From Thermoanaerobaculia bacterium (lineage in GTDB: Bacteria > Acidobacteriota > Thermoanaerobaculia > Gp7-AA8), in NCBI GenBank assembly GCA_041748075.1, contig JBGTDX010000118.1:66730-130729 (forward strand): 64,000 bases of DNA, read 5' to 3'. The notes under the pieces were generated by a model. The model searched no databases. It saw only the letters and a program-made list of their open reading frames with translations, and was not told the origin of the DNA. A program made the translations under genes and the position numbers. How positions within the stretch are numbered: the first letter of the stretch is position 1; every line of letters begins with the position of its first letter. Of the stretch, positions 1 through 64,000 are shown piece by piece.

Positions 1-356
1 GCACCTCGTAGCGGCACGTCGATACCTGCGGCGATGTCGTCGTTCCGCACGCCGTCGCCATCGGTGTCGTCATAGATCGTGTAGACCCACTTCCCGTCGG
101 CCATGGTGAACTTCACGCCCGTATTGACGTCGCGGGCGATGGCTCTCGAGCGGGCGAAGTGAAGCGAGGCCGAGGCCTCCTGCGCCGCGGCGCGAAGAAC
201 GATGCTGCTCCGGACTGTCGAGAGTGCCGGGATCGACACGGCCACGAACAGCCCCATGAGCGACAGGACCACGAGAAGCTCGATGAGTGAGAAGCCGCGG
301 AAGCGGCCTCCCTCGTCAGGTGGCTTGAACAGGGAGGTGATCAGCGGTTTGTGCAT
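1..356 (-). CDS. Type IV pilin-like pseudopilin (GspH/FimT-like). The N-terminus lies inside the window and the C-terminus runs off the 5' edge.
   Basis: Reverse-complement translation from ATG about 356 reads MHKPLITSLFKPPDEGGRFRGFSLIELLVVLSLMGLFVAVSIPALSTVRSS... This has a class III prepilin signal (G|FSLIELL followed by a hydrophobic helix). The frame stays open to position 1, which is why the ORF track (it needs a stop) does not list it. It is divergent from pilD. Confidence 0.6.
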   Translation of the reverse strand, partial: MHKPLITSLFKPPDEGGRFRGFSLIELLVVLSLMGLFVAVSIPALSTVRSSIVLRAAAQEASASLHFARSRAIARDVNTGVKFTMADGKWVYTIYDDTDGDGVRNDDIAAGIDVPLRG

Positions 357-506
357 GCCGGCACGCAGTTGCAGGCGGCCGGCCTGTGGGAACGATCTCG
401 AGAACTGCTGAAAACAGGGGTGTTTACCTCCGTCGTGATCGTATGGGGCGTGTCAAAAACTCTTGCAGTGCCGCACGCCCGGCAAACGAATCTGCGAAAC
501 CGTGGT

Positions 507-530
507 TCCCCTCTCCCCGCGGGGGAGGGG
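507..530. repeat. Short GC palindrome ccctctccccgcgggggagggg (family R3), in the pilD divergent promoter region.
   Basis: Perfect inverted repeat seen directly. Related copies occur at 43646-43675 and 43841-43872. Confidence 0.6.
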
Positions 531-564
531 AAGAACCGAGCCCACGTCGTACAATCCCTGACGA

Positions 565-1368
565 ATGTCCGCACTGTTCGCCCTCTACGCCTTCGCCCTG
601 GGCGCAATCATCGGCAGCTTCCTCAACGTCGTCATCCACCGCTACCCACGCGAAGAGTCGATCGTCTTTCCGCCGAGCCGCTGCGGGTACTGTCAGGCGC
701 GCATCAAACCGTACGACAACATTCCCATCCTCAGCTATCTGATCCTCCTGGGCCGCTGCAGAAGTTGCGGCGTCGCGTTCGGCTCGAGATACGTGATGAT
801 CGAGCTGGCAAACGCGCTCTTCTACCTCGCGATCTTTTTTCACACCGGGGTTAGCCTCGCCTTCATCCCGCTCGCGGCCATCGTCTCGATGACGATCGTG
901 CTCATCTACATCGATCTCGACATCCAGATCCTCCCCGACGTCATCGATCTTCCTGGAATTCTGATCGGTCTTCTGATTGGATGGATGGGGCTCGGAACGC
1001 TCTATCCACAGCTCATCCTGGCAGTCGATCTGCTCGACTCGATCTTCGGCGCAGCATTCGGCGCCTCACTCCTCCTGGCGATCGGAATGGTGTACAAGCT
1101 TCTCCGGAAGATCGAGGGCATGGGACTCGGCGACGTGAAGATGCTCGCGATGATCGGGGCGGTCACCGGCTGGAGGGCCATCTTCCCGCTGCTGTTTCTC
1201 GCCTCGGTCGGAGGCGCGATCATCGGGTTGATCGTCGCGGCCCGGCAGCGCCACGAGAATCTTCAGTTCCCCATCCCGTTCGGGGTTTTTCTCGGTCTGG
1301 CCACGTTGGCCGTGATCTTCTTTGGAAATACACTCTTCACATGGTACGGATCACTTCTCGGCGGATGA
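565..1368 (+). CDS. pilD: Prepilin peptidase (A24 family, PilD/GspO).
   Basis: 267 aa: MSALFALYAFALGAIIGSFLNVVIHRYPREESIVFPPSRCGYCQARIKPYDNIPILSYL... with the Cys-rich zinc motif (CxxC...CxxC) and multiple TM helices typical of PilD. Confidence 0.9.
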   Translation: MSALFALYAFALGAIIGSFLNVVIHRYPREESIVFPPSRCGYCQARIKPYDNIPILSYLILLGRCRSCGVAFGSRYVMIELANALFYLAIFFHTGVSLAFIPLAAIVSMTIVLIYIDLDIQILPDVIDLPGILIGLLIGWMGLGTLYPQLILAVDLLDSIFGAAFGASLLLAIGMVYKLLRKIEGMGLGDVKMLAMIGAVTGWRAIFPLLFLASVGGAIIGLIVAARQRHENLQFPIPFGVFLGLATLAVIFFGNTLFTWYGSLLGG

Positions 1369-3044
1369 CCCCCGTAGGGTTCCGGCGGGACATCAAGTTC
1401 TTTCTCGCCTGCCTGGTGGGATTTCTCGTTTTCATCATTCTCACGCTGCTGGTCCTTCTTCAGTCCGTGACCGAGCGCGCAACCGAGCGGACTCTCGAGC
1501 AATGGCGGTTCGCGAGCGACGTTGCAGCCGCAGCCCTGAACCGCCTGCCGGAGAACGCGAATCGTTCCGAGATCGAGTCCCAGCTCATCTTCCTTCGCGG
1601 GCAGTACGACATCGCGACGATCACGCTCTTGATTCCCGGTGAGACTCAGCTCGTTTCCGGATATCCCGTCTCCGATCCGGGGTTTTCGGACATTCAGCGA
1701 ATGACCCGGCATGGCGAGGCGACGCTCAGCTTCGATCCCGGCGAGGTCATCGCCGCTCGCAGGACGTTTCTCTACACCGCCGGTATCTCCATCGCAGCAA
1801 CGATCCTCGGGACGATCCTTCTCTCGCTATACCTGCCCAGGATCGTCCGGCCGATTGAAAAAATGCTGGATGACGCGAGCGTACTCGGGGAGCGGGCGTC
1901 CGGTGTCGACGAAGCAAACTATCTGATCGACACCTTCCGCAAATCGATTCAGACGTTGAAGGATCAGGAGCACGAGCTCAAGCGACTCCACGAGCTGGAG
2001 AAGATCCGCGCGGACGATCTGCAGAGGATCACCGCGACGCTGACCCGAAGCCTGACCTCGGGGTTCATCGCAATCGACCAGCATGGGCGCGTCGTCGACA
2101 TGAACTCCGCGGCCCGCGACATCCTTCGACTGAATGAGATGCGCGATCCCGCAGGGCTCACCGTTCGCGACGCACTCGGCGAGTCCTCCTTCTCGAGGGA
2201 ACTGCAGAGCGCACTGGACGACGGCGTTCCCGTGTCACGTCAGGAAGTGACTCAGGAGGCGGGCGGCGAGACCGTCACCATCGGCCTGACTACAGTGCCC
2301 CTGACGAACGAGGAGTCGGAACTCCTCGGCGTGATCGCGCTGTTTGCAGACCTTACGCCGGTCCGCCAACTCGAGGCGCGTGTCCGCGAGATGCAGACAC
2401 TCGCAGACCTCGGTGAGATCTCCGCCGGCATCGCTCACGAGTTCCGTAACTCCCTCTCGACGATCCTCGGCTATCTCAAACTCGCCGGGCGCGAGCAATT
2501 ACCGGACGAAACGCAGAAGCGGCTCCGCCACGCGGAGGAAGAAGCGGAGCTCCTGTCCGAAGCGGTCGAAGGGCTTCTGAGCTTCGCCCGTCCGATGCAA
2601 ATGGAGTTTCGCGAAACGGATCTGGCAACGCTCGTGCGCGGCATTCTCGAGCGGTTCGAAGACCAGCACGACGGCATGGACATCGTCGCGCAACTCGAGG
2701 ATTCGAGCTTCGATGCGGATCCCATCCTGCTCTCGCGCGCCGTGGAGAACGTGATCCGCAACGCCATCGATGCGGTCCGTCAGAAAGGCGGCGGCAGGAT
2801 CACGATCACCCTCCGTTCTGATCCCGGGCCGGTGCTGACCATCGCCGATACCGGCGTCGGGTTCGAGCCCGAGGCCGCGACGCGTCTGATGCTGCCTTTC
2901 CAGTCCGACAAACCGGACGGCATGGGGCTGGGCCTCCCGCTGGCGCGGAAGATCGTGATGCTGCATGGTGGAAGTCTGCAGCTGACAGGGAAGCCTGGTG
3001 AGGGAGCGACGGTCGTGATCGAGTTTCCGGCAGGCTTCATTTAG
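1365..3044 (+). CDS. Sensor histidine kinase with two TM helices around a periplasmic segment, then PAS, HisKA and HATPase domains.
   Basis: ORF 981..3044 trimmed to the ATG at 1365, which overlaps the pilD stop as ATGA. H-box: EISAGIAHEFRNSLSTILGY. G-boxes: DTGVGF and GMGLGL. No response regulator is adjacent. Confidence 0.8.
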   Translation: MTPVGFRRDIKFFLACLVGFLVFIILTLLVLLQSVTERATERTLEQWRFASDVAAAALNRLPENANRSEIESQLIFLRGQYDIATITLLIPGETQLVSGYPVSDPGFSDIQRMTRHGEATLSFDPGEVIAARRTFLYTAGISIAATILGTILLSLYLPRIVRPIEKMLDDASVLGERASGVDEANYLIDTFRKSIQTLKDQEHELKRLHELEKIRADDLQRITATLTRSLTSGFIAIDQHGRVVDMNSAARDILRLNEMRDPAGLTVRDALGESSFSRELQSALDDGVPVSRQEVTQEAGGETVTIGLTTVPLTNEESELLGVIALFADLTPVRQLEARVREMQTLADLGEISAGIAHEFRNSLSTILGYLKLAGREQLPDETQKRLRHAEEEAELLSEAVEGLLSFARPMQMEFRETDLATLVRGILERFEDQHDGMDIVAQLEDSSFDADPILLSRAVENVIRNAIDAVRQKGGGRITITLRSDPGPVLTIADTGVGFEPEAATRLMLPFQSDKPDGMGLGLPLARKIVMLHGGSLQLTGKPGEGATVVIEFPAGFI

Positions 3045-3225
3045 GTCAAAACTCCCGCCGTCATCCCGAGCAACCTAACGGCGCGGGGCGCCGGTGAAGG
3101 GGTGATGAACCGCGCACCGGAGGTGCGCTGAGAGGGTAGCCGGTGGCAAGCGAAGCGCAGCCACCGGACAGTGAGTCCCTCTTGTACACGCACCCCGGGT
3201 AGGGGTGCCAGATCCGACCTTGTTC

Positions 3226-3256
3226 TGCCGCCCCGCCGGGGCGGAGAGCTTTTGCG
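3226..3256 (+). terminator. Candidate intrinsic terminator after the kinase gene.
   Basis: GC hairpin ccgccccgccggggcgg followed by agagcttttgcgc, a weak T-tract. Confidence 0.3.
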
Positions 3257-3457
3257 CACCGGTACCGGAGGTTCATTAGAAGGTACCACCGCCCAGAACC
3301 CTGGAACGTCGCTCCGGCCGCACATGTGTTACTTTTTCTCCCATAAACGCCATCACGACTCGACGTCGTCGCTTGCAACATGAGTTCAAACATTGACAAC
3401 AATACACTTATCTTCCACAAACTCCATGGCATCCCGACTGCAATAGAGCAGCCCCAC

Positions 3458-3991
3458 ATGAATCGTCTAATCAGGTTTCACCGCCGGGATGCCCGCGGCT
3501 TCTCCCTCCCGGAGTTGCTCGTAGTGATTGCGATCATGGGACTGATCGTCATGGTGTCCGTTCCGAATTTCATCGCCTACTTCCAGTCGAACAAGGTCAA
3601 GACGTCGTTGCGGGTATTCAACACCGACGTCCGGGCTGCGCGGCAGCGAGCGGTAACGCGGAACAGCTTCACCAGAGTCACTTTCAGAACCGGCGTGGGA
3701 GCCAATCAGTATCGAGTGTTCGAGTCGCTCGATCGCGGAGCCACATGGGCAGTTGCGCCTTACATCTCGAGGGAGCTCGAAGAGCCGGTCTACTTCGAGA
3801 GCACCGGCTTCGGCGACACGGCGCCGGCCACTCCCGACACCGCCCCCGACATCGTCTTCCGCAACGATGGCGCCGTCCAGGATCATCCCGGTGGAACAGA
3901 CGATTACGTAGTCATCCGGACGACGCACACCATTCCGAGAAACGAATTCACGATACGAATCAGTGCGGCCGGCGCCGTGAGAACTGATTAG
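3458..3991 (+). CDS. Minor pseudopilin (GspH/FimT-like).
   Basis: Prepilin signal RDARG|FSLPELLVVIAIMGLIVMVSVP. ORF track frame 3380..3991. ATG 3458 gives a 14-aa leader; the in-frame ATG 3380 would give a 40-aa leader. Confidence 0.7.
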   Translation: MNRLIRFHRRDARGFSLPELLVVIAIMGLIVMVSVPNFIAYFQSNKVKTSLRVFNTDVRAARQRAVTRNSFTRVTFRTGVGANQYRVFESLDRGATWAVAPYISRELEEPVYFESTGFGDTAPATPDTAPDIVFRNDGAVQDHPGGTDDYVVIRTTHTIPRNEFTIRISAAGAVRTD

Positions 3992-4005
3992 CCGAGGAGA
4001 TCTGT

Positions 4006-4548
4006 ATGCGCTGCATAGTTGCCAGCTCACGCGGGAGTCACAGCGAACGGGGATTCAATCTCGTCGAAGTCATCATTGCCATGGCTCTGCTGGGAACCGT
4101 CCTTCTGGGAATCCTCTCGCTGTTCTTCTTCGGTCGCAACAACGTCTACAGCGGCAAACAGATGACGCATGCAGTCTCGGTCGCTACACATGTCCTCGAA
4201 GATCTTTCAGGGCTGACGTACACCCAGATCGAAGCGGCGATGGATTTCGAGATCGGAACCGACACACTTGCGAGTCATACGGTAAACGGCGTGACGTATG
4301 CCAGCGCACTGAGAAGAACCACAGACGCTCTCGGTGAAGACGCCGATCCTCCGAACTTCCTCGACAAGTGGAAGGCCGAGCTCGATACAAAAGTGTCCGA
4401 GGGTGCTGTGGACCTGATCTTCACGCCCGATCTCAGCGACCGGGTCCTGCGCATCGACGTGATCGTCACCTGGAAGGAACCGGGAAGGATCAGTGTCGGT
4501 GGGAACAAGCGTCAGATCATCATGGAAACGGCCAAGATCCGCCACTGA
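4006..4548 (+). CDS. Minor pseudopilin (PilV/GspI-like).
   Basis: MRCIVASSRGSHSERG|FNLVEVIIAMALLGTVLLG is a prepilin N-terminal motif. A GAGGAGA Shine-Dalgarno sits 6 nt upstream. Confidence 0.7.
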   Translation: MRCIVASSRGSHSERGFNLVEVIIAMALLGTVLLGILSLFFFGRNNVYSGKQMTHAVSVATHVLEDLSGLTYTQIEAAMDFEIGTDTLASHTVNGVTYASALRRTTDALGEDADPPNFLDKWKAELDTKVSEGAVDLIFTPDLSDRVLRIDVIVTWKEPGRISVGGNKRQIIMETAKIRH

Positions 4549-4564
4549 CCAGGGAGACATTCAG

Positions 4565-7500
4565 ATGCAGCGAACAGCACGTCGTTCCGAGCGGGGATTC
4601 AGCCTCGTCGAAGTCATCGTGGCCACCGCGATTTTCGTGGTCGTCCTCGTCGCAGCGCTGATGCTCTACGACCGGAGCACGAACACGTTCAGGCGAGGGA
4701 TCGAGGCTGCCGACACCCAGCAGAACACCCGAGTGTCGTTCGACAAGCTGCTCACCGATCTCCGCATGGCGGGATTCGATTACGATCGTGATGGGTTCCC
4801 GAGTGCCGCAGCAGGCACCGTCTGGACCGCCAGCCGCGTTTACGCGGTCGGGGACATCGTCGTACCCGTAGTCGTAAACGGCTTCAATTACCGCGCGACC
4901 ATAGGCGGAACCAGTGGCGGTTCGGAGCCGACCTGGCCGACCACCATCGGAGACCTTCGCGTGGATGGCGGGGTTACCTGGGAAACCATTGCCGGCACGA
5001 GCCAGGCGCAGCAGCCCGATGAACAGATCGAATACGTCGGTCCCTCGGCCATCACCATCCGCGCGAACTTCGACTACAACATCACTCCCAACCAGGGACG
5101 CGAACCGGCACTGGAATCCGCATCCTTTCCCGTCGTAACGACCGGAAACCACGAGATCGTCACCTACGCCCTCCGCTCAGCTGACGCCTCCAAGAACATA
5201 CAATCGGTTCAGTTCTTCGCCGACGTAAACGCTTCGGGTGCTCCGAGTCGTACCGCTTATCCCGGCGGAAGTTCCGAGCGGCAGATTACGATTCCAAACG
5301 TCGACCTCACGAACGCCAACCCACCGTATACACTCCACCGTTTCACACTCGCGGAGGACGGTTCGGTGGTCTCGAGCCCTGTAGCCGAAAATATCCGCAG
5401 CCTCAATTTCTTTTACTTTCAGGACACACAGGGGCTGACTCCTCTGGAAGACCTGTCGACCACCCCGGTGGCTTTCCCGCAGGGGAGCGCCACGCTCGGC
5501 GGAAGCGGGCAGTACAATCCTGCAAGCCCGGCGACGCTGATTCCGTGGCGGACGATGCGCTCGCGAGTCCGCTCGGTTCGGGTCGAGCTTGTGGGTATGT
5601 CGAGCCAGCCCGACCCGGCTTATACCGATACAGATCCCATCGTCGCGACGCGCAACTTCAGAAAATATCGCCTCGAAACTCTCATCGTCCCGCGCAACAT
5701 CGGAAAACGTGGCCTGCGCGAGTTCGACACGATGCCTCCAGGCGCGCCCGTACTCCAGTCGGCGTGCTTCGGACACTGCAGCATCGCGAAGCTCACCTGG
5801 CAGGCTCCGTCCACGGGAGGCGCGGTCGAACAGTACGCCATTCTTTACGACACCGACCTGGTCGGAGGTTTCGCGAGCAGTTTCATCGTCAGCGCGACCA
5901 CCTTTGCGTACGTAGTGCTGCCCGACCCCGCTGCCACGTACTACTTCGCCGTCCAGGCGCTCAACGGCTACGGCGCGTCGCCGGAGTCAAACGTACTCAG
6001 CGGCATACCGCTCAACCGGACCAAGCCAGACGCAATCGATGACATCACGGTGAACACCACAGCGAGCGGCATCCAGCTCAGTTGGCAGAAGCCTGTTACC
6101 AATGACGTCGGCGGGCTGACCTGCGTGCCGAGCGGCAGCCCTTCGGAAGAAATCCCAGCCCAGGAGAATATCCGTTACCGAATCTACCGCTCGATAGGAG
6201 ATGACATGTTCACGGCAGATTCGACCACCAGGATCTGGGACGAGAACTCCACCGGCGGCAACCTGGCCTACAACCCCGGAAGCGGAACGGTCACCTTCAC
6301 CGACAGCACGGCCGCCAACTGCGTGGACTACTACTATCGGATCGAAGCCCTCGATCGATGTGGCGACGACAGCAGCCTCAATGCCTCCGGATTCACCGGC
6401 GTGTCGGACATCTTCCCAGCTGCAGGATCTCCGGGAACATTTGCCCGCAACAACCCGAGCACTCCGCCGCAGCCCATGGCGCCTTCAACGCTCCAGGTAC
6501 TTTTGCCAGCGTCTAACTGTGATGCATTCAACTGCGAAATCTATCTCGAGTGGCCACGGGTGACCCTGGACATTTCCTCGAATCCTGTGGCGGTCGACGA
6601 GTACATCATCAGGCGTCGGAGACTGCTGGCGGGCGTTTATGTCGTGGAGCCGCCCGATGATGTTCCCTCGAGCGGCCACTCGGCGACGTCAGGCCCGACC
6701 ATAAGCGTCAGGCAGGATGTTCCCGCACCGGTTGCGGGAGTGTTCGACATGTACGAATACACCGTCTTCGCAACGAACTGCTCCACCTGGAGCGATCCCT
6801 CGCTCACGGTCAGGTTCCCCTGCGCCTGGTCCGGCGGATCGCCGGTGATCACCAACCAGCCGGTAGTCGGGGTATCCGGCGCCCTGGAAGGTAATGGGGA
6901 TGCCGGCTCGCCGTTCCTGGTGTTCGGCTCGCCCTCGTTCAGCATCAGCGGCATAACAAGCACGGTTAACGTGACAGCATTCGTCTATCTGGGGGGAACC
7001 CAGATTGAAGGGCCTCTCACGAGAACCGGCCCCGGCGCGCTGCCGATCTCCACCGATCCCATTGACGATGGGACGATCTACAGCCTGTCCCTGCAGTTCG
7101 TCGATTCCGGCGGTTGCTCGGTCAACCAGACGATCTATTTCGTCGGAAGCAGCAGCAACTGCTGCCTTGCAATTGAAAGCATCACGGGAGCTGTCGCATC
7201 CAGTGCCGAAGTCACAGTCACGTTCAGAAATCAGTGCTCTGCGAACGTGGCGATGAATGCGAGTGGGGCCGTTCGCATGCAGTGGACCGATGACCGATTC
7301 CCCAATCCATCTGTCCGGCTCGGCGGCATCACCTATCCCCGCGAAGGGGGCGGAACCATTGCCGGCACCGTCGCGACGAATACGGAGGGAAGCGTCGTTT
7401 CCCATAGCGCTCCGGGAGGAGCTGACGTGACCATCGAGGCGGGAACAACGTACGAGATCAAATTCTCGTTCACTAGAGACCTGAACGTCTCGACCTCTCC

Positions 7501-7588
7501 CATTCTGGATCTCTGCATCTCGTACGGTTCTTCTCCCATTACAGTGTGCAACATCATCAACGACGGCTTCGGGACTACGTGTCCGTAA
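4565..7588 (+). CDS. Giant minor pilin/pseudopilin (about 1007 aa; PilW/GspJ position) with fibronectin-III-like domains. Putative tip adhesin.
   Basis: ORF 4493..7588 trimmed to ATG 4565: MQRTARRSERG|FSLVEVIVATAIFVVVLVAALML. Internal W...Y...YY.A.N..G.S blocks (e.g. LTWQAPSTGGAVEQYAILYD...YYFAVQALNGYGAS and LSWQKPVTND...YYYRIEALDRCGD) look like FN3 domains. Confidence 0.7.
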   Translation: MQRTARRSERGFSLVEVIVATAIFVVVLVAALMLYDRSTNTFRRGIEAADTQQNTRVSFDKLLTDLRMAGFDYDRDGFPSAAAGTVWTASRVYAVGDIVVPVVVNGFNYRATIGGTSGGSEPTWPTTIGDLRVDGGVTWETIAGTSQAQQPDEQIEYVGPSAITIRANFDYNITPNQGREPALESASFPVVTTGNHEIVTYALRSADASKNIQSVQFFADVNASGAPSRTAYPGGSSERQITIPNVDLTNANPPYTLHRFTLAEDGSVVSSPVAENIRSLNFFYFQDTQGLTPLEDLSTTPVAFPQGSATLGGSGQYNPASPATLIPWRTMRSRVRSVRVELVGMSSQPDPAYTDTDPIVATRNFRKYRLETLIVPRNIGKRGLREFDTMPPGAPVLQSACFGHCSIAKLTWQAPSTGGAVEQYAILYDTDLVGGFASSFIVSATTFAYVVLPDPAATYYFAVQALNGYGASPESNVLSGIPLNRTKPDAIDDITVNTTASGIQLSWQKPVTNDVGGLTCVPSGSPSEEIPAQENIRYRIYRSIGDDMFTADSTTRIWDENSTGGNLAYNPGSGTVTFTDSTAANCVDYYYRIEALDRCGDDSSLNASGFTGVSDIFPAAGSPGTFARNNPSTPPQPMAPSTLQVLLPASNCDAFNCEIYLEWPRVTLDISSNPVAVDEYIIRRRRLLAGVYVVEPPDDVPSSGHSATSGPTISVRQDVPAPVAGVFDMYEYTVFATNCSTWSDPSLTVRFPCAWSGGSPVITNQPVVGVSGALEGNGDAGSPFLVFGSPSFSISGITSTVNVTAFVYLGGTQIEGPLTRTGPGALPISTDPIDDGTIYSLSLQFVDSGGCSVNQTIYFVGSSSNCCLAIESITGAVASSAEVTVTFRNQCSANVAMNASGAVRMQWTDDRFPNPSVRLGGITYPREGGGTIAGTVATNTEGSVVSHSAPGGADVTIEAGTTYEIKFSFTRDLNVSTSPILDLCISYGSSPITVCNIINDGFGTTCP

Positions 7589-7599
7589 GGAATGAAATC

Positions 7600-9801
7600 A
7601 TGATCGAAAGGCCAACACGCACTTCCGAAGAACGCGGCTCTGCGCTTCTGGTGAGCCTCATGGTGATGGTCGGTCTGTCTCTTCTGGGACTCGGCTTCGT
7701 CACCGCTTCCGAGACCGAGAGCGCCATCTCGGCGAACCAGCGAAACTATACCCAGGCCCTCTCGATCGCGGAAACCGGCGTGAAGGCCGCGGTCGAATGG
7801 TTTCAGAACCCGGAATCGATGGCTGACATCGGTCTGCTCCCTGTCAATCACGTCAACCTCAAGACCACCAGAATTCTGGGAGGAACTGGCATCGGATATT
7901 ACAAGGGAAGCGGGGGCGATCTTTTCGACCGTCCGTTCAAACCTGCTCCGGTCGACCGCCTCTACGGTGACGTCGACCATGCGGACGTGAAGATCGACCG
8001 CAATAGCGTGCAGGGACGCGCGTTTCTCGACGCGTTCAACACCGCCATTCTCGGGAACACTCAGAACGGCGAAGTCACTGAGATCCTCGTTTACGCGCCG
8101 CCGATCGTTGGGGGTACGCTCAATGGTGACGGCTTCTGGGAGGGAGGAACGCGCTACGGCCTGGCGACCATCCGCGCGACTTCGACCATTTTCCGCGACC
8201 GCGTCGCGCGGACGGGCATCATCGCGGAGCGCTCCGTGACGGTCGTCGTCACCGAATGGCCGTTCCCCGGACCTCAGGGCCCCGTGCAGTCGAATGCCAG
8301 TATCTCCACGGCGGGCAACTTCGGCGTCCACTGGGGAAAGATGACTTCCTCCGAGTCGATGAATATCTTCAACTCGTGGGCAGCCCTCCCCTGGTTCAAC
8401 GCCTACGACCGGATCACGATCGACCGCGGCTACCCGACCCAGAACAAGTGCGGTCCTTTCGATGATCAGCCGTGCGAAGCGCAGTATCTGCCGCTCGCGA
8501 GCGGCACGGATCTCCCCACCGACCACGACTGGCTCGCTGAGATGGTCGGACGCACGGTCGTCGATCCATGGTGGGAAGCGCGTTCGCGCATGAACATCAC
8601 CAACATGGGGGGCGACACCACGCCAATCCCGTACGCCAAAATCGACCACCTCGTCAACGACGTAGTGAGCACTCCCCGGGCCGGCTACTCCGGCTGGGGA
8701 CAGTTCCAGGACCGCAACGACTACCCCAACCACAAGGAAGTCATCTTCCCCCGCATCGACTACGACTTCTGGAAGGAGATCGCCATCCAGGGCAGCTCCA
8801 GCGGCCAGGAAGGTATCTATTATCTCCGCCCGACCGGCGGGATCAACTACACGGACGGATCCACGACCAAGAACTTCGGCGAATGGGTCAACGTGAACCG
8901 CGACGGCAACCCCGGCTTCTACTTCTTCGACACGATGAACGGTCTCAATCCGCAGGGTCCGGGAGCGCCCGGAACTCTTGCGCCCGCAATCCTTCTGAAC
9001 TCCGGCGTCGATGGACCAGGCTTCCGGATGGAAGGGTTCATTTATCTCAATGTCGCGAGCTATCAAAGTACGGGCCTTTCCCCACCGACACAGTGGGTTC
9101 CGTTTCCAGGAGAGCCGTACCGGGACGTCGGCTATCAGCGCATCAATCCAGGCACCGGTGAACCGATCGCCGGCCAGGCGAACTTCGACGCCAACAACGG
9201 GCAGTGGGACTACCAGGATGTCAACGACAATGGACGCTTCGACGTGTTCGTAAATAATCTCGTCGCGAAAACGAGACCTTCGGGAGGAGGTTCATTCTTT
9301 CCCTACCTTCCGGTGGCCCACTACGTGGGATGCAACCCGGGAGTGAACTGCTCGGAGCCGCATGAGCCATACCTGAACATCATTTATCCCACGACCGCCA
9401 AAACGGGTGGGATGGGAGGAAGCCCGACCCCCGTGGTCGTTGGCTGGCAGCCGCAGGGCGCTCAAACGCGGAGGGCGAAGGCCCGGCCGGGCGGGGTGAC
9501 ACCGGCCTGCCCGTCCGACAACACCTTCAACGCAAACTGCACATCCAATGGCTATGACCGTGACGGCGGCTACACGAACGACCTGCAACTGCTCCTCAAC
9601 GGCGTGCTCTATGTCGAGGGCGACTTCCTCGGTACGGCCGGTAACGGCGAGTACTTCGGTTCCGTCCTCGTCGAGGGCGACTTCAGCTCGACCGGCACCT
9701 CGGAGGTGTGGTTCGACGAGCGGCTGATCAAAGGCGACTGGCCGCCTCCGGAGTTCAACTTTCCGCGCGTCTACATCAGCGCAATGAAGACCGACGAATA
9801 A
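7600..9801 (+). CDS. PilX-N-domain pseudopilin (PilX/GspK-like), 733 aa.
   Basis: ORF 7546..9801 trimmed to ATG 7600. The N-terminus ERGSALLVSLMVMVGLSLLGLGFVTASETESAISANQRNYTQALSIAETG matches the PilX N-terminal domain pattern, followed by a large Gly/Asn/Asp-rich C-terminal region. Confidence 0.7.
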   Translation: MIERPTRTSEERGSALLVSLMVMVGLSLLGLGFVTASETESAISANQRNYTQALSIAETGVKAAVEWFQNPESMADIGLLPVNHVNLKTTRILGGTGIGYYKGSGGDLFDRPFKPAPVDRLYGDVDHADVKIDRNSVQGRAFLDAFNTAILGNTQNGEVTEILVYAPPIVGGTLNGDGFWEGGTRYGLATIRATSTIFRDRVARTGIIAERSVTVVVTEWPFPGPQGPVQSNASISTAGNFGVHWGKMTSSESMNIFNSWAALPWFNAYDRITIDRGYPTQNKCGPFDDQPCEAQYLPLASGTDLPTDHDWLAEMVGRTVVDPWWEARSRMNITNMGGDTTPIPYAKIDHLVNDVVSTPRAGYSGWGQFQDRNDYPNHKEVIFPRIDYDFWKEIAIQGSSSGQEGIYYLRPTGGINYTDGSTTKNFGEWVNVNRDGNPGFYFFDTMNGLNPQGPGAPGTLAPAILLNSGVDGPGFRMEGFIYLNVASYQSTGLSPPTQWVPFPGEPYRDVGYQRINPGTGEPIAGQANFDANNGQWDYQDVNDNGRFDVFVNNLVAKTRPSGGGSFFPYLPVAHYVGCNPGVNCSEPHEPYLNIIYPTTAKTGGMGGSPTPVVVGWQPQGAQTRRAKARPGGVTPACPSDNTFNANCTSNGYDRDGGYTNDLQLLLNGVLYVEGDFLGTAGNGEYFGSVLVEGDFSSTGTSEVWFDERLIKGDWPPPEFNFPRVYISAMKTDE

Positions 9802-9811
9802 ACTTACATGT

Positions 9812-9850
9812 GGCAGGGGACTCCGCTCCCCTGCCTGTTCCGTTCATTCC
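9812..9850 (+). terminator. Intrinsic terminator after the PilX-like gene.
   Basis: Stem ggcagggga / tcccctgcc with loop ctccgc, followed by the T-rich ttccgttcattcctttg. Confidence 0.45.
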
Positions 9851-9887
9851 TTTGTATGAACGAAGCTGGAGCGATGACGATCGTCTC

Positions 9888-9955
9888 GCTGACTCCAGGT
9901 GTGGTACCTCTTCAACTATTCGGTATAGGCAAACCTGGGAGCAATGGCGTCAATT
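9888..9955 (+). repeat. Structured about 70-nt repeat, family R2 copy a (ctccaggtg.ggtacctc..actattcggtat.ggca..cctgggag).
   Basis: Clearly related to the copies at 10111-10180 and 11941-12012 and to a fragment at 11464-11492. Confidence 0.7.
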
Positions 9956-9968
9956 TGACGCACGAGGT

Positions 9969-10052
9969 GTCATCCTGAGCGAAGCGAAGGATCCCCCCAA
10001 GCCTTGCGATACTGCCAGTTGTAAGGGGATCCTTCGCTTCGCTCAGGATGAC
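9969..10052. repeat. Palindromic repeat element, family R1 copy a (gtcatcctgagcgaagcgaaggatcc ... ggatccttcgcttcgctcaggatgac).
   Basis: About 26-bp perfect arms around a about 32-nt loop. It makes spurious VILSEAKDP-type ORFs on both strands (ORF track 9708..10229 and 9970..10341). Confidence 0.8.
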
Positions 10053-10110
10053 ACTTGCTCCCTTGGCACCGCGCGAGTCTACGATGCGTGGAGCGCGCAC
10101 GATCCTCTCG

Positions 10111-10180
10111 CCGACTCCAGGTCCCGCACCTCGTCACGATCCGGCATAGGCAGGGCCTGGGAAGGCCCTGCCACATGGGG
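10111..10180 (+). repeat. Family R2 copy b, containing the inner hairpin ggcagggcc-tgggaa-ggccctgcc.
   Basis: Alignment by eye with copies a and c. Confidence 0.7.
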
Positions 10181-10238
10181 GCTTCGGCCGCTGCCGATTT
10201 TCCTCGGATTTTCGAAGATTCCGAGGTAGCCTCGGTGC

Positions 10239-10793
10239 GTGACTGAGAAGACGAAAAGCGGCGCGCTGTACGAGGATGTGATCGCTGCGCCGGAGATGAA
10301 AATCGCCGAGCTCGTCGGCGGCGATCTTTACCTTTCTCCACGGCCGGCGATGCGGCATTCGAAGGCTGCGTCGATGCTCGGTGCGGACCTCAGCGATGCG
10401 TTCCATCGGGGCCGAACCGGTCCCGGAGGCTGGTGGATCCTCGACGAGCCCGAGCTTCATTTCGGCAGCGACGTCCTCGTTCCCGACATCGCGGGATGGA
10501 GGCGCGAGCGTCTGCCCGAGATTCCTGATGCCGGATGGATGGAGCTCGCACCCGACTGGTTGTGCGAGGTGCTGTCGCCTTCGACGGAACGCTTCGACCG
10601 TCGTCTCAAGCTTCCGCTTTATGCAGCGGCCGGCGTGGAACATCTCTGGCTGCTCGATCCCGGCATTCGGACTCTCGAGGTCTACGGCCGGATGGGGGCA
10701 TCGTGGGTGCTGCTCGAATCGCATCGCGGCGACGCGACGGTGCATGCTCCTCCGTTCGAAGCCGTCGGTATCGAGCTCGCGCCGGTCTGGTAG
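10239..10793 (+). CDS. Uma2-family endonuclease (DUF820; putative restriction-endonuclease-like).
   Basis: GTG start. YEDVIAAPEMKIAELVGGDLYLSPRP ... DVLVPDIAGW ... PDWLCEVLSPST ... GVEHLWLLDP matches Uma2 hallmark blocks. Confidence 0.8.
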   Translation: MTEKTKSGALYEDVIAAPEMKIAELVGGDLYLSPRPAMRHSKAASMLGADLSDAFHRGRTGPGGWWILDEPELHFGSDVLVPDIAGWRRERLPEIPDAGWMELAPDWLCEVLSPSTERFDRRLKLPLYAAAGVEHLWLLDPGIRTLEVYGRMGASWVLLESHRGDATVHAPPFEAVGIELAPVW

Positions 10794-10841
10794 GCCATAC
10801 CATATTGCATAGGTCTCAAACAGCCCGCTCAGGGGATTCTC

Positions 10842-11198
10842 TCAGCGCGGATTGGTGAGCGTTCCCAGTCGTGTGAGCACCTCGGCGATGACGGTCTCGG
10901 GAAGGGTGCAGATGAGCCGGGCTTTCCGCGCACGCCAGTCGAGACTCTTCAGCTGATCGCTGAGAATCGCTCCCTCGATCGGAAGCGCCGCCGCGGGTAA
11001 CAACACTTCAAAGGGGTAGCCTTTGATCGCCGAGGTGATCGGACAGAACAGCGCCAGTCCGACCCTTCCGTTGTAGGCGACCGGAGAGATGACAACTGCA
11101 GGTCGCCGGCCTGCCTGCTCGTGCCCAGCCTGCGGATCGAACAGGAGCCACACGACATCGCCACGTCCGGGAACGTAGCTACCAGACTTCTTTGCCAA
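10842..11198 (-). CDS. Type II toxin, MazF/PemK family endoribonuclease.
   Basis: SYVPGRGDVVWLLFDPQAGHEQAGRRPAVVISPVAYNGRVGLALFCPITSAIKGYPFEVLL. TTG start at 11198 overlaps the end of the antitoxin gene. ORF track frame 10842..11360. Confidence 0.7.
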   Translation of the reverse strand: MAKKSGSYVPGRGDVVWLLFDPQAGHEQAGRRPAVVISPVAYNGRVGLALFCPITSAIKGYPFEVLLPAAALPIEGAILSDQLKSLDWRARKARLICTLPETVIAEVLTRLGTLTNPR

Positions 11199-11418
11199 CC
11201 GGTTTTCCTGTTGCGATCTCTGTGTGAAGGTTTTCGTCGGAGATTCTTGCGAGCAACTCTTCGAGCGTGACCGGCTCCGGCAAGGGAACCACGACGAGCT
11301 CGCCGTCCCGAACACGCACTTCGACCGATGAGTCTTCGACAAGCTGGACTTCCTCGGCAAATGGTTTCGGAATACGGAGGGCCAGGCTGTTTCCCCACTT
11401 CTGGATTCGAGTTCTCAT
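11179..11418 (-). CDS. Type II antitoxin, MazE / AbrB-SpoVT family.
   Basis: MRTRIQKWGNSLALRIPKPFAEEV... is a swapped-hairpin AbrB-type DNA-binding fold signature (KWGNSLALRIP). Confidence 0.65.
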   Translation of the reverse strand: MRTRIQKWGNSLALRIPKPFAEEVQLVEDSSVEVRVRDGELVVVPLPEPVTLEELLARISDENLHTEIATGKPVGKEVW

Positions 11419-11430
11419 GGTAATCGGTAT

Positions 11431-11649
11431 CTACAAAGAGTATACCATCAATCGTAGTCTTCGCGATGGCTCCAGGTAAGGTACGAGGGTGAGCCGTCCG
11501 CGCTCGACCAGCTTTGCGACTTCCCAGCACGAGATCGCACTTACCGCGAAGCCGTCTTCTGGTAATTCGAGGCTCGCTGCCAACTGTGCGGAAATCTGCC
11601 GATCACCATGACACCACCAGACCCAGATGTGGGTGTCGAGCAGGATCAC
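11431..11649 (-). pseudogene. PIN-domain (VapC-like) toxin, 3'-truncated to 72 aa; likely disrupted.
   Basis: MILLDTHIWVWW...AVSAISCWEVAKLVERGRLTL is the N-terminal half of a PIN domain. The frame diverges exactly where a partial R2 repeat copy (11464-11492, ggctccaggtaaggtacg) lies and stops at 72 aa, against about 130 aa expected. Confidence 0.5.
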
Positions 11650-11855
11650 TTTTCAGTGTCCCACTCCGACTCGCTCACCGCGGGGAGGAATGGATCGATC
11701 AGGCGCACGGGCAGACCCCGAAGGGGCATCGTTGGCCGGGGAGCCTCGACAAGCTTCACCGTGACGTCGACCTGCTGGCCCTGCTTCACCGGCAGACCAT
11801 CGATCACGATCCGGCCATCCTTCAGAACGAGAACCCGCAGTTTCTTTGTCTTCAT
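11646..11855 (-). CDS. Putative antitoxin (VapB-like small DNA-binding protein) paired with the PIN gene.
   Basis: 69 aa: MKTKKLRVLVLKDGRIVIDGLPVKQGQQVDVTV. A 4-bp ATGA overlap with the downstream PIN ORF is typical of type II toxin-antitoxin coupling. Confidence 0.45.
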   Translation of the reverse strand: MKTKKLRVLVLKDGRIVIDGLPVKQGQQVDVTVKLVEAPRPTMPLRGLPVRLIDPFLPAVSESEWDTEK

Positions 11856-11940
11856 CGCGTGCTCCAGTTCAAGAGAGTACCTCGGAGGCTCGGTCGAGAC
11901 AACAGCAGTGATCTGGTTCCGTGCGGTTTCGGTTCTCCAA

Positions 11941-12012
11941 ATGGCTCCAGGTGAGGTACCTCTTTACTATTCGGTATTGGCAGGACCTCGGAGGGCCCTG
12001 CCAGATGTTGGC
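11941..12012 (+). repeat. Family R2 copy c.
   Basis: ggctccaggtgaggtacctctttactattcggtattggcaggacctcggagggccctgccagatg. Confidence 0.7.
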
Positions 12013-12162
12013 CATCCGGAAATCCGCTCGGCGGGCGCTCCGTTGTAGAATAGGCAGTGCCGTTACGCCTCCCCGCTTCGCTCTGCATGTATCAGCGAAT
12101 CCATCATTTAGAAACGTTTCCTGCATTCGCGCGTCGAAAAGGCGTGACAGATTGGAAAACTG

Positions 12163-13371
12163 ATGCCTAGCTTCGTGTTCAGGGTTGGCACGCCCGACGG
12201 CCAGATCATCGAGCGCCAGGTCGACGCGATCGACCTCCCCAGCGCGAAGGAGGAGATCCAGCGGGCCGGCCTCCATGTCTTTCACGTCAAGCAGCAGGGC
12301 CTGTCATTCTCGCTGAACCCGTTCCGCTCACGAAAGATCGTCTCGACCGAGGGCTTCCTGCTCTTCAATCAGGAGCTGCTGGCTCTGGTCAGGGCAGGCC
12401 TGCCGGTGATCCAGTCATTCGACATCATGCTCGAGCGGCAGAGGAATCCTCGGTTCAGGCAGGTCCTCACGGAGATCCGCGACAAGGTCAAGTCGGGCGT
12501 TGCGATCTCGGACGCTTTCGCCGCATACGGCCGGGCATTCCCTCCGATCTATTCGACCTCGATCCGCGCGGGCGAGCGTGCAGGCGACCTCGAGGGGGTT
12601 CTCCGCCGCTTTCTCCGCTACCAGAAGATCATCGTCAACCTCCGAAAGAAAGTCACCTCGGCGCTGATCTACCCGGCGGTCCTGGTGACTCTTTCCGTCG
12701 TGATGGTCTTCATCATGCTCACGTACGTCATCCCGAAGTTCGCGGAGTTCTACGAAGGCTTCGGGGCCGATCTCCCGTGGGCGACCCAGCTGACTATCAC
12801 CATTTCGACGATCCTCAGGGAAAACATCCTCATCGTTTTCGGATCCCTGGCCGCTGTCATATTCCTGGTGCGGCGGTGGAGCCTCAGCGTCACCGGGGGG
12901 ATCACGTACGACCGGCTCAAGCTGAAGATTCCGCTCGTAGGCGGCATTCTTCACCGCTTCGCGCTTCTCCAGTTCACCCAGTCGCTGGGCACGCTTCTGG
13001 CGGGGGGAACGCCCATGGTTCCGTCGATCGAGATCGCCGCCCTGTCGATCACGAACCGTCACGTTTCGGCCCGCGTCGCCGCCATCGCAAAGAACGTCAT
13101 GGAGGGTGAAACGCTGTGGAGGTCGCTCGAGCAGACCGGGGTCATCAGCGACATGGCGGTCGAAATGATCAAGGTCGGCGAGTCGAGCGGCGCCCTCAAT
13201 GAAATGCTGGCCAACGTGAGCGAGTTCTACGATGAGGAAATCGAATCGCGGTTGAACCGGATGATCACGATGATCGAGCCGATCATTCTTGTCGGGCTCG
13301 GCATCGTCATTGCCGGGCTCCTCTATGCCTTCTACCTGCCGCTCTTCCAGTTGACGAACGTACAGAATTGA
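12163..13371 (+). CDS. pilC: Type IV pilus / T2SS inner-membrane platform protein (PilC/GspF).
   Basis: 402 aa with T2SSF-family repeats and three TM segments. Confidence 0.9.
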   Translation: MPSFVFRVGTPDGQIIERQVDAIDLPSAKEEIQRAGLHVFHVKQQGLSFSLNPFRSRKIVSTEGFLLFNQELLALVRAGLPVIQSFDIMLERQRNPRFRQVLTEIRDKVKSGVAISDAFAAYGRAFPPIYSTSIRAGERAGDLEGVLRRFLRYQKIIVNLRKKVTSALIYPAVLVTLSVVMVFIMLTYVIPKFAEFYEGFGADLPWATQLTITISTILRENILIVFGSLAAVIFLVRRWSLSVTGGITYDRLKLKIPLVGGILHRFALLQFTQSLGTLLAGGTPMVPSIEIAALSITNRHVSARVAAIAKNVMEGETLWRSLEQTGVISDMAVEMIKVGESSGALNEMLANVSEFYDEEIESRLNRMITMIEPIILVGLGIVIAGLLYAFYLPLFQLTNVQN

Positions 13372-13378
13372 TCAATCC

Positions 13379-14992
<1,614 letters not shown>

Positions 14993-14994
14993 CT

Positions 14995-15894
14995 ATGGCC
15001 AGATCATTTCCACCAGACGTCATCATCTGCGATCAGGATTCGCTCATGTTCGCCCGTTTCGACGGCGGCAAGTCGATGCCCCGGATCGTGACGGCGAAGA
15101 CGTACGCGCTCGATGACGATGTGTTTGCACCGGGGATCGTGACGCCCGCTCTCGCGCGGCCGGAACAGCTCACCGCGGTTCTCGGGCGCATGAAAAAGGA
15201 GCAGGGACGGCTCGATCGCGTTTCGCTGCTGCTGCCCGATTCCTGGTTCCGCATCAACCTGATTGACATTCCGACGCTGCCGGAGAAAAAGGCGGAGGCG
15301 GATGAAGTCGTGCGCTGGTCTCTGAAGAAATCCACGCCGATCCGGCCTGAAGAGTTCCGCCTGGCCTATCAGACCGTGGACAAGACGAGCTCCGGATCAC
15401 GGGTGCTCGTGGTCGCCGCTCTCGAGAAGACGCTCGCCGGAATCGAAAAGGCATTCGCCGAGACACAGCTCACTCCGGTGCTCATCGAGCCGGTCGGGAT
15501 GAACATCTGGAACAGCATCGCAGTACGAGAGCAGCCGGCCAACGATGACAGAATCTTCTTCTATGTCCGGAATCGGGAATTCACCACCGCGGTCTTCAGG
15601 AATGGCACGCCGCTGTTCTTCCGTTCGCGAGTGATGAGCGACGACCGGACGCTCCTTCAGGAGATCCGGCTTTCAGCGTCGTATTTCAAATCGAATCTCG
15701 AGATCACGCACGTGGAAAAATGCTACGTGGCGGGCCAGCAGTTCAACGATCAGGTATCGTCCACGATCTCCGAGGAGCTCGGCGCGACGACCTCCAGAGT
15801 CACGCTCGACAGCTACGTCGAATCATCTCCCTCGGTTGATACGCGCGCGATCGAGGCCGAGCTCACAGCCTGCGCAGGAGTGTTCACCGCTTGA
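14995..15894 (+). CDS. PilM/GspL-like cytoplasmic assembly protein (actin-like fold).
   Basis: ORF 14764..15894 trimmed to ATG 14995, 3 nt after the pilB stop. Position and size (299 aa) are consistent with PilM. Similarity is modest. Confidence 0.6.
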   Translation: MARSFPPDVIICDQDSLMFARFDGGKSMPRIVTAKTYALDDDVFAPGIVTPALARPEQLTAVLGRMKKEQGRLDRVSLLLPDSWFRINLIDIPTLPEKKAEADEVVRWSLKKSTPIRPEEFRLAYQTVDKTSSGSRVLVVAALEKTLAGIEKAFAETQLTPVLIEPVGMNIWNSIAVREQPANDDRIFFYVRNREFTTAVFRNGTPLFFRSRVMSDDRTLLQEIRLSASYFKSNLEITHVEKCYVAGQQFNDQVSSTISEELGATTSRVTLDSYVESSPSVDTRAIEAELTACAGVFTA

Positions 15895-16469
15895 AGACGC
15901 TTCACCTGAATCTCGCTTCGCGCCCGTATCGCGATTACACGCCTGTCTATGCCGTGGCGATCGTGCTCGCTCTCGTGACGGGCTTTCTCATGATCAACAA
16001 CATCCAGACCGCGTACCGTTACTTCGTCAACACCGAGGAAACGCGCGGAGAGATCGCCCGGGTCGAGGCCGAGACTGCTGCCGAAACCCGCGCGGCGGAA
16101 ACGCTGGAGCGATCCGCAGAGGGGATCAATGTACGGGCGCTCGCGATGGAGACGGCGTACATCAACGCGCAGATCGCCGAGCGCGCGTTCTCCTGGAGCA
16201 ATCTTCTCGACAACATGGAAAGGGTACTTCCCCGCAACGTCCGGCTGATGACGCTCAATCCCGACATTCAACCCGACGGAGATGTGAGACTCACCATCAC
16301 CGCCAGAGCCAAGGGGAGCGACGGCATGGTCACCATGCTGCGGAATATGCTCGGCGATCCTCACTTCGCCGATCCGTTCCCGGGAACCGACTCTCAGAAT
16401 GATGACGGCTCCTACAGCTTCAGTCTTTCGACGACCTATCGTCCGGATCCGCGGGGGCTGACGCGATGA
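15891..16469 (+). CDS. PilN-like (bitopic, N-terminal LNLASRP motif then a TM helix).
   Basis: MKTLHLNLASRPYRDYTPVYAVAIVLALVTGFLMINN. TTG start overlaps the upstream stop. Confidence 0.7.
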   Translation: MKTLHLNLASRPYRDYTPVYAVAIVLALVTGFLMINNIQTAYRYFVNTEETRGEIARVEAETAAETRAAETLERSAEGINVRALAMETAYINAQIAERAFSWSNLLDNMERVLPRNVRLMTLNPDIQPDGDVRLTITARAKGSDGMVTMLRNMLGDPHFADPFPGTDSQNDDGSYSFSLSTTYRPDPRGLTR

Positions 16470-17056
16470 TCTGGCGCGAGAAAAGGAGCCTGCTGATTGT
16501 TCTGGGCGTGCTGCTTGCGATCAATGTGGCATTCTTCCTGACATACAGGGTTCGATACCAGCAGAGGATCCAGGCGCTCGACGTGACGCTCGATCAGGCG
16601 AACGCGGCCCTGGAAGCCGCCCGCAGCCGGAAGGCGGCCGCAGAGCAGACTCTCACGGGTTACAAGTCGACGACCGCCGACATTCAGAGGATCTACAACG
16701 AAGTCTGGTCCACGCCGCAACGGCGGCTCACGTCCATGATCCTGGAGATTCGCGACCTGGAAAATCGCAGCAGAATGGTGCCGCGCTCCACGAGCTTCAC
16801 GCAGCAGGTCGAGAAGAAAGAATTCGGAACGCGGGCCATGACGATGAACTTCATGGTCCGGGGCACCTATGCACAGGTGCGCCAGTTCATCAACCTGCTC
16901 GAGTTGTCCCAGAACTTTGTGGTGATCGATCAGATCATGCTGGCAGACCCGACCGATGAAACCCAGCTCCTGAATCTGAACATTCAGATCAAGACACTCT
17001 TCCACGAGCCACTCGATCCGTCAGAGCAGTCGGCGCGGCGCGGAGGAACCTCCTGA
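16466..17056 (+). CDS. PilO-like protein (TM helix plus coiled coil).
   Basis: MIWREKRSLLIVLGVLLAINVAFFL followed by a coiled-coil region. 4-bp overlap with PilN. Confidence 0.65.
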   Translation: MIWREKRSLLIVLGVLLAINVAFFLTYRVRYQQRIQALDVTLDQANAALEAARSRKAAAEQTLTGYKSTTADIQRIYNEVWSTPQRRLTSMILEIRDLENRSRMVPRSTSFTQQVEKKEFGTRAMTMNFMVRGTYAQVRQFINLLELSQNFVVIDQIMLADPTDETQLLNLNIQIKTLFHEPLDPSEQSARRGGTS

Positions 17057-17736
17057 TGGACTGGTCGAACTGGAAGACCTGGCTCCTGCTCAGCGGCGTT
17101 GTGCTCGCCCTGTTCGCGATCTATGTCTTCGCGTCTCCCGACGCTCCCCTGCAGTTGCAGAATGAGCCCGAGGCCGTGCGTCCCGTTGCCGCGTCGCGGC
17201 AGGTCGCGGGCGGGGCAACGCGCTCGATTGCGCCTCCGGGCGTGGAACCGGTGCGCATCGATCTGCTCGAGCCGGCCAGCGGAAGCTTCAGCAGCGACCG
17301 CAACCTGTTCCGTTATGTAGAACCGCCTCCGCCTCCTCCCGCTCCAACACCCAGACCTCCCGCTCCCCCGCCGGATCGCGACAAGGACGGCATTCCAGAC
17401 TTCCAGGACAATTGTCCCGATGTATACAACCCGGACCAGGCGGACATCGATCGCAATGGCGTAGGTGATGCATGTCAGGAGGGGCCTATCGTTCCTCCAC
17501 CGCCGCCGCCGCCGCAACCGCCGGCGTTCAACTACACTTACATGGGAAGCTTCGGGACGCCCGCGCGGCCCATCGCGGCATTCTCGCGCGACGGACAGAT
17601 CGTCAACGTGAGGGTGGGCGAGACCTTCGGCGGACAATTCATCCTCCGGAACATAGGGATCGAGTCGGTGGACATCGGGTTCGTCGGATTTCCGCCGGAT
17701 GCGCGAAAGAGAGTCGCCGTCGGAACGCCTCCGTGA
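17056..17736 (+). CDS. PilP/GspC-like protein carrying a thrombospondin type-3 (Ca-binding) repeat and polyproline tracts.
   Basis: N-terminal TM helix. PPPPPPAPTPRPPAPPP, then DKDGIPDFQDNCPDVYNPDQADIDRNGVGDAC (a TSP3 / OmpA-N-like DxDxDGxxDxxD motif), then PPPPPPPQPP and a C-terminal beta-rich domain. Confidence 0.55.
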   Translation: MDWSNWKTWLLLSGVVLALFAIYVFASPDAPLQLQNEPEAVRPVAASRQVAGGATRSIAPPGVEPVRIDLLEPASGSFSSDRNLFRYVEPPPPPPAPTPRPPAPPPDRDKDGIPDFQDNCPDVYNPDQADIDRNGVGDACQEGPIVPPPPPPPQPPAFNYTYMGSFGTPARPIAAFSRDGQIVNVRVGETFGGQFILRNIGIESVDIGFVGFPPDARKRVAVGTPP

Positions 17737-17804
17737 CGTTTCGTCACGCTTGAGCGTCTGAGCTGTTATAGCCGAGCCACATGATCGATCGAGAGAAAAC
17801 ATTC

Positions 17805-20252
17805 ATGAACCGAAACAGACTGAAAGTCGCAACGACGCTACTTCTGCTGCTGCCTCTGCTTTCGTGTACGAGCTTCCGCTCGTATCAGAGCGCGAAAGAC
17901 TTCGAAGAGCAGGGCAAGTGGGACGAGGCGATCGTCGAATACCAGAAGGCACTCGAGGTCGATCCCAACAACGTCCGCTACAAAATGGCGCTCGACAGGA
18001 GCAAGCTGGAAGCTTCGCGCGCACACTTCGAGAAGGGCAAATCGCTCCGCGCGGCTGCAATCGAAGCGCGAAACCGGGGAGAGGCTGCGCGAGCGCTGCA
18101 GCTCAACGAGCTCGCGCTGGTCGAGTTCGAGCTCGTCGTCAGACTGGATTCCACAAACCAGTTTGCCGCGGTCGAGTATGCGAAAGTCGTCTCCGCGATT
18201 CAGGAAGCAACGGCCGCAGCAAACGGTCCGACCTTCGAAGAGCGCAAGCGCGCGGTCGTCACCAAGGCGCAGCCGCCACAACTCAACCCAACCTCGCTCG
18301 AGCCGATCTCACTGTCGTTCCCCCGCCCCACTCCAATCAAGGACATCTACCGTTCCCTCGGCAATGCGTTCGGCATCAACATCATCTTCGATCAGGGGGT
18401 CAAGGATGAAGAGCGCATCTCGATCGAGCTGCGGGACGTCACCGCGCAGCAGGCGCTCGAGCGCGTCATGCAGGCCGGCAATCAGTTCTACAAGGTCCTC
18501 GACGAGAAGACGCTCATCGTCATCCCCGACACACCACAGACCCGGCGTGACTACGAAGATCTCGTCATCCGTACGTTCTACCTTTCCAACGGAGATGCCG
18601 AGCAGGTGACCAACGTCGTCAGGACGATGATCGAAGCACGGAACGTATTTCCGCTCAAAGCGCTCAACGCGATCACGATCCGCGACACCGCGGACAAAGT
18701 GCGGATCGCAGAGAAGATCATCGAAGCAAACGACAAGGCGCGTGCAGAAGTCGTCGTGCAGGTCGAGCTTCTGCAGGTCGACGCCCGCAAGCTGCGCGAC
18801 ATCGGCCTCAAACTCGGCGCCTACAGCACGAGTGGCGCGTTGACCGACGCGGCCGGCGGCACGATCGGAAGCCTCCCGTACGGGGAGCTGGGCAACATCG
18901 CGCTGAACGATTTCAACTTCACGATTCCCACGCTCAGCTATACGCTCCTGAAGAACAACACCGACGCGCGGCTTCTCGCACGGCCGCAGCTGCGGATCTC
19001 CGAGGGTGAGGACGCAACGCTGCACATCGGCCAGAAACAGCCCATTCCCGTCTCGACGCTCTTCACGAACGTCGGCGTCGGCGGCGGATTCAACCAGGGT
19101 CCCATCACCTCGTTCCAGTACCAGGACGTAGGAATCAAGATCGCGATCACGCCGCGCGTCCATCACAACCGCGAAGTCTCGTTGAAGCTCACCGTCGAGG
19201 TGTCGAACATCGCGGGATTCGTTCCAGGCGGCGGAGAAAACTCTCCCGATCAGCCGATCATCGGAACCCGCACCATCCAGTCGACCATCCGACTCAAGGA
19301 CGGTGAGACGAACCTTCTCGCAGGCCTGATCCGGGAAGACGACTCGATCACCAAAGACGACATCCCCTTCCTGTCTGACCTTCCGGTCATCGGACGGCTG
19401 TTCAGCAGGGAACAGAACAACGTAGCGACCACGGACGTGGTCCTCACCATGACCCCGCACATCATCCGCATCCCCGACATCACGGACGAGGATCTCGCGC
19501 CGATGTGGGTCGGAACGACGAACAATCTGACCTTCCGCGGGGTTTCGCCGCGGCTCGAGTCAAACGTTCAGGCGGATCCGTTCAACAACGTGCCCCGCAC
19601 GACCACCGCGACACAGGAGAACCCGCCGCCGTCGCAGGAGTTCTTCGCCCCGGGCCAGGTGCCGGCGACGCAGCCTCCGCCCTCATCACCCGTTCCACCC
19701 GCATCCGGACCGAGCGACGTCTTCCGCCAGCAGCCGCAGCCACCGCCTCCCGGAGGCGGAGCCAATGAGCCGCAGAATCCAGGTGTTCAACCGCCGCCGC
19801 CGGGAGCGTCGTCGATGAACCAAGAAGACTACCGGCTCAAATTCGCCCCGCGAATCGCTCCGCAGCCGTCGAGAATCGCGCTCGGTCCCGGCGAAGAAAA
19901 GGTCTGGTCGATCGTTGCGATGGATGTAGCGGAGCTTGCGATCCCGCAGATGGTGCTGCACTACGACCCGCTCGCGATGGACATCGCTGGCTTTTCGCTG
20001 GGCACGGCACTCGAGATCAACCCTGAAGTTCCGCCGGTCGTATCGATCGACCGGGCGAATGGAACGATTCGCATCAGCTCGTCCGACGGCAGCATGCTCC
20101 AGTTCCGCTCCGGCGGTGAGGTCGTCGCCTTCCGGGTGCGGGGCGGCGTAACAGGCGACACGATGCTCGTGATCGAACCGCTCGCGTTCTCGCAACGCAA
20201 CGGCGAGCGCGTCGACGTTGCCGTCGCCGGCGGCTCGGCCCGGGTGGAGTAA
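17805..20252 (+). CDS. Secretin (PilQ/GspD family) lipoprotein with an N-terminal TPR-like segment and a about 260-aa C-terminal extension.
   Basis: Lipobox LLLLLPLLSC. Secretin core LLARPQLRISEGEDATLHIGQKQPIP...IIGTRTIQSTIRLKDGETNLLAGLI...DIPFLSDLPVIGRLFS...VVLTMTPHIIR. The Pro-rich linker and extra beta domain that follow are detailed in the secretin finding. Confidence 0.85.
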   Translation: MNRNRLKVATTLLLLLPLLSCTSFRSYQSAKDFEEQGKWDEAIVEYQKALEVDPNNVRYKMALDRSKLEASRAHFEKGKSLRAAAIEARNRGEAARALQLNELALVEFELVVRLDSTNQFAAVEYAKVVSAIQEATAAANGPTFEERKRAVVTKAQPPQLNPTSLEPISLSFPRPTPIKDIYRSLGNAFGINIIFDQGVKDEERISIELRDVTAQQALERVMQAGNQFYKVLDEKTLIVIPDTPQTRRDYEDLVIRTFYLSNGDAEQVTNVVRTMIEARNVFPLKALNAITIRDTADKVRIAEKIIEANDKARAEVVVQVELLQVDARKLRDIGLKLGAYSTSGALTDAAGGTIGSLPYGELGNIALNDFNFTIPTLSYTLLKNNTDARLLARPQLRISEGEDATLHIGQKQPIPVSTLFTNVGVGGGFNQGPITSFQYQDVGIKIAITPRVHHNREVSLKLTVEVSNIAGFVPGGGENSPDQPIIGTRTIQSTIRLKDGETNLLAGLIREDDSITKDDIPFLSDLPVIGRLFSREQNNVATTDVVLTMTPHIIRIPDITDEDLAPMWVGTTNNLTFRGVSPRLESNVQADPFNNVPRTTTATQENPPPSQEFFAPGQVPATQPPPSSPVPPASGPSDVFRQQPQPPPPGGGANEPQNPGVQPPPPGASSMNQEDYRLKFAPRIAPQPSRIALGPGEEKVWSIVAMDVAELAIPQMVLHYDPLAMDIAGFSLGTALEINPEVPPVVSIDRANGTIRISSSDGSMLQFRSGGEVVAFRVRGGVTGDTMLVIEPLAFSQRNGERVDVAVAGGSARVE

Positions 20253-20263
20253 CCAGCCAGCTC

Positions 20264-20737
20264 ATGTTCCGAAAGGTTAACGGAGAAAACGGATTCACAG
20301 TCGCCGAGCTCATTACGGTCGTGGCAATCATCGGCCTGCTCGCGGGGATGGCGATTCCGGTCGCAAAGTTCGGATTCCAGAGGCAGAAGGAGATCGAGCT
20401 CCGGAACAGACTTCGCAAGATCACCGATGCGATCGACCGCTACCACGACCTGCGGGTCAAGGGACTGATCAAAGAGCAGGTAACCCTCGGACAGGGCGAG
20501 TATCCGAAAGATCTTCAGCAGCTTGTCGAAGGCGTCGAGTTGATGGACGGAAAGAAAGTAAAGTTCCTGCGCGAGCGCGATCTGATCGACCCGATGACCG
20601 GCAGAAAAGAATGGTTCACCAGATCGAATACCGACGACTTCGATTCCATGAGCTCCGACAACAACAACGTCTTCGAAGTGCGATCGACCTCGACGAAACT
20701 CTCGCTGGACGGCAAGACGCGGTACAACGAATGGTGA
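20264..20737 (+). CDS. GspG/PulG-like type IV pilin (pilin 1).
   Basis: MFRKVNGENG|FTVAELITVVAIIGLLAGMAIPV is a canonical 10-aa leader plus N-methyl-Phe helix. Confidence 0.75.
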   Translation: MFRKVNGENGFTVAELITVVAIIGLLAGMAIPVAKFGFQRQKEIELRNRLRKITDAIDRYHDLRVKGLIKEQVTLGQGEYPKDLQQLVEGVELMDGKKVKFLRERDLIDPMTGRKEWFTRSNTDDFDSMSSDNNNVFEVRSTSTKLSLDGKTRYNEW

Positions 20738-20742
20738 AACTG

Positions 20743-21324
20743 ATGCCTGAAACTCGACGTGACGGTTGTGGGTTGTGGGTTGTGGGTTGTGGGACCGCCC
20801 GGACCCCACACAAACCCCAACTCACAACTCACAACTCACAACTCACAACCGGCCGGGCGGCGGCACCCACAACCCACAACCCACAACCCACAACCGGTCG
20901 GGCGGCCGGCTTCACCCTCATCGAGCTTCTCGTGGTCGTCACCATCGTCGGACTGCTCGCGGGCATCGCCGTCGTCAACGTCCTCGGGGCGCAGCGGAAG
21001 GCGGCGGAGAACGTGCTGAAAGCGGATCTCGCCCTGATGCGTCAGGGCATCGACAACTTCTACGCCGACAAACAGCGGTATCCCTCATCGCTCGAAGAGC
21101 TCGTCGAGGCGAAGTACATGCGCAGGATCCCCGTCGATCCGATCACGAAATCGGCCGACACATGGATCCCTGTCACCGAGGAAGTCGAGTTCGATGGAGG
21201 CGGCTTCGGGGGCAGTTTCGGCAGTGATTTCGATTATGACGCGCCCACGGGCCCCGGCATCGCCGACGTGAAGAGCGGCGCCGAGGGAGAAACCCTCGAT
21301 GGCGTGCCGTACGGGGAACTGTAA
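20743..21324 (+). CDS. GspG-like pseudopilin (pilin 2) with an unusually long, repeat-encoded leader. Start uncertain (ATG 20731 or 20743, or TTG/GTG 20770/20779).
   Basis: ORF track frame 20611..21324. Mature start ...TTGRAAG|FTLIELLVVVTIVGLLAGIAV at nt about 20908. There is no start codon between the repeat hairpin and the cleavage site, so the leader (about 40-56 aa) reads ...TTHNSQLTT...PTTHNPQPTT through the heptamer arrays. Confidence 0.55.
   Translation: MPETRRDGCGLWVVGCGTARTPHKPQLTTHNSQLTTGRAAAPTTHNPQPTTGRAAGFTLIELLVVVTIVGLLAGIAVVNVLGAQRKAAENVLKADLALMRQGIDNFYADKQRYPSSLEELVEAKYMRRIPVDPITKSADTWIPVTEEVEFDGGGFGGSFGSDFDYDAPTGPGIADVKSGAEGETLDGVPYGEL
20765..20894. repeat. Inverted arrays of heptanucleotide tandem repeats: (GTTGTGG)x4 ... 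(AACTCAC)x4 ... (CCCACAA)x4, forming an imperfect about 40-bp stem hairpin.
   Basis: Arrays seen at 20765-20792, 20819-20846 and 20866-20893. The flanking gaccgcccggacc / ggccgggcggc are also complementary. The whole structure is in-frame inside the leader of pilin 2. Confidence 0.9.
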
Positions 21325-21332
21325 GGTTTAGA

Positions 21333-21477
21333 GAACGGAATGTTGAATGTTGAATGTTGAATGTTGAATGAGCCCGCTTTCAAAGATTCTCGCGTGTGAC
21401 GAATGTTATGGATGCCCGCAGAAAAAACCTGCGCGGACCCATTCAACATTCAACATTCAACATTCAACATTCCGTTC
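21333..21477. repeat. Perfect 38-bp inverted repeat built from (ATGTTGA)x4+ATG and (TCAACAT)x4, separated by a 69-nt loop.
   Basis: gaacggaATGTTGAATGTTGAATGTTGAATGTTGAATG (21333-21370) is exactly complementary to CATTCAACATTCAACATTCAACATTCAACATtccgttc (21440-21477). The only usable start codon of pilin 3 (21368) is the last ATG of the left arm. Confidence 0.95.
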
Positions 21478-22099
21478 TAAAAATGTAAGAAATCAACAAG
21501 GCTTTACCTTAGCCTCCCTCCTCGTCATCCTGACCGTGATGTCGGTCATCCTCGCCTTCTCCGTCCCGCGCATGTGGTCCGACGTCATGCGAAGGGAGCG
21601 GGAGCAGCAGGCGGTCTGGGCGATGAAGCAGTACGCGCGCGCGATCACCGAGTATCAGAAAAAGCGCCGCGAGCTGCCGACGAAACTCGAGCAGCTCGAA
21701 GAGCAGACCGAGCCGCGAGTCATCCGCTCGCTCTATCCCAATCCATTCAGCGGAGAGCTCGACTGGGTTCCCGTGCCGCCGAGCACCGCCGTCCAGGTGC
21801 CCGGCCAGCCCGGCGCCCCTGGTGCGGGTCTTCCGACGCCGACGCCCGGATTGTTCCCTTCACCGTCGCCATCCCAGCCCGGGCTCAACCCGGGTACCGG
21901 ACTTCAGGGCGAATACTCCGGACCGATCGGCGGGGTCCGCCTCCCGCTGACGGGGCCGAGCATGATCGTTCTCAATGGTCAGGACCGGTACGAGAACTGG
22001 GTCTACACGATCACGGAGCTGGCGCAGGAGCAGAGTGGCGGTCCCGTCCAGGATCCGACGCGGGCGGCTCCGATTACACCGGGAAAGCCTAACCCATAA
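21368..22099 (+). CDS. GspG-like pseudopilin (pilin 3) with a Pro/Gly-rich C-terminal region. Its start codon lies inside the hairpin arm.
   Basis: MSPLSKILACDECYGCPQKKPARTHSTFNIQHSTFRSKNVRNQQG|FTLASLLVILTVMSVILAFSVP. The 45-aa leader is translated through the hairpin loop and right arm. Confidence 0.55.
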   Translation: MSPLSKILACDECYGCPQKKPARTHSTFNIQHSTFRSKNVRNQQGFTLASLLVILTVMSVILAFSVPRMWSDVMRREREQQAVWAMKQYARAITEYQKKRRELPTKLEQLEEQTEPRVIRSLYPNPFSGELDWVPVPPSTAVQVPGQPGAPGAGLPTPTPGLFPSPSPSQPGLNPGTGLQGEYSGPIGGVRLPLTGPSMIVLNGQDRYENWVYTITELAQEQSGGPVQDPTRAAPITPGKPNP

Positions 22100-22108
22100 A
22101 GCCCTCGT

Positions 22109-22192
22109 GTCATCCTGAGCGCAGCGAAGGATCCCCTGAGGACTTGCGGTAGCGCCTCGAGGCGGGGGATCCTTCGCTTCGCTCAGGTTGAC
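22109..22192. repeat. Family R1 palindromic element copy b (gtcatcctgagcgcagcgaaggatcccc ... ggggatccttcgcttcgctcaggttgac). Probable terminator after the pilin cluster.
   Basis: Seen directly, with about 27-bp arms. Confidence 0.8.
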
Positions 22193-22304
22193 ATCTTTGT
22201 CAGTTTGAGCTCCGAGTCCTAAAAACCGCTCCGGGACTCTCTCAAATGCACTAGTTCTGGAATGAATGGGTCGGCCAGAATTTCGCTCCTTCGAACTCCG
22301 TTGG

Positions 22305-23600
22305 ATGGTCTGCATGAGAAAGAACGAGAGCGAGATCGCCCGGCACGTGCTCCCCTCAGGGCTGACCGTGCTGGTCGAAACGCTGCCGCACGTTCGCTCC
22401 GTTGCGCTCGGGTATTACCTCCGGACCGGTTCCGCTGTCGAAACTGAAGATCGGTCCGGCGCATCGCACTTTCTCGAGCACCTGGTCTTCAAGGCAACCA
22501 ACCGCAGGAACACCACGCAGATCGCACAGGTGATCGACCTGCTGGGCGGCGAAGTGGACGCCTTCACGGGCAAGGAGTACACATCGTTCTACGCCCATGT
22601 TCTCGATGAACAGGTGGACATGGCACTCGATCTTCTGACGGACCTGGTGGCCGATCCGCTGCTCACCCAGGAAGACCTCGAGTCCGAACGGGGTGTCGTA
22701 CTCGAAGAGATCCGGATGGTCGAGGACACGCCCGACGATCTGGTACACGAGATGTTCGTGACGACTTTCTGGCCCGGTCATCCCCTCGGACGACCCATCC
22801 TCGGGACGGAAGAGACGGTGAACAACCTCCAGCGCGAGCAGATCTTCGAGCACTATAGGGAGACGTTCCACCCGTCGAACATGATCTTCTGCGCGTCCGG
22901 CAACGTGCGCCCTTCGCAACTGCTCCCCTATCTCGAAAAGGCGTTTCCGGCCTCGGGAAGCGGACCGGTGCGTCTCGACTGGCCTCCGCCGATGCCTCAC
23001 CAGCACGTGCAGCTTCGTGAGAAGCGGGAGCTCGAGCAGGTACACCTCTGCCTGGGGAGCAAAGGCTTCCCCCAGCAGGGACTCGAGCGCTACTCCGCCG
23101 CGCTGCTCAACACGATTCTCGGCGGTGGGATGTCATCGCGGCTGTTCCAGAGAGTGCGGGAGAAAGAGGGACTCGTCTACACGGTCACCTCGTACCATAC
23201 CGGCTATCTCCACGGAGGCTACGAGGCGGTCTACGCTGCGTGCAACCCGAAGAACCTTCGGCGCGTGCTCGATCTGACGCTCGAGGAGATGCGCAAGATC
23301 AAGGTGGAAGGTGCAACTGCCGAGGAGTTGTCGGCTGCGAAGCGGCACCTGAAGGGATCGATTCTGCTGTCACTCGAATCGACCATCAGCCGGATGTCGG
23401 GAATCGCGCGGCAGGAGTATTACTTCGGCCGCCAGTTCTCACCCGACGACATCATTGCGCACATCGACGCCGTGACGCTGGACAACATACAGTCCGTCGC
23501 GCAGGCGATCGTCGATCCGGATTCGCTGTCGCTGACGCTGCTGGGAAATCTGCGCAAGCCGGGTATTTCCACCGAGGCGCTCAAGCAGGCCGTGGCTTAG
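22305..23600 (+). CDS. M16-family zinc peptidase (pitrilysin/insulinase-like).
   Basis: Inverted zinc motif HFLEHLVFKAT (HxxEH), followed by a downstream Glu-rich region. Confidence 0.8.
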   Translation: MVCMRKNESEIARHVLPSGLTVLVETLPHVRSVALGYYLRTGSAVETEDRSGASHFLEHLVFKATNRRNTTQIAQVIDLLGGEVDAFTGKEYTSFYAHVLDEQVDMALDLLTDLVADPLLTQEDLESERGVVLEEIRMVEDTPDDLVHEMFVTTFWPGHPLGRPILGTEETVNNLQREQIFEHYRETFHPSNMIFCASGNVRPSQLLPYLEKAFPASGSGPVRLDWPPPMPHQHVQLREKRELEQVHLCLGSKGFPQQGLERYSAALLNTILGGGMSSRLFQRVREKEGLVYTVTSYHTGYLHGGYEAVYAACNPKNLRRVLDLTLEEMRKIKVEGATAEELSAAKRHLKGSILLSLESTISRMSGIARQEYYFGRQFSPDDIIAHIDAVTLDNIQSVAQAIVDPDSLSLTLLGNLRKPGISTEALKQAVA

Positions 23601-23706
23601 AGGCACTGACGCTTCAGTGTCTTAACAGCGTTTCTCCACCATGATACGCGCCGTCATTGTCGAGCTCGGAATGACGCTCCAATTCTAACTGCGCTCTCGC
23701 AGCCCC

Positions 23707-24963
23707 TCAGGGCGTGTCGACGAACTCCACGGTCACTCCCTTGTCGACGATGCGGGCAAGGTCGCGCGCTTCCCAGTTCGGAAGTCTCACGCATCCGGCC
23801 GACGACGCGTAGCCGATCGATTCGGGATCGGACGTGCCGTGGATTCCGAAATGCGGCTTGCTCAGAGCCATCCAGACGATGCCGACCGGAGAGTTTGGAC
23901 CCGGCTTCAGATGCGCCTCGGCCTCGCTGTCATCGACGTGCGCGAATAGCTTCGGCTGGTAGTGAAAATGGGGATCGTGCGCGATCGCAGTGATGTTCAA
24001 CGTCTCGTTCGGTGACGGATCGTATTCGGATCCTACGGTGGTCGGCGAGTGACGGATCATGTTGCCCGAGGCGTCCATCGCGTGAAGGTAGTTGCCCTTG
24101 ACCGAGACGACGATCTTCGCGACGCTCTTCGTCGCGTTCTCGGGTCGCGGCGGGTTGACGTTGGGCACGAGGATCTGGGCCCCCGCCTGGAGCGTGTCGA
24201 TATCGACTCCGGGATTCAGCCGCACCAGCATGGCCGGGGACACGTGAAAGCGCTCGCCGAGTTTCTCGGTGAGCGTCTCGTAACAGAGGCAATCGAGCTT
24301 CTCCTTCTCGTAGACATCTTCCGGTATCTTTGTGAACGGGCCCGAGACGTCATCTGCGGTCAGGGTGTGCTGGACGAGCGCCGGACCGTTGGCGCGGCCA
24401 GCAAGAAGGCGGAAGGTCTGCTCGTCTATGGTTCCGGTCGGTGGAATGCCCTCTTCACGCTGAAACCAGTGAACCGCGATTTCCGAGTTCTTTCCCCATC
24501 GCCCATCGATGCTTCCGGGAGAGAAATTCGCCCGATCGAGGAGTACCTGAGCCCGGAGGACGGACGGGCCGCGGACATCTCCGGTGATCGGGACCGTCAC
24601 GGGCAGTGACTCGATAGCGGCAAAATCGACTCCGTCAAAGCTCTCTGTGACGCCAGCAGCCGGGCGAAACTGAATATTCTGCGCCGCGGGCGTAGAGGGT
24701 GCCGGTTGCTGGGCACGAACGGCCTGTTCGGCGCGGAACGACTGCAGATCCCGCCACTGTGCATCGAAGCGTTCCCGTTCCATCTGCTCCTGATTCGGAG
24801 GAGCGCCGACCGGCGCCGAAGTCTCGAATCGTTCCCGGACCGCCTGTCCGGTGCTCTGGGCCGCCTCGTTGACCCTGCTCATGGTATCGCTGGTGGTCGA
24901 CTCTCTGCTGCAGCCGAGTGTCACAACGAGCAACGCCGGCATGATCAGTTTTCTGTAGTTCAT
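23707..24963 (-). CDS. L,D-transpeptidase (YkuD) lipoprotein with a peptidoglycan-binding domain.
   Basis: Lipobox MNYRKLIMPALLVVTLGCS. PG-binding-like DGRWGKNSEIAVHWFQREEGIPPTG. Catalytic HG(T)...SAGCVRLPN. Shine-Dalgarno GAGGTGA upstream of ATG 24963. Confidence 0.8.
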   Translation of the reverse strand: MNYRKLIMPALLVVTLGCSRESTTSDTMSRVNEAAQSTGQAVRERFETSAPVGAPPNQEQMERERFDAQWRDLQSFRAEQAVRAQQPAPSTPAAQNIQFRPAAGVTESFDGVDFAAIESLPVTVPITGDVRGPSVLRAQVLLDRANFSPGSIDGRWGKNSEIAVHWFQREEGIPPTGTIDEQTFRLLAGRANGPALVQHTLTADDVSGPFTKIPEDVYEKEKLDCLCYETLTEKLGERFHVSPAMLVRLNPGVDIDTLQAGAQILVPNVNPPRPENATKSVAKIVVSVKGNYLHAMDASGNMIRHSPTTVGSEYDPSPNETLNITAIAHDPHFHYQPKLFAHVDDSEAEAHLKPGPNSPVGIVWMALSKPHFGIHGTSDPESIGYASSAGCVRLPNWEARDLARIVDKGVTVEFVDTP

Positions 24964-25167
24964 GGTGGTGTTCCCTTTCACCTCGTGTACAAAGCAAGGA
25001 TGCTGCCCACGGATGAGGTTCCCGGTTCTGGGTCTGGGTTCCGGCAGTTCCGGGAGAGTCGAATCGTTTCGGCCACGTGACATCAGTTCGATGATGAGTG
25101 CATCATTGAAATCGCAAATCAAAGAAGGACGTCTTCCCAAGCCAGAACCCGGAACCCAGAACCCAAA

Positions 25168-26898
25168 ATGATCAGTTACCTGAAAGTCAGAAACCTCGCC
25201 ATCGTGGAGGAGTTCGCGATCGAGCCGGGAAGTGCGCTGAATGTCCTGACCGGCGAGACGGGAGCGGGCAAGTCTCTGCTGATCGATTCCCTGGAGTTTC
25301 TCAGCGGCGCCCGCGGATCTTCGGACTCGATCCGTTCCGGGGCTGAAAAGATGAGCGCCGAGGCCATCTTTCACCTTCCCGGTGAGACGGGGCAGCTGAT
25401 GGCCGTCCGCGGAATCGAGATGGACGAATCGGGAGAACTGATCGTTCGCCGCGAGATCTCCACGAATGGGAGAGGTCGCGTTCTGCTCAACGGATCCCCG
25501 GTTGCCGTTCGGGACCTGGTCGGTGCAATGGAATCAATCATCGAAATCCATGGTCAGAACGAATCCCACCAGCGGATTGCCGGACAGTCGTTTCGTGAGC
25601 TACTGGATCAGTACGGAGGCCATCGGGACCAGATCGATCGAACGGCATCGGCCTATCGAAGCTGGGGCGAGGCGCAGGCGCAGCTCGGAGAGTTGCGCGG
25701 GGCTGTCCGCGATCGGGAGCTCCGTCTCGACCTTCTGAAGTACCAGATTGACGAGATCGGCAAAGCGCGACTCGATCCCGCGGAGGAAGAAGAATTGCGG
25801 ACCGAGCGGACGCTGCTCACGCATTCCGGTGAGATCCTCACGGCGACCGCGGGCTCGTTCATGCTCCTGGATGAGGACGACAGCTCGGCGCTCGCTCAAA
25901 TAGGTCGCGCGCGCAGCCTGCTCCATCCGCTTTCGAGCCGGATCGAGAGTGTTGCCGGCATGGCCGAAGAGCTCGAAGAAATCCGCATTCGCCTGCAGGA
26001 ACTGTCCCGGTCACTCTCGGCTATGGGAGACTCGGTCCGCCACGATCCGCGGCGGCTCGATGAGATCGAAGACCGCCTCGCCCTGATCGAGCGGCTGAAA
26101 AAGAAATACGGCGGATCGATCGAGGAGGTTCTCAGGCACTTTCAGAAGAGCAGCGAGGAGCTCGAGCAACTGAACGATCATGAAATGGCGCTTGCGAAAC
26201 TCCAGACCGCGGAGTCGAAGGCCTTCGATTCATATGCCGATGCGGCCGGAAACCTCTCGGAGCGGCGGCGTACGGCTTCCGCGGAATTCCAGGCCGCGAT
26301 CCAGGCGGAGCTCGACGACCTCGCAATGGAACGAACGACCGTCCGGCTCGAGCTCACGACACTGGCAGCACGCGATTCGAGACTCATGCTCGACGGAAGA
26401 GAAACCGCGTTCGGCCCGGAGGGATATGACCGCATCGAAATTCTCATCGCTCCGAACCGCGGTGAAGAGCCCAGACCGATGCAGAAAATCGCATCCGGCG
26501 GCGAGCTCTCCCGCATCCAGCTCGCCATCGCCGCGGCGCTCTTCAAACACTCGCCGCACAGCGCCGCGGCAACTCTGGTTTTCGATGAGATCGATGCCGG
26601 AATCGGTGGCGCCGTCGCCGAAGTCGTGGGGCGGAAACTTCGCGAGCTGGCGGCTGCGAACCAGGTGATCTGTGTAACTCATCTTCCCCAGATTGCCGGC
26701 TTCGGTTCGACGCACTTCAGAGTCTGGAAGGAAGATTCCGCCGGACACACCAGAGCGCGCATCGCGAGGCTCGATTCCGCGGAAGAGCGGGTCGATGAGA
26801 TCGCCCGGATGCTCGGCGGCACGTCGGTCACCGAATCCGCGAAAGCTCATGCCCGCGAGCTGCTCGAACGCGGCCAGGCCGCGTCCCAGCCGGCGTAG
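25168..26898 (+). CDS. recN: DNA repair protein RecN.
   Basis: MISYLKVRNLAIVEEFAIEPGSALNVLTGETGAGKSLLIDSL..., coiled-coil middle, C-terminal ...LVFDEIDAGIGG (SMC-like). Confidence 0.9.
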   Translation: MISYLKVRNLAIVEEFAIEPGSALNVLTGETGAGKSLLIDSLEFLSGARGSSDSIRSGAEKMSAEAIFHLPGETGQLMAVRGIEMDESGELIVRREISTNGRGRVLLNGSPVAVRDLVGAMESIIEIHGQNESHQRIAGQSFRELLDQYGGHRDQIDRTASAYRSWGEAQAQLGELRGAVRDRELRLDLLKYQIDEIGKARLDPAEEEELRTERTLLTHSGEILTATAGSFMLLDEDDSSALAQIGRARSLLHPLSSRIESVAGMAEELEEIRIRLQELSRSLSAMGDSVRHDPRRLDEIEDRLALIERLKKKYGGSIEEVLRHFQKSSEELEQLNDHEMALAKLQTAESKAFDSYADAAGNLSERRRTASAEFQAAIQAELDDLAMERTTVRLELTTLAARDSRLMLDGRETAFGPEGYDRIEILIAPNRGEEPRPMQKIASGGELSRIQLAIAAALFKHSPHSAAATLVFDEIDAGIGGAVAEVVGRKLRELAAANQVICVTHLPQIAGFGSTHFRVWKEDSAGHTRARIARLDSAEERVDEIARMLGGTSVTESAKAHARELLERGQAASQPA

Positions 26899-26931
26899 CG
26901 TCGTCGGCCTGTGCGGTATCCTTTCCATCCG

Positions 26932-27966
26932 ATGTCCTCCGACGATCGCCACTCCCGCCACCGTCTGTTCACCCCGATCGGGGAGCAGGGACAGGAATCG
27001 CTGGAGATCGCGCGAATCGCAGTGGTCGGCTGCGGCGCGCTCGGAAGCCGGATTGCCGAGCTTCTCGCTCGCGCCGGCGTCGGGCGGCGGGAAAACGGCC
27101 TGTTGCGAATCATCGACCGGGACTATGTCGACCTGTCGAACCTTCAGCGGCAGGCGCTGTTCGATGAAGAGGATGCGAAACGCTCCCGGCCGAAAGCTCC
27201 GGCCGCGAAGCGCCACATCGCGCGGATCGACTCGACCCTCCACTGCGAAGCCGTCGTGCGGGATCTCAACCCCTCGAACGCGCTCTCGCTGCTCGAAGGA
27301 GTCGATCTCATCATGGATGGGACCGACAACTTCCGCACCCGCTTCCTCATCAACGACGCCGCGATCCGGCTCGATATCCCATGGATCTATGGTGCTGCCG
27401 TCGGCAGCCGGGGGATGACGGCCACCATCGTTCCGGGTACCACGCCGTGCCTCCGCTGCTTCATGGAATTCCTCCCTCCGCTTGGAAGCAATGAAAGTTG
27501 CGACGTCGCTGGAATCATCACACCCCTTCCCTCGGTGGTCGCCGGCCTGCAGGTGGCGGGTGCATTGAAATGGATCGTCGCGCGGGAGATCGACCGCGGC
27601 GTGGCCGCCTTCGACGTATGGAAGGGCGGGACGAGCGGCGAGCGGCGATGCGCCGGAACCACTCCCGTCAAAGGTTGCCTGTCCTGCGATCTTCGCGAGT
27701 TGCCTTCTCTCGATGCCGACTCAGAGGAGCTGGTGACGCTCTGCGGCAGAAACTCGGTGCAGATTTCGAGAAGTGTCGTCACCGACCTCGAGGGCGTCGC
27801 GAAGCGTCTCGCCACACGATTCGATCTGCAGACCCACGACGAGTCGCTGACGATCGCAACACCGGAAGGCAAGCTGACTTTGTTCGATGATGGCCGAGTG
27901 ATCGTTGAAGGAACGACCGATGTGCTCGAGGCGAAAACCCTCCTCTCGCGCTACCTCGGAGACTGA
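26932..27966 (+). CDS. ThiF/MoeB-family E1-like adenylyltransferase.
   Basis: Nucleotide-binding IAVVGCGALGSRIAELLARAGVG, DRDYVDLSNLQRQ, and the CxxC of the ThiF family (TPCLRC). Confidence 0.75.
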   Translation: MSSDDRHSRHRLFTPIGEQGQESLEIARIAVVGCGALGSRIAELLARAGVGRRENGLLRIIDRDYVDLSNLQRQALFDEEDAKRSRPKAPAAKRHIARIDSTLHCEAVVRDLNPSNALSLLEGVDLIMDGTDNFRTRFLINDAAIRLDIPWIYGAAVGSRGMTATIVPGTTPCLRCFMEFLPPLGSNESCDVAGIITPLPSVVAGLQVAGALKWIVAREIDRGVAAFDVWKGGTSGERRCAGTTPVKGCLSCDLRELPSLDADSEELVTLCGRNSVQISRSVVTDLEGVAKRLATRFDLQTHDESLTIATPEGKLTLFDDGRVIVEGTTDVLEAKTLLSRYLGD

Positions 27967-27968
27967 AG

Positions 27969-28607
27969 ATGGCCGAGCCGGTCACATATGTTGCGCGCGA
28001 TGGGGATGTATCGCAGGAAGTGATCGGGAAGCTGGCCGAGTCGATCGGCGCGGGCGGTGTCGTGATTCTTCCCACGGATACGATCTACGGTCTGCATTGT
28101 GACGCGATGAACGAGCGGGCGGTGAGCTCCATCTTTCAACTCAAGCTGCGCGAAAAGAAAAAACCGCTCATCGTGCTGGCGTCGAGCATCGGCCAGCTGA
28201 CCGACCTGGGCGTCGAACTGAACGAGGACGTGGAGTCGTGGCTCGCCTCGATCTGGCCGGCTCCCCTGACGGCAATTCTTCCACTGCGCAAGCCCATCCC
28301 TGCAAGTGCAGGAACCGGGACGATCGCTGCACGAATCCCTTCCATACCATGGCTGCAGGACCTGGCCGGGAGGGTGGGGCCGCTCGCATCTACGAGCGTG
28401 AATGTCAGTGGGAGACCGGCAATTTATAACACGGAATCCGTCGAAGCACACATCAGAAAATCAGTTGCTGCCGTACTCGATTCCGGGCCATTGAGCGGTG
28501 AACCATCAACGGTTGTGGACTTTACGTCCGGTGAGCCCCGCATGGTGCGCGAAGGGAAATTTCGCTTTACACAGGAACTGTGGAAAACGTCGCGGAAATC
28601 ACTGTGA
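27969..28607 (+). CDS. tsaC: L-threonylcarbamoyladenylate synthase (TsaC/YrdC family).
   Basis: VVILPTDTIYGLHCDAMNERAVSSIFQLKLREKKKPLIVL... is the YrdC-domain signature. Confidence 0.8.
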   Translation: MAEPVTYVARDGDVSQEVIGKLAESIGAGGVVILPTDTIYGLHCDAMNERAVSSIFQLKLREKKKPLIVLASSIGQLTDLGVELNEDVESWLASIWPAPLTAILPLRKPIPASAGTGTIAARIPSIPWLQDLAGRVGPLASTSVNVSGRPAIYNTESVEAHIRKSVAAVLDSGPLSGEPSTVVDFTSGEPRMVREGKFRFTQELWKTSRKSL

Positions 28608-28794
28608 AAAACTCCAGAAACGACGCACACACCAACGAGAGAGCAAAATGCACAACTCGATGGGCGAAGCGATCAACCACCGCAATATCAATGAGTTAAA
28701 CACTTCACACGGAGTTTGCACGACTGAGGTATCACACTCCGGCAGGCTCGACCGTTTCCGCGGCTCCGGACGGCGGAAAGAGGATTGACTTTCG

Positions 28795-30174
28795 TCAAAA
28801 ACGCCAGTAAAGCAGGACGAGCGTTGCAAGCCCCAGGAAGGCGAAAAAGCCGGCCACATCCGTCACCGCAGTAACGAAGATGGAGGAAGACACAGCCGGA
28901 TCGAACCCGAAGCGCTTGAGAATGAGCGGCGTGAATCCGCCAGCGACACCGGCAACGATCATCGTGAAGGTCATCGCCACGAACAGGATCAGCGCCAGTT
29001 TGAAGTCGCCGGTCCACAATCCAACGATGGTCGCCGTGAGCACGCCCATCCCCAGCCCATTGGCAAGCCCGACGAGCAGTTCCTTGAAGATGGGTCTGCC
29101 CCGGGTTCCCCATTCCACTTCACCAAAGGCGAGCGCCCTGACGAATACCGTGAGCGTCTGGGTTCCGGCATTTCCGGCGATCCCGACGACCACCGGCATG
29201 AACGCCGCCAGGACGGCCCAGCGTTCGATGGTGCCTTCGAAGTAGCGAATGACGCTCGCTGCGACGAATGCCGTTGCAAGATTGACGATGAGCCAGGGAA
29301 ACCGCGCCTTGAAGGTCTTCCCCATCGGCGTGGAAAGCCTCTCGGAAACGTCGACGCCCGCGAGATGGAGCAGGTCCTCTTCCGCCTCTTCCTGGATGAC
29401 ATCGATGACATCATCGACCGTGACTACGCCGACCAGCCGGTTCTGCATGTCGACTACGGGTACGGAGAGAAGGTCGTACTTCGCCACGACCTGCGCCACT
29501 TCTTCCTGCGAGGAATCGACGCTCGTTCGAACGACATGCTGCACCATGATCAAGCTGAGTTTCGCGTCCGGTTCTGCGAGTATCAGATGGCGGAGTGACA
29601 GAACCCCGAGCAGACGGCCTTCGGTGTCGACCGTGTAAACGTAGAAGAACGAATCCTTGCGTGGGTATTGCCGGATCGCTGTGATGGCATTGGCGACGGT
29701 GAGATTTTCGTCGAGGGCAAGAAACTCCGTTGTCATCAGCGAGCCGGCCGTCTCTTTCTCCTGAACCAGAAGAGACTCCAGTTTCGCGCCGCGGGAGGGG
29801 TCGAGCCGCGCGAGAATTCCTGCACGCCGTTCGTCATCGAGCAGATCGAGCAGATCTGCCGCGTCGTCGGGTGCCGAGGAGTTGCAGATGGACGCGACCG
29901 TCGCATCGTCGAGATCCTTGAGGGTATCGATCACCTGATCGCGCTCGAGCTCCAGAATCACACGGGCCGCTTTGCCCGCCTCGATGAGCAGTGCGAAAAT
30001 CTTCCGCCGGTCTTCGAGCAGCAGCAGCGGAATGACCGGCGCGATGTCCGCCGAGAGCGTTTTGTCGATGATCTTCCGCAGCTGCGACAGCGCGTTATGG
30101 CGCAGGAGCTTGGTCATCACCTGCTGGTAGGAGCGGGCCGCGGTGGAAGCCGAATTCAATGCGGGACGGGTCAT
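28795..30174 (-). CDS. mgtE: Magnesium transporter MgtE.
   Basis: N-terminal domain, tandem CBS domains, C-terminal five-TM domain with GNAGTQT. Confidence 0.9.
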   Translation of the reverse strand: MTRPALNSASTAARSYQQVMTKLLRHNALSQLRKIIDKTLSADIAPVIPLLLLEDRRKIFALLIEAGKAARVILELERDQVIDTLKDLDDATVASICNSSAPDDAADLLDLLDDERRAGILARLDPSRGAKLESLLVQEKETAGSLMTTEFLALDENLTVANAITAIRQYPRKDSFFYVYTVDTEGRLLGVLSLRHLILAEPDAKLSLIMVQHVVRTSVDSSQEEVAQVVAKYDLLSVPVVDMQNRLVGVVTVDDVIDVIQEEAEEDLLHLAGVDVSERLSTPMGKTFKARFPWLIVNLATAFVAASVIRYFEGTIERWAVLAAFMPVVVGIAGNAGTQTLTVFVRALAFGEVEWGTRGRPIFKELLVGLANGLGMGVLTATIVGLWTGDFKLALILFVAMTFTMIVAGVAGGFTPLILKRFGFDPAVSSSIFVTAVTDVAGFFAFLGLATLVLLYWRF

Positions 30175-30288
30175 GAGTCCTCGAACCTAAACAAAACGCA
30201 CCTCGTTAGCAAGAGTTATGACCGCCGGAGGGCCGAATCGCCACTCCCGCACTCGTCCAGCTCCGCCACTCCTGATAGAATCCGCGCC

Positions 30289-31026
30289 ATGACTACTACC
30301 ACTCAACCCGAGGCCAGAACGGACAGCGCCGGGCAGCCGGCTCTGGCCCGCCAGTTCGTCAATTTCATGTTCTTCAAAGTCGACCGGTCGATCCGGCGCG
30401 AATCGCCCGAATTGCGGGCGGAGGCGAAGGCCCGTGTCTCTGAAATCGTAGAAACGTACTCGAAGCAGATGATCCTGCTTCCCTACTCGACGATCGGGCT
30501 CAAGGCGAAGACCGATTTCATGCTCTGGCGCATCGGTTACGAGATCGAGCCCTTCCAGTCGATGGCTGCCGATCTGTTCCGCTCGCCGATCGGCCCGTGG
30601 CTCGACGTGCCGGAATCGTTCCTGGCGATGACCAAGCACTCGCAGTACGTCGAAGAGCACGTACACGAGGGGCAGGAAGGACGACGCCTGAAAATCGTGC
30701 CCGGAAAGCGCGAGCTGCTGTTCGTCTATCCGTTCGTGAAGACCCGCGACTGGTACCTGCTTCCGATGAGCGACCGTCAGAAAGTCATGAACGAGCACAT
30801 CGCCATCGGTCACAAGTATCCGAACGTGAAGATCAACACGACCTATTCGTTCGGACTCGATGATCAGGATTTCGTCGTCGCCTTCGAGGCGGACAAAGCG
30901 GAGGACTTTCTCGATCTCGTGCAGGAACTGCGGGAGACCGAATCGTCGAAGTACACGGTACGGGATACGCCGATGTACACCTGCCGCCGCAGCAGTATCG
31001 GCGACGTGCTCGATGCCCTGATCTGA
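30289..31026 (+). CDS. Chlorite dismutase family protein (HemQ-like coproheme decarboxylase).
   Basis: 245 aa from ATG 30289 (ORF track frame 29668..31026 is a 5' extension): FVNFMFFKVDRSIRRESPELRAEA...VYPFVKTRDWYLLPMSDRQKVMNEHIAIGHKYP is a Cld/HemQ fold signature. Confidence 0.8.
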   Translation: MTTTTQPEARTDSAGQPALARQFVNFMFFKVDRSIRRESPELRAEAKARVSEIVETYSKQMILLPYSTIGLKAKTDFMLWRIGYEIEPFQSMAADLFRSPIGPWLDVPESFLAMTKHSQYVEEHVHEGQEGRRLKIVPGKRELLFVYPFVKTRDWYLLPMSDRQKVMNEHIAIGHKYPNVKINTTYSFGLDDQDFVVAFEADKAEDFLDLVQELRETESSKYTVRDTPMYTCRRSSIGDVLDALI

Positions 31027-31124
31027 ATCGGGATTACCCGCATCGCCGCCTCCACCCTTCACTGACGCAATGAAACGACTGGATGCGGGCGCGACGCCCG
31101 CCCTCCAGCCGCCCGGAAACACGA

Positions 31125-31520
31125 ATGGACAACCTCGAGCTGATTGAAGAAGCGACCGTCGCCCGAGAACGTGCCATCGCACCGTTCTCGAAGTTCATGG
31201 TGGGAGCGGCTCTGCTCACCGAGGACGGCGCCGTCTTTCATGGATGCAACGTAGAGAACTGCACGTTCGGCCTGACAGTCTGCGCCGAAAGGGTCGCGCT
31301 CCTGTCTGCTCTTGCTGCTGGCGAGCGCAGCTTCACCGCAATCGCCGTCGTCACCGCCAGCGAGCCTCCCGCCACACCGTGCGGACCATGCAGACAGCTC
31401 CTGTGGGAGTTCTGCGGCGACATCGACGTGATCCTCGCCTCAACCAATGACACCTCGCGCACGATGAAACTCTCAGCGCTGTTTCCTGAGCCGTTCGAGC
31501 TCAAACCGGAGGACCGATGA
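31125..31520 (+). CDS. cdd: Cytidine deaminase.
   Basis: CAERVALLSALAAGE...PCGPCRQLL is the zinc-binding HAE/PCxxC motif (as CAE...PCGPC). Confidence 0.8.
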   Translation: MDNLELIEEATVARERAIAPFSKFMVGAALLTEDGAVFHGCNVENCTFGLTVCAERVALLSALAAGERSFTAIAVVTASEPPATPCGPCRQLLWEFCGDIDVILASTNDTSRTMKLSALFPEPFELKPEDR

Positions 31521-32926
31521 AGCTTCGCTCGATATGGGTGGCCTGCGCTCTGGTCGCCCTCTCCTGCACCACCTCTGTCCCCCTCGCGGAACCGACCGCC
31601 GATCTGATTCTCACCGGCGGCACCGTCGTCACGATGGCCGGCTCGAACATAGAGAACGGCGCCGTTGCAATCCGGGATGGAGTGCTGGTGGCCGTCGGGC
31701 CGGCAGACGCGATTGCCGCAAGCTACACGTCTGCCGAAGTCGTCGATGCGCGTGGGATGGCCATCCTTCCGGGCCTGATCAACGCGCACACTCATGCGCC
31801 GATGGTGCTGTTTCGCGGCATCGCCGACGACCGCGACCTGATGGACTGGCTGCAGAACTTCATCTTTCCCGCGGAGGCGAAGAATGTCGACGCGGAGTTC
31901 GTACGCTGGGGCACGCGTCTCGCCGCCGCGGAAATGATCCGTTCCGGGACGACGACTTTCGCCGACATGTATTACTTCGAAGCAGACATTGCGCGCGAGG
32001 TCCGCAGCGCAGGCCTGCGCGCAATCCTCGGAGAAACCATGATCGACTTCCCCGCCCCGGACAACAAGACGTGGGAGGAAGCGGTCGCGTATGTTCGCGC
32101 CTACGCCGCGGAATTCAAAGATGACCCGCTCATCACGCCGGCACTGGCGCCGCATGCGCCCTTCACGGTCTCACGGGAACATCTCCAGCAGGTCCGCGCT
32201 CTGGCGAACGAGCTGGGCGTCCCGATTCTGATTCATGTGTCGGAAACCACTGATGAGCTCCGGCAGGTAGCCGAACGATCCGGTGGGATGACGCCGGGCA
32301 ACTACCTCCGCTCCATCGGCTTCCTGGGGCCCGACGTCGTCGCCGCTCACGGCGTCTGGCTCACATCGGAGGAAATCAGCATGTTTGCAGAGGCCGGCGT
32401 CGGAGTCGTTCACAATCCGGAGAGCAACATGATGCTCGCATCGGGTGTGGCGCCCGTCGTCGAAATGCGCAACGCCGGTGTCGATGTGGGACTCGGCACC
32501 GACGGCCCGGCGGGCTCGAACAACAACCTCGACATGTTCGAGGAAATGGCAAGCGCAGCCAGGCTCCAGAAGATAACGAGAAGGGATCCGAAGGCGCTCG
32601 GAGCCCGCGACGTGCTCGAGATGGCCACCATCGGCGGGGCGCGCGCGCTGGGGCTCTCCGACAAAATCGGATCGCTCGAGGCCGGCAAGCGTGCCGATGT
32701 CATTCTGGTCGACCTGCGGACGCCAAAGACTCAGCCGGTCTATTCAGTCGAATCCGCCATCGTCTACTCGGCCAGCGGCGCGGATGTCGTGATGACTATC
32801 GTCGACGGCAGAGTGCTCATGCGCGATCGCAAGGTCCTGACGGTCGATATCCCCGCGGTCCTGGAAAAGGCGCGGGAGTATCGGGATCGGATTGCGGCGA
32901 GTGTGGCGGGTGGAGGGGCGCAGTAG
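31517..32926 (+). CDS. Amidohydrolase-superfamily deaminase (MtaD/SAH-deaminase-like) lipoprotein.
   Basis: Signal plus LSC lipobox. Metal-binding GLINAHTHAPM. 4-bp overlap with cdd. Confidence 0.75.
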   Translation: MKLRSIWVACALVALSCTTSVPLAEPTADLILTGGTVVTMAGSNIENGAVAIRDGVLVAVGPADAIAASYTSAEVVDARGMAILPGLINAHTHAPMVLFRGIADDRDLMDWLQNFIFPAEAKNVDAEFVRWGTRLAAAEMIRSGTTTFADMYYFEADIAREVRSAGLRAILGETMIDFPAPDNKTWEEAVAYVRAYAAEFKDDPLITPALAPHAPFTVSREHLQQVRALANELGVPILIHVSETTDELRQVAERSGGMTPGNYLRSIGFLGPDVVAAHGVWLTSEEISMFAEAGVGVVHNPESNMMLASGVAPVVEMRNAGVDVGLGTDGPAGSNNNLDMFEEMASAARLQKITRRDPKALGARDVLEMATIGGARALGLSDKIGSLEAGKRADVILVDLRTPKTQPVYSVESAIVYSASGADVVMTIVDGRVLMRDRKVLTVDIPAVLEKAREYRDRIAASVAGGGAQ

Positions 32927-33026
32927 ATAGAACGATCGCTGGCGTCGCCTTTGCCCGTTGCCGAGCCGGAAAGATCCTAACCGCACGATACTTACTACGA
33001 ACTCCGTTTCGAAAGGTCCAGGACGA

Positions 33027-34838
33027 ATGAAGATTCTTTCCCTTGTCGCCCTCGCGCTGCTCGCCGGGTGCGCCAGCCCGGTGACACCGGCTCCCGCTCT
33101 CGTACCAATCGAGGGAGCTGCACCCGCGAAAGTCGTATTGATCTCCTTCGACGGAGTCGGCGCCGACGCGCTCCGGAGTCACATCGCGGCCGGGCATCTC
33201 ACTTCAGGCGGATACGAAGCGATGGCGAGCGGCGGGACTACTGCTCGCCTGATTACGGTCGAGCCTTCGCTCACCGCGCCGACGCATGTCTCGATCGTCA
33301 CCGGAGCTCCGCCGCAGGTCACGGGAATCGTCTCGAACACGTACCACCTTCCGGGCACTCCGATCGGAAGTTCGGCCAGCGGCTTCGTGGGTGACATTTC
33401 CGCGGAAACACTCTGGCAGGCGGCACGACGTCAGGGCAGGAAAGTAGGAATCGTAACCTGGCCGAGTGCGGATGCGCGCACACCGGAACGCAGCGGCGAC
33501 TGGGGCCTGATCTGGACCGATCCGATCGCGCGCTCACGGATTACGACACTCAGCAGGTCGGACTTCCAGGGAGAGTGGCTCCCTCCCGGCTGGAGGGGGC
33601 AACCCGATCCGGAATCGTTCAGTCCCGTACTGACCGCACGCGTTCCATGGACGATGGCTCACAACGGAGCAACGATCACGCGCGAGCTCGTTCTCGTTGC
33701 CCGCGACACCACAGACGACGGGGTGGTGAACTACGACCGCATCATGGTGCGGGAAGACAAGACGCCGCTTCCGGCGGATGGCGACTGGTTCGCAGTCTCG
33801 ACGGACGTTCAGCGGGACGGAACGACCTATCGATACGGATCATGGTCACGCGTTCTGCGCTTTGATCCATCTCTGAACGAGACCGTGATCTATTGGGGAC
33901 CGGTTGCTCGGGTGGAGGGGTATCCGGAAAGCTACCGTCGCATGATCGAGACGGAGGTCGGATTCTGGCCTTCGGATCCGGACGGATGGGCCGTGGGAGA
34001 GTGGCTGGCCGGGCGCGGAGGAATACCGCCGGAGATCTGGGCCGAACAGATGCTTCGATTCTCGAACTTTCTCACGCGGGCCACCGAGCTTTCGATCTCC
34101 AGAATGCCGTTCGATCTGCTTCTCGCCTACAACCCGACGGTAGACGAGACCGAGCACCAATTCCTTCTCGTGAACGATGCACAGTTGTACTCCACAGCGG
34201 AGAATCGCGAAAGGGCGGCGAGAGTCCGGCAACTCTCTTTTGCGAACTTCGACCGCACGCTCGCACGGCTGCGCGCGGCAACTGACCCATCGACGACCGC
34301 GCTGGTCGTGGTGAGCGATCACGGCCTCTCGCCGCTCGACTCACGGCTGACGTTGAACAAGGTGCTCGTCGCGGAGGGATTCGCGACGCAGACGGGCGAT
34401 TCGCTCGACCCGTCGAGTCGATGGGCGGCGTTCACATCGGGACACATGGCGCACCTCTACCGGTTCGGCGCGGCCGACGAGCAGGAGACAACCCGGCTCG
34501 TGAGCGTTCTGACGGCGCTGCGCGCACCCGACGGAGATCCGGTCTTCGATCGCGTCGATCGTAAGACGGCGCAGCATCATCCCAACAGCGGCGACATCAT
34601 GGCGTTCACCAATCCCCGATTCACGCTGAGCTCTTCTCTGCGCGGCGAGATTTTCGAGAAGACCAATTACTTCGGCCAGCATGGAGGTCTCAACCGGCAT
34701 CCCCAGTTTCATGCGATCTTCGCGGCAGCCGGGGCAGGAGTTGCACCCGGGCTCGAGGCGCCACAGATTCACCAGACCGACGTCGCGCGATTCGTGAGCC
34801 TGCTGCTCGGAATATCGCCGCCAGCCCAGGCGCAATGA
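33027..34838 (+). CDS. Alkaline-phosphatase-superfamily nucleotide pyrophosphatase/phosphodiesterase lipoprotein.
   Basis: Lipobox LLAGCAS. VVLISFDGVGADAL...TAPTHVSIVTGAPPQVTGIVSN is an NPP/AP core motif with nucleophile Thr. Confidence 0.65.
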   Translation: MKILSLVALALLAGCASPVTPAPALVPIEGAAPAKVVLISFDGVGADALRSHIAAGHLTSGGYEAMASGGTTARLITVEPSLTAPTHVSIVTGAPPQVTGIVSNTYHLPGTPIGSSASGFVGDISAETLWQAARRQGRKVGIVTWPSADARTPERSGDWGLIWTDPIARSRITTLSRSDFQGEWLPPGWRGQPDPESFSPVLTARVPWTMAHNGATITRELVLVARDTTDDGVVNYDRIMVREDKTPLPADGDWFAVSTDVQRDGTTYRYGSWSRVLRFDPSLNETVIYWGPVARVEGYPESYRRMIETEVGFWPSDPDGWAVGEWLAGRGGIPPEIWAEQMLRFSNFLTRATELSISRMPFDLLLAYNPTVDETEHQFLLVNDAQLYSTAENRERAARVRQLSFANFDRTLARLRAATDPSTTALVVVSDHGLSPLDSRLTLNKVLVAEGFATQTGDSLDPSSRWAAFTSGHMAHLYRFGAADEQETTRLVSVLTALRAPDGDPVFDRVDRKTAQHHPNSGDIMAFTNPRFTLSSSLRGEIFEKTNYFGQHGGLNRHPQFHAIFAAAGAGVAPGLEAPQIHQTDVARFVSLLLGISPPAQAQ

Positions 34839-34907
34839 CAGATGACACGGTTTGATGCGACAAGCATCGTCCTGTCATTGTCGAGCCTGATGGCGCCGGC
34901 TCCCGTC

Positions 34908-35165
34908 TCAATCGAGAATCTGCGGAAACTCCCAACGGGCCTCGCGCAACTCCTCCGCGATGATCTCGTCATTCTCGAGTCCCGCAAGCTCCGGCGCTTC
35001 CCAGTTGCTCATCCACATCGGGTTCACGTATGGCAACACCGCAATCCCCGTGACGCGAATGGCGAGACCCCGCTTGTCGAACCGCTCGTTGAGATGGGCG
35101 ATGACGTCAGCGGCCGTCGGAATGCCCTGGAGGTCATCGCTCACCGGAACCTCCTCCGACTTCAT
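34908..35165 (-). CDS. Hypothetical small protein (85 aa), translationally coupled to the sigma-54 activator.
   Basis: ATGA overlap with the upstream regulator stop. No recognisable motif. Confidence 0.3.
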   Translation of the reverse strand: MKSEEVPVSDDLQGIPTAADVIAHLNERFDKRGLAIRVTGIAVLPYVNPMWMSNWEAPELAGLENDEIIAEELREARWEFPQILD

Positions 35166-36556
35166 CGTTCATGAGTCTGATCATCTCTGATATCGAGCTC
35201 TTTGAGTTTGCTCAGCAGCGTCCTGTACCCGATGCCGAGCTTTTCCGCCGCTTCCGCCCTGCTCGTGCTGCTCTCCAGGGCCAACGCGATACTGGCCCTT
35301 TCCACCAGCGACACCGCGCGAGAGGTCGCGTCGGCGAGAGTACCGGACAGATCCACGACGCTCCCGATCCCCGCTCCTGAAGCGCCTCCGCTCGATTGTA
35401 TGATGAGATCGCGCGGTTCGATCAGGTTCCGTTCGCAGAGGATCACAGCGCGTTCGATACAGTTTTCCAGTTCACGCACATTCCCGGGCCAGTCGTAGTC
35501 GCGAAGAAGCTGCGCAGCCTCCGAAGTGATTCCGACGCCGGGCTTTCCGATCTCCGCTCCGATCTTCGCCAGAAAATGGCGGATCAGCGCGTCAATGTCG
35601 CCCCGGCGCTCTCGAAGCGGCGGCACGACAACCGGAAACACATTGATTCGAAAGAACAGATCCTCACGAAACGTCCCCTCGCGAACCGCTTTGTCCAGGT
35701 CGCGGTTCGTCGCGCAGATGATGCGTACATTCGCGGTGAGTGTCGTCACGCCGCCGATCCGTTCGAACTTCCGCTCCTGCAGAACGCGCAGAATCTTGGA
35801 CTGCGTTCCGACGCCCATTTCTGCGATCTCGTCGAGAAAGATCGTACCGGAATCCGCGAGATCGAACTTCCCCATCTGCCTCGACGCTGCCCCCGTGTAC
35901 GCTCCCTTCTCGTGGCCGAACAGTTCATTCTCGATGAGCGTATCGGGGATCGCAGCGCAATTGAGTGCAATGAAGGGGCGTTCCCGGCGCGGTGAGAGTT
36001 GATGCACCGCGCGCGCAAAGAGCTCCTTGCCCGTTCCGGACTCACCCAGAAGAAGCACGGTGGAATCGGTAGCGGCAACCTTCTCGATCTGCGCGGTGAG
36101 TGCTTTCATCGGCGGGGATTCGCCGATGATTGCTGGAAAGCCATGTCGCTTCTGATATTCCTCCCGCAGGAGCAGGTTCTCGAAACGCAGGCGGCGGTGA
36201 TCGATCGCCCGCCGGATCAGGAGGATCAGATGGTCCAGATCGATCGGCTTCTGAATGAAGTCCCAGGCTCCGAGCTTCATCGCCGTCACGGCATTCTCGA
36301 CGGTTCCAAACGCCGTCATGACGATTACAGGACAATCGGGGTCCAGTTCCCTGGCTTCGCTCAGGATCTCGATCCCGTCTTCGCCAGGCAGTCGCAAGTC
36401 GGTCAGAATGGCTGTATAGCGCCGGCCATCGCGAAGCCGGCGGATCGCCTCCGAGCCGGAAGTCACCCAGTCGACTTCGAATGATTCGGACGAGAGCGCA
36501 TCCTCGAGCATCCGGCCGAGGGAGTCTTTGTCTTCTGCAAGCAGGATGGTGGTCAT
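35162..36556 (-). CDS. Sigma-54-dependent transcriptional activator (NtrC/Fis family: receiver, AAA+, HTH).
   Basis: REC with Asp (AILTDLRLPG). AAA+ Walker A GESGTGKE and the GAFTGA-type loop (GAYTGA). ESGTIFLDEI. C-terminal HTH. Confidence 0.9.
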   Translation of the reverse strand: MTTILLAEDKDSLGRMLEDALSSESFEVDWVTSGSEAIRRLRDGRRYTAILTDLRLPGEDGIEILSEARELDPDCPVIVMTAFGTVENAVTAMKLGAWDFIQKPIDLDHLILLIRRAIDHRRLRFENLLLREEYQKRHGFPAIIGESPPMKALTAQIEKVAATDSTVLLLGESGTGKELFARAVHQLSPRRERPFIALNCAAIPDTLIENELFGHEKGAYTGAASRQMGKFDLADSGTIFLDEIAEMGVGTQSKILRVLQERKFERIGGVTTLTANVRIICATNRDLDKAVREGTFREDLFFRINVFPVVVPPLRERRGDIDALIRHFLAKIGAEIGKPGVGITSEAAQLLRDYDWPGNVRELENCIERAVILCERNLIEPRDLIIQSSGGASGAGIGSVVDLSGTLADATSRAVSLVERASIALALESSTSRAEAAEKLGIGYRTLLSKLKELDIRDDQTHER

Positions 36557-36569
36557 CGATTCCACCGCA

Positions 36570-37163
36570 TCAGCACTCTCTCACAGCGCGCACGATCGGC
36601 TCGAGGGGGCGATCGAGGAGAAACATCGTGATCGCTGCAACTCCCTCGAGTCCCGAACCGCAAAGATGCTGCAGATTCTCGAGAGAGATCCCGCCGAGTG
36701 CGAACGTCGGCCCGCCGGCGGCAGCCATGCGCATCTCGTCCATCGTCACCGCGGGCTCTCCCGGCTTGGACCTGACCTGGAATACGGGTCCGAGCAGAAC
36801 GTAGTCCGCCCCCTCACTTTGTGCGCTGGACGCGTCCAGGAGCGAGTGACAGGAGCGGCCGACAATGAGCGCCGGATCCACCGCGCGTGCGGCTTCGACA
36901 GGCATGCCGCGGGACGTGAGGTGCACGCCGTCGGCTCGTGCAGCGGAGGCGATGTCGGGCCGGCCATTGACGAGGAACCGTGGACCGTCAATGGGAATGA
37001 TCGCGCGGCAGCGTTCGGCGGCCCGCATGAGCGCCGCTCCCTCGAGCTTTCTGGCGCGGAGCTGAATGAAGTCGACCCCCGAGTCGCTCAGCTCGGACAG
37101 ACGACGGAAGAACTCATCCTCGCCGGCTACCGAATCGAAGTCGGCGATGGCATAACTCTTCAT
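36570..37163 (-). CDS. Thiamine-phosphate synthase family (ThiE/TenI-like) protein.
   Basis: FIQLRARKL...FLVNGRPDIASAARADGVHL...GADYVLLGPVF blocks. Confidence 0.6.
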   Translation of the reverse strand: MKSYAIADFDSVAGEDEFFRRLSELSDSGVDFIQLRARKLEGAALMRAAERCRAIIPIDGPRFLVNGRPDIASAARADGVHLTSRGMPVEAARAVDPALIVGRSCHSLLDASSAQSEGADYVLLGPVFQVRSKPGEPAVTMDEMRMAAAGGPTFALGGISLENLQHLCGSGLEGVAAITMFLLDRPLEPIVRAVREC

Positions 37164-37420
37164 TGTCCGCGGCTCGAGAACTGATCACGCCTTGCCTGGA
37201 GCATGTCCAGAAGGTCGCGAATTCCAATGAGCAGATGAAGAAAACCGAATCCGGATACGAGTCCACGGAAGTATGGATTGGTCGCGATCGCCGTGATGGA
37301 GGGAGCGTAGGTCAGGAGCGGATTTCCCAGCCAGAAGCGGGTCCATGGCGCGAGAATGAAAAAGAAACCGGCTTCCAGACAGTAGAGGATGAAAAAGACC
37401 CGCAGCGCCATTGGCTCCAT
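37160..37420 (-). CDS. Small hypothetical membrane protein.
   Basis: MEPMALRVFFILYCLEAGFFFILAPW..., two predicted TM helices. 4-bp overlap with the downstream gene. Confidence 0.35.
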   Translation of the reverse strand: MEPMALRVFFILYCLEAGFFFILAPWTRFWLGNPLLTYAPSITAIATNPYFRGLVSGFGFLHLLIGIRDLLDMLQARRDQFSSRGQ

Positions 37421-37518
37421 TGTAGGAGCGGCAGCAGGCAGGGCGCAATGCGAATGGCTGCCGGAAGGCAAGAAACCGAGGATTGCGGGCGGCGAAGACC
37501 CGCAATCCTCTCAACCCA

Positions 37519-39735
37519 TCAGTCCTTCTTGATCCGGCTTCGCGACGGACTCTCCGAAGGGGCCGGCTTCGAGGACTCTTTCGCAGGCCGCTCGACCCGC
37601 GCCGGAGCAGAACTCTCTTTCGGCGCTGGACGCTGGACACGCGAAGGCGCCGGCCTTTCGGCCGGCTTGCTCTCGGTGCGTGGCGATACGGTTCTCGGCG
37701 GGGACCCGCTTTCCCGGACGCGCGGTGTCACGCGCACTCCACCGATGCCGTCAATGACCTGACGGGGTACGGCACGGGGAGGCGGCGTGGCTCGCTGCAC
37801 CGGTTCGCGACTCTGCGTCTCGGAGGTGCTGGCGGTCTCACCACTGTTGCCAGATCTCTGGTTCGAGGATTGCCGCCAGTTTTCCCGCCTGAGGGACGAA
37901 GCGCTGGAGTCCGACCGCGGCGTCACTGTCGGACGCACGACAGCGGGACGCTCGACCGAACGCGGCTCCACCGTGGGACGCTCGACTTCAGGGCGACGCC
38001 ACTCCGTGTCGCGTGCCGGTGCTTTCCGTTCAGGAGTTGCCTTCTGCTCCGGCGCCTGAACAGGCTTGCGCTCGACCGCATCCCGACGAATGGTTCCAAT
38101 CCCGGAGTTCGGCGCAGGCGCCGGCTTCGCTTCGGACTCAGTCGTGCGCGGCGTGGCACCCCGCCAGACAGTTCCCCTGGAGGGTTGCGTCGACTCAGTC
38201 CGCGTCCTCTCGGGTGCAACCTGCTCTCCGCCACGACGCAGCCGTCCTGCCGCAGTGTCCGCAGGCGAAGCTGTCGAAGGTGCGAGAACCGAACGATCCA
38301 CTGTCGCTCCGCCAGAAGAGGGCAACAGAGCCGAGCGACCTGAGTCTGCGGTCTGCCCCCGCGTCAGGCGTTCTTTGATAGTGGTCGAAAGCTCAGGGTC
38401 ACGACGGAAAAAAGGAGTTAAATCCGCCGTGGACCCCGAACCCTCGTTGCCGGTACCACTTCCGATCCCGCGGCGTGCGATTCTCGACACCGCGGAAGCC
38501 GGATCTTTGATTTCATCGCGCGTGAGACGGATTCCGCCCGTCACCAGCGAACCGTCGCCCCTCGTGAGGCGGCCACGGATCGCATCAGTAGTCAGTGCGG
38601 CACGGTCGATCCTCCTCGAGACGAGGCCGTCCGGTGTCACGAACGTCCAGGGAGCCAGGTCGGTATCCCAGAGTCGCACGCGACCGTGGAAACCGAATCC
38701 CACCTGGAAGCTGGAGAACCGGTGCCTGTTGTAGCCCCACGCGTAGTAAGGCGGATAGCAGTCATACCATCCGGAGGGAACCCAGCCGATGTAGCTCGGC
38801 CCGTACGCCCAATAGACCCAGGCATGCGAGTAGCCTCCGCCGGGAAGCCACACCCATCCGTAATGCGGCATGTAGGACCAGCGTCCGTAGTGGTAGGGCA
38901 CCCAGCCCCAGGGCTCACTGGAGACCCACACGAGACCGCCATAGCGGCTGTGCACCCAGCGTCCGTAGTGGTAGGGGCGCCAGCCGATCGAAACATGGGG
39001 GCGCCAGACATGGGTTCTGTACGTATCGACGTAAATCCACGTTCCATGAGTGTTCAAAGAACGATCAGCGTACGCGAGACGCCGGTCGAGATACCGGCTC
39101 GAGGACGACCGGTATCCTTCGGCACGATCGAGATACCAGCGTTCGAAATCGTTGATGCCGCTGTATGCGAGCGAGACCGTCTCGATGTCCCGGTCGTCGA
39201 TGGTCGCCTGCTGGCCTCGACGCAGCCGCCGGTCTCCGAAAGGCGTCCTGACCTCGAGTGTCCCTTCATAAACAGAAACGATGTCGCGACCTCGACCGTC
39301 CGAATCGACTCCATAAATCGCATCCTCGGAGCTCACGTAACTCGCATTGACGGTGTCGAGCCGCAATGGAGTACTGTCTTCCGAAAGGCGGTGAACAATC
39401 AGCAGGCCGGCCTGCAACTCGACGATGGTCTGATCGTCCTCACCCTCATAACTGTCGAGAATCGAGAGGAAACGGATCGTCGTGCTGCGGTCGAGCGCCA
39501 GGATGTTCCCGTCGGCAAGCATGATCTCAGACCGGCCGCGCCGGTCCGTTTCGATGACGTCGCCGGGGAAGACCGGAATGTTGATCGCGGCCTCGACCCC
39601 TTCGTCATCCCCCGCCTGACGGATCAGTGTTCCGCCCTCGTCGAAGGTGAAATAGGACTGATGCTTCGAGTCCGCCCATAGTGGGAGGGCGAGAGCGAAA
39701 ACCAGTGCCGGAACCAGAAATCTGAGTTTTCTCAT
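37519..39735 (-). CDS. Secreted FecR-domain protein with a Trp/Tyr/Gly-rich repeat region and a long Pro/Arg/Ser/Glu-rich disordered tail.
   Basis: Signal peptide MRKLRFLVPALVFALALPLWA. FecR-like ILALDRSTTIRF...VYEGTLEV. Repeats YHYGRWVHSRYGG..WGWVPYHYGRWSYMPHYGWVWLPGGGY. About 300 aa of low complexity. AGGAG Shine-Dalgarno before ATG 39735. Confidence 0.6.
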   Translation of the reverse strand: MRKLRFLVPALVFALALPLWADSKHQSYFTFDEGGTLIRQAGDDEGVEAAINIPVFPGDVIETDRRGRSEIMLADGNILALDRSTTIRFLSILDSYEGEDDQTIVELQAGLLIVHRLSEDSTPLRLDTVNASYVSSEDAIYGVDSDGRGRDIVSVYEGTLEVRTPFGDRRLRRGQQATIDDRDIETVSLAYSGINDFERWYLDRAEGYRSSSSRYLDRRLAYADRSLNTHGTWIYVDTYRTHVWRPHVSIGWRPYHYGRWVHSRYGGLVWVSSEPWGWVPYHYGRWSYMPHYGWVWLPGGGYSHAWVYWAYGPSYIGWVPSGWYDCYPPYYAWGYNRHRFSSFQVGFGFHGRVRLWDTDLAPWTFVTPDGLVSRRIDRAALTTDAIRGRLTRGDGSLVTGGIRLTRDEIKDPASAVSRIARRGIGSGTGNEGSGSTADLTPFFRRDPELSTTIKERLTRGQTADSGRSALLPSSGGATVDRSVLAPSTASPADTAAGRLRRGGEQVAPERTRTESTQPSRGTVWRGATPRTTESEAKPAPAPNSGIGTIRRDAVERKPVQAPEQKATPERKAPARDTEWRRPEVERPTVEPRSVERPAVVRPTVTPRSDSSASSLRRENWRQSSNQRSGNSGETASTSETQSREPVQRATPPPRAVPRQVIDGIGGVRVTPRVRESGSPPRTVSPRTESKPAERPAPSRVQRPAPKESSAPARVERPAKESSKPAPSESPSRSRIKKD

Positions 39736-39956
39736 CGTACTTCTCCTAATCCGCCCAGTCGGAAATGCGGGTGACATGCCACGAGACCTAAAACCACTAA
39801 GGCTTTAATATCAGTAGGATACGCCCTGAAGAGCCCGCCTCGAGCATCCGGGAATTCCTCTACAGAGGACACTGCGTCACCCGCAGGTGTCAGGGAGCTT
39901 TAGTTATTAGACTATAACGGGTTGCGGGGAGGAATCATTTCTTGCCGCCTGGGTGA

Positions 39957-40026
39957 AGAATTCAGAATTCAGAATGAAGAAAGAAGACTGGCCCTGGTCC
40001 TTTCTGCATTCTGAATTCTAAATTCT
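39957..40026. terminator. Long imperfect AT-rich palindrome (gaattcagaattcagaatg...cattctgaattctaaattc); probable terminator downstream of aroK.
   Basis: About 70-nt near-palindrome seen directly. Confidence 0.5.
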
Positions 40027-40035
40027 CAATTCTCC

Positions 40036-40551
40036 TCAACTCCGTCGCATCCGTTCGCGCGGCAACTCGAGAACAATCCGTTCCACAATCTCGGCGGTCG
40101 ACTGCTCTTCACGAATCTCCACGGTCACGTCGGCAAGCCGGTAGTATTTGAGCCGGTGCATGAAAAGCCCATGCGCGGCGCTCTCGTCGTGAAACATCGG
40201 CCGTTCCGCCGATTTGTCCTGAATCCTGCTGACGAGCAACGGAAACGGCGCTGAAAGGTAGACGGAGAAACCCTCGGACTTGATGAGCTGAATGTTGTCC
40301 TCGAAGGTAAAGGTACCGCCCCCCGTGGCGATGACACCGCTTTCGACGTACTTCGTGGTGCGAAGAAGATCGCGCTCGCGCTTGCGGAACCATGGCTCGC
40401 CCTGGGCGGCGAAGATCTCCTTGACGGACATCTTCTCGGCCGACTCGACCAGGTCGTCGAGATCGAAGAACGGAGTTTCGAGCCGTCGTGCGAGCTCCCG
40501 TCCCGTCGTCGTCTTTCCAGCGCCCATGAAGCCGATGAGGAAAATCTTCAT
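40036..40551 (-). CDS. aroK: Shikimate kinase.
   Basis: [24 protein letters not shown] (Walker A) ... GGG. Confidence 0.85.
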   Translation of the reverse strand: MKIFLIGFMGAGKTTTGRELARRLETPFFDLDDLVESAEKMSVKEIFAAQGEPWFRKRERDLLRTTKYVESGVIATGGGTFTFEDNIQLIKSEGFSVYLSAPFPLLVSRIQDKSAERPMFHDESAAHGLFMHRLKYYRLADVTVEIREEQSTAEIVERIVLELPRERMRRS

Positions 40552-41174
40552 CGGGAGAGTCCTGCGGCGAGCATCAGGGCGGAAGCGTTCCCGACGATGT
40601 CGTCCGAGGCGTAGAGAGCCGAGATGACGGCAGCGGAGTCGGCTCCCGCATCGAGCACCGATTCGATGTTCGACGCGTCGATGCCGCCGATGGCGATGAT
40701 CGGTTTGTCCGTCCCGGCACGGATCCGGGACAGGACAGCGGTGCCGAGCGCCTCGCGGACATTCTTCGTAGGCGAGCGGAAGATCGGGCCGATGGCGACG
40801 TAGTCGATCTCGTCGCGCCGGGCGGCATCGATGGCTTCGCTGACGTCATGCGTCGAGTAGCCGATCAGGAGTTGTCTCTCGCCGGCGACCAGCCGGGCGC
40901 TTCGGGGGTCGAGGTCCGTCTCCCCCAGATGCACGCCGTCCGCAGCACACGCCAGCGCGAGATCGACTCGATCATTTACGAAGAGTCTCGTGCCTTCCGG
41001 GATCATGGTTCTGGCGCGCACCAGATCGATGTAGAGCCGGTCGTCATGCGAGGTCTTGTCTCGAATCTGAATCCAGCGTACTCCTGCCGCCACGAGCTGC
41101 GCCACATCCTCACACGGTGAGGTCGGTCGCGTGAGTGCGTACAGCGGAGGAACGTCACACCGGTGGAGCTTCAC
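40548..41174 (-). CDS. thiE: Thiamine-phosphate synthase.
   Basis: LYALT...WIQIRDK...[25 protein letters not shown]...IGYSTH...[13 protein letters not shown]. Confidence 0.8.
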
Positions 41175-42511
41175 GACTTTCGGAAGAACTCTTCCATGAA
41201 GCGAGTCGAATAGACGCCGCTCTGGAACCGCGGATCATCGAGAATCGCGCGATGGAGCGGAATGGAGGTCTTGATGCCTTCAATGGTGAACAGATCGAGA
41301 GCGCGTCTGCCCCTGGCGATTGCCTCCTCCCTGTCGGCTCCCTGCGTGATCAGCTTTGCGATCAGGGAGTCGTAGTGCGGCGGAACCACGTAGTCGCGGT
41401 AGGCGGCGGAGTCGACACGCACTCCGGGCCCGCCGGGAGGATGAAAGGTGGTGATGCGGCCCGGATGAGGTGCGAAAGTCACTGGATCCTCGGCATTGAT
41501 CCTGAACTCGATCGCGTGGCCCCGCAGCGGAATCGGGCCCTCGGGGAACGACAGGGGCAGGCCTGCGGCGACACGGATCTGTTCTTTGACCAGGTCGTAG
41601 CCGGTCACCTGCTCGGTCACCGGATGCTCGACCTGGATGCGCGTGTTCATTTCCATGAAGTAGAAATCACGGCCATCGAGCAGAAACTCGATCGTGCCCG
41701 CGTTGTCGTAGTTCACGGCCTTTGCGACCTTGACTGCGGCGGCACCCATAGCCTCGCGCAGTTCGTCGTCCAGAGCCGGCGAGGGAGATTCTTCGATGAG
41801 TTTCTGATGCCGGCGCTGCACCGAGCATTCGCGCTCGCCGAGGTGCATCACCCGCCCATGCTTGTCTCCAAAGACCTGGAACTCGACGTGCCGTGGCTGC
41901 TCGAGATACTTCTCGAGGTAGACGTCGGCGACACCGAAGGCGCGCTCGGCTTCGCTTCTTGCGGTCTGCCAGGCGCTCTCGAGTTCTTTGTCGTCCCAGC
42001 AGATCCGCATCCCGCGGCCTCCGCCCCCGGCGGATGCTTTGAGAATGATGGGGTAGCCGATGTCCGCCGCCACTGCCGAAGCTTGTGCAATTGAGTCAAC
42101 GGGGCCGTCGCTGCCGGGAACGATCGGAACTCCAGAAGCCTTCACCGTTTCGCGCGCCTTTGATTTGTCCCCCATCAGCCGGATCGTTTCCGACGCGGGA
42201 CCGATGAACGCGAGCCGGCACTCGTGCAGAACATCGGCGAAGTGATCGTTCTCAGCGAGAAAACCGTAGCCGGGGTGAATCGCATCGGCTCCCGTGATCT
42301 CGGCCGCGGCGATAATGCTCGAGATGCTGAGGTAGCTCTGGCGGGATGTGGGAGGGCCTATGCAGACATCATCGTCGGCGTAGCGGACATGAAGAGCATC
42401 CCTGTCGGCCTCCGAGTGCACGGCGACCGTCTTGATGCCGAGCTCCTTGCAGGCCAGAATGATGCGGAGCGCGATCTCGCCTCGATTGGCGATCAGAATC
42501 TTTTTGAACAT
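41171..42511 (-). CDS. accC: Acetyl-CoA carboxylase biotin carboxylase subunit.
   Basis: [21 protein letters not shown]-type N-terminus and ATP-grasp motifs. Confidence 0.95.
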
Positions 42512-42667
42512 AGTTTGCTTGCGGCGCGGCGTTCGAGAATCCCTGACGACAGCCGCTGTGTCGTTCAGGGCGAAGCGGGCGAAGTATCAACCTGTCATTG
42601 GTCGCGTCATTTCTAAGCTCAGGATGACACACAATTGCAGGCAACTCACAACCCGCGCACTCTGAGC

Positions 42668-43144
42668 TTACGGCTGAATCGCGAAGAGCTTTTCTCCGTA
42701 CTCCACGGGCTGGCCGTTCTGCGGATAGATCTTCGCGACCACGCCTGCACGGTCGGATTCGATTTCATTCATCAGCTTCATCGCTTCGACGATACAGAGA
42801 ACGCTTCCCTTTTCCACGCGATCGCCCGGACTGATGAAGGGATCCGATTCCGGATTCGGTGTGCGATAGAAAGTGCCAACGATCGGGGATGTGATGATGT
42901 GCCACGAAGGATCCACCGGTTCCTCACCGGTCTCAGGAGCCGGGGCCTGTGGAGCACGCTCCTGCTGGATCGTCGACGTGGAGTACGCCTGCGCCGGGCC
43001 TGGGGGCTGTGCCGCCAGAACCGCCATCGACGGGCTCTTTTTTCCCTTGATGCGGATCCGCATACCAGCGCGCTCGACCTCGAGAGAGGAGATGCCGCTG
43101 GACGAGACCTTATCGATCAACTCGAGAATTTCTTTAAGCGTCAA
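42668..43144 (-). CDS. accB: Biotin carboxyl carrier protein.
   Basis: Pro/Ala linker and biotinylation motif EAMKLMNEIE. Confidence 0.9.
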   Translation of the reverse strand: MTLKEILELIDKVSSSGISSLEVERAGMRIRIKGKKSPSMAVLAAQPPGPAQAYSTSTIQQERAPQAPAPETGEEPVDPSWHIITSPIVGTFYRTPNPESDPFISPGDRVEKGSVLCIVEAMKLMNEIESDRAGVVAKIYPQNGQPVEYGEKLFAIQP

Positions 43145-43162
43145 CGACCATCACCTTTCACC

Positions 43163-43516
43163 TCAGGCAAGTTCGGCGCCGAGGGCCTGTTTTGCTTTGG
43201 ACAGCTCGAACCGGGCTCGACCGTAGTTTCCGCCCGGAGTCAGAACCATCAGGATAAAGTAATCGGGGCTGACTGCGGAAAGAAACGTCGTGTATTTCTC
43301 GGTCACCAGGGCGAACTGGGTGACTTCACCCGTGTCGAGCTCGGTGCTGGACAGGCGGATCGTCCGGATGAACGCGCCGAACTCGGCACTCATCGAATCG
43401 ACGGGAATCTCTCCGTCCGAGAGGGTGTGCACGGGGATTCCATCGACTCCGACCAGACTGACTGCGCGGGTTCCTTCGACCCGGGCCCGCAGTCCGGCGA
43501 GCACTGCTTCAATCAT
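43163..43516 (-). CDS. Roadblock/LC7-domain protein (MglB-like).
   Basis: 117 aa: AVSLVGVDGIPV...FALVTEKYTTFLSAVSPDYFILMVL is the roadblock fold pattern. Confidence 0.6.
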   Translation of the reverse strand: MIEAVLAGLRARVEGTRAVSLVGVDGIPVHTLSDGEIPVDSMSAEFGAFIRTIRLSSTELDTGEVTQFALVTEKYTTFLSAVSPDYFILMVLTPGGNYGRARFELSKAKQALGAELA

Positions 43517-44351
43517 TCCGCCTCTGGTTGCGCTGGATCAAAGTAAGCCACCGGTGAAGTTTCTCGATGGTCTTCTGCCTCTGCTCGTCGTGGTCCGGCA
43601 CGATCGAGAGCGCCGGCCCCGCCTCGACAGGATTCGACGCTTCTTCCCCTCTCCCCGCGGGAGAGGGGTCAGGGGTTAGGGAACCTTGTTGAGGTGAACG
43701 TTCCGTTAGACCTTCGACTTCCCCGATGGCCTCGAGCTCCTCCGGATCCCACGTCACTTCGCCCTGACGACCCTCGGACTCGATTTGAGTTGCTGACTCA
43801 CTCTCGGGACCGTTGAACGGATCAAAGACGGGAGCCATCACCCCTGACCCCTCTCCCGCGGGGAGAGGGGAAAAGGCAACATCCCGGAACTCCGGAATCT
43901 CCTCGGTGACCTGAATCGGGCGGGAGTACTTTTCCGGATTGAGCTGTCGCTCGAGGGTTTCGATGCTCGCCTGGACTTCCAGATCGGACGGGATGAATGC
44001 ATGGACGAGCTTGAACTTCTTAATGGCTTCCACCTTCTCGCCGAGCGCGAGATACGATTCGGCCGCCAGCCGGGCAGCCACGACATTCTCCGGATCGATC
44101 TGGAGTGCGCGCGAGAGTGCTTCGACCGCCTCGCCATGGCGCTCCTGCTGGGAGAGCAGTCTGCCGAGACTCACCCAGGCGGACAGATAGGCGGGATGCC
44201 GTTCGATTCCCTCCCGCAGTACCCGCTCGGCCTCCTCGACCTGTCCCGCCTTCCGCAGCTCCTCCGCCAGGGGAAAGAACATCCTGGATCCGGGATCGGA
44301 CGCGAGCCGAGCCTTCAGCTCGTCGATCTTCGGGCTTTCAGGACCAGTCAT
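43509..44351 (-). CDS. TPR-repeat protein with an acidic C-terminal region containing two in-frame copies of the R3 palindrome.
   Basis: TPR-like ...AERVLREGIERHPAYLSAWVSLGRLL...ALQIDPENVVA.... The C-terminus carries SPLPAGEGSG and PSPAGRGEE, encoded by the palindromes. Confidence 0.65.
   Translation of the reverse strand: MTGPESPKIDELKARLASDPGSRMFFPLAEELRKAGQVEEAERVLREGIERHPAYLSAWVSLGRLLSQQERHGEAVEALSRALQIDPENVVAARLAAESYLALGEKVEAIKKFKLVHAFIPSDLEVQASIETLERQLNPEKYSRPIQVTEEIPEFRDVAFSPLPAGEGSGVMAPVFDPFNGPESESATQIESEGRQGEVTWDPEELEAIGEVEGLTERSPQQGSLTPDPSPAGRGEEASNPVEAGPALSIVPDHDEQRQKTIEKLHRWLTLIQRNQRRND
43646..43675. repeat. R3 palindromic element copy b (cccctctccccgcgggagaggggtcaggggt), inside the TPR CDS.
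   Basis: Seen directly. Confidence 0.6.
43841..43872. repeat. R3 element copy c (acccctgacccctctcccgcggggagagggg), inverted relative to copy b, inside the TPR CDS.
   Basis: Reverse complement matches copy b including the flanking gaggggtcaggggt. Confidence 0.6.
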
Positions 44352-44528
44352 CAGCGGATTTCCCGCCGGTCAGGCCGGCTGACGATTGTCGAGCTCATGT
44401 TCTCTCCGCAGGGAAGCGCATTTTCTTAGACACGACCGGGTCGAATCGCGCAACCCATGACGTCCTCGATTACGGCAGATGACCGCCCTGGCGGGCGGTC
44501 ATCGGATATTGCGTGTGGTTCAGATTCA

Positions 44529-46526
44529 TCAATTTCCTGGCGGCGGAGCGGCTGTCGCCGTTCCGGTGAGCGGCACTGTAATGTTGCCTCCGTTGGTAAC
44601 AATCGAAACAGACCCCTGGAAGCTTCCCGCTGCGGCCGGCGTGAACGTCACATTGAACTCCGCCGAGCCGCAGGGCGCGAGGGATGTGCTCGAAGGCACC
44701 GAGTTCGAGAACGGCGGATTCGGCGTCGCCGGTCCCACACTCGTGACCGTCAGCGTACCGCCACCGGTGTTCACCAGCGTGACCGTCCGCGAGGAGGAGG
44801 TACCGACGACAGCGGTGAATGTCAGTGAACTCGGATCGACGAACAGCTCCGGCGTCGGCGCCGGATTGATCGTGAGCGCTCTGGCCAGAGAGTCGTCACA
44901 CTTGGTCACGAAGTCCTCGAATGCAACATCGTAGAAAGTTGTGGCAGGACGGCTGCCGCCCGCCGGGCAATCCACTTCATCGAGGTCGAGCGTGGCAGGA
45001 ACCACGAATGTATAAACAGCGGTCTGCGTGGCCCGGTCGTATGAAATTCTCGTCGATGGCACGGTCACGCCGGCGCCCGTCTCTCCGCTTCCTCGGATGC
45101 GGAAGCGACCGTTGCCGCTGGTCCCGCTCACGGTCGCCGTCACTTGCTGCCCGGGCGTCACGACCGAGGGAGAAACGCTGAGAAGCTGAAGCCTCGGAAC
45201 GATGAATGTGAAGATTCCCTCGAACTCTGCGCTCGCTCCATCTTCGATATTCGTCACCGAGATCGGTCCGTCAGGATTGGTATCGCAGTTTTCAATAATC
45301 GGCGCATTCGTTTCGGCGATGATCTGCGTACCTGACACGGAAATCACGTTCGCACCCACGCCACCGATGGTCACCGCCACCGGCTCATCGAATCCCCAGC
45401 CGTCGATCCGCACTCTGGTGCCGCCAAGCGCGCTACCCGTTGTCGGTCCGACCGCCGTGATCTGCATTCCCGGTCCATAACGGTACGCCAGAGGGCGAAC
45501 CGCATCGGTGCCGGATGCCTGGTTCAGTACGCGCAGGGTCACCTGCTGGTCCCTGAGTGCCGCGCCCAGACCCAGCGCGGGAGGAGTCAGAGCGATGATT
45601 CTGTCGAACGTGACCTGGAGGATCTCGAGCTCCACCTGATTGATCAGAGAACCGCCGGCACTGCCACCCGTGCCGAAGAATGCCCGCACGGGTGCCTGGA
45701 AGCCTTCACCGAAAATCGTAATGCGGGTGTTCCCCTCGTTCGGTCCCGATGAAGGCGCGACGTCGCGGATGACCGGGGTGAGGATTGGCACCTCGTACCG
45801 GAACGGTTCGGGCGAGGTAGCCCGCTGCTCGGCCGGCGTCTCCGATTCGCTGATGACGAGAATCGTCACTTCACGGAACTGCTCTGTCGGCCCCAGGGCG
45901 ATCTGCGGGACGAGCACGCGGATCTCGGTCGGGGTGGACGAAAGGATGACCGCGGGGATGTCGCCGAAGAATACACGCAGGGGCGGCTGGAAGTTCGTGC
46001 CGCGGATAGTGACCGTCTGGCCACCCTGAGGCGTAGCCGAACCGGGAGTCACGGAGGTGATGGTGGTGATGACCGGCGGCGGAACTGGTGGAATGACCGG
46101 CTCGGCGAGCCACTGGATCGTCGTGGTCTGGGATACGTTATTCACCCGTGCGGTTACCGTAGCGGTTCCTGGCACAGCCGAGGTGAGCGTTGCGGTCGCA
46201 ACGCCATTGGTCGTCGTGCGGATGGTCGTTGCCGTGGCCGTGTCGAGAAACGTACCGAGGTTCGTGGAGAACTCGACGGCGGTCCCGTTCGGAACCGCGG
46301 TGCCGCCCTGGGAGACCGTGGCAGTGATCGTGGAAGTCGACCGGATGACAGGCGTGGGGTTCGACACCGCGAGGACAATCGAGGCGCCCGTCGGCGGCGG
46401 AGTTCCGCTGCCGCCACCTCCCCCTGGAGGAGCAGTTGGAGGAGGCGCGGTTGGCGATTCGCCGCTGCAGCCGCCCAATAGAGCCATCATCGCAACCAGA
46501 GCGATTCCGACTACTCGATGATTCAT
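44529..46526 (-). CDS. Lipoprotein with tandem Ig-like (BIG/IPT-TIG) beta-sandwich domains.
   Basis: Lipobox ALLGGCS, Pro/Gly linker, repeated ...TATV/ATVT... Ig-like segments (TIRGTNFQPPLRVFFG is IPT-like). Confidence 0.6.
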   Translation of the reverse strand: MNHRVVGIALVAMMALLGGCSGESPTAPPPTAPPGGGGGSGTPPPTGASIVLAVSNPTPVIRSTSTITATVSQGGTAVPNGTAVEFSTNLGTFLDTATATTIRTTTNGVATATLTSAVPGTATVTARVNNVSQTTTIQWLAEPVIPPVPPPVITTITSVTPGSATPQGGQTVTIRGTNFQPPLRVFFGDIPAVILSSTPTEIRVLVPQIALGPTEQFREVTILVISESETPAEQRATSPEPFRYEVPILTPVIRDVAPSSGPNEGNTRITIFGEGFQAPVRAFFGTGGSAGGSLINQVELEILQVTFDRIIALTPPALGLGAALRDQQVTLRVLNQASGTDAVRPLAYRYGPGMQITAVGPTTGSALGGTRVRIDGWGFDEPVAVTIGGVGANVISVSGTQIIAETNAPIIENCDTNPDGPISVTNIEDGASAEFEGIFTFIVPRLQLLSVSPSVVTPGQQVTATVSGTSGNGRFRIRGSGETGAGVTVPSTRISYDRATQTAVYTFVVPATLDLDEVDCPAGGSRPATTFYDVAFEDFVTKCDDSLARALTINPAPTPELFVDPSSLTFTAVVGTSSSRTVTLVNTGGGTLTVTSVGPATPNPPFSNSVPSSTSLAPCGSAEFNVTFTPAAAGSFQGSVSIVTNGGNITVPLTGTATAAPPPGN

Positions 46527-46608
46527 CGTTCTCATGTGCATCCCCCACCGACTCACGTTCCCGAACCTCACCATGTGCTCTTCCGAAAAATCCCGCTATT
46601 CAATCGAC

Positions 46609-47160
46609 TCAAGTGCAGCCCGCGCAGAAAATGAAGGGCGCCAGCGCGCGCGCCGAAACCCTCTCTCCGCTGATGGTTTCGCCGAAAATATCGATGATCA
46701 CGTCCATCTTCACGAAGCGATTCCCCGTTTCGGGATCGCGCCCGCCGTTCTGAGGCAGAAGCGCCGCGTAAGGCGCCTGCGTGAGCGACCCGATGTCGAA
46801 CACGGTGAACGTGTTGAACGTGGTCGGAGCCCCGCCTACCGGCACGGTTCCCGAGATCGAACGGACAAACGTCGCCGGAACCAGCGTCCCTCCGTCGGTA
46901 CGTCGGTAGCTGACCTGATAACGAATCAACTGCACGTCCAGAAACCGCGGATCAGAGTCCACACGCTTGGCGATCGCCCGCAGCAGAATGGTACCCAGCT
47001 GCGTGGTGGGAAGATTCAGGACATCGATCGTATCGATGTCCTGTTCGATGGTCGCAAGCAACTCGACCGGCGCCGTTTCCCTGTTGATCTCGCTGCATCC
47101 GGCAAGCGAGCCGGCCAGCAGCGCGATGACGATCACAGCCGCGACTGATTTCGTTCTCAT
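46609..47160 (-). CDS. Hypothetical lipoprotein.
   Basis: MRTKSVAAVIVIALLAGSLAGCS lipobox. No other motif recognised. Confidence 0.45.
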   Translation of the reverse strand: MRTKSVAAVIVIALLAGSLAGCSEINRETAPVELLATIEQDIDTIDVLNLPTTQLGTILLRAIAKRVDSDPRFLDVQLIRYQVSYRRTDGGTLVPATFVRSISGTVPVGGAPTTFNTFTVFDIGSLTQAPYAALLPQNGGRDPETGNRFVKMDVIIDIFGETISGERVSARALAPFIFCAGCT

Positions 47161-47216
47161 AATGTTTCCTTCACCCCTGATGCTGTTTCCCCTGTTCATG
47201 CGAAGGTCTCCGTCAC

Positions 47217-49859
47217 CTACGTACCGCGGACGATGCGGGGTGTGATGAAAATCAACAGCTCGTCGTGGCGCCGCCCAATTTCTCTGTTTTTGAAAAGATG
47301 TCCCAGGACAGGAATCTGATGAATGATCGGGACACGGTTTTCGGAGTCGTTATCCGTCGACTGATAGATGCCGCCGATGACGGCTGTTCCGCCGTCGCGG
47401 ACCATCAGCCGCGTCTGAGCTCTCCGGGTGATGAGCGGCACATTCTCGCCGCCCGTGATCCCGAGCGCTGTGGCCGGCTCTACCTTCTGTACCTCGATGA
47501 TCATGATCACGGTGTTCTCCGCTGTGATCTGCGGCGTGACGCTCAGCCGGAGCGTCGCGTCAACGAAGGCTACGGTCGTCGTGAAGTTCACCCGTGTCTG
47601 GAAGGGAATCTGAATACCGCTCTGAATCTCGGCCTGGGCGTTGTCCTGCGTCGCGATCCGCGGCGCGGAGATCACGCGCGCCAGACCCTCGTTCTCCGCC
47701 GCTGCAAGCAACAGATCGAGATCAAACGTTCCGAGAACATTCGAAAGACTGATGTCGAACACCGTACGTCCGATCGCGAGATCGAACACAGAGCCCGGTC
47801 CTCCCACGCCTGTGTTGATCCGGTTCGGCCACTGGAGTCCGGTCCCGGTTCCCAGTGCCGGGTCCAGATCCGCGTTGAATCCGAGCGAGAAGCCGAACTG
47901 CCTGGAGAACGTCTTGGTCGTCTCCACGATGCGCGCTTCGATGATCACCTGTGGCGTCGGGATGTCGACCGTATCGACCATGTTGAGCATCAGCCGCAAC
48001 GCTTCCGGGATATCGGTGATGATGATCTGATTGGTGCGCGCGTCGACGATGATCTTTCCGCGAGGCGAGGCAAGCTGCGTGAGCAGCGTAGATATCTCTC
48101 CTGCTTTCGCGTACGAAAGCCGGCGCGCCACCGAGGTGGTCGGTACGTTGAGCCGCTTCTCTTCTTCACGGCGGCGTGTCGCCGCCTGCTCGGTGGCCAG
48201 GCGGTCGACCGTACCGATCCGCATGACGTTGCCTTCGAGATCGTAGGCCAGGCCGTTCTGCTTGAGGATCAGCTCGAGCGCCTGGTCCCACGGCACATCG
48301 GTGAACTCCACGCTGACCGTCCCGGTAACCTGCGGGTCGATCGCGATGTTCAGTCCCGTGAGCTGCGCGAAGGTGCGCAGGACGTCCTTGATGTCCGCAT
48401 CCTTGAGGGTCAGGCTCAGTGGCTCACCCGTGTAGACCCGCTCCTCGGTGCTGAGAGTCCGGCTCGTGCCCGGAGCGATGCCACCGCTCAGGTCGATCAT
48501 CGGCCCGACTCTCGTGATGGGAGGTTCGATGAATACGTCTTCCACGGGCGACACGCGCGCGGTCGACTCCGGCAGCGTTGCCGTGGCCGTCGACCGTGGC
48601 CCTGACTGCGGCGCCGGGCTGTTCACTACGTGCGTGGTCACTGGTCGAAACTCCGGTTCCACCCGGGCCGGGGGCGGCGGAACCACGAAGGCCACGGATG
48701 GCGCCTCTTCTTCGAAAATGTTCCGCTCGTCCTGCGTTGAAGCCATCTTTACGACAGGCTCGGCCACGACCGGCTCGACCTCCGCAGGGAGCGACCGTGC
48801 AGGTGCTGGCGGCGGCGCTTCAGACGCAACCCGTGTCGGCTCGCGCACGGGAACGGGGAGAGCCGGTGGAGGCATCTCCTCGGCTTGGGCCGTCATACTC
48901 GGGGGAGCGGGGTCCGAATAGGCCTCACGGGCGACCGGCTCGCTCGACTGCGCGAGTGCCGCTGGCGGGACAGACCTCGCCCGGCCAAACGTAACGCGAA
49001 GAGATCGTCCGTCTCTGACAATGTCGTACTCGATCAATTCATCGAGGTCCACAACGATTCGAGTGATGGCTTCCGGGGTCAGCTGGAACTGCGAGACTCG
49101 GATCTGCCGAACGCTCGCGGCGGCAACCTGGAAATTTTTTTGGCGGACGTGATTCGTGACCCCCTTGAGATCGACGACCAGACGGAGAGGGTTCGCCAGA
49201 CGGAAAGTCGTGTATTCCACTCGGCCGTCCGTCTCGAGCACGACCTCGCTTCCGGACGAACTTACATTCCGCAGTCTTCTGGCCGGAGGGTAATCCGATC
49301 GGAAATCACTCGAGGCCGGCGCTGCTGTCGCGACCACAGGTGTCTCACGAATGTCGGATACAGAAACGACATCCTCCGGCGGAGGGAGCACTTCCGGAGC
49401 GTCGAAATCTTCGACGCTCGCCATGAGGGGTTCCGAGAAATCGATCACCACCCTGCCGTCGACCGTCGAGGCCGTGGCGGACATGGGCGACGTGAAACGA
49501 ACCGTAACGCGAGTGAGCGGCCGGCCGAGCTCTATGGCCTCGTCCGCCGCGACGGATGCGACGTAAGACGGCAGATTCGTGGGCAGAACCAAACCGTAAG
49601 CCTTGGTCGTCCGCGGAAGGTCCAGCACGAAAACATCGGGCTGCGGACTGTACGAGGTGTACGTGGGCGCTCCCGTAGTTTGCAGGACCAGCCGCGGTGC
49701 AGGGAGTGCCTCGGCGCGGAGAGCATCGAGCGTCGCCCGCCCCCCGTTTTCCGCACTCGGAACCGCGGATCCGGCCTGCACCTCCGACGGATTTCCCGAC
49801 GCGCAGGCAACTGCCAGGACCAGCACGCTTCCCATGACGAGCAGACGCAGCGTTTTCAT
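47217..49859 (-). CDS. pilQ: Type IV pilus secretin PilQ (AMIN domains plus secretin).
   Basis: Signal MKTLRLLVMGSVLVLAVACAS. N-terminal AMIN-like repeats. Secretin core ...VETTKTFSRQFGF...NEGLARVISAPRIATQDNAQAEIQSGIQIPF...IPVLGHLF...LLIFITPRIV. Confidence 0.85.
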   Translation of the reverse strand: MKTLRLLVMGSVLVLAVACASGNPSEVQAGSAVPSAENGGRATLDALRAEALPAPRLVLQTTGAPTYTSYSPQPDVFVLDLPRTTKAYGLVLPTNLPSYVASVAADEAIELGRPLTRVTVRFTSPMSATASTVDGRVVIDFSEPLMASVEDFDAPEVLPPPEDVVSVSDIRETPVVATAAPASSDFRSDYPPARRLRNVSSSGSEVVLETDGRVEYTTFRLANPLRLVVDLKGVTNHVRQKNFQVAAASVRQIRVSQFQLTPEAITRIVVDLDELIEYDIVRDGRSLRVTFGRARSVPPAALAQSSEPVAREAYSDPAPPSMTAQAEEMPPPALPVPVREPTRVASEAPPPAPARSLPAEVEPVVAEPVVKMASTQDERNIFEEEAPSVAFVVPPPPARVEPEFRPVTTHVVNSPAPQSGPRSTATATLPESTARVSPVEDVFIEPPITRVGPMIDLSGGIAPGTSRTLSTEERVYTGEPLSLTLKDADIKDVLRTFAQLTGLNIAIDPQVTGTVSVEFTDVPWDQALELILKQNGLAYDLEGNVMRIGTVDRLATEQAATRRREEEKRLNVPTTSVARRLSYAKAGEISTLLTQLASPRGKIIVDARTNQIIITDIPEALRLMLNMVDTVDIPTPQVIIEARIVETTKTFSRQFGFSLGFNADLDPALGTGTGLQWPNRINTGVGGPGSVFDLAIGRTVFDISLSNVLGTFDLDLLLAAAENEGLARVISAPRIATQDNAQAEIQSGIQIPFQTRVNFTTTVAFVDATLRLSVTPQITAENTVIMIIEVQKVEPATALGITGGENVPLITRRAQTRLMVRDGGTAVIGGIYQSTDNDSENRVPIIHQIPVLGHLFKNREIGRRHDELLIFITPRIVRGT

Positions 49860-49954
49860 CATGCCTCCCACCATCCCATCACCATCACAACCCTCCACGT
49901 CACCCGTGGGCAGTATTCAAGCGATACTCGAGCGCCTGAGCGCACCTGTCCGGT

Positions 49955-50473
49955 TTAACGTCTGTTTGCCTCCGACTGCGGCGTGATGTCCTTGACGACC
50001 TCACGGAATCTTTCAATCCGCGTGGGGTCATTCACTTCCTGCCGGAACACGACCGAAAGCGGCGTGATCCGGATGACTTCACCGTCAAATACCTTGTCAC
50101 CAACCTTGATCAGGTATCCGTTGTTGTCCGGACCGTTGACCATCGCCACGAACCCTTCCCGCGTCCGGACAACCCCCGTAAGATCGAGCTCTTCGATGAG
50201 AAATCCAGCGGCTCCGGGAGGCGCATTCTCGCGGCTCATCTGTGGCGCGGGACCGACGAGCGATCGGAACGGATCCCTCCGTCCCTGCTGATCGTAGCGA
50301 TAGCTGTCTGCTGCGTCCGGATCTTCGAGGATCTCCTGAAGATCCTGCTGAAGCGTCTCATCGGGCGACTGACCCCGAGCAGGGGCGGGTGGCTGCTGCG
50401 CCACCGCGATCAGAGCGGTTGCCGCAATCAGAACCAGCACGAACAGAAGCTTCTTCTTGATCATCCCCATCAC
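49955..50473 (-). CDS. PilP (pilus assembly lipoprotein-like).
   Basis: Signal. YRYDQQGRRDPFRSL...GYLIKVGDKVFDGEVIRITPLSVVF is the PilP beta-domain pattern. Confidence 0.6.
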   Translation of the reverse strand: MMGMIKKKLLFVLVLIAATALIAVAQQPPAPARGQSPDETLQQDLQEILEDPDAADSYRYDQQGRRDPFRSLVGPAPQMSRENAPPGAAGFLIEELDLTGVVRTREGFVAMVNGPDNNGYLIKVGDKVFDGEVIRITPLSVVFRQEVNDPTRIERFREVVKDITPQSEANRR

Positions 50474-51091
50474 CTACTGAGCCCCGCCCGGCGTTCCGTC
50501 CGCCGTGTCCGGTTCGTTCTTCGGTTCAATATAGACGAATGTCTTCGCCACGAATTCACTCGTCACCGTACGTTCGGATTGTACTCCGAGTGCGTTGATC
50601 GAAAACTGCTCGACGTTCATGATGCGGGAGAAACTGCTCAGCCGATTGAACAGGATCGCAAGATTGTGGTAGCCGCCCTCGACCGCAATACTGATCGGCC
50701 ATTCGGAGTAGACCTCGCTTTCCTCGGAAGGAACGAGCGGCGGGAATGCGATCCGGCGGAGAGTGAAGTCTCCCTGATCGACCAGAGCCTTGATCTTCTT
50801 GATGATCTCTTCGGTGTTTCTGCTCGAGGGAAGAATGCGACGGAGCTTGTCCAGCTCGAGCTCGAGCCGTTTGACCTCCTCGCGGAACTGCGGAAGCTTC
50901 TTTTCGGCCGAGCGGCCCGCCTGGATCTTCTTGGCGAGCTCATCGAGCTCCGCGTCGACGGTCACGATCTCTGCATTGAGTGGCTTGATGAGAAAATAAT
51001 GCACGCCGAAGACGATCAGCGCCGCGAGGGCGAGTCCGATGAGCAGCCCGTAGTACCAGGGCTTTCCTTCCATTCCGAGCTCGAGGGCCAT
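50474..51091 (-). CDS. PilO.
   Basis: TM WYYGLLIGLALAALIVFGVHYFLI plus coiled coil. Sits between pilN and pilP. Confidence 0.65.
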   Translation of the reverse strand: MALELGMEGKPWYYGLLIGLALAALIVFGVHYFLIKPLNAEIVTVDAELDELAKKIQAGRSAEKKLPQFREEVKRLELELDKLRRILPSSRNTEEIIKKIKALVDQGDFTLRRIAFPPLVPSEESEVYSEWPISIAVEGGYHNLAILFNRLSSFSRIMNVEQFSINALGVQSERTVTSEFVAKTFVYIEPKNEPDTADGTPGGAQ

Positions 51092-51101
51092 CGGCTTTCC
51101 C

Positions 51102-51782
51102 CTATGTCCCCGCACCCGGAAGGGGCGCAGTAGCCGGTTGCGTGGATTCAACGGGAGTCACGGCGGGCTCACCCACGAGCTCAGTCGGCGCATAGGTGAA
51201 ATTGAACGTCATGCCCCAGCTATACACCGTCGTATTCCCCTCCTGGCCCGTGGTCACGGCGTCCACCACCGGCTCTTCGAAAGTGGGATCCGTCTTGATG
51301 TTCTCGACGTAATTTGCGATAGCGGTCGGATTGAGAGCCTTGCCCTGCATGGTCACCTGATTGCCAGAGAAGGTCATCGAAGTCAGCCAGACGAGGTCCG
51401 GAAGGAGCTGGCTGATCTTGTCCATGATCCGAACAGGGCCTTTCTGCCTCTGTTTGAGGTCGTTGATCAGATTGATTCTCTTTTCGAGGGAGTCCTTGCG
51501 TCTCTGGAACTGCTCGACCTCGGCGATGATCGATTCGAGCTGCTGGGCTTCCTGCCTGCGCTCAACCGCTTCGTCCTGCTTCGAGCCCAGCTCCCGGCTC
51601 TTGAGCAACCACCACCCGCCCGCCAGCAGAAGCCCTGCGACGATGAGCCCCACGATCAGCACGTTATTGATCTCCCGCGGCGCGGACATCGATGCGGAAC
51701 TGGCCATCGACGAACCGGACCGCGAGGGTCCCGTGTCGCGGGCTCCGGCGCGAGCCTCCCGGATCAGGTTGATCTTGATCAC
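51102..51782 (-). CDS. PilN.
   Basis: GTG start giving VIKINLIREA..., overlapping the pilM stop as GTGA. TM NVLIVGLIVAGLLLAGGWWLL. Confidence 0.7.
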   Translation of the reverse strand: MIKINLIREARAGARDTGPSRSGSSMASSASMSAPREINNVLIVGLIVAGLLLAGGWWLLKSRELGSKQDEAVERRQEAQQLESIIAEVEQFQRRKDSLEKRINLINDLKQRQKGPVRIMDKISQLLPDLVWLTSMTFSGNQVTMQGKALNPTAIANYVENIKTDPTFEEPVVDAVTTGQEGNTTVYSWGMTFNFTYAPTELVGEPAVTPVESTQPATAPLPGAGT

Positions 51783-52834
51783 GAGTCCCCCAGCTTTCTG
51801 ATGGCGAGTCCTACCGCCACGGCCATACTCGGCCCGACCTCGGAGATCCACTCGGGATTGAAGTCGCTCTCATTGATCGCGATATTGCGGAAAGGATTCA
51901 TAATCTCCACGGGGATGCCAAACTTTTCCCGCAGGATGGCATCGAGATTCAGCACTCCCGATCCGCCTCCCGCGATGACCACGTGCTCGACCCGTTCGGC
52001 TCCCGAAGTCGCCGCGAAGAAGTCGAGCGTCTTCCGCAACTCGGATGCGAAGTCCTCGGAAACCGAGTTCAGAATCGGGATCACCTGCTGAATGTTTCGA
52101 TCGGCGACCGACTCGCCCCGCTTGAGGCCTTCGGCCTGAGCAAACGAGAGGTTCAACTCGCGCTGAATGGCGTCCGTGTACTGGTTGCCGCCAAACGTGA
52201 TGTCCCGCCAGAAGAGCGATTCGCCACCCTGCATGACCGTGACGTTGGTCACCGAAGCCCCGATGTTCACAAGAGCCGTGACCTCACGGCCCACGATCGG
52301 ATAGTTCAGCTCATAGGCGTTCTGAAGGGCGAAGGCGTCCACATCCACGATCACCGACGACTTGCCGGTCTGGCTGATCACCGAGGTGTAATCGTTGATC
52401 TTTTCCTTCTTGACGGCCACCAGGATGACGTCGACGCTGTCGCCTCCCGAGCTCGGAAGCGGGACGTAGTCGAGGTTGACGTCATTGATATCGAAGGGGA
52501 TGTACTGCTCGGCTTCCCACTGGATCGACTCGGCGAGCTCCTCGCTGGACATGGAGGGCAGGGCGATTTTCTTGATGATGACCGAATGGCCGGACAGGGA
52601 AGTGGCAAAGCTGGAATTCTTCACTCCCTGGGCGGCGTTGAGGCGTTGGATGGTATCGACGACGAGCGAGGAATCCATGATGGATCCGTCGACGATGGCT
52701 TCCGGTGAGAGCGACTCGATGCCTATCTTGAGCAGCTGATAGGAACCAGCCTTCTTCTCCTTCAACTCCACGAGCTTCACCGCGGAGGATCCGATATCAA
52801 GACCAACTACATTTTTGCTCTTTGAGAAGAACAC
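51779..52834 (-). CDS. pilM: PilM (actin-like ATPase-fold pilus assembly protein).
   Basis: MFFSKSKNVVGLDIGSSAVKLVEL...; 351 aa. Confidence 0.9.
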   Translation of the reverse strand: MFFSKSKNVVGLDIGSSAVKLVELKEKKAGSYQLLKIGIESLSPEAIVDGSIMDSSLVVDTIQRLNAAQGVKNSSFATSLSGHSVIIKKIALPSMSSEELAESIQWEAEQYIPFDINDVNLDYVPLPSSGGDSVDVILVAVKKEKINDYTSVISQTGKSSVIVDVDAFALQNAYELNYPIVGREVTALVNIGASVTNVTVMQGGESLFWRDITFGGNQYTDAIQRELNLSFAQAEGLKRGESVADRNIQQVIPILNSVSEDFASELRKTLDFFAATSGAERVEHVVIAGGGSGVLNLDAILREKFGIPVEIMNPFRNIAINESDFNPEWISEVGPSMAVAVGLAIRKLGDS

Positions 52835-53147
52835 CGCTCACCCCATCCATCTCACTCACTTCTCGTCGGGCACTGATTCAGAGCATGAATTTTGAAAGTT
52901 GGAGCGAAATTACACGGTTTTAATAGTCATGTCAACTCTACAAGATTTAGAGACGCAAATAGATGCGGCGACAGGACCGGGGTGGTCCAACCCGCTTTTC
53001 TCACATCATTTGTCGCGGGGAGGACGAGTCATCGCCGGCACGCTGTCAGGGTGCAAGGCGCCTCGCAACGAACCAGATAGGGCCGGTATCGTCTTCGCGG
53101 CAGAAACGGTGTGAGAAATGGGAGTTGAGGGCCAGTTTGAAAAAGCA

Positions 53148-53176
53148 TTGCGCGGAATCGGGACGGCACGTACAAT
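53148..53176 (+). promoter_or_regulatory. Candidate sigma-70 promoter for rpmB (-35 TTGCGC, 17-nt spacer, -10 TACAAT).
   Basis: Spacing counted directly. The downstream GAGGAG Shine-Dalgarno lies 7 nt before ATG 53208. Confidence 0.35.
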
Positions 53177-53207
53177 TCCTCGCTTTTGAATTTCGAGGAG
53201 TCAATCC

Positions 53208-53402
53208 ATGGCAAAGATGTGTGAAGTCTGCGGCAAAGCGCCGGTTTTCGGCAACCGGGTGAGTCATGCCCACAATGTGTCGAGCCGCCGGTGGCTGCCG
53301 AACCTGCAGAGGGTTCGCGTCCTGGTCGGCGGAGCCGTCCGCAGGATGAACGTCTGCACCCGCTGCATCCGCTCGGGCTCGATCCAGAAAGCCGCCCGGT
53401 AG
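53208..53402 (+). CDS. rpmB: 50S ribosomal protein L28.
   Basis: [38 protein letters not shown]... Confidence 0.9.
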
Positions 53403-53426
53403 TCTCGCCTGCAGCCTCAACCAATC

Positions 53427-53456
53427 AGCCCCGTCACCGGGGCTTTTTGCTTTTTT
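53427..53456 (+). terminator. Rho-independent terminator after rpmB.
   Basis: Stem agccccg/cggggct followed by tttttgctttttt. Confidence 0.7.
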
Positions 53457-53538
53457 GGGGGTGAGGGACGTCCCTCGACGCCGTCGCCGTCGCCGTGGCC
53501 GTGGCCGAGACCATGGCGCCGGAGGGCGCAGAAAGACG

Positions 53539-53555
53539 CTAGTGTCCTGTAACGG
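53539..53555. repeat. Half-copy (ctagtgtcctgtaacgg) of the 54-bp palindrome arm found at 61845.
   Basis: 17/17 identity to the palindrome arm, followed by ggcgacggaaacggaaacgg. Confidence 0.6.
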
Positions 53556-53606
53556 CGACGGAAACGGAAACGGTAATCAGGGTGCGCAGGAGCTGGAGGC
53601 GGGCGC

Positions 53607-55778
53607 TTATGCCGTTGCGTGGCGGATGTTGTACTTCCGCTCGACCTGGAGCACTCCATCGATCGCGCTGATGGACTTGATCACCTTTTCGAGGTGTTTG
53701 AGGTCGGCGATTTCGACGTTCAGCTCGATGGTGCCTCGCCCGTCAGCCGTCCGGGACTCGAGGTTCCGGATGTTTGTCTTGAGGTTGGCGATGGAGGATA
53801 CGACACGGGCCAGAATCCCCTGGCGGTCTTCCATGACGATCTCGAGATCGATGTTGAATCGCGAGCCCCGCTCATCGGCCCAGGAAACCTCGATCTCACG
53901 ATCCGGATTGAAAATCAGGTTCTTCACATTCGGACAGCTCGCGCTGTGCACCGCGATCCCTTTTCCGCGGGTGACGTAGCCGACGATCTCTTCTCCGGGC
54001 ACAGGGTTGCAGCAGCCGGCCAGGTACGTCATCAGGTCGTCGTAGCCCTTGACTTTGATGGTCTGGGCTCCGGTGAAGGGAAAGATTCTGCGCACGGCCT
54101 GCTGGAACACGCCGGCGGGCTCCGGTTCCTTTTTCCCTTTGCCTCCCTCGGGGACAAACCTCTCCACGACGGCCTTCGCGGCGATCTTTCCGTATCCGAC
54201 GTCGGCAAAGAGCTCCTCGAGCCTGGCCAGCCCGTATTCGGCGAGCACGCCATCGAGAGCGTTCTCGGCGATGAGCTTCTTGAACTGAACGCGGAGGCGT
54301 TTCGCTTCTTTTTCGATCAGCTTCCGTCCCAGCTCAGTCGATCGGTTCTTCTGCTCGGTGTTGAGCCAGTGACGGATCTTGTGGCGAGCCCTCGAGGTGA
54401 CGACCAGATTGATCCAGTCGCGATTGGGCGTTTGATTCGGCGTCGTGAGTATCTCGACGATGTCACCGTTCTTCAGAGTCGTCCGGAGGGGCATGAGCTT
54501 CCCGTTGATCCGAGCTCCGACACACCGATGTCCCACGTCCGTGTGGATCCCGTAAGCGAAATCCAGCGGGGTGGCTCCACGCGGAAACGCGAACACGTCG
54601 CCCTTCGGCGTGAAGGTGTAGACCTCGTCGGGGTAGAGGTCGATCTTCAGCGAATTCATGAACACCCGTGGGTCCTTGATGTCGTGCTGCCATTCGACCA
54701 CCTGTCGCAACCAGAGGAAGTTCTCGTCATCGGTTGACGGTCCCCCACCTTCTTTATATTTCCAGTGGGCGGCGATCCCCTGTTCGGCAACCAGATCCAT
54801 CTCCCGGGTCCGGATCTGCACCTCGAAGGGCTGGCCCTTCTCAGCCACGACGGTGGTGTGGAGGGACTGGTAGAAGTTCGGCTTCGGCATCGCAACGTAA
54901 TCTTTGATGCGGCCGGGCACGGGTCTCCAGGTCTGGTGGATGATGCCGAGCGCCGCGTAACAATCCTTGACTGTCGCGGTCGTGATGCGGAAGGCGAGAT
55001 AGTCGTAGAGCTGGCCGATGTCGATTCCCTGTTTACGCAGTTTCTGGTGGATCGAGTACATCGATTTTACGCGGCCGCCGACTTCGCATTCGATGAGGTT
55101 CTCGCTCATCTTCGCGCTGAGGGTCTCCCGGATTCTGTCGACGATCTCACCCGACACCGCCAACTTTCCTTCGACCGCGCGCGAGAGCTCTTCGTACTCC
55201 CGCTGGTGGAGATTTCGGAACGAGAGGTCCTCGAGCTCATTCTTGATCCGCCCCATGCCGAGGCGGTTCGCGATAGGCGCATAGATCTCGAGTGTTTCCT
55301 TGGCAATGGTCAGACGGCGATCGTCCGGCATGTGCTCGAGGGTTCGCATGTTGTGCAGCCGGTCCGCGAGCTTGACGAGAACGACGCGGAGGTCCGAGAC
55401 CATCGCGAGAATCATCTTGCGGAACGTTTCGGCCTGTTGCTGTTCTTTCGAGACGTAGGCGTAGCGTGAGATCTTCGTCACGCCGTCAACGAGCTCGGCA
55501 ACATCGTCGCCGAAGAGCTCCTGCAGTTTCTCCTTGGTCGTGAGGGTGTCCTCGAGAACGTCGTGCAGGAGCCCGACTGCGATCGAGGTTTCGTCGAGCC
55601 TCATGTCCGCCAGGATGTAGGCGACATTGAGTGGATGAACCAGGTACGGCTCGCCCGAGCGGCGGACCTGTCCCTTGTGCTCGAGGGCCGAGAAGATGTA
55701 GGCCTTCTGGAGCAGTTCCTCATCGAATCCCGGTTTGTAGGACTCGACCTTGTCGAGGATCTGTTCGAAACGGATCAT
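53607..55778 (-). CDS. Bifunctional (p)ppGpp synthetase/hydrolase (RelA/SpoT, Rel).
   Basis: HD domain (HPLNVAYILADMRLD...HDVLEDT), synthetase domain, TGS and ACT regions. 723 aa. Confidence 0.9.
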   Translation of the reverse strand: MIRFEQILDKVESYKPGFDEELLQKAYIFSALEHKGQVRRSGEPYLVHPLNVAYILADMRLDETSIAVGLLHDVLEDTLTTKEKLQELFGDDVAELVDGVTKISRYAYVSKEQQQAETFRKMILAMVSDLRVVLVKLADRLHNMRTLEHMPDDRRLTIAKETLEIYAPIANRLGMGRIKNELEDLSFRNLHQREYEELSRAVEGKLAVSGEIVDRIRETLSAKMSENLIECEVGGRVKSMYSIHQKLRKQGIDIGQLYDYLAFRITTATVKDCYAALGIIHQTWRPVPGRIKDYVAMPKPNFYQSLHTTVVAEKGQPFEVQIRTREMDLVAEQGIAAHWKYKEGGGPSTDDENFLWLRQVVEWQHDIKDPRVFMNSLKIDLYPDEVYTFTPKGDVFAFPRGATPLDFAYGIHTDVGHRCVGARINGKLMPLRTTLKNGDIVEILTTPNQTPNRDWINLVVTSRARHKIRHWLNTEQKNRSTELGRKLIEKEAKRLRVQFKKLIAENALDGVLAEYGLARLEELFADVGYGKIAAKAVVERFVPEGGKGKKEPEPAGVFQQAVRRIFPFTGAQTIKVKGYDDLMTYLAGCCNPVPGEEIVGYVTRGKGIAVHSASCPNVKNLIFNPDREIEVSWADERGSRFNIDLEIVMEDRQGILARVVSSIANLKTNIRNLESRTADGRGTIELNVEIADLKHLEKVIKSISAIDGVLQVERKYNIRHATA

Positions 55779-55865
55779 TTGCGCTATCTCAACTGCGAGC
55801 GAGTATAACGCTCAAACCCCGAGGTCCATTCTGGACGGGAGGAAGGGCGTCGCATCTCGCTCCCC

Positions 55866-56636
55866 TTACGCGCTCGGAACGATCCAGCTGCGGCCATCCG
55901 CCGACTCGATGGCCTCGCCGCGAAAGCCGAAGTACTCGAGCATCACTTCGGGCCGCATCACGTCTCCGGGTGTTCCCTCCATCGCGAGCCTCCCCCTGCT
56001 CATGACCAGCATCCGGTCGGAACACGCCGCGCTCCAGTTCATATCGTGCGAGATGAAAACAACGGTGCATCCTTTCGAGTCGACGATCGATCGGAGCAGT
56101 TGCGAGAAGCGCTGCACGTGCTCGAGGTCGAGCGCTGCGAGCGGTTCATCGAGCAGAATCAGGCGCGGTTGGCCCGCGAGCACGCGGGCGAGAAACACCC
56201 GTTTCCTCTCGCCCCCGCTCATCTCCTCCAGGAGCCTGCCGGCGAGATGCGTGGCGTCGCAGTCGGCGAGTGCCTGCTCGGCGAGCTCGTAGTCTTCCCT
56301 CGATTCCCATTGGAACCGGCCGAGAAATGGTGCGCGCCCGGAAAGGACCACATCGATCGCCCGCATCGGCAGCAGCCACTCCGGTTCCTGAGGGAGATAC
56401 CCGGTCTGTCGGGCGAACTCGCGGCGATCCCACTCCCCGATCGGCTGGTCCAGAAAGCGGACTTCCCCCTGCTGCGGCGAGAGCACGCGCGCCATCAGTT
56501 TCATCAGCGTCGACTTGCCTGAACCGTTCGGCCCGGTCAGCGAGATCAGCTCTCCTTCGCCGAAACGGGTCGTCACCGAGTCGAGGCCGCCTACGCCCCT
56601 CGCATACGAAAATCCGACAGCTCGGAGGTCCATCAT
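55866..56636 (-). CDS. ABC transporter ATP-binding protein (FecE/BtuD-type importer).
   Basis: Walker A GPNGSGKST, signature LSGGERKRV, Walker B LILLDEP. Confidence 0.85.
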   Translation of the reverse strand: MMDLRAVGFSYARGVGGLDSVTTRFGEGELISLTGPNGSGKSTLMKLMARVLSPQQGEVRFLDQPIGEWDRREFARQTGYLPQEPEWLLPMRAIDVVLSGRAPFLGRFQWESREDYELAEQALADCDATHLAGRLLEEMSGGERKRVFLARVLAGQPRLILLDEPLAALDLEHVQRFSQLLRSIVDSKGCTVVFISHDMNWSAACSDRMLVMSRGRLAMEGTPGDVMRPEVMLEYFGFRGEAIESADGRSWIVPSA

Positions 56637-57634
56637 CGAGAGAGTCTCCGCAGCAGCACGAAAAAGAAGGGTACGCCGAGTAGCGCCGTGAGTGCCCCGA
56701 TGGGGAGCTCACCCGGCGCCATGATCGAGCGCGAGAGCGCATCGGCGAGCACGAGCAGCGTGCCACCACCCAGCGCCGCCAGCGGGAGCAGCACCCGGTA
56801 ATCGTGCTTCCAGATCATGCGGATCGCATGCGGCACGAGCAGCCCGACGAAACCGATGATGCCGCTCACGGATACCGCGGCTCCCGTCGCCAGGGACGAC
56901 ACGAGAAACACCATCAGGATCACAGGGGTCGTGTTGACTCCGCGCGATCGCGCATCGTCCTCGCCGAACGCCATGAGTCGCAACTCGCCGCTGAGGGCAA
57001 CCAGGGCGACCAGGCTGAATGCGAGCACCGCGGACAACATCGCCACATCACTCCACGAGGCGCTGAAGAACGTCCCCATCATCCACCGCAACGCCGCCGA
57101 CAGATCACTTCCCGCCGTCAGCGAGAGGGCCAGCAGTATCAGCGCCGAAAAAAATGCATTCAACACGAGACCCGCCAGCAACAGCCTCGATGGATCGAGC
57201 GTCAACTCTCTTCGGGCAAGCATCAGTACTGCGACCATCGCAACGCAGGCGCCGCCGAATGCCACCACCGGGATCACGCCAGGATACCGGGCGAGTCCCA
57301 GCGCCGTGGCCACGGCGGCGCCGCACGCCGCGCCTCCGGATACTCCGAGAATGAACGGGTCTGCCAGCGGATTCCGCAGTAGCGTCTGAAATGTCAAACC
57401 CGTCACCGCCAATATGGCTCCCACCAGCGCCGCGAGAAGCACGCGGGGCAGACGGATCGTGAGAAAGATCGTCTCCGCAATCGGATCTCTCGCGATGAGC
57501 GCGGCGAGAGATACCCGGGCCGCACCCAATTGCGTGGCGAGCGCAATGGCAAGGACCAGCGCCAATCCCAGGATCAGCACACCGTTCCAAAGCGCGCGCC
57601 TGGCGCCCGTATCGCTCAACGCATACGTTCCCAT
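56633..57634 (-). CDS. FecCD-family ABC importer permease (iron-siderophore / cobalamin type).
   Basis: About 10 TM helices. FecCD-type GVSGGAACGAA and IGFVGLLVPH blocks. Confidence 0.85.
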   Translation of the reverse strand: MGTYALSDTGARRALWNGVLILGLALVLAIALATQLGAARVSLAALIARDPIAETIFLTIRLPRVLLAALVGAILAVTGLTFQTLLRNPLADPFILGVSGGAACGAAVATALGLARYPGVIPVVAFGGACVAMVAVLMLARRELTLDPSRLLLAGLVLNAFFSALILLALSLTAGSDLSAALRWMMGTFFSASWSDVAMLSAVLAFSLVALVALSGELRLMAFGEDDARSRGVNTTPVILMVFLVSSLATGAAVSVSGIIGFVGLLVPHAIRMIWKHDYRVLLPLAALGGGTLLVLADALSRSIMAPGELPIGALTALLGVPFFFVLLRRLSR

Positions 57635-58473
57635 TCGTCGACGATCCTGTTGATAGCCGCAGCCGCTTCCGGCAGCCGGGGGCCCGGTCGCATGAACAGA
57701 TCCTCGTCCACTGAATGCGCCGTGACGGGTCTCCCCTCGCGGCGGGCGTTCAGCAGCGTCACGAGAGCGTCGGGAGGCGCAGCCCTGCCCGGATAAAAAA
57801 TCATATCCGGGGGATTCGCAACGACGGCCTCCCTCGAATAAAGCGAGCGCTGGTTGCCCGCGGCGGCCACATTCACAACCCCCGTGAGCGCGAGCAGATC
57901 CCCGAGATGCGTTTCAGGCACAGCGACGTACAGCGGATCGGGGAAGATGACGAAAAGGACGCGCGGTTTGCTGCCGCGCGTGCGTCGCTCCGCCTCCATT
58001 CTGCGCTCGAACTCCACACGAACATCGTTTGCACGCGGCGATCCGAGGATCTCGCCGATTCGCGAGATTGCGGGCGCGACCTCGTGCAGGCGGTCGGTAC
58101 GGACCGCATAGAGAGCGATGTCCATGGACTCGAGAGCCACAGCGAGCTGTGGATGCATCGCGCTGGTCGACGCGAGCACCAGGTCCGGATCGAGTTGCGC
58201 GATCCGCTCCCTGCTCGGCTCCATGCCTCCTACTTTCGGCAGTGCGGCAGCCTGGGGCGGAAAGTCCGAATAGTCATCGGTGCCGGCGAGCAGAGCCCCC
58301 GACCCGATCGCGTGCACGATCTCGGTTAGCGCGGGCGCAAGTGTAATCACCCGCGAGACCTGCTGAGGAAGAGCGACGCGCCGGCCCAGGTCGTCGACCG
58401 TCTCGCCGCTCCGGCGCTCGGTGCAGGAGGCGAGGAGCACCAGAAAAGGCGCGGCGATGCGTAGGAGTCGCAC
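57616..58473 (-). CDS. ABC importer periplasmic substrate-binding lipoprotein (BtuF/FhuD-like).
   Basis: GTG start. Lipobox LVLLASCT. RVITLAPALTEIV...DPDLVLAST pattern of class III substrate-binding proteins. Confidence 0.75.
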   Translation of the reverse strand: MRLLRIAAPFLVLLASCTERRSGETVDDLGRRVALPQQVSRVITLAPALTEIVHAIGSGALLAGTDDYSDFPPQAAALPKVGGMEPSRERIAQLDPDLVLASTSAMHPQLAVALESMDIALYAVRTDRLHEVAPAISRIGEILGSPRANDVRVEFERRMEAERRTRGSKPRVLFVIFPDPLYVAVPETHLGDLLALTGVVNVAAAGNQRSLYSREAVVANPPDMIFYPGRAAPPDALVTLLNARREGRPVTAHSVDEDLFMRPGPRLPEAAAAINRIVDEWERMR

Positions 58474-58481
58474 GATTGTTC

Positions 58482-58725
58482 CTAGTGTCCCGAGCTACCT
58501 AACCGGCGCTGGGCGCCGGTGAAGGGGTGATGAACCACCGTGTCATGCTGAGCGAGGTCACGTCATCCTGAGCGAAGCGAAGGATGACACATCGGTAGGT
58601 TTCCGCGACAGGGTTCCTTACAAGCGGCTGAATGACAATCCCGTCATTGCGGGCGAGCGATGAACCAGGCGTCATCCTGAGAGACTGTGAATTAATTGGA
58701 CAGAAGTGTCATCCCGATCCTCTGG
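58482..58725. repeat. Cluster of degenerate R1-family palindromic units (gtcatgctgagcgaggtcacgtcatcctgagcgaagcgaaggatgac ...; gtcatcctgagag...gtgtcatcccg) plus a conserved about 50-nt element shared with 3062-3112.
   Basis: Seen directly. Lies in the 5' region of the ABC substrate-binding gene. Confidence 0.6.
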
Positions 58726-58755
58726 AAAGCAATCGGAAACCGCAGGATCGCGACT

Positions 58756-58986
58756 TCAGCCCTGTTCACCAGTTTCGTCGTCGAGATCGTTCGGAATGCC
58801 GAGACGGTTGCACGCAGCCTCGTACATCTGCCTGGAGGCATTGATCGCATTCTGCAGATCGGCAATTCTGTCTTTCACCTTCGAGAGCTCTTCCTCTATC
58901 TGGACCTGAAGATCACCAATCTCCTGTTTGGTCACCTGGAGCGTCGTCTCGTAGAACTTTCGTTGCTGGTCGGTCAGCACCGCCAT
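58756..58986 (-). CDS. Hypothetical small coiled-coil protein (76 aa).
   Basis: ORF only; heptad-like LQVTKQEIGDLQVQIEEELSKVKDRIADLQNAI. Confidence 0.3.
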   Translation of the reverse strand: MAVLTDQQRKFYETTLQVTKQEIGDLQVQIEEELSKVKDRIADLQNAINASRQMYEAACNRLGIPNDLDDETGEQG

Positions 58987-59035
58987 GAAGTGAAACCTCC
59001 GATCGACAGCAGGTCCAGCCTGCTCTCTCGCGTGA

Positions 59036-61762
59036 TTATAGCTTGAACGGCACGGTGACGTTCTTATAGGCTTTCACGCGAACTCCGTTCACGGTGGCAG
59101 GCTTGAACGTGGATCGCCGGACGGCGTCGAGCGCCGCCTCGTTGATACCGACGTTCTGTGCAACACCACGGAGAACCCGCACATCGAGAACTTTGCCATC
59201 TTCGGAGACGAGCGCAGAGACGATCACGACACCCTCGACCTTGTGCATTTTGGCCATCGGCGGGTATGGCGGTCTGTACTGCTTGATGACAGCTGCCTGT
59301 ACCAGGCCGGGCGTGCTCGCATCGACCAGGTCTCCCTGCCGGACCGGAACGGGGGCGGCAACCGGCGTCGCCTGCGCGACCGCGGGAGTCTGCACCGGCG
59401 TCGGCACCGGAGTCGAGACCGGCACCACTGGAGGAGGCGCAGGCGTCGCTTCGATGACCGGGGTTGCAACAGGAACCGCGGTCTGAGTGAGCTCAGGCGC
59501 CTGCACGGCCGAGGCGGCCGTCGGAACTGCCGCCGGCTGTTTCTGCGGACGACTGGCGGCCAACTGCAGTGCACGCTGATTCTCGAGGCGCAGCCCCTCG
59601 GCTTCGAGTCTTCGCTGGACTTCCTGATCGACGCGTGCCTGATCGCTTCCGTCGATGACAGTCGGGTCGACTGTTTCGCTCACGGGGAGTGCTTCACCCC
59701 CTGAAACGAGCGGCGCCTGATTCGCGGGAACCGGCACCGTCCGCTGCACCGGCGCCGCAGTCGAGGCCATCAGCGCCGGGGTCTGGTCATTGCTCCGTCC
59801 ATTCCAGACGATGTACGAAGCCGTGGCCGCGGTGGTAATCAGCAGAAGAATTCCAGCGGCTATCGGGACGATTCCGAACCTTCTTTTCTTTGCGGGCTCC
59901 GAAGCGGTGAACATCACCGGTGTCGCTATTGCCGGCTGGGGCTGGGGCTCGGGCTCGGGTTCAGCAGTGATTGCGGGCTCGGCCACAAGCTCGGACGGCA
60001 TTTCAATGTCCGCGGTTTCCTGAATCGATTCGACCGGGGTCAGGCCCGCATCACCGGCTTCAGACAATGGATCCGGCTCGTCTGCAACAGCAGGGTCGGC
60101 CACGCTCACCGAATCGGGGGTGTAGAGATGATGCATGTAGATCGCGACATCGGCGTTCGTCGGCGTCGGCCAGAAGTTGTAGACGATCGCATCGAGATCC
60201 TTCACGAGCTCGCCGGCGGTCTGGTACCGGGAAGACGGCTCTCCCTGGAGCGCCTTCATGACGATCGCATCGATTTCGGGGGTGACATCTTCATTGAGCG
60301 TCGAAGGGGCCACGACGCGAGCCTGACGCACCTGCTCGAGGACCGACAGCTCGTTCTCGCCGACGAAGAGCTTGCGGCCCGTGAGAAGCTCGAACAACAC
60401 CGTGCCGAGAGCAAAGATGTCGGATCGCCGATCGATCCGGCGTCCCCACGCCTGTTCGGGCGACATGTACTGCAGCTTGCCTTTGAGCGCACCGGAAAGC
60501 GTGTGAGAGGCCTTCGACGCCGCCTTCGCAATACCGAAGTCGCAGAGTTTGATGTCCCCTTCGTAGGAGATCAGGACATTCTGAGGGGAGACGTCGCGAT
60601 GGACCAGCTCCATCTCCTTCTCATCGAAGTCGCGTTTGCGATGCGCATAGTCGAGTGCTGCCGCCGTTTTCGAAGCGATGAAGAGCGCCAGTTCCACCGG
60701 AAGTCTCTGGTCGCGCTCCTCGGCGGTATTCATGATCGACTTCAGGTCATGACCGTCGATGTACTCCATCGCAATGTAGTAAGACTTGGCGATCCGGCCC
60801 AGATCGTAAATGTGAATGATGTTGCTGTGATTGAGCTGTGCCGCGAGCTTGGCTTCGTCCACGAACATCTCGACGAAGTCGGAGTTGTCGGACAGGTGCG
60901 GAAGAATCTTCTTGATAGCGACGATCTTCTGGAAGCCCTCGACTCCGCGCATCCGCGCCTTCCAGACTTCGGCCATACCGCCACTCGCGATCTTTTCGAG
61001 GAGCACGTACTGGCCGAAGCGGATTCCGTCGGAGGTGTCATCATCGTGGCGTTCCTCAGCGGAACCATCTTCGGGCAACGCAGCTGTATGAAAAGCGGAT
61101 GCATCCTCTGCGCGCCGCTTCTCCAGCCCAGAGAGTGTGTCCTCGAGCAGCTTGTCGAGGTCGACCAGCTGCGAGCCGGGCTTCGTCTCGACCGGTTCGT
61201 CCGTGGCCGGTTTGCGCGTGAGAGGAATCCGGACGCCCGCAAGGGTGTCTGCAACCATCTTGTCCACGTCCTCGAACGTGCTTCGAGATTTTTTCTTTGC
61301 GGCGCTCACAGCCTGCTGCCCGGCAGCGACCTTCAACTGGCGATCGAGCTCTTCTCCGATGTCGGCCGAAGTCCATCCGCTGCCGCCGCGGTCGAGACCG
61401 AGCATCTCCTGTACTTTTCCGAAGAATTCAGTTTCCGAATAAGGCTTGGGCAGCAGATCCGACGCTCCCAGCCGCACGGCGTCCGCCTTGGGCGTCTTGC
61501 CGTTGTAGCCGGAGATGGTGACGAGGATCGGCGTCGCGGCGGCCGCGGGTCGGTTTCGGATCTGGCGAATGAGATCGCCTGTGCTTATTCTCGGAAGGAT
61601 GGACGACAGAACGATGAGGCGGGGAGATGCCGTGTCGAGAGCCTTGAGTGCTTCCTCGCCATCGCGGGCGAAGATGGGGGTGACGGGGTGGGACGAAACA
61701 GCCTGTCTGATCCGGTCGATGTAACGCGGTTCATACTCTACGACCAGAATCTGTTCAGCCAT
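59036..61762 (-). CDS. Multidomain fusion: N-terminal receiver (REC) domain, Hanks-type Ser/Thr protein kinase, TM helix, Pro/Ala-rich linker, and TonB C-terminal domain.
   Basis: Kinase: GQYVLLEKIASGGMAEVWKA (Gly loop), VAIKK, HRDVSPQNVLI, DFGIAKA, SPEQAWG. TM FGIVPIAAGILLLITTAATASYIVW. Linker PAPPPVVPVSTPVPTPVQTPAV. TonB_C-like ...QYRPPYPPMAKMHKVEGVVIVSALVSEDGKVLDVRVLRG...AALDAVRRSTFKPATVNG. REC details are in the fusion-protein finding. Confidence 0.8.
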   Translation of the reverse strand: MAEQILVVEYEPRYIDRIRQAVSSHPVTPIFARDGEEALKALDTASPRLIVLSSILPRISTGDLIRQIRNRPAAAATPILVTISGYNGKTPKADAVRLGASDLLPKPYSETEFFGKVQEMLGLDRGGSGWTSADIGEELDRQLKVAAGQQAVSAAKKKSRSTFEDVDKMVADTLAGVRIPLTRKPATDEPVETKPGSQLVDLDKLLEDTLSGLEKRRAEDASAFHTAALPEDGSAEERHDDDTSDGIRFGQYVLLEKIASGGMAEVWKARMRGVEGFQKIVAIKKILPHLSDNSDFVEMFVDEAKLAAQLNHSNIIHIYDLGRIAKSYYIAMEYIDGHDLKSIMNTAEERDQRLPVELALFIASKTAAALDYAHRKRDFDEKEMELVHRDVSPQNVLISYEGDIKLCDFGIAKAASKASHTLSGALKGKLQYMSPEQAWGRRIDRRSDIFALGTVLFELLTGRKLFVGENELSVLEQVRQARVVAPSTLNEDVTPEIDAIVMKALQGEPSSRYQTAGELVKDLDAIVYNFWPTPTNADVAIYMHHLYTPDSVSVADPAVADEPDPLSEAGDAGLTPVESIQETADIEMPSELVAEPAITAEPEPEPQPQPAIATPVMFTASEPAKKRRFGIVPIAAGILLLITTAATASYIVWNGRSNDQTPALMASTAAPVQRTVPVPANQAPLVSGGEALPVSETVDPTVIDGSDQARVDQEVQRRLEAEGLRLENQRALQLAASRPQKQPAAVPTAASAVQAPELTQTAVPVATPVIEATPAPPPVVPVSTPVPTPVQTPAVAQATPVAAPVPVRQGDLVDASTPGLVQAAVIKQYRPPYPPMAKMHKVEGVVIVSALVSEDGKVLDVRVLRGVAQNVGINEAALDAVRRSTFKPATVNGVRVKAYKNVTVPFKL

Positions 61763-61844
61763 TGCTCTCGCCTCCCCTCCTCTCCTTGGATCTACTGATG
61801 ATTGTCACATAAAACAGCAGTCAGGGGCCAGTGGTGTTCGAGGG

Positions 61845-61898
61845 CTAGTGTCCTGTAACGGTGAAATCGCTAGCGATTTCACCGTTACAGGACACTAG
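61845..61898. repeat. Perfect 54-bp palindrome CTAGTGTCCTGTAACGGTGAAATCGCT|AGCGATTTCACCGTTACAGGACACTAG, between the divergent kinase-fusion and rho genes.
   Basis: 27+27 nt exact inverted repeat read directly. The 9-mer CTAGTGTCC recurs at 53539 and 58482. Confidence 0.95.
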
Positions 61899-61959
61899 TC
61901 GCGGGGGCGGGCAAAAAGTATACAGGCAGCCCGCAGGTCCATGAGCCGGACTCAGGCGA

Positions 61960-62225
61960 AAGCCTCTCGTGCCTGGCCCTGACTCCTCCCTGCTCGTCTC
62001 TGGTTCACACCCCTTGCGTTTTCGCTCTATCTACGGTCTACTGTCGTCCGTCGACTTTGCCCTTGCGTTCCGTCCCGCGAGTTCCGCTAGACTGAGGTGG
62101 CACTTTCGTGCGACGAGTTTGTTAAGGCTTCCTTGCCAGGCGTCGAGACAGCAGGCTCCGCCGCGATGTCGTCAGGAACTCCCGCAGTCAGGAGAAATCG
62201 AGCATAACGATGAATTTTACATTGC
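61960..62225 (+). promoter_or_regulatory. Long C-rich, G-poor 5' leader of rho (candidate rut-like autoregulatory leader).
   Basis: ctcctccctgctcgtctctggttcacaccccttgcgttttcgctctatctacggtctactgtcgtccgtcgactttgcccttgcgttccgtcccgc is strongly C>G. Rho genes commonly have attenuating leaders. Confidence 0.35.
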
Positions 62226-63590
62226 ATGACACCACCAGAAAATCGACCACCGCGTAGGCGTCGCAGGCGCAGGCGTCGCGCCCCGGGTAATTCCGCCGGC
62301 GCGCCGGGTTCCGGCAACGCCGCCACGACAGCCTCTCCTCAGGAAGACCAGGCTTCCCGGCCTCAACCGGAAGGTCGTGCGCGAGGGAACGCTCCCAGGA
62401 AAAAACGTTCGCGGAGTCGCGGGGGCCGTTCCCGCGAGAGCGAATCGATGCAGGACAGCTCCAGTCAGCCCGACAGCGGTCCGACCGGGGAGCTCGTTCC
62501 GGCCAGCGGCGTTCTTCACATCAAACCCAACGGAAACGGCGTGCTCGTCAACGCGGGGAACAATTACGTCATTCAGCCGGGCGACCCGCTGGTGCCGAGG
62601 GGTACAATCGAGAAACTGCACCTTCAGCCGGGCCTGCAGCTCACGGGCACGGCAAGACGGACGCACAACGGTCTCGAACTGATCGGGCTGGAACAGATCG
62701 AAGGGATGGCGGTCGACGACTTCCGCGAATCGCGCCATCCGTTCTCCGAGCTGATCTCGATCGATCCGAACGAGATGTTCAAGCTCGAGACCGAACCGGA
62801 TCGCCTGACCACACGGGTGCTCGATCTGTTTGCGCCGCTCGGCAAAGGGCAGCGCTGCCTCATCGTCGCACCGCCAAAGACGGGAAAGACGACCCTGCTG
62901 AAGGACATCGCGCACGGGATCAACGTCAATCACCCTGACGTGATCCTCATGGTGCTCCTCGTGGACGAGAGACCGGAAGAGGTCACCGACTTCCGGCGCT
63001 CGGTAGCTCAGGGCGAAGTGATCGCGTCGAGCTCCGACGAGACCGCAGAGAACCACATCATGATCGCTGAGGTCGTACTCGAGCGGGCGCGACGGCTGGT
63101 CGAGATGAAGAAGGATGTCGTCATTCTCTGTGACTCGATCACCCGAATGTCCCGGGCGTACAATAATGAGCAGCGCGGGAGCGGGAAGATCCTCTCCGGC
63201 GGCATCGACGCCCGAACCATGGAAAAGCCACGGCGATTCTTCGGCGCGGCCCGGAACGCCGAAGACTGGGGCTCCCTGACGATCGTTGCCACCGCGCTGG
63301 TCGACACGGGATCCCGAATGGACGAGGTCATCTTCCAGGAGTTCAAGGGAACGGGAAACACCGAGATCGTACTGGACCGCGGGCTGTTCGAAAGGCGTAT
63401 ATTTCCGGCGATGAACATCGCGCAGACCGGCACCCGGAAAGAGGAGAAGCTGCTCGATCCGGAAGTGTTACCGAAAGTTCACACACTGAGGCGGGCGCTG
63501 GCGGGAACGGATGCCACGACAGCGATGAAAATGCTGCTCGAGAAGCTCCAGAAGTTCAAGTCGAATGAAGCGTTTCTGAAGAGCTTCTGA
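62226..63590 (+). CDS. rho: Transcription termination factor Rho with an Arg-rich low-complexity N-terminal extension.
   Basis: CSD-like VLHIKPNGNGVLV...YVIQPGDPLV; Q/R loops; Walker A APPKTGKTTLL. N-terminal PRRRRRRRRRAPG... Alternative start at ATG 62448. Confidence 0.9.
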   Translation: MTPPENRPPRRRRRRRRRAPGNSAGAPGSGNAATTASPQEDQASRPQPEGRARGNAPRKKRSRSRGGRSRESESMQDSSSQPDSGPTGELVPASGVLHIKPNGNGVLVNAGNNYVIQPGDPLVPRGTIEKLHLQPGLQLTGTARRTHNGLELIGLEQIEGMAVDDFRESRHPFSELISIDPNEMFKLETEPDRLTTRVLDLFAPLGKGQRCLIVAPPKTGKTTLLKDIAHGINVNHPDVILMVLLVDERPEEVTDFRRSVAQGEVIASSSDETAENHIMIAEVVLERARRLVEMKKDVVILCDSITRMSRAYNNEQRGSGKILSGGIDARTMEKPRRFFGAARNAEDWGSLTIVATALVDTGSRMDEVIFQEFKGTGNTEIVLDRGLFERRIFPAMNIAQTGTRKEEKLLDPEVLPKVHTLRRALAGTDATTAMKMLLEKLQKFKSNEAFLKSF

Positions 63591-63793
63591 GGTGCGGGGC
63601 CAAGGCGGAAAATCTCTTCGTTTCGCGAGGATTCCGCGATACCCTGTGTGGACTTTACATCCTCTTTACACCGGTCCGAATCGAATTCAATGACGCTCAG
63701 GTAAGTTGATGCCGCCTAGCTATTTTCAGCGCACGACGCGATGCGCGAAGTCCATCAGAACTTAACGTTGTCAGTCATCAAATTAGGGGGATT

Positions 63794-64000
63794 CATGTTT
63801 GCTCGTATACGAACCATCGCATTAATCACGATGTGCAGCGCATTGCTCGCCTTGGGCGCGTTTGCCCAGACGTCATCGACGACGGGCGAAATCAACGGAA
63901 GCGTCACCGATAGCGGGGGCTCCGCGCTGCCAGGTGTGACGGTAACGGCGAGGAATGTCGCGACTGGGTTGACCCGCACGACATATACCGAAAGCGGTGG
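63794..64000 (+). CDS. TonB-dependent receptor-like outer-membrane protein, N-terminus only (signal peptide plus carboxypeptidase-regulatory-like domain); 3'-partial at the window edge.
   Basis: MFARIRTIALITMCSALLALGAFAQTSSTTGEINGSVTDSGGSALPGVTVTARNVATGLTRTTYTESGG. GGGGGA Shine-Dalgarno. No stop before the window end, so it is absent from the ORF track. Confidence 0.55.

Follow-up and report, generated by a model that had tools for sequence, protein, structure and literature searches.

A heptamer-repeat hairpin in the predicted leader of a GspG-like pseudopilin belongs to a class of inverted repeat pairs abundant in Thermoanaerobaculia

We analysed a 64-kb stretch of DNA from a Thermoanaerobaculia bacterium (hereafter, the window) in which a hairpin built of heptamer repeats lies at the junction of two prepilin genes, pilin 1 and pilin 2, and is read through by the pilin-2 frame. 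The repeats and the stem are real and far beyond chance, and the hairpin is a member of a class of heptamer hairpins that is abundant in Thermoanaerobaculia. On balance, we favour the reading that it is an inverted pair of heptamer SSRs that was generated and homogenised in place and is tolerated in pilin 2 because the leader is cleaved off.

Three perfect four-unit heptamer arrays (100% matches by TRF) are present within positions 20764-20895 of the window (Table 1). An inverted-repeat search identified arms of 31 nt each (20763-20793 and 20866-20896) that are 100% complementary, and folding extended the stem to approximately 43 bp through the pairing of ccgcccgg.cc with ggccgggcgg. The predicted RNA fold of positions 20758-20900 has a dG of -85.3 kcal/mol (z = -8.2), and that of positions 20722-20925 a dG of -104.7 kcal/mol (z = -8.1) that was equalled by 0 of 200 shuffles. 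The middle array can also pair with the left arm in an alternative predicted hairpin with one G.U per unit (dG -54.4). The left arm begins 26 nt past the pilin-1 stop, within the pilin-2 ORF, and contains five G3 tracts if it is read as (GGGTTGT)n. We rejected a G-quadruplex as a general explanation, as it suits the left arm in the window and not most of the other units described below. An intrinsic terminator was likewise rejected, since a terminator scan found no U-run terminator-like site at either pilin hairpin (the right arm gives way to CCGGTCGGGCGG). GGUGAA in the start region is complementary to UUCACC in the F-T codons at the base of the fold; this match is probably incidental because both sequences are fixed by coding in all orthologues. 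Across the whole window, Rfam gave no matches at gathering thresholds, and at E-value thresholds the hairpins gave sub-threshold miRNA-precursor-like matches and no family.

By its cleavage motif and operon context, pilin 2 is a type IV prepilin or T2SS pseudopilin. Its class III motif has G at -1, F at +1 and E at +5 ahead of a hydrophobic helix of about 20 aa (G↓FTLIELLVVVTIVGLLAGIAVV, the arrow marking the cleavage site), and 35 aligned orthologues show no variation at residues G1, F2, T3 and E6 (alignment A1). The protein scores 28.4 bits against Pfam N_methyl (cut-off 21.2) and 19.4 bits against T2SSG, just below the cut-off of 21; JGI gives many of its homologues the name general secretion pathway protein G. 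The mature part is highly conserved (78-96% identity). The operon also contains a secretin (17781-20252; Pfam Secretin, 1.2e-39), a PilO-like protein (16466-17056) and two further prepilins that flank pilin 2.

The pilin-2 frame is free of stops through all three arrays, from ATG 20728 to G↓FTLIEL, and a database product (P0001, MVKLMPETRRD..., 197 aa) is 100% identical and starts at this ATG. Translation from ATG 20728 would give a leader of 60 aa and from ATG 20743 one of 56 aa, and a TTG and a GTG inside the left arm, also in frame, would give leaders of 46 and 43 aa, the latter being the minimum. From the right arm to the GGC TTC codons of the cleavage site (20908-20913) there is no ATG, GTG or TTG, the only codons being GGT CGG GCG GCC, and no in-frame CTG, ATT, ATC or ATA start was found in this interval. 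In these respects the first-pass annotation of this DNA, which described three arrays, a stem of about 40 bp, an open pilin frame through the arrays and no start codon between the structure and the cleavage site, was borne out by TRF, inverted-repeat search, folding and translation. Its estimate of a leader of at least 38-56 aa was right as to a long leader, but the lower bound is corrected to 43 aa, with 60 aa from the conserved ATG. Prepilin leaders are usually short and basic (roughly 5-30 aa), and the predicted pilin-2 leader (60 aa, at least 43 aa) falls outside this range; we know of no class III leader longer than the predicted 60 aa. If read-through occurs, we would expect peptides from ...PTTHNPQPTTGRAAG as well as a mature N-methyl-FTLIELL N-terminus. 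Gene callers place the starts of such proteins arbitrarily: products P0002, P0003 and P0004 each begin at a different internal codon, and NCBI labels one as partial.

Table 1. Positions of the pilin genes and heptamer-repeat hairpins in the window.
Feature	Position	Strand	Basis or remark
Pilin 1, prepilin, leader MFRKVNGENG↓FTVAELI	20264-20737	+	ORF; Pfam N_methyl weak
Pilin-1 stop TGA	20735-20737	+	Orthologues end ...KTRYNEW-stop at all loci
Pilin-2 start ATG, within ATGgTGA overlap with pilin-1 stop (translational-coupling junction)	20728-20730	+	Orthologues, P0001
Pilin-2 ORF, GspG-like pseudopilin, 60-aa predicted leader and 137-aa mature part	20728-21324	+	
Left (5') arm (GGTTGTG)x4.3	20764-20793	+	TRF, inverted-repeat search; encodes GCGLWVVGCG
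Inner stem 5' side ccgcccgg.cc	20795-20805	+	Fold; partner is 20851-20860
Middle array (CAACTCA)x4.6, loop	20818-20849	+	TRF
Inner stem 3' side ggccgggcgg	20851-20860	+	Fold
Right (3') arm (ACCCACA)x4.4	20865-20895	+	TRF, inverted-repeat search; encodes PTTHNPQPTT
Prepilin cleavage/methylation motif G↓FTLIEL	20908-20928	+	Translation, alignment A1
Pilin-2/pilin-3 junction hairpin (GAATGTT)4.7 / (CATTCAA)4.7	21327-21483	+	TRF, inverted-repeat search, fold
Degenerate hairpin GGTTCTG-like / CCAGAAC	25017-25165	+	Sequence, TRF; ends 3 nt before recN-like ATG 25169
Heptamer hairpin AGAATTC / TTCTGAA	39954-40033	-	TRF, inverted repeat; begins 3 nt past stop of aroK (shikimate-kinase-like, 40036-40551)

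Comparison with relatives showed that the hairpin is dispensable for the pilin, because 49 of 78 pilin-2 orthologues lack repeats and have leaders of conventional length (8-21 aa). In 45 of these 49, the position of the overlapping start is in frame and free of stops up to G↓F (40 ATG, 6 GTG). From this pattern, the ancestral pilin-2 start appears to have been the ATG that overlaps the pilin-1 stop, kept in frame in the window. In all of the approximately 29 hairpin-bearing lineages an in-frame ATG start is intact. Inserts of 161, 170, 257 and 257 nt are found in four related lineages; each length equals 2 mod 3 and none contains a stop, and the frame is open over 60-88 codons in every independent assembly with an orthologous hairpin. 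In four contigs of one population, recovered from different samples (L161-L164), the unit counts are identical.

The units themselves turn over in a concerted manner. Between the window and its relative L001, GGTTGTG is replaced by GGTTCTG, CTCACAA by CCCAGAA and CCCACAA by CTCACAA, with all of the units in each array changed together (alignment A2). The elements are homologous position by position, and perfect complementarity is regained in L001 with a different partner array: its (CCCAGAA)4 matches in position the array that occupies the loop in the window. Such concerted change with restored complementarity points to homogenisation of units and copying from arm to arm. In one subclade, the left-arm units (AACGATG)n match the start context cgATGAAC of hairpin-free relatives.

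The window contains three further heptamer hairpins, and four different heptamer units occur within its 64 kb. In the hairpin between pilin 2 and pilin 3 (predicted dG -87.9, z = -11), the last unit of the left arm holds the start ATG (21368), so that only the right arm is translated. Among four relatives, the untranslated left arm measures 26, 33, 40 and more than 42 nt and the translated right arm 33 nt in all; a variable untranslated arm beside a fixed translated one argues that slippage occurs and that the frame is constrained. The GGTTCTG unit of the hairpin upstream of recN is also that of the pilin-2 hairpin of L001.

To place these hairpins in context, we surveyed 1.22 Mb comprising 80 Thermoanaerobaculia loci and the window (81 sequences), with the genes flanking hairpins called by codon-usage frame calling. 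Among perfect tandem arrays of at least 3 copies, period 7 was the commonest (n = 86), and periods 5, 6, 8, 9, 10 and 11 gave n = 2, 15, 7, 0, 1 and 0, respectively. We found 72 paired heptamer hairpins built from dozens of different units, with arms of median 4.4 units and 31 nt (IQR 28-33 nt). The first-pass annotation had noted that the pilin-3 hairpin shares the architecture of the pilin-2 hairpin with other units and had proposed a search of relatives for arrays differing in unit or count; both points are upheld, and the shared architecture extends to all 72 hairpins.

The class has a consistent polarity. The distance from the upstream stop to the left arm is no more than 25 nt in most hairpins and reaches 42 nt in a few. 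The 5' arm has more G than C in 56 of 58, and stop triplets are present in 20 left-arm units but in only 1 of the 58 right-arm units. Away from the pilin genes, the next start codon is usually no further than approximately 20 nt past the right arm and sometimes inside it; none follows that arm at pilin sites. An SD-like GAGG or GGA and the start ATG lie within the stem, in the 3'-terminal part of the left arm, in L014, L018, L025, L026 and L033, with the same placement in L051, L057, L066 and pilin 3 of the window. Hairpin density at the three prepilin junctions is 10-100x background per base, or about 4-14x in a rough tally per gene junction. Heptamer hairpins are also found after the stops of unrelated genes and in clearly non-coding positions, among them those between convergent genes. 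A unit may recur within a genome, as AATTGAA does in L004 and GAAGGCA in L036 (3 sites each), but loops compared between sites have no similarity, the only matches being among orthologous pilin-3 loops (z = 8.7). Heptamer arrays recur in the prepilin leaders of many lineages, distant ones included: L088 (leader of 53 aa), L127 (16 aa, encoded almost wholly by (CAATCGT)4.6) and L062. A metagenome scan was dominated by the generic GFTLIELL pattern, and its closest match was 57% identical; it also turned up distant prepilins whose leaders contain heptamer arrays.

We propose two processes, replication slippage that evens out the units of an arm and intrastrand template switching that rewrites one arm from the other, by which hairpins would arise and stay perfect in place without being transposed. 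The unrelated loops, and the match of (AACGATG)n to the local start context, argue for such an origin in place. In this compact operon, the prepilin leader would be the only DNA past the pilin-1 stop able to absorb approximately 130 extra bases, because pilin 2 started at the ATG overlapping that stop. As the leader would be removed by prepilin peptidase, the insert would be tolerated as long as the gene keeps it stop-free and in frame, and its accommodation would account for the predicted 60-aa leader. One unit gained or lost in any of the three arrays would shift the frame of pilin 2. The stem begins at 20761, 33 nt downstream of ATG 20728, and ribosomes reinitiating at this ATG would have to melt approximately 43 bp (-85 to -105 kcal/mol). 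The expected outcome is a lower output of pilin 2 that depends on translation of the upstream gene. We infer that the hairpin probably throttles or couples the translation of pilin 2. Tolerance alone is not obviously enough to explain the density of hairpins at prepilin junctions, and selection for function may be involved.

The first-pass annotation had suggested a selectable mechanism, either phase variation or a translational gate on individual pseudopilins. As a phase-variation switch, slipped-strand mispairing of one unit would toggle each pseudopilin ON or OFF, and the complementary arm would raise slippage and template repair. A unit length that is not a multiple of 3, three perfect arrays between ATG 20728 and G↓F at 20908, evolutionary change in the copy number of the untranslated pilin-3 arm, the recurrence of heptamer arrays in prepilin leaders of many lineages, distant ones included, and the strong enrichment at pilin 5' ends are all consistent with such a switch. 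Yet no OFF allele was seen among the approximately 29 hairpin-bearing lineages, all of which have an in-frame ATG, and unit counts are identical across L161-L164; the tracts are short (about 4 units) and narrowly spread, unlike typical contingency tracts; hairpins occur in non-coding positions where switching a frame is meaningless; and a single array would suffice, leaving the inverted partner unexplained. Phase variation is mechanistically possible but has no direct support, and we regard it as unlikely. We are similarly doubtful of the broader proposal that leader hairpins are self-correcting contingency and translation gates, each pseudopilin having its own 7-nt register switch, in which a one-unit slip in the translated arm would silence the pilin, the complementary arm would template restoration and the stem would couple translation to the upstream cistron. 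If it were true, it would provide per-subunit ON/OFF and dosage control of the pilus or T2SS fibre in soil Acidobacteriota, of possible use against pilus-specific phages among others, and would imply the processing of prepilins with leaders of 43-88 aa. A mechanism that gates individual pseudopilins is not required by the data, since the same hairpins follow unrelated genes (aroK, the site upstream of recN and many other loci). A selected intercistronic RNA element that sets pilin stoichiometry would act by blocking 3'-to-5' decay of the upstream cistron in a REP-like manner, by offering a site to RNase III or by hiding the start region, in which case the downstream pilin would be translated only once ribosomes complete the gene before it; a perfect 30-40 bp duplex is a plausible RNase III substrate. 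The extreme stability and large z-scores of the stems, their usual proximity to the upstream stop, the enrichment at all three pilin junctions, the SD-like sequence and start ATG held inside the stem in many genomes, and the persistence of a hairpin at the same junction with compensatory change in its arms as units, loops and array number turn over all favour such an element. However, the architecture is not uniform (in the window, the stem starts 33 nt after ATG 20728 and leaves it unsequestered), hairpins are absent from 49 of 78 orthologues, template switching would yield the compensatory pattern without selection, the heptamer periodicity has no role, and Rfam offers sub-threshold matches only; we consider this a tentative alternative with a low probability.

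Two other origins fare much worse. Rickettsia palindromic elements (RPEs) insert in frame into genes, and the recurrence of units at several sites (in L004 and L036, and GGTTCTG in pilin 2 of L001 and upstream of recN in the window) could suggest that a miniature transposable or REP-like mobile palindrome was likewise inserted in the leader. We rejected this reading as very improbable because loops are unrelated between sites; the flanks of different copies are unrelated too, the window and L001 differ by unit-wide substitutions at homologous positions rather than by replacement, and neither terminal inverted repeats beyond the arrays nor target duplications were seen. A genuinely mobile palindrome in this genome (GTCATCCTGAGCGAAGCGAAGGATC) keeps its sequence between copies, unlike the heptamer hairpins. 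We give almost no credence to a sequencing or assembly artefact, which the first-pass annotation had named as an alternative, or to an inactivated pseudogene. Inverted repeats do disturb assembly here, since one contig (L165) opens with the pilin-2 start in inverted copy and another (L167) breaks exactly at pilin F+1, but an orthologous hairpin of the same architecture is present in at least 5 independent assemblies from different samples and assemblers (L001, L161/L162, L163/L164 and L166), and L161 and L162 are the same in sequence despite different samples and assemblers. The long stop-free frame and the high conservation of the mature part reported above also speak against an artefact or a pseudogene.

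Several known repeat systems resemble the hairpins we describe. In Neisseria, phase-variable genes include opa, with CTCTT repeats in its leader-coding region, and pilC, with a poly-G tract; as in pilin 2, a unit that is not a multiple of 3 is placed after the start codon of a surface-structure protein and ahead of its mature part, in a segment that is cut away. Unlike the Neisseria SSRs, the heptamer tracts showed no ON/OFF polymorphism and are short, uniform and accompanied by an inverted, hairpin-forming partner. REP elements stabilise upstream mRNA and are mobilised by transposase, and RPEs spread as copies that are tolerated in frame inside ORFs. REP/BIME elements and RPEs share with the heptamer hairpins the placement of palindromic repeats after genes in operons, but their sequence is conserved between copies, whereas here the architecture alone is common to the copies.

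The closest parallel is found in Xanthomonas, where GGGAATC heptamer arrays, 89-93% of which are intergenic, form 70-75 convergent inverted pairs (Rehm et al. 2015, PMC4692102); the arrays are located approximately 28 nt from the upstream ORF and variable in length between close species (PMC4692102). Both systems consist of short 7-nt arrays whose convergent pairs are potential stem-loops with the G-rich arm 5' on each strand; both are mostly intergenic, have the 3' end of the preceding ORF much nearer to them than the following gene, and are conserved in position and variable in length and sequence between close relatives (PMC4692102). The left arm in the window, as (GGGTTGT)n, also shares the G3N4 pattern of a G-quadruplex motif with the Xanthomonas unit. 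In contrast, the arrays of Xanthomonas share essentially one unit across the genome; the units found here are unrelated, number in the dozens and mostly lack G3 tracts, and the pilin-2 hairpin is inside an ORF and must be translated. Neither clustering at prepilin starts nor concerted, compensatory unit replacement is described for Xanthomonas in the sections of PMC4692102 available to us. In Beggiatoaceae, Cyanobacteria and Bacteroidetes, TAACTGA heptamers are repeated in direct orientation ahead of start codons (MacGregor 2015, PMC4679880). These repeats and the cyanobacterial STRR heptamers resemble ours in having 2-6 copies a few nt from starts and a suggested role in translational regulation, but the TAACTGA repeats have a fixed unit, are almost always direct (170 sets include one inverted case), have no predicted structure and are untranslated (PMC4679880). 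According to citations in both papers, a 2007 survey described an excess of heptanucleotide SSRs in bacteria, and a polymerase footprint has been put forward for the 7-nt preference (PMC4679880, PMC4692102).

Our findings extend to Acidobacteriota the heptamer SSR inverted pairs known until now from Xanthomonas, with new and testable properties: concerted unit replacement with compensatory change of the arms, the strict polarity of a G-rich 5' arm and a stop-free 3' arm, and a 10-100x excess per base at prepilin starts. For annotation, this means arbitrary start calls and assemblies that break or form chimeras at heptamer hairpins. If our predictions hold, the cleavable leader of a prepilin would be a safe harbour for a 30-40 bp duplex produced by the cell's own repeat-generating machinery, with the protein itself spared.

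Tandem-repeat analysis (TRF) of the pilin-2 leader region identified three perfect heptamer arrays, (GGTTGTG)x4.3, (CAACTCA)x4.6 and (ACCCACA)x4.4, of which the first and third are exact reverse complements across 31 nt. In the predicted fold, an inner helix (ccgcccgg.cc / ggccgggcgg) lengthens the stem to ~43 bp, in agreement with the three arrays and stem of about 40 bp described in the first-pass annotation. The RNA free energy was -85.3 kcal/mol (z -8.2) for positions 20758-20900 and -104.7 kcal/mol (z -8.1) for 20722-20925, where no shuffled sequence was equally stable. Each unit of the middle array departs from the right-arm unit at a single base, and pairing of this array with the left arm takes one G.U in each unit (-54.4 kcal/mol), so an alternative co-transcriptional hairpin between left arm and middle array is possible.

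No stop interrupts the pilin-2 frame in any of the three arrays, and no canonical or near-cognate start lies between the right arm and the codons of the prepilin cleavage site (G/F), which are separated only by GGT CGG GCG GCC; the open frame and the lack of a start codon had been claimed previously. In-frame starts are two ATG codons upstream (Table), and TTG and GTG within the left arm. A 197-aa database protein (P0001) 100% identical to the pilin-2 product begins at the first ATG, which predicts a 60-aa leader (MVKLMPETRRDGCGLWVVGCGTARTPHKPQLTTHNSQLTTGRAAAPTTHNPQPTTGRAAG, followed by FTLIELL). The mature part, which exceeds the Pfam cut-off for N_methyl and falls slightly under that for T2SSG, is probably a GspG-like pseudopilin, and the operon also encodes a PilO-like protein, a secretin and two more prepilins. 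A proline-rich protein of this operon has a thrombospondin type-3 repeat (Pfam 6e-06), and the secretin combines a TPR at its N-terminus with a long P-rich linker and a weak cohesin-like match at its C-terminus. We conclude with high confidence that the feature is an inverted pair of heptanucleotide SSRs, in frame inside a prepilin leader.

Features of the window and of related loci, with their positions
Feature	Position	Remark
Pilin-2 heptamer arrays	20764-20895	
Pilin-2 ATG, first	20728	start of P0001
Pilin-2 ATG, second	20743	
G/F codons	20908-20913	GGC TTC
Pilin-3 ATG	21368	
Hairpin AGAATTC/TTCTGAA, degenerate	39954-40033	minus-strand context
Shikimate-kinase-like (aroK-like) gene	40036-40551	minus strand
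Next minus-strand gene start	39777	
Hairpin GGTTCTG-like/CCAGAAC, degenerate	25017-25165	divergent intergenic region
recN-like ATG	25169	
537-aa ORF	13379-14992	
ORF	14764-15894	
Proline-rich protein	17056-17736	
Secretin	17781-20252	
GTCATCCTGAGCGAAGCGAAGGATC repeat	9967-10054, 22108-22193	half-copy 58562-58586
GTCATCCTGAGCGAAGCGAAGGATC repeat, L001	2550-2633, 3351-3433	
43-nt inverted repeat	43639-43877	
54-nt palindrome	61845-61898	
-6 kb hot spot, L036	3422-4057	
-6 kb hot spot, L037	3947-4055	
Leader hairpin, L088	2856-2932	
Leader array, L127	2968-2999	
Heptamer arrays of prepilin locus, L081	536-656, 1064-1159	
Contig break at pilin-2 codon F+1, L167	1	
Inverted copy of pilin-2 5' end, L165	1-35	

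Names of homologues place the organism in Thermoanaerobaculia (Acidobacteriota). We compared 80 orthologous loci and seven contigs of close relatives, all of them consensus sequences from metagenome assemblies. The possibility that relatives have a short leader and no repeats was realized in 49 of 78 loci (counts over these loci are not phylogenetically independent), where pilin 2 directly follows pilin 1 with a leader of 8-21 aa, whereas the junction in the remaining 29 exceeds 60 nt and consists mostly of heptamer arrays. In 45 of the 49, the pilin-2 start overlaps the pilin-1 stop (AAC GAA TGG TGA, read as ATG GTG A..). The window retains exactly this ATG, so the 130-nt structure is an insertion or expansion within the leader-coding segment, between ...ETRRD and GRAAG/F. 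In one layout, found in the window, L001 (88 codons), L166, L161-164 and, with a single array, L062, neither arm unit contains stop triplets and the ancestral start reads across the entire hairpin. In the other, which includes the window pilin-3 hairpin, the left-arm unit contains TGA (e.g. GATGAAC, AGTGATG), pilin 1 terminates before the left arm, the start ATG lies in the last unit of that arm or in the loop, in many cases after a GAGG/GGA motif, and the right arm is translated (..VHRSSFIVHRS..QKG/FSLIEL).

Arrays of relatives such as L001 and L161-164 include units that differ from those of the window, and the pilin-3 hairpin uses GAATGTT where pilin 2 uses GGTTGTG, as had been noted. Mature pilin 2 is 96% identical between the window and L001, and the element can be aligned position by position, with all units of each array changed in concert: window GGTTGTG is GGTTCTG in L001 (left), CTCACAA is CCCAGAA (middle) and CCCACAA is CTCACAA (right). 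The left arm finds its perfect partner in the third array of the window and in the second array of L001. In L166 a plain GGTTGTG/CCCACAA hairpin encloses an unrelated loop, in L161-164 GGTTCTG/CCCAGAA arrays are nested and accompanied by a 2-unit GGGTTGT remnant, and L165 and L161 have the same mature protein and different leaders. Inserts of 161, 170, 257 and 257 nt are all 2 mod 3 and stop-free from the ancestral ATG on. At pilin 3, where GAATGTT is the conserved unit, the left arm is untranslated and measures 26 (L001), 33 (window), 40 (L161) or >42 nt (L167), and the translated right arm has 33 nt in 4 of 4. Loops at different sites show no relatedness, and one subclade has a left-arm unit (AACGATG) that matches cgATGAAC, the sequence around the start in hairpin-free relatives. 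Taken as a whole, this suggests hairpins that arise in place and would be continually homogenized, probably through slippage inside each arm and through copying of one arm onto the other; translated arms are probably under purifying selection to keep the frame.

A survey of 81 sequences (1.22 Mb) for perfect arrays with three or more copies gave 86 of period 7, compared with 0-15 for each of the periods 5, 6 and 8-11. TRF returned 208 period-7 arrays, more than at the periods 3, 6 and 9 that are typical of coding sequence. A reverse-complement partner lies within 300 nt of 72 arrays, giving hairpins with a median of 4.4 units per arm, arms of median 31 nt (IQR 28-33) and loops of 7-156 nt. Of 58 hairpins, 56 have a G-rich 5' arm, which is true of both DNA strands at once, and stop triplets occur in 20 left-arm units and only 1 right-arm unit. 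Using our own codon-usage frame-calling heuristic for flanking genes, we found hairpins mostly between co-directional genes, some between convergent and a few between divergent ones. The upstream stop codon usually lies within 25 nt of the left arm (a few up to 42 nt), convergent genes have both of their stops at 1-6 nt from the arms, and outside the pilin sites the next start usually falls within ~20 nt past the right arm, sometimes inside it. No U-run follows the hairpins and none matched an Rfam family. Two further window hairpins fit this placement: one starts 3 nt past the aroK-like stop, ~177 nt upstream of the next gene start, and the other, which has a unit in common with the L001 pilin-2 hairpin, ends 3 nt before the recN-like ATG, which has no obvious Shine-Dalgarno.

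Within +/-10 kb of the pilin-2 G/F site, hairpin density per 10 kb was 9.4 at the pilin-1 to pilin-2 junction, 5.7 at pilin-2 to pilin-3 and 2.6 at secretin to pilin-1, against 0.07-0.33 elsewhere, except near -6 kb, where it rises locally to 1.2; ~6% of the sequence holds 32 of 59 hairpins. Heptamer arrays or hairpins are likewise present in the leader-coding region of more distant metagenome prepilins (39-57% identity), including a CGTGAGG/CCTCACG hairpin in a 53-aa leader (L088) and (CAATCGT)4.6 encoding nearly a whole leader (L127). L081 has a 14-unit (GTTGCCG) array directly 3' of its prepilin gene. The -6 kb hot spot (L036, with three tandem GAAGGCA/TTCTGCC hairpins, L037, L031, L055, L063 and L067) corresponds approximately to the window junction of the 537-aa ORF with the ORF that overlaps it.

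The window also contains repeats of other types. The palindromic repeat GTCATCCTGAGCGAAGCGAAGGATC, which unlike the heptamer hairpins is conserved in sequence, comprises two inverted copies ~30 nt apart, with 0 matches expected by chance, and behaves like a putative mobile REP/MITE-like element; one window copy lies directly 3' of pilin 3, and one L001 copy is nested in the pilin-3 hairpin loop. Another inverted repeat (43 nt, 91% complementary, 153 nt apart) has the palindromic core CCCTCTCCCCGCGGGAGAGGGG, then TCAGGGGT, and there is a perfect palindrome (27+27 nt, spacer 0; CTAGTGTCCTGTAACGGTGAAATCGCT/AGCGATTTCACCGTTACAGGACACTAG).

The closest published analogue appears to be the Xanthomonas GGGAATC system, with 70-75 convergent inverted array pairs per genome, 89-93% intergenic and ~28 nt from the upstream ORF, conserved in position, variable in length between species and of unknown function (PMC4692102). 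Unlike that system, the Thermoanaerobaculia hairpins have many unrelated units, cluster at prepilin starts and show concerted, compensatory unit replacement, and the present one is predicted to be translated. PMC4692102 and PMC4679880 cite earlier work in which heptanucleotide SSRs are in excess among bacteria generally, and a proposal that the 7-nt length corresponds to the footprint of the polymerase.

The role of the hairpin is less certain than its nature. A transposable-element origin is unlikely given the unrelated loops. Assemblies do misbehave at heptamer hairpins, as L165 is a fold-back chimera and L167 breaks exactly at pilin-2 codon F+1, so that NCBI annotates the protein as partial; an assembly artefact is nevertheless unlikely, as contigs of close relatives bear the hairpin too. 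Leader-region repeats act as contingency switches in Neisseria opa and pilC, and the phase variation proposed in the first-pass annotation would be of this kind. The concentration of hairpins at pilin junctions favours some selection. No OFF alleles were found among the examined consensus loci and the same hairpins occur at non-coding sites, and we consider such a switch unlikely. The concentration at pilin junctions could also reflect a selected intercistronic RNA element that would affect mRNA stability, be processed by RNase III or sequester the start site, which we consider equally unlikely. A dedicated, indispensable device is argued against by the missing OFF alleles, the varied start-codon layout, the non-coding sites and the absence of hairpins from most orthologues. 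We lean modestly towards the hairpin being a self-renewing mutational product that a cleavable leader can tolerate, with the likely side effects that pilin-2 translation would be slower and coupled to upstream translation, and that slippage by a single unit would upset the pilin-2 frame.

Follow-up and report, generated by a model that had tools for sequence, protein, structure and literature searches.

The long inverted repeat between the second and third pilin-like genes of a Thermoanaerobaculia pilus operon, here called hairpin B, is on sequence comparison one copy of a palindromic class found across Thermoanaerobaculia, in which a heptamer array and its inverted copy enclose an unrelated loop. 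To judge from the reading frame, the start codon of pilin 3 is supplied by this heptamer array, and the evidence supports a pilin 3 whose 45-aa leader is specified by loop, right arm and following tail, with cleavage predicted at its end. The element lies in a stretch of 64,000 nucleotides from a Thermoanaerobaculia bacterium, the whole of which was analysed and is referred to as the window.

In the operon, genes for a T2SS-F/PilC-like protein, a GspE/PilB ATPase, PilN, PilO and a TPR-secretin precede three pilin-like genes. All homologs of pilin 3, and all of 30 genome loci, came from Thermoanaerobaculia MAGs (Acidobacteriota). A large hairpin follows each of the three pilin genes. The features of the pilin block discussed below are the following, with a slash marking a predicted prepilin cleavage site here and in the text.

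20731-21324, plus strand: pilin 2 (FTLIELL type); native start ATG 20731, overlapping the stop of pilin 1 (ATGGTGA)
20763-20896, plus strand: hairpin A, (GGTTGTG)x4.3 / (CACAACC)x4.4, with 31-nt perfect arms, downstream of the pilin-1 stop and upstream of the cleavage site of pilin 2
21322-21324, plus strand: pilin-2 stop codon TAA, 2 nt upstream of the base of the extended hairpin B stem
21327-21377, plus strand: left (5') arm of hairpin B; perfect part 21333-21370, array (GAATGTT)x4.7 at 21338-21370
21368-21370, plus strand: pilin-3 start codon ATG, the final triplet of the left arm, predicted to be paired in the stem
21368-22099, plus strand: pilin 3 ORF, 243 aa, comprising a 45-aa leader and a 198-aa mature pilin-like protein without Glu5
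21371-21439, plus strand: loop of hairpin B, 69 nt, translation SPLSKILACDECYGCPQKKPART
21433-21483, plus strand: right (3') arm of hairpin B; perfect part 21440-21477, array (CATTCAA)x4.7 at 21440-21472
21473-21502, plus strand: leader tail ...RSKNVRNQQG; last codon Gly(-1) at 21500-21502, predicted cleavage before F (21503)
22108-22193, no strand assigned: REP-like palindrome (GTCATCCTGAGCGCAGCGAAGGATCCCC...), directly 3' of the pilin-3 stop and the third hairpin of the pilin block

The left arm of hairpin B (21333-21370) consists of GAACGGA, four ATGTTGA units and a closing ATG. The right arm (21440-21477) reads CAT, four TCAACAT units and TCCGTTC and is its exact reverse complement over 38 bp, so that the perfect heptamer hairpin with a 69-nt loop reported in the preliminary description is exact in sequence. 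A repeat finder widened the stem to 51-nt arms with 92% complementarity (21327-21377 / 21433-21483), and TRF returned two perfect period-7 arrays of 4.7 copies each. Within the window, the 17-mer ATGTTGAATGTTGAATG was confined to the two arms, with a chance expectation of 0 matches. RNA folding, proposed earlier as a check, gave a minimum free energy (MFE) of -82.2 kcal/mol for 21320-21500, compared with -35.3 +/- 3.7 for shuffled sequences (z = -12.6), and the AUG at 21368-21370 was base-paired in the predicted fold. A search of the 64 kb against Rfam produced 0 hits at gathering score, with sub-threshold matches only (to microRNA-precursor and other unrelated models), and no family for hairpin A, hairpin B or the degenerate elements C and D described below.

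The two arms differ in coding properties. The left arm contains TGA in all three frames, with an ATG directly after every TGA (ATGs at 21340, 21347, 21354, 21361 and 21368), whereas the right arm is free of stops in every frame and is translated as HSTFNIQHSTF. ATG 21368 alone is both open and in frame with G/FTLASLL (G codon at 21500); ATG 21347 shares this frame but is stopped by the TGA at 21365. The earlier identification of the last left-arm ATG as the only in-frame start of pilin 3, buried in the stem, agrees with this open frame and with the predicted pairing. Since the left arm carries TGA in every frame throughout the window clade, no start further upstream is usable there. The NCBI annotation of the ortholog at locus L001 likewise describes a prepilin-type protein that begins at the equivalent ATG. 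The array-derived start codon, like the structure and position of the element, can be read directly from the aligned sequences.

Other starts were considered and rejected. A start downstream of the hairpin, which would have undermined the array-derived one, was looked for in four relatives, the window included: none has an in-frame ATG, GTG, TTG, CTG or ATH between the right arm and the Gly codon. The ATG at 21483 belongs to another frame (ATG TAA). Met57 (21536; P0002, the call of the window genome itself) is ruled out by the sequence upstream of it: over the 30 codons that begin with Gly(-1), the window and its conspecific L001 show 12 synonymous and 0 non-synonymous differences, and G/FTLASLLVILTV is under strict amino-acid conservation.

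Pfam recognized only the N-methyl motif in pilin 3 (PF07963, 21.3 bits versus a cut-off of 21.2). The label "GspG-like", initially attached to this protein, is not borne out; the weak T2SSG match belongs to pilin 2, which also has an N_methyl match with E = 1e-6. Residues G1, L4, A5, L8, V9, I10 and L11 of pilin 3 were nearly invariant among 26 homologs. As in type IV prepilins, the leader ends in Gly and is followed by F/M and a hydrophobic N-terminal helix. The protein departs from type IV prepilins in two respects: their leaders are short (about 6-30 aa), compared with 45 aa in pilin 3 of the window and 9-13 aa in canonical orthologs, and their Glu at mature position 5 is replaced by Ser or Ala throughout the pilin-3 family. 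Prepilin peptidase is expected to remove the leader at G/F. We know of no precedent for a type IV prepilin leader of 45-96 aa.

Comparison with orthologous loci indicates how an insert can become part of a leader. In canonical orthologs, pilin 3 starts within pilin 2, with its ATG about 21 nt before the 3' end of that gene (...GACAATGTCGCC...TGA...GGCTTC), the leader reads MSPTRTSDSERG, and the gap from the pilin-2 stop to the Gly(-1) codon is 4-25 nt (29 loci). With the pilin-3 ATG inside pilin 2 and the pilin-2 stop inside the pilin-3 leader, any insert between them joins the leader ORF. The gap was expanded to 28-259 nt in 25 of the 54 loci, and the extra DNA had an MFE of -14 to -150 kcal/mol. 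About 45% of the sampled orthologous pilin-3 loci thus carry structured inserts in the leader ORF, with leaders ranging from 18 to more than 90 aa.

Despite inserts of about 20-250 nt, the distance from stop to cleavage site equalled 1 mod 3 in 51 of the 54 loci, and the three loci that deviate have an in-frame start of their own after the pilin-2 stop. An in-frame start was present in all 25 expanded loci; in 13 of them, the native ATG upstream of the insert was the sole one. These 54 loci include relatives and correspond to about a dozen independent insert lineages, and even over that number the frame conservation is far from chance. The maintained frame implies that the inserts are translated as leader. 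The earlier claim that the leader is translated through the loop and the right arm is consistent with this and with the left-arm ATG, which is open and in frame to G/FTLASLL in four relatives (the window, L001, L002 and L004). We also note that the pilin-2 stop was TAG or TAA in 20 of the 25 loci with an insert, compared with 8 of the 29 without (p = 1.5e-4, uncorrected for phylogeny).

Within the window clade, a GAATGTT hairpin occupies the same site in L001 (GCA_035512555.1), L004 and L002/L003. L002 has an unrelated loop, three right-arm blocks and an interrupted left arm, and is in frame. In L004, a REP-like palindrome is nested in a 149-nt loop, where it replaces part of the loop sequence of the window. 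Compared with L001 and L004, the window has lost 9 nt of its leader tail, in frame, and the stem base shows a compensatory change (GAACGG/CCGTTC in the window, GACCGG/CCGGTC in L004). At loci L081-83, a different heptamer hairpin is found. A search for further conspecifics with the M16 peptidase retrieved one 1.8-kb contig, which ends short of the hairpin, and otherwise more distant relatives (L079/80 and L081-83); JGI metagenomes, scanned for the exact pattern, yielded no close strain.

The window and L001 are conspecific, with M16 peptidase and recN 99% identical and four-fold sites 94-96% identical. Between the two, the arms of hairpin B matched at 33/33 and 32/33 positions and the loop at 64/68, compared with 17/26 in the adjacent tail and 79% of nucleotides (32% at four-fold sites) in pilin 3. 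As a separate observation, the pair differs strongly in the C-terminus of pilin 2 and throughout pilin 3, while hairpin B, which lies between these two tracts, is 94-98% identical.

Heptamer hairpins are not restricted to this junction. Exact arrays of three or more copies, counted in 512 kb of related DNA, numbered 47 at period 7 versus 0-5 at periods 4-12. A survey of 657 kb of Thermoanaerobaculia DNA identified 124 arrays (at least 2.4 copies), of which 97 (78%) had an inverted partner within 300 nt and 16 a direct partner. Altogether this DNA contained about 50 non-redundant heptamer hairpins, so that hairpin B can no longer be viewed as a device specific to pilin 3. Each genome uses a few heptamer sequences at several sites (AAAATTG at three sites in L007; AGTCCTG in L014 and L025), and five different heptamers occur within the window clade. 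The loops of same-family copies in one genome were unrelated and 30-95 nt long (L007, three sites), and the elements are therefore not copies of a MITE; MITEs were also ruled out by the lack of target-site duplications at insertion junctions. A search of the literature for heptamer repeats together with Acidobacteria or Thermoanaerobaculia returned no paper on such elements in the phylum.

The class has a common polarity. The 5' arm was G-rich (G-C > 0) in 41 of 50 elements and usually began 2-30 nt past a stop codon. Stop triplets were present in the 5' arm of 21 of 50 elements, compared with 6 of 50 for the 3' arm; as they are mostly TGA within a heptamer array, they provide stops in all three frames.

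Three further copies of the class lie in the window. Hairpin A, 570 nt upstream of hairpin B and overlooked in the preliminary description, has the same architecture, with a third array, (CAACTCA)x4.6 at 20818-20849, in its loop (MFE -98.9 kcal/mol, z = -8.1). It is stop-free and lies wholly within the leader ORF of pilin 2, which is why that leader reaches 60 aa. The large majority of orthologous loci retain the 'QRMV' context of the pilin-2 start in frame. At the same site, L004 has a GGTTCTG/CAGAACC hairpin, again in frame, giving an 89-aa pilin-2 leader, and L019 and L030 have further arrays in frame downstream of the native pilin-2 ATG. Two degenerate copies are found elsewhere: element C (GGTTCTG/CAGAACC, about 25017-25165) upstream of recN, and element D (AGAATTC/GAATTCT, 39954-40033) just past the stop of a minus-strand gene. 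The REP-like palindrome after pilin 3 had an MFE of -62.9 kcal/mol (z = -7.1).

The explanation that we favour, and hold to be probable, is that an element of this class lodged after the pilin-2 stop, where it is read as leader, donates the start codon and modulates translation of pilin 3. An element dropped at a pilin junction that has no true non-coding DNA would enter the prepilin leader ORF. An insert that is in frame and free of stops would be tolerated there, because the leader is expected to be cleaved off at G/F. In the window clade, the TGA triplets of the left arm cut off any upstream start in all frames, and the last ATG of the array has taken over as the pilin-3 start.

That the hairpin forms in RNA and affects translation we infer from the predicted fold. 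In the polycistronic mRNA, a stem of -82 kcal/mol, 2 nt past the pilin-2 stop, would bury an AUG that has no Shine-Dalgarno sequence, and initiation would therefore be weak and dependent on ribosomes that finish pilin 2. On this reading, hairpin B likely throttles translation of pilin 3 or couples it to that of pilin 2. A mini-ORF (21347-21367) that ends one base before AUG 21368 could relay ribosomes through the stem; this arrangement is kept in L001 and absent in L004. A further possible role of the stem is protection of the upstream pilin message. Overall, the hairpin would thereby set pilin stoichiometry.

It is possible, if rather unlikely, that the hairpins are neutral or selfish passengers, by-products of repeat spread that survive where they are harmless, after stops and in disposable leaders. 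Unrelated loops and several heptamer families per genome fit such an origin, as does the fast turnover of whole elements, which are gained, lost or replaced between relatives of 95-97% identity (L043 versus L039/41/42). L079/L080 manage with no hairpin and a 10-aa leader. Stem mismatches across the class showed no excess of G:U on the sense strand (28, versus 42 A:C; p = 0.12) and hence no RNA-level signature, so that the pairing of the arms could have arisen or been maintained in the DNA itself. Elements C and D, which are older copies, show the decay expected of a neutral repeat, and together with the missing G:U excess this makes a passenger a serious rival. Against it stands the distribution of the elements, with 0.207 per kb in the pilin block compared with 0.046 per kb outside (4.5-fold, p = 1.6e-6), clustered at the pilin 1-2 and 2-3 junctions and directly downstream of pilin 3. 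Moreover, in the comparison of the window with L001 the arms and the loop are conserved far above nearby neutral sites, the stem base has undergone the compensatory change described above, and a 38-bp stem over the sole start codon must affect translation.

A stronger functional version appears unlikely to us. It would regard the hairpins as functional modules of the Thermoanaerobaculia pilin operon rather than passengers, which supply stops in all frames and sometimes a start, gate translation of each downstream pilin through a stem that only terminating ribosomes open, and drive rapid ON/OFF or level variation as well as allele exchange between strains through slippage and break-prone palindromes. 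Should this doubtful version be true, it would represent a previously undescribed route for diversifying and tuning a pilus, with prepilin leaders of 45-96 aa as a by-product.

The ON/OFF component had been proposed on its own, as a contingency switch that flips pilin 3 between ON and OFF by 7-nt slippage within the translated right arm. The unit is not a multiple of 3, the right array (21440-21472) lies inside the ORF (ATG 21368 to Gly 21500), and the gene encodes a surface pilin that is hypervariable between strains. Slippage does occur: in consensus assemblies, the left arm has 3.7 copies in L004, 4.7 in the window and about 6.7 (six plus a variant unit) in L001, and arrays collapse or expand between close relatives, as at hairpin A, which is replaced between the window and L004. 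However, the same assemblies give a constant translated right arm (4.7 copies in the window, 4.6 in L001 and 4.7 in L004). Since the window and L001 are conspecific, repeat number varies within a species, but in the untranslated arm only. The predicted variation in copy number among relatives was thus seen in one arm and not in the arm on which the switch would depend.

The frame data point the same way. No out-of-frame allele was found at any of the 54 orthologous loci, ON/OFF phase variation is therefore unsupported, and the full set of in-frame starts in expanded loci, together with the native frame relation in nearly all loci, argues against a frequent switch. Independent samples of the same populations had the same leader sequence or array (L019/L044, L025/L055, L002/L003 and L081-83). 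Arrays of 4-5 units are short for high-rate switching, and the class is found mostly outside ORFs, where there is no frame to switch. We consider such a switch very unlikely.

We give equally little credence to the hairpins as recombination boundaries, that is, as break-prone sites or as homology anchors at the edges of exchangeable pilin cassettes, where they would favour allele swapping between strains. The flanks of the window and L001 are 98-100% identical, while 21148-22240 is highly divergent except for hairpin B; the pilin-3 allele of the window is nearer to L004 (92% of nucleotides) than to its conspecific L001 (79%); and the left arm of hairpin A fits the G3N4 quadruplex motif. This evidence comes from a single strain pair, however, and L043 and L039 (97% identical) differ at junction elements only, with their pilins unswapped. 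The island of conservation at hairpin B could mean that recombination broke off at either end of the element, but constraint on the element explains it equally well. Finally, an intrinsic transcription terminator between pilin 2 and pilin 3 is extremely improbable, because the strong stem directly after the stop codon has no T-run 3' of it on either strand, the terminator scan of 21327-21483 was empty, and the N-terminus of the downstream pilin is under clear coding constraint with no promoter-like site of its own.

On our preferred reading, a class element that is read as leader and modulates pilin-3 translation, these loci have wider relevance. They extend paired inverted heptamer arrays from Xanthomonas to Acidobacteriota, with many heptamers per genome, and indicate that such elements can live inside a reading frame. 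They offer a natural system for studying how long a prepilin leader can become, how ribosomes initiate within very stable stems, and what role intergenic heptamers have. On the practical side, gene callers mis-start these pilins, as in the Met57 call of the window genome, and assemblies break at the arrays.

Among known systems, the phase-variable surface genes of Neisseria carry repeats in their leader-coding regions, CTCTT pentamers in opa and poly-G in pilC. They resemble pilin 3 in having a tandem repeat that is not a multiple of 3 in the cleaved N-terminal leader of a surface protein. They differ in their frequent OFF alleles and long, variable, unpaired arrays, whereas the pilin loci compared here showed no OFF allele and a constant translated array.

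REP palindromes can act as mRNA 3' stabilisers or translation modulators. Like the heptamer hairpins, REP, BIME and REPIN elements are abundant palindromes between operon genes near stop codons. These extragenic palindromes are known from Enterobacteria and Pseudomonas (PMC3116915, PMC3184786). REP elements have one consensus per family and a link to RAYT transposases, whereas the arms described here are tandem heptamers of many sequences.

Direct heptamers of the TAACTGA type occur in Beggiatoaceae, cyanobacteria and Bacteroidetes (MacGregor 2015, PMC4679880), and cyanobacterial STRR and Nostoc TTTTGAA heptamers form a related case (bioRxiv 10.1101/2022.06.06.494920). These arrays also lie a few nt from start codons and overlap upstream stops, often where a Shine-Dalgarno sequence is absent; in forward orientation they stop all three frames, reverse copies are found only at the periphery of ORFs, and a translational role has been proposed. 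In contrast to the Thermoanaerobaculia elements, they are mostly direct arrays that lack an inverted partner, form no long stem and have no reported occurrence in pilin leaders. In BOGUAY, one indirect repeat was found among 170 (MacGregor 2015, PMC4679880).

The closest precedent, by analogy, is the inverted GGGAATC heptamer pair of Xanthomonas. There, tandem heptamers are over-represented relative to other periods and under-represented in coding regions (Rehm et al. 2015, PMC4692102). Each genome has 70-75 convergent array pairs that are able to form stem-loops, the paired inverted arrays adjoin stop and start codons, and array length varies between related species while the repeat type is kept (PMC4692102). 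The period-7 excess, the convergent pairing and the polarity are common to the Thermoanaerobaculia elements. However, Xanthomonas has one dominant, G4-forming heptamer per genome, whereas Thermoanaerobaculia have several families in each genome, most of which, including GAATGTT, AGAATTC and AAAATTG, are not G4-capable. GAATGTT has no G-tract, and only GGGTTGT and GGGTTCT fit G3N4. The Thermoanaerobaculia elements also belong to another phylum and lie in frame in prepilin leader ORFs, where one donates a start codon. Paired inverted heptamer arrays as such are known from Xanthomonas (PMC4692102). Their in-frame residence in prepilin leaders, for which the preliminary description named no precedent, and their donation of a start codon are new features of such arrays.

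The genes flanking the pilins are 98-100% identical between the window and L001, the corresponding locus of a conspecific MAG (GCA_035512555.1). Divergence from L001 is high at 21148-22240, a segment that comprises the C-terminal third of pilin 2, the whole of pilin 3 and the spacer downstream. The two pilin 3 genes share 79% of their nucleotides and 89% of their amino acids, and are identical at 32% of four-fold sites; the pilin-3 allele of the window is nearer to that of L004, a more distant relative (92% nucleotide identity). This nearer match, taken together with the divergence from L001, suggests that the pilin alleles are hypervariable and have probably been exchanged.

The stop codon of pilin 2 (21322-21324 in the window) was compared across 54 orthologous pilin 2/pilin 3 junctions. 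It was TAG or TAA in 20 of the 25 loci where a structured insert follows it, as against 8 of the 29 without an insert (Fisher p = 1.5e-4, kinship of the loci being ignored). Between L043 and L039, two loci that are 97% identical, this stop has changed from TGA to TAG, and the change lies precisely at the junction of the insertion.

Heptamer arrays form the exact start or end of several MAG contigs (L001, position 1; L019, 1-19; L027, 3059-3083), an indication that short-read assemblies are interrupted by the arrays. In L001 the contig opens with the codon for the first mature residue of pilin 2, directly 3' of the position of hairpin A, the inverted heptamer arrays in the pilin-2 leader. The public gene call P0002 (186 aa), 100% identical to the pilin-3 locus of the window, begins at Met57 (21536), a start that leaves out the cleavage site as well as half of the conserved helix at the N-terminus. 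Pilins of this kind are given wrong starts by gene callers because of the hairpin.

Further elements of the window and its relatives were as follows.

9967-10054 and 22108-22193, REP-like palindrome, window copies
L004 2550-2635, REP-like palindrome, nested in the loop of hairpin B (the heptamer hairpin at the pilin 2/pilin 3 junction)
23602-23717 (L001 2654-6082), interval from the M16 peptidase gene to the YkuD gene
25047-25136, loop of element D, between degenerate GGTTCTG/CAGAACC arms upstream of recN (25168)
43639-43681 / 43835-43877, long inverted repeat, 43-nt arms, 91% complementary, spacer of 153 nt
61845-61898, perfect 54-bp palindrome, CTAGTGTCCTGTAACGGTGAAATCGCT joined to its reverse complement without a spacer

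The REP-like palindromes, each consisting of GTGTCATCCTGAGCG[A/C]AGCGAAGGATCCCC and an inverted copy separated by 28 nt, are a second palindromic repeat family of these genomes, defined by sequence. The long inverted repeat is rich in CCCCTCTCCCCGCGGGAGAGGGG. L001 has about 3.6 kb of additional DNA between its M16 peptidase and YkuD genes, with one ORF of 89 aa and another, of 838 aa, containing FG-GAP repeats; the window lacks this DNA.

The element D loop is identical in the window and L001 (85/85). In it lie a palindrome, ATGATG-N4-CATCAT, and a match resembling a promoter (25077-25106). The right arm adjoins the start codon ATG of recN, and no Shine-Dalgarno sequence is obvious there. The loop may serve as promoter or operator of recN.

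The left arm of hairpin A, (GGGTTGT)x4 at 20764-20793, matches the G3N4 G-quadruplex motif, as does the GGGTTCT family of element D and of hairpin A', the L004 hairpin at the same site. These GGGTTGT and GGGTTCT arrays resemble the G4-forming heptamers of Xanthomonas and Nostoc.

What the first reader, a model, noticed from the sequence alone, without database searches (positions are those of the whole stretch)
59036..61762. Receiver - Ser/Thr kinase - TM - TonB C-terminal domain fusion protein next to an iron/B12-type ABC importer
One 908-aa protein combines:
- a phosphoacceptor-type receiver domain, with no DNA-binding output;
- a complete Hanks kinase domain;
- one TM helix;
- a Pro/Ala/Val-rich periplasm-spanning linker typical of TonB;
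- a TonB_C-like domain.
It lies upstream of, and co-oriented with, btuF/fecCDE-like genes and relA. No exbBD are in the window. It could couple outer-membrane receptor contact (TonB box binding) to cytoplasmic Ser/Thr phosphorylation, a TonB-like signalling device rather than an energy transducer.
Basis: partly seen in the sequence, partly recalled or inferred. Interest (0 to 1): 0.7.

Follow-up and report, generated by a model that had tools for sequence, protein, structure and literature searches.

The report
Kinase fused to TonB-like sensor domain
An uncultured soil-type bacterium (class Thermoanaerobaculia) encodes a conserved membrane protein that joins a degenerate receiver domain and a Ser/Thr kinase inside the cell to a TonB-type outer-membrane-contact domain outside it; it always sits next to a tiny helical partner gene and usually next to an iron/B12-type importer, so it looks like an uncharacterised way of signalling across the cell envelope and not an ordinary TonB.

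Summary
The 908-aa ORF (59036-61762, minus strand) is intact. It has four parts: a receiver fold, a Hanks kinase, one TM helix, and a Pro/Ala-rich spacer ending in a canonical TonB_C domain. It is not a one-off. At least 119 full-length homologues share the architecture, and more than 450 species-level genomes, almost all Thermoanaerobaculia/Acidobacteriota MAGs, encode a relative.

- The receiver is a pseudo-receiver. The phosphoacceptor Asp is an invariant Ser (119/119) and is never Asp in the wider family.
- The kinase catalytic-loop Lys is an invariant Ser (HRDVSPQN).

Two additions:
- A 76-aa single-helix protein (58756-58986) follows the gene in 72/72 loci.
- A TBDT-like gene starts at the window's right edge.

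The Peripla_BP_2/FecCD/ABC importer follows in 47/58 loci. relA linkage is not conserved.

The TM helix lacks the His found in canonical TonBs of the same phylum (0/119 versus 5/5). It also lacks their post-TM strand motif. ExbBD is absent from the window.

Best reading (about 0.45): a receptor kinase that uses TonB_C as its periplasmic sensor and is not an energy transducer. No experiments or literature on it were found.

The parts
59036..61762 (-). Whole gene: 908-aa pseudo-receiver / Hanks kinase / TM / spacer / TonB_C protein
   Evidence: The ORF is intact. A 100%-identical database protein (P0001) and 119 colinear homologues exist.
61397..61762 (-). Pseudo-receiver domain (residues 1-122). 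It has the CheY fold, with Ser53 in place of the phosphoacceptor Asp and Glu9-Tyr10 in place of Asp-Asp. Thr82 and Lys106 are kept.
   Evidence: Pfam Response_reg 38.4 bits. CheY alignment. S53, T82 and K106 are invariant in 119/119. The wider family has S/N/T/C/A at this position, never D. AF2 pLDDT is about 90, and Foldseek matches receiver domains at TMt 0.86-0.89.
61028..61396 (-). Cytoplasmic linker (residues 123-245) with two copies of a conserved D-x-D-K-x-x-x-D-T-L-x-G motif (residues 165-176 and 201-213)
   Evidence: Near-invariant columns D165, D167, K168, D172, T173, L174, G176 and D203, D208, T209, L210, S211, G212. The same two-fold motif is visible in divergent L082.
60128..61027 (-). 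Hanks-type Ser/Thr kinase domain plus a conserved C-terminal tail (residues 246-545). The catalytic loop is HRDVSPQN.
   Evidence: Pkinase 1e-40. PknB at 1e-45. K284, E303, HRD388-390, N395 and DFG408-410 are invariant in 119/119; S392 is invariant. The family always has Ser, while other kinases in the same loci have Lys.
59810..59878 (-). Single transmembrane helix (residues about 629-651), preceded by KKRR
   Evidence: Kyte-Doolittle scan. A single strong hydrophobic segment is found at this position in every member. Conservation is 0.48 and no member has a TM His (0/119).
59555..59650 (-). Conserved periplasmic alpha-helix (residues 705-736), rich in E/R/A/Q
   Evidence: AF2 helix 705-736. 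Column conservation is 0.70, against about 0.4 in the flanking spacer.
59288..59554 (-). Pro/Ala/Val/Thr-rich periplasm-spanning spacer (residues 737-825)
   Evidence: Composition. Family-wide TM-to-YP distance has a median of 172 residues, range 161-193.
59039..59287 (-). TonB_C domain (residues 826-908) with the invariant YP motif and a conserved last beta-strand
   Evidence: PF03544 53 bits and TIGR01352 51 bits. It matches solved TonB C-terminal domains 5lw8, 2k9k, 6i97 and 2gsk. AF2 pLDDT is about 97. Y833, P834 and F906 are invariant.
58756..58986 (-). orf76: a conserved 76-aa cytoplasmic protein, one long alpha-helix plus an acidic tail. It is the obligate neighbour and the proposed partner or substrate.
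   Evidence: It lies directly downstream in 72/72 loci, with a median gap of 43 bp. There are 1080 homologues, all about 76 aa. A GGAGG Shine-Dalgarno sits 8 nt before the ATG. AF2 predicts a helix over residues 6-62 at pLDDT about 95. It has no Pfam or NCBIfam family.
57616..58473 (-). Periplasmic binding lipoprotein (Peripla_BP_2 / TroA-like; BtuF/IsdE-like)
   Evidence: Pfam. NCBIfam TroA_like is above its cut-off; BtuF and IsdE are below theirs. Lipobox LLASC.
56633..57634 (-). FecCD/BtuC-type ABC permease
   Evidence: PF01032 279 bits; BtuC/FhuB-like.
55866..56636 (-). ABC ATPase (heme/FecE/corrinoid-type)
   Evidence: PF00005; NCBIfam. The three importer genes follow co-oriented in 47/58 loci.
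63795..64000 (+). N-terminus (signal peptide plus start of a CarboxypepD_reg domain) of a TBDT-like outer-membrane protein, cut by the window end. It is a candidate outer-membrane partner only.
   Evidence: Translation of the window edge, plus tblastn of the L001 CarboxypepD_reg+OMP_b-brl_4 protein. A homologue lies beyond rho in 24 loci.

Best explanation
This is a bitopic receptor-type Ser/Thr kinase whose periplasmic sensor is a TonB C-terminal domain.

Shown:
- A pseudo-receiver and a Hanks kinase come before the single TM helix.
- After the TM helix come a spacer of about 170 residues (a conserved helix plus a Pro-rich stretch) and a canonical TonB_C domain.
- The gene forms a conserved unit with a 76-aa single-helix protein, and usually with a Peripla_BP_2/FecCD/ABC importer.

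Inferred:
- The receiver and kinase are cytoplasmic and TonB_C is periplasmic.
- TonB_C docks by beta-strand pairing onto a TonB-box-like strand that an outer-membrane transporter exposes when it is loaded with ligand (corrinoid, heme or siderophore). The CarboxypepD_reg-type barrel encoded beyond rho is a candidate.
- Docking changes the oligomeric or conformational state through the periplasmic helix and the TM helix.
- This switches on trans-autophosphorylation of the activation loop (invariant S416, S419, T421).
- The kinase then phosphorylates the 76-aa partner (invariant T5, T15, T19) and/or other targets, adjusting uptake through the adjacent ABC importer.
- The pseudo-receiver cannot take part in His-Asp phosphotransfer. 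It most likely acts as an intramolecular regulatory or dimerisation module.
- The protein is not driven by ExbBD. Canonical TonB does the energy transduction.
For: - Architecture and residue conservation.
- The kinase is PknB-like, with all catalytic residues except the loop Lys.
- TonB_C is canonical by sequence and by model.
- Motor-coupling features are absent. No TM His in 0/119 and TM conservation of 0.48. The D-box pattern occurs in 9/119, against 15% in shuffles, and the KVYVVQQ motif in 0/119. Five canonical TonBs of the same phylum have both features. The D-box and SHLS definitions come from PMC10907165.
- No ExbB/ExbD lies in the window or in 77/82 loci. Where ExbB-ExbD-ExbD is adjacent, it comes with its own canonical TonB.
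- TonB_C occupies the extracytoplasmic sensor position in BlaR1-type M56 proteins and in an independent kinase-3xTonB_C fusion. This parallels the kinase-TM-sensor layout of PknB.
- Synteny: orf76 in 72/72 loci and the importer in 47/58, retained even where the flanks (rho, relA) differ.
Against: - There is no experimental data on any member, and no paper was found.
- TonB-box binding, kinase activity and orf76 phosphorylation are all inferred.
- The invariant Lys-to-Ser change in the catalytic loop could lower or alter catalysis.
- E. coli TonB His20 can reportedly be replaced by Asn (my recollection of the literature, not checked here), so absence of His does not exclude ExbB coupling.
- The D-box is a degenerate motif.
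- The TBDT-like gene is separated from the kinase gene by rho and sits on the other strand, so its linkage may be coincidental.
- The kinase N-lobe of the AF2 model has low confidence.
Confidence: 0.45

Rival explanations
1. It is a genuine energy-transducing TonB dedicated to the adjacent importer. It is energised by an ExbBD complex encoded elsewhere. The cytoplasmic pseudo-receiver and kinase act as an add-on that regulates the transducer or reports on it.
For: - The TonB_C domain and Pro-rich spacer are canonical.
- tonB genes classically sit next to FecCD-type importers, and this link holds in 47/58 loci.
- In a divergent subgroup the gene lies 2-4 kb from exbB-exbD-exbD.
Against: - The TM helix is poorly conserved and has no His in 0/119 members. 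The post-TM strand motif of same-phylum TonBs is absent.
- No ExbBD lies within +/-10 kb in the main clade.
- Where ExbBD is adjacent, a separate canonical TonB accompanies it.
- The kinase (0.92) and receiver (0.88) are the most conserved parts, more than TonB_C (0.76) and the TM helix (0.48). Selection therefore acts mainly on the cytoplasmic signalling module.
Confidence: 0.2
2. It is a TolA/GltG-like envelope tether. The TM helix, periplasmic helix, spacer and TonB_C physically connect the inner membrane to an outer-membrane or peptidoglycan partner. The kinase controls or senses envelope integrity, or localises signalling. Nutrient sensing is not involved.
For: - The modular layout (single TM, periplasmic helical segment, TonB_C) matches the description of GltG/GltJ as TolA/TonB-like proteins (PMC5349195).
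- TonB-like proteins with non-transport roles exist, such as Anabaena SjdR and TonB2 (PMC8262864 listed; PMC8597729).
Against: - The strong and deep linkage is to a type II ABC importer, not to Tol-Pal, gliding or division genes.
- No TolQR/AglRQS-type motor genes are adjacent in the main clade.
Confidence: 0.15
3. The kinase is catalytically weak or dead because the catalytic-loop Lys is Ser. The protein then works as a scaffold or pseudokinase: occupancy of TonB_C alters binding of orf76 or other partners without any phosphotransfer.
For: S392 replaces the conserved Lys in every member (83/83 in the loci), while other kinases in the same genomes keep Lys. The receiver is already degenerate.
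Against: All other catalytic residues (K284, E303, D390, N395, D408) and the activation-loop Ser/Thr are invariant. Pseudokinases do not usually show that pattern.
Confidence: 0.1

Closest known systems
TonB (ExbB-ExbD-TonB energy transducer; PF03544 / TIGR01352)
   Same: It shares the C-terminal TonB_C domain with the YP motif and a conserved terminal strand, a Pro-rich periplasm-spanning spacer, a single TM helix with the C-terminus outside, and a position next to a FecCD-type importer.
   Different: The TM helix is internal, coming after about 625 cytoplasmic residues. It has no TM His/SHLS-type signature and no post-TM D-box-like strand. No exbBD lies nearby in the main clade. It carries a cytoplasmic pseudo-receiver and a kinase.
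Receptor-type Hanks kinases such as M. tuberculosis PknB / PASTA kinases
   Same: The layout is kinase domain, linker, single TM, extracytoplasmic sensor. The kinase domain aligns to PknB at 1e-45, and T421 aligns with PknB T171.
   Different: The sensor is TonB_C instead of PASTA. An N-terminal pseudo-receiver is added. The catalytic-loop Lys is Ser, and there is an 8-residue insertion before HRD.
BlaR1-type Peptidase_M56 proteins fused to TonB_C (for example B. thetaiotaomicron TonB1/TonB10)
   Same: A membrane signal-transduction module carries TonB_C in the extracytoplasmic sensor position. These proteins are known only from bioinformatics. [quoted passage not shown] They are seen here with 3-6 TonB_C repeats.
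   Different: The cytoplasm-facing effector is a metalloprotease, not a kinase. These proteins have several TM helices and often tandem TonB_C domains.
FecA-FecR-FecI cell-surface signalling
   Same: The proposed logic is the same: the ligand occupancy of an outer-membrane transporter is relayed across the periplasm by a bitopic inner-membrane protein to a cytoplasmic output.
   Different: No STN signalling domain, FecR-type anti-sigma factor or ECF sigma factor was seen here. The contact module would be TonB_C and a TonB box, and the output would be Ser/Thr phosphorylation.
Myxococcus GltG/GltJ (TolA/TonB-like proteins of the gliding machinery)
   Same: Single TM helix, periplasmic helical segment and TonB_C motif (PMC5349195). 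I recall that GltJ also has cytoplasmic N-terminal domains; I did not check this.
   Different: They are coupled to the AglRQS motor, have no kinase, and sit in a different genomic context.
Pseudo-receiver domains (for example FrzS, KaiA, plant PRRs; named from my own knowledge)
   Same: CheY fold without a functional phosphoacceptor Asp.
   Different: Here the Asp position is an invariant Ser, and the domain is covalently linked to a Ser/Thr kinase.

Membership tests
TonB energy transducer | C-terminal TonB_C domain with the YP motif | tested here: met
   PF03544 53 bits (cut-off 24.6) and TIGR01352 51 bits. PDB TonB C-terminal domains at E 8.5e-7. Y833-P834 are invariant.
TonB energy transducer | Pro-rich periplasm-spanning linker | tested here: met
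   The window protein has A 18%, P 16% and V 16% over residues 661-825. The family spacer has a median of 172 residues, with A 22%, P 16%, T 14%.
TonB energy transducer | N-terminal TM anchor with a conserved His (SHLS-type signature) that contacts ExbB | tested here: not met
   The TM helix is internal (residues 629-651). No member has a TM His (0/119), and conservation is 0.48. Canonical TonBs of the same phylum have a TM His in 5/5 cases.
TonB energy transducer | Post-TM D-box strand that binds ExbD (PMC10907165) | tested here: not met
   The strict pattern occurs in 2/119 and the loose pattern in 9/119, against 15% in shuffles. The phylum-specific KVYVVQQxRF motif occurs in 0/119. The motif is degenerate, so this is a soft negative.
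TonB energy transducer | Genetic association with exbB-exbD | tested here: not met
   None was found in the window. It is present only in 5/82 loci of a divergent subgroup, and there it is accompanied by its own canonical tonB.
TonB energy transducer | PMF-dependent energisation of TBDT transport | not testable with these tools
   This needs genetics or biochemistry.
Hanks-type Ser/Thr protein kinase | Gly-rich loop, VAIK Lys, alphaC Glu, HRD Asp, catalytic Asn, DFG, (A/S)PE | tested here: met
   GGMAEV, K284, E303, H388-R389-D390, N395, D408-F409-G410 and S434-P435-E436 are present. K284, E303, HRD, N395, DFG and P435-E436 were tabulated at 119/119. G261-G262-M263-A264-E265-V266 are in the invariant-column list. 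Pkinase 140 bits.
Hanks-type Ser/Thr protein kinase | Catalytic-loop Lys (HRDxKxxN) | tested here: not met
   S392 is invariant. PknB HRDVKPAN aligns with HRDVSPQN.
Hanks-type Ser/Thr protein kinase | Phosphotransfer activity | not testable with these tools
   This needs an in vitro kinase assay.
Response-regulator receiver (CheY-like) | (beta-alpha)5 fold | tested here: met
   AF2 gives five strand-helix units at pLDDT about 90. Foldseek matches receiver domains at TMt 0.86-0.89 and rmsd about 2 A.
Response-regulator receiver (CheY-like) | Phosphoacceptor Asp at the end of beta3 | tested here: not met
   Ser53. It is invariant in 119/119. The wider family has S 62, N 6, T 2, C 2, A 1, plus one Y that appears to be a misaligned or truncated ORF (L070) and one gap; D is never seen.
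Response-regulator receiver (CheY-like) | Acidic Asp-Asp pair that binds Mg2+ | tested here: not met
   The pair is Glu9-Tyr10 in 118/119.
Response-regulator receiver (CheY-like) | Conserved Thr/Ser (beta4) and Lys (beta5) | tested here: met
   T82 and K106 are invariant in 119/119.
FecR/FecA-type cell-surface signalling | TBDT with an STN signalling domain, a FecR-type anti-sigma factor and an ECF sigma factor | tested here: not met
   No FecR or ECF sigma domain appeared in any scanned ORF of the window. An STN domain occurs only in the PilQ-type secretin.

The most novel reading that the evidence does not exclude
Thermoanaerobaculia have a third kind of cell-surface signalling. The TonB box exposed by a ligand-loaded outer-membrane transporter is read directly by a TonB_C 'sensor' and converted into Ser/Thr phosphorylation. 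The phosphoacceptor would be the obligate 76-aa helical partner, or possibly the invariant Ser53 at the old Asp site of the protein's own pseudo-receiver. In the second case a Hanks kinase would have taken over a receiver switch.
Probability: 0.3. Interest if true: 0.8.

Novelty: new variant of a known kind. Interest (0 to 1): 0.6.

Why it matters
TonB C-terminal domains are understood almost only as the force-transmitting end of the Ton motor. This family is conserved in hundreds of species. In it, the same domain is wired to a eukaryote-like kinase and has lost the motor-coupling signatures.

If the domain reads TonB-box exposure, that would be a new way for a diderm cell to learn that its outer-membrane transporters are loaded, independent of anti-sigma/ECF systems.

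It would also give a function to the many 'TonB family proteins' that carry extra domains. PMC10350073 states that these have not been functionally characterised.

Finally, it offers a defined kinase and small-partner pair for study in a phylum with almost no genetics.

Tried and rejected
- **Cobalamin or other riboswitch upstream of the importer:** none at Rfam gathering thresholds in the window, and only chance-level hits in 58350-59150.
- **Fur box:** no match with up to 3 mismatches.
- **Operator-like repeat in the orf76-PBP spacer:** the CGTCATCCTGAGCGA repeat is not conserved at that position in relatives (2/63). It recurs in other intergenic regions of the window, so it is a dispersed REP-like repeat.
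- **Promoter/terminator scan:** nothing above shuffle expectation.
- **relA and rho as part of the module:** rejected. relA is downstream in only 3 loci, and rho is upstream in 30/64.
- **Word-indexed homologue search with TonB_C alone:** returned only 8 fragments. It was replaced by the exhaustive search.
- **Contig look-up for the identical protein P0001:** failed, so the sequence beyond the window edge could not be read.
- **Foldseek of the full-length model:** swamped by kinase and receiver hits, so it gave no structural confirmation for TonB_C. Sequence matches to PDB TonB C-terminal domains were used instead.
- **orf76 family assignment:** no Pfam or NCBIfam family. JGI's 'ElaB/YqjD/DUF883' label rests on a sub-threshold similarity (Pfam E = 0.098), and orf76 has no TM anchor.
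- **Fold search for orf76:** not run, because a single helix is uninformative.
- **Ser53 as a universally conserved phosphosite:** weakened. The wider family has N, C or A at that position.
- **Literature searches for kinase-TonB_C fusions, for Thermoanaerobaculia TonB with kinase, and for the HRDVSP motif:** nothing relevant was found.
Full report
**Observation.** The window holds an uninterrupted 908-codon ORF on the minus strand at 59036-61762.
- Pfam places Response_reg at residues 5-116 (38.4 bits, cut-off 30.2), Pkinase at 252-514 (140 bits) and TonB_C at 830-908 (53 bits, cut-off 24.6). NCBIfam agrees: PknB-like kinase and tonB_Cterm.
- A hydropathy scan finds one TM segment at about residues 629-651, preceded by KKRR. 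The segment between it and TonB_C is rich in Ala, Pro and Val.
- The gene is not an assembly or frameshift artefact. The protein database holds an identical sequence, and at least 119 colinear homologues of 896-999 aa carry the same four Pfam hits. All come from Thermoanaerobaculia/Acidobacteriota metagenome-assembled genomes, mostly annotated 'TonB family protein'.
- A scan of species-representative genomes found at least 453 genomes that encode a relative. The search patterns were kinase motifs, so I verified the full architecture only for the best 80.

**Corrections to the observation.**
- The receiver is not of the phosphoacceptor type. BLASTP against CheY aligns Asp57 with Ser53. In the 119-sequence alignment Ser53 is invariant, the Asp-Asp pair is Glu9-Tyr10 (118/119), and Thr82 and Lys106 are invariant.
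- In 75 more divergent loci the same column reads S 62, N 6, T 2, C 2 and A 1, plus one Y from an apparently misaligned or truncated ORF (L070) and one gap. It is never Asp.
- The fold is real. AF2 pLDDT is about 90, and Foldseek matches receiver domains with TM-scores of 0.86-0.89. It is a conserved pseudo-receiver.
- The kinase aligns to M. tuberculosis PknB at E = 1e-45. It keeps the Gly loop, K284, E303, HRD, N395, DFG and SPE in all members. T421 aligns with the PknB activation-loop phosphosite T171.
- The catalytic-loop Lys is an invariant Ser (HRDVSPQN versus PknB HRDVKPAN), and 8 residues are inserted before HRD. Other kinases in the same genomes keep the Lys. The Ser is therefore a family signature whose catalytic consequence is unknown.

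- *A small conserved gene.* Between the gene and the binding-protein gene lies a 76-aa ORF (58756-58986, minus strand) with a GGAGG Shine-Dalgarno 8 nt upstream of its ATG.
  - It is present directly downstream, with a median gap of 43 bp, in 72 of 72 related loci that have enough sequence. That includes loci where the receiver is only about 40% identical.
  - Its family has 1080 database members, all about 76 aa, with no Pfam or NCBIfam assignment.
  - AF2 predicts one long helix over residues 6-62 (pLDDT about 95) followed by an acidic tail.
  - T5, T15, T19, Y12, Y55 and C59 are invariant among 45 close homologues.
- *An outer-membrane gene at the window edge.* Beyond the divergent rho gene, positions 63795-64000 (+) encode a signal peptide and the start of a CarboxypepD_reg domain. 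This matches the CarboxypepD_reg+OMP_b-brl_4 (TBDT-like) gene found beyond rho in 24 related loci.

**Context.**
- Downstream genes are a Peripla_BP_2 lipoprotein (TroA-like; BtuF/IsdE-like below cut-off), a FecCD/BtuC permease, an ABC ATPase and RelA/SpoT, followed by pilMNOPQ.
- The three importer genes follow co-oriented in 47 of 58 loci. Most of the remaining loci keep at least the binding protein.
- rho is upstream in 30/64 loci, and relA is downstream in only 3.
- The conserved unit is therefore kinase-TonB_C plus orf76, usually followed by the importer. relA is not part of it.
- No riboswitch, Fur box or conserved operator was found.
- The window has no ExbB, ExbD, second TonB_C or Plug/TonB_dep_Rec domain in about 50 scanned ORFs or by tblastn.

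**Is it a TonB?**
- The C-terminal domain is. It matches solved TonB C-terminal domains (H. pylori 5lw8, Vibrio TonB2 2k9k, P. aeruginosa 6i97, E. coli 2gsk). It has the invariant YP motif and a conserved final strand. AF2 models it at pLDDT about 97.
- The parts of TonB that couple it to the motor are missing.
  - The TM helix is the least conserved structured element (0.48, against 0.92 for the kinase, 0.88 for the receiver and 0.76 for TonB_C). It contains no His in any of 119 members.
  - A divergent subgroup of the family (L071, L075, L076, L077, L082) happens to lie 2-4 kb from a canonical exbB-exbD-exbD-tonB operon. Those five 237-243-aa TonBs all have a TM His. They also have a conserved K(V/I)(Y/F)VVQQxRF(K/R)PPPP strand just after the TM helix, at the position of the ExbD-binding D-box described in PMC10907165.
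  - The kinase family has neither feature. The D-box regex is at or below shuffle frequency, and the VVQ motif occurs in 0/119.
- An exhaustive HMMER search shows that all single-domain hits of 47% identity or more are members or fragments of this family. Its TonB_C therefore forms its own clade.

**Why a sensor reading is preferred.**
- Other proteins with closely scoring TonB_C domains include many BlaR1-type Peptidase_M56 proteins with 3-6 TonB_C repeats. One independent fusion has an N-terminal kinase with the canonical Lys followed by three TonB_C domains. In both classes TonB_C occupies the position of the extracytoplasmic sensor domain, as the PASTA domains do in PknB.
- Two independent genomic associations place the family in the context of TonB-dependent uptake without making it the transducer. 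The main clade is linked to a type II ABC importer. The divergent clade is linked to a complete Ton motor that has its own TonB.
- I therefore favour, at about 0.45, a receptor kinase that reads exposure of a TonB-box-like strand on an outer-membrane protein and answers by Ser/Thr phosphorylation. orf76 is the likeliest partner or substrate, and the pseudo-receiver is a regulatory or dimerisation module.
- Every step after 'the domains are there and conserved' is inference.

**Rivals.**
- An ExbBD-energised TonB with a regulatory cytoplasmic add-on (0.2).
- A TolA/GltG-like tether with an attached kinase (0.15).
- A pseudokinase scaffold (0.1).

**Comparison with the known, and novelty.**
- Searches of the paper library found nothing on kinase-TonB_C fusions.
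- TonB-like proteins with non-transport roles exist: Anabaena SjdR/TonB2 and Myxococcus GltG/GltJ.
- The protein fails the membership tests for an energy-transducing TonB (TM His, D-box, exbBD linkage) and for a phosphorylatable receiver. It passes the Hanks kinase tests except for the loop Lys.
- I class it as a new variant of known kinds: a receptor-type Hanks kinase with an unprecedented sensor, or equally a TonB-like protein with a kinase. It is already present in databases but uncharacterised.
- Interest is 0.6. The architecture is widespread and clade-defining, and it suggests a testable new route of trans-envelope signalling, but the function is wholly inferred.

Noticed in passing
window 62226-62500 (+): The Rho homologue (454 aa) starts with an extension of about 90 residues that is Arg-rich and low in complexity (MTPPENRPPRRRRRRRRRAPGNSAG...). 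This comes before the Rho RNA-binding and ATPase domains. In related loci the called rho products are 382-387 aa.
   Followed up: no
window 58540-58717, also about 3060, 9969, 10043, 22109, 22183, 42619: A motif of about 15 nt, CGTCATCCTGAGCGA, occurs in 4-5 copies in both orientations in the orf76-PBP spacer. It also occurs in several other apparently intergenic spots of the window. It is not conserved at the same place in relatives (2/63 loci), so it looks like a genome-specific dispersed REP-like repeat.
   Followed up: partly
window 61127-61268 (-), protein residues 165-176 and 201-213: The receiver-kinase linker has two copies of a conserved motif, D-x-D-K-x-x-x-D-T-L-x-G (DVDKMVADTLAG and DLDKLLEDTLSG). 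The motif is also recognisable in the most divergent family members. It may be a docking or autophosphorylation site.
   Followed up: partly
L082 5837-8281 (-), and likewise L071, L075, L076, L077: In a divergent subgroup of the family the ABC importer is missing downstream. In 5 of its 8 loci a canonical exbB-exbD-exbD-tonB operon lies 2-4 kb upstream on the other strand; in L082 a RuvC-like ORF lies in between. The N-terminal receiver-like domain in this subgroup is even more degenerate (Asn at the Asp position), and the proteins reach 1000-1350 aa.
   Followed up: partly
proteins P0280, P0255, P0281, P0296, P0306, P0310, P0353, P0249, P0258: TonB_C occurs in tandem arrays of 3-6 copies. These arrays are fused to BlaR1-type Peptidase_M56, to CarboxypepD_reg, or to an N-terminal Hanks kinase with the canonical Lys (P0280). 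The last is a separate, independent kinase-TonB_C fusion.
   Followed up: partly
window 3380-21324 and 47217-52834: The window is dominated by type IV pilus / type II secretion genes. These include pilMNOPQ (47217-52834, -), T2SSF and T2SSE (12163-14992, +) and a second secretin with an N-terminal TPR (17781-20252, +). There are also several very large N_methyl pseudopilin-like proteins (1031 and 751 aa at 4493-9801).
   Followed up: no
window 10842-11360 (-): A PemK/MazF toxin domain occupies residues 66-166 of a 172-aa ORF, leaving an N-terminal extension of about 65 residues. No antitoxin was identified among the scanned neighbours.
   Followed up: no
window 60598-60621 (-), protein residues 381-388 region: The family has an insertion of about 8 residues (KRDFDEKE...) between helix alphaE and the HRD catalytic loop, relative to PknB. 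It is conserved in the family consensus (HRKKDFEEKEMGLVHRD).
   Followed up: no
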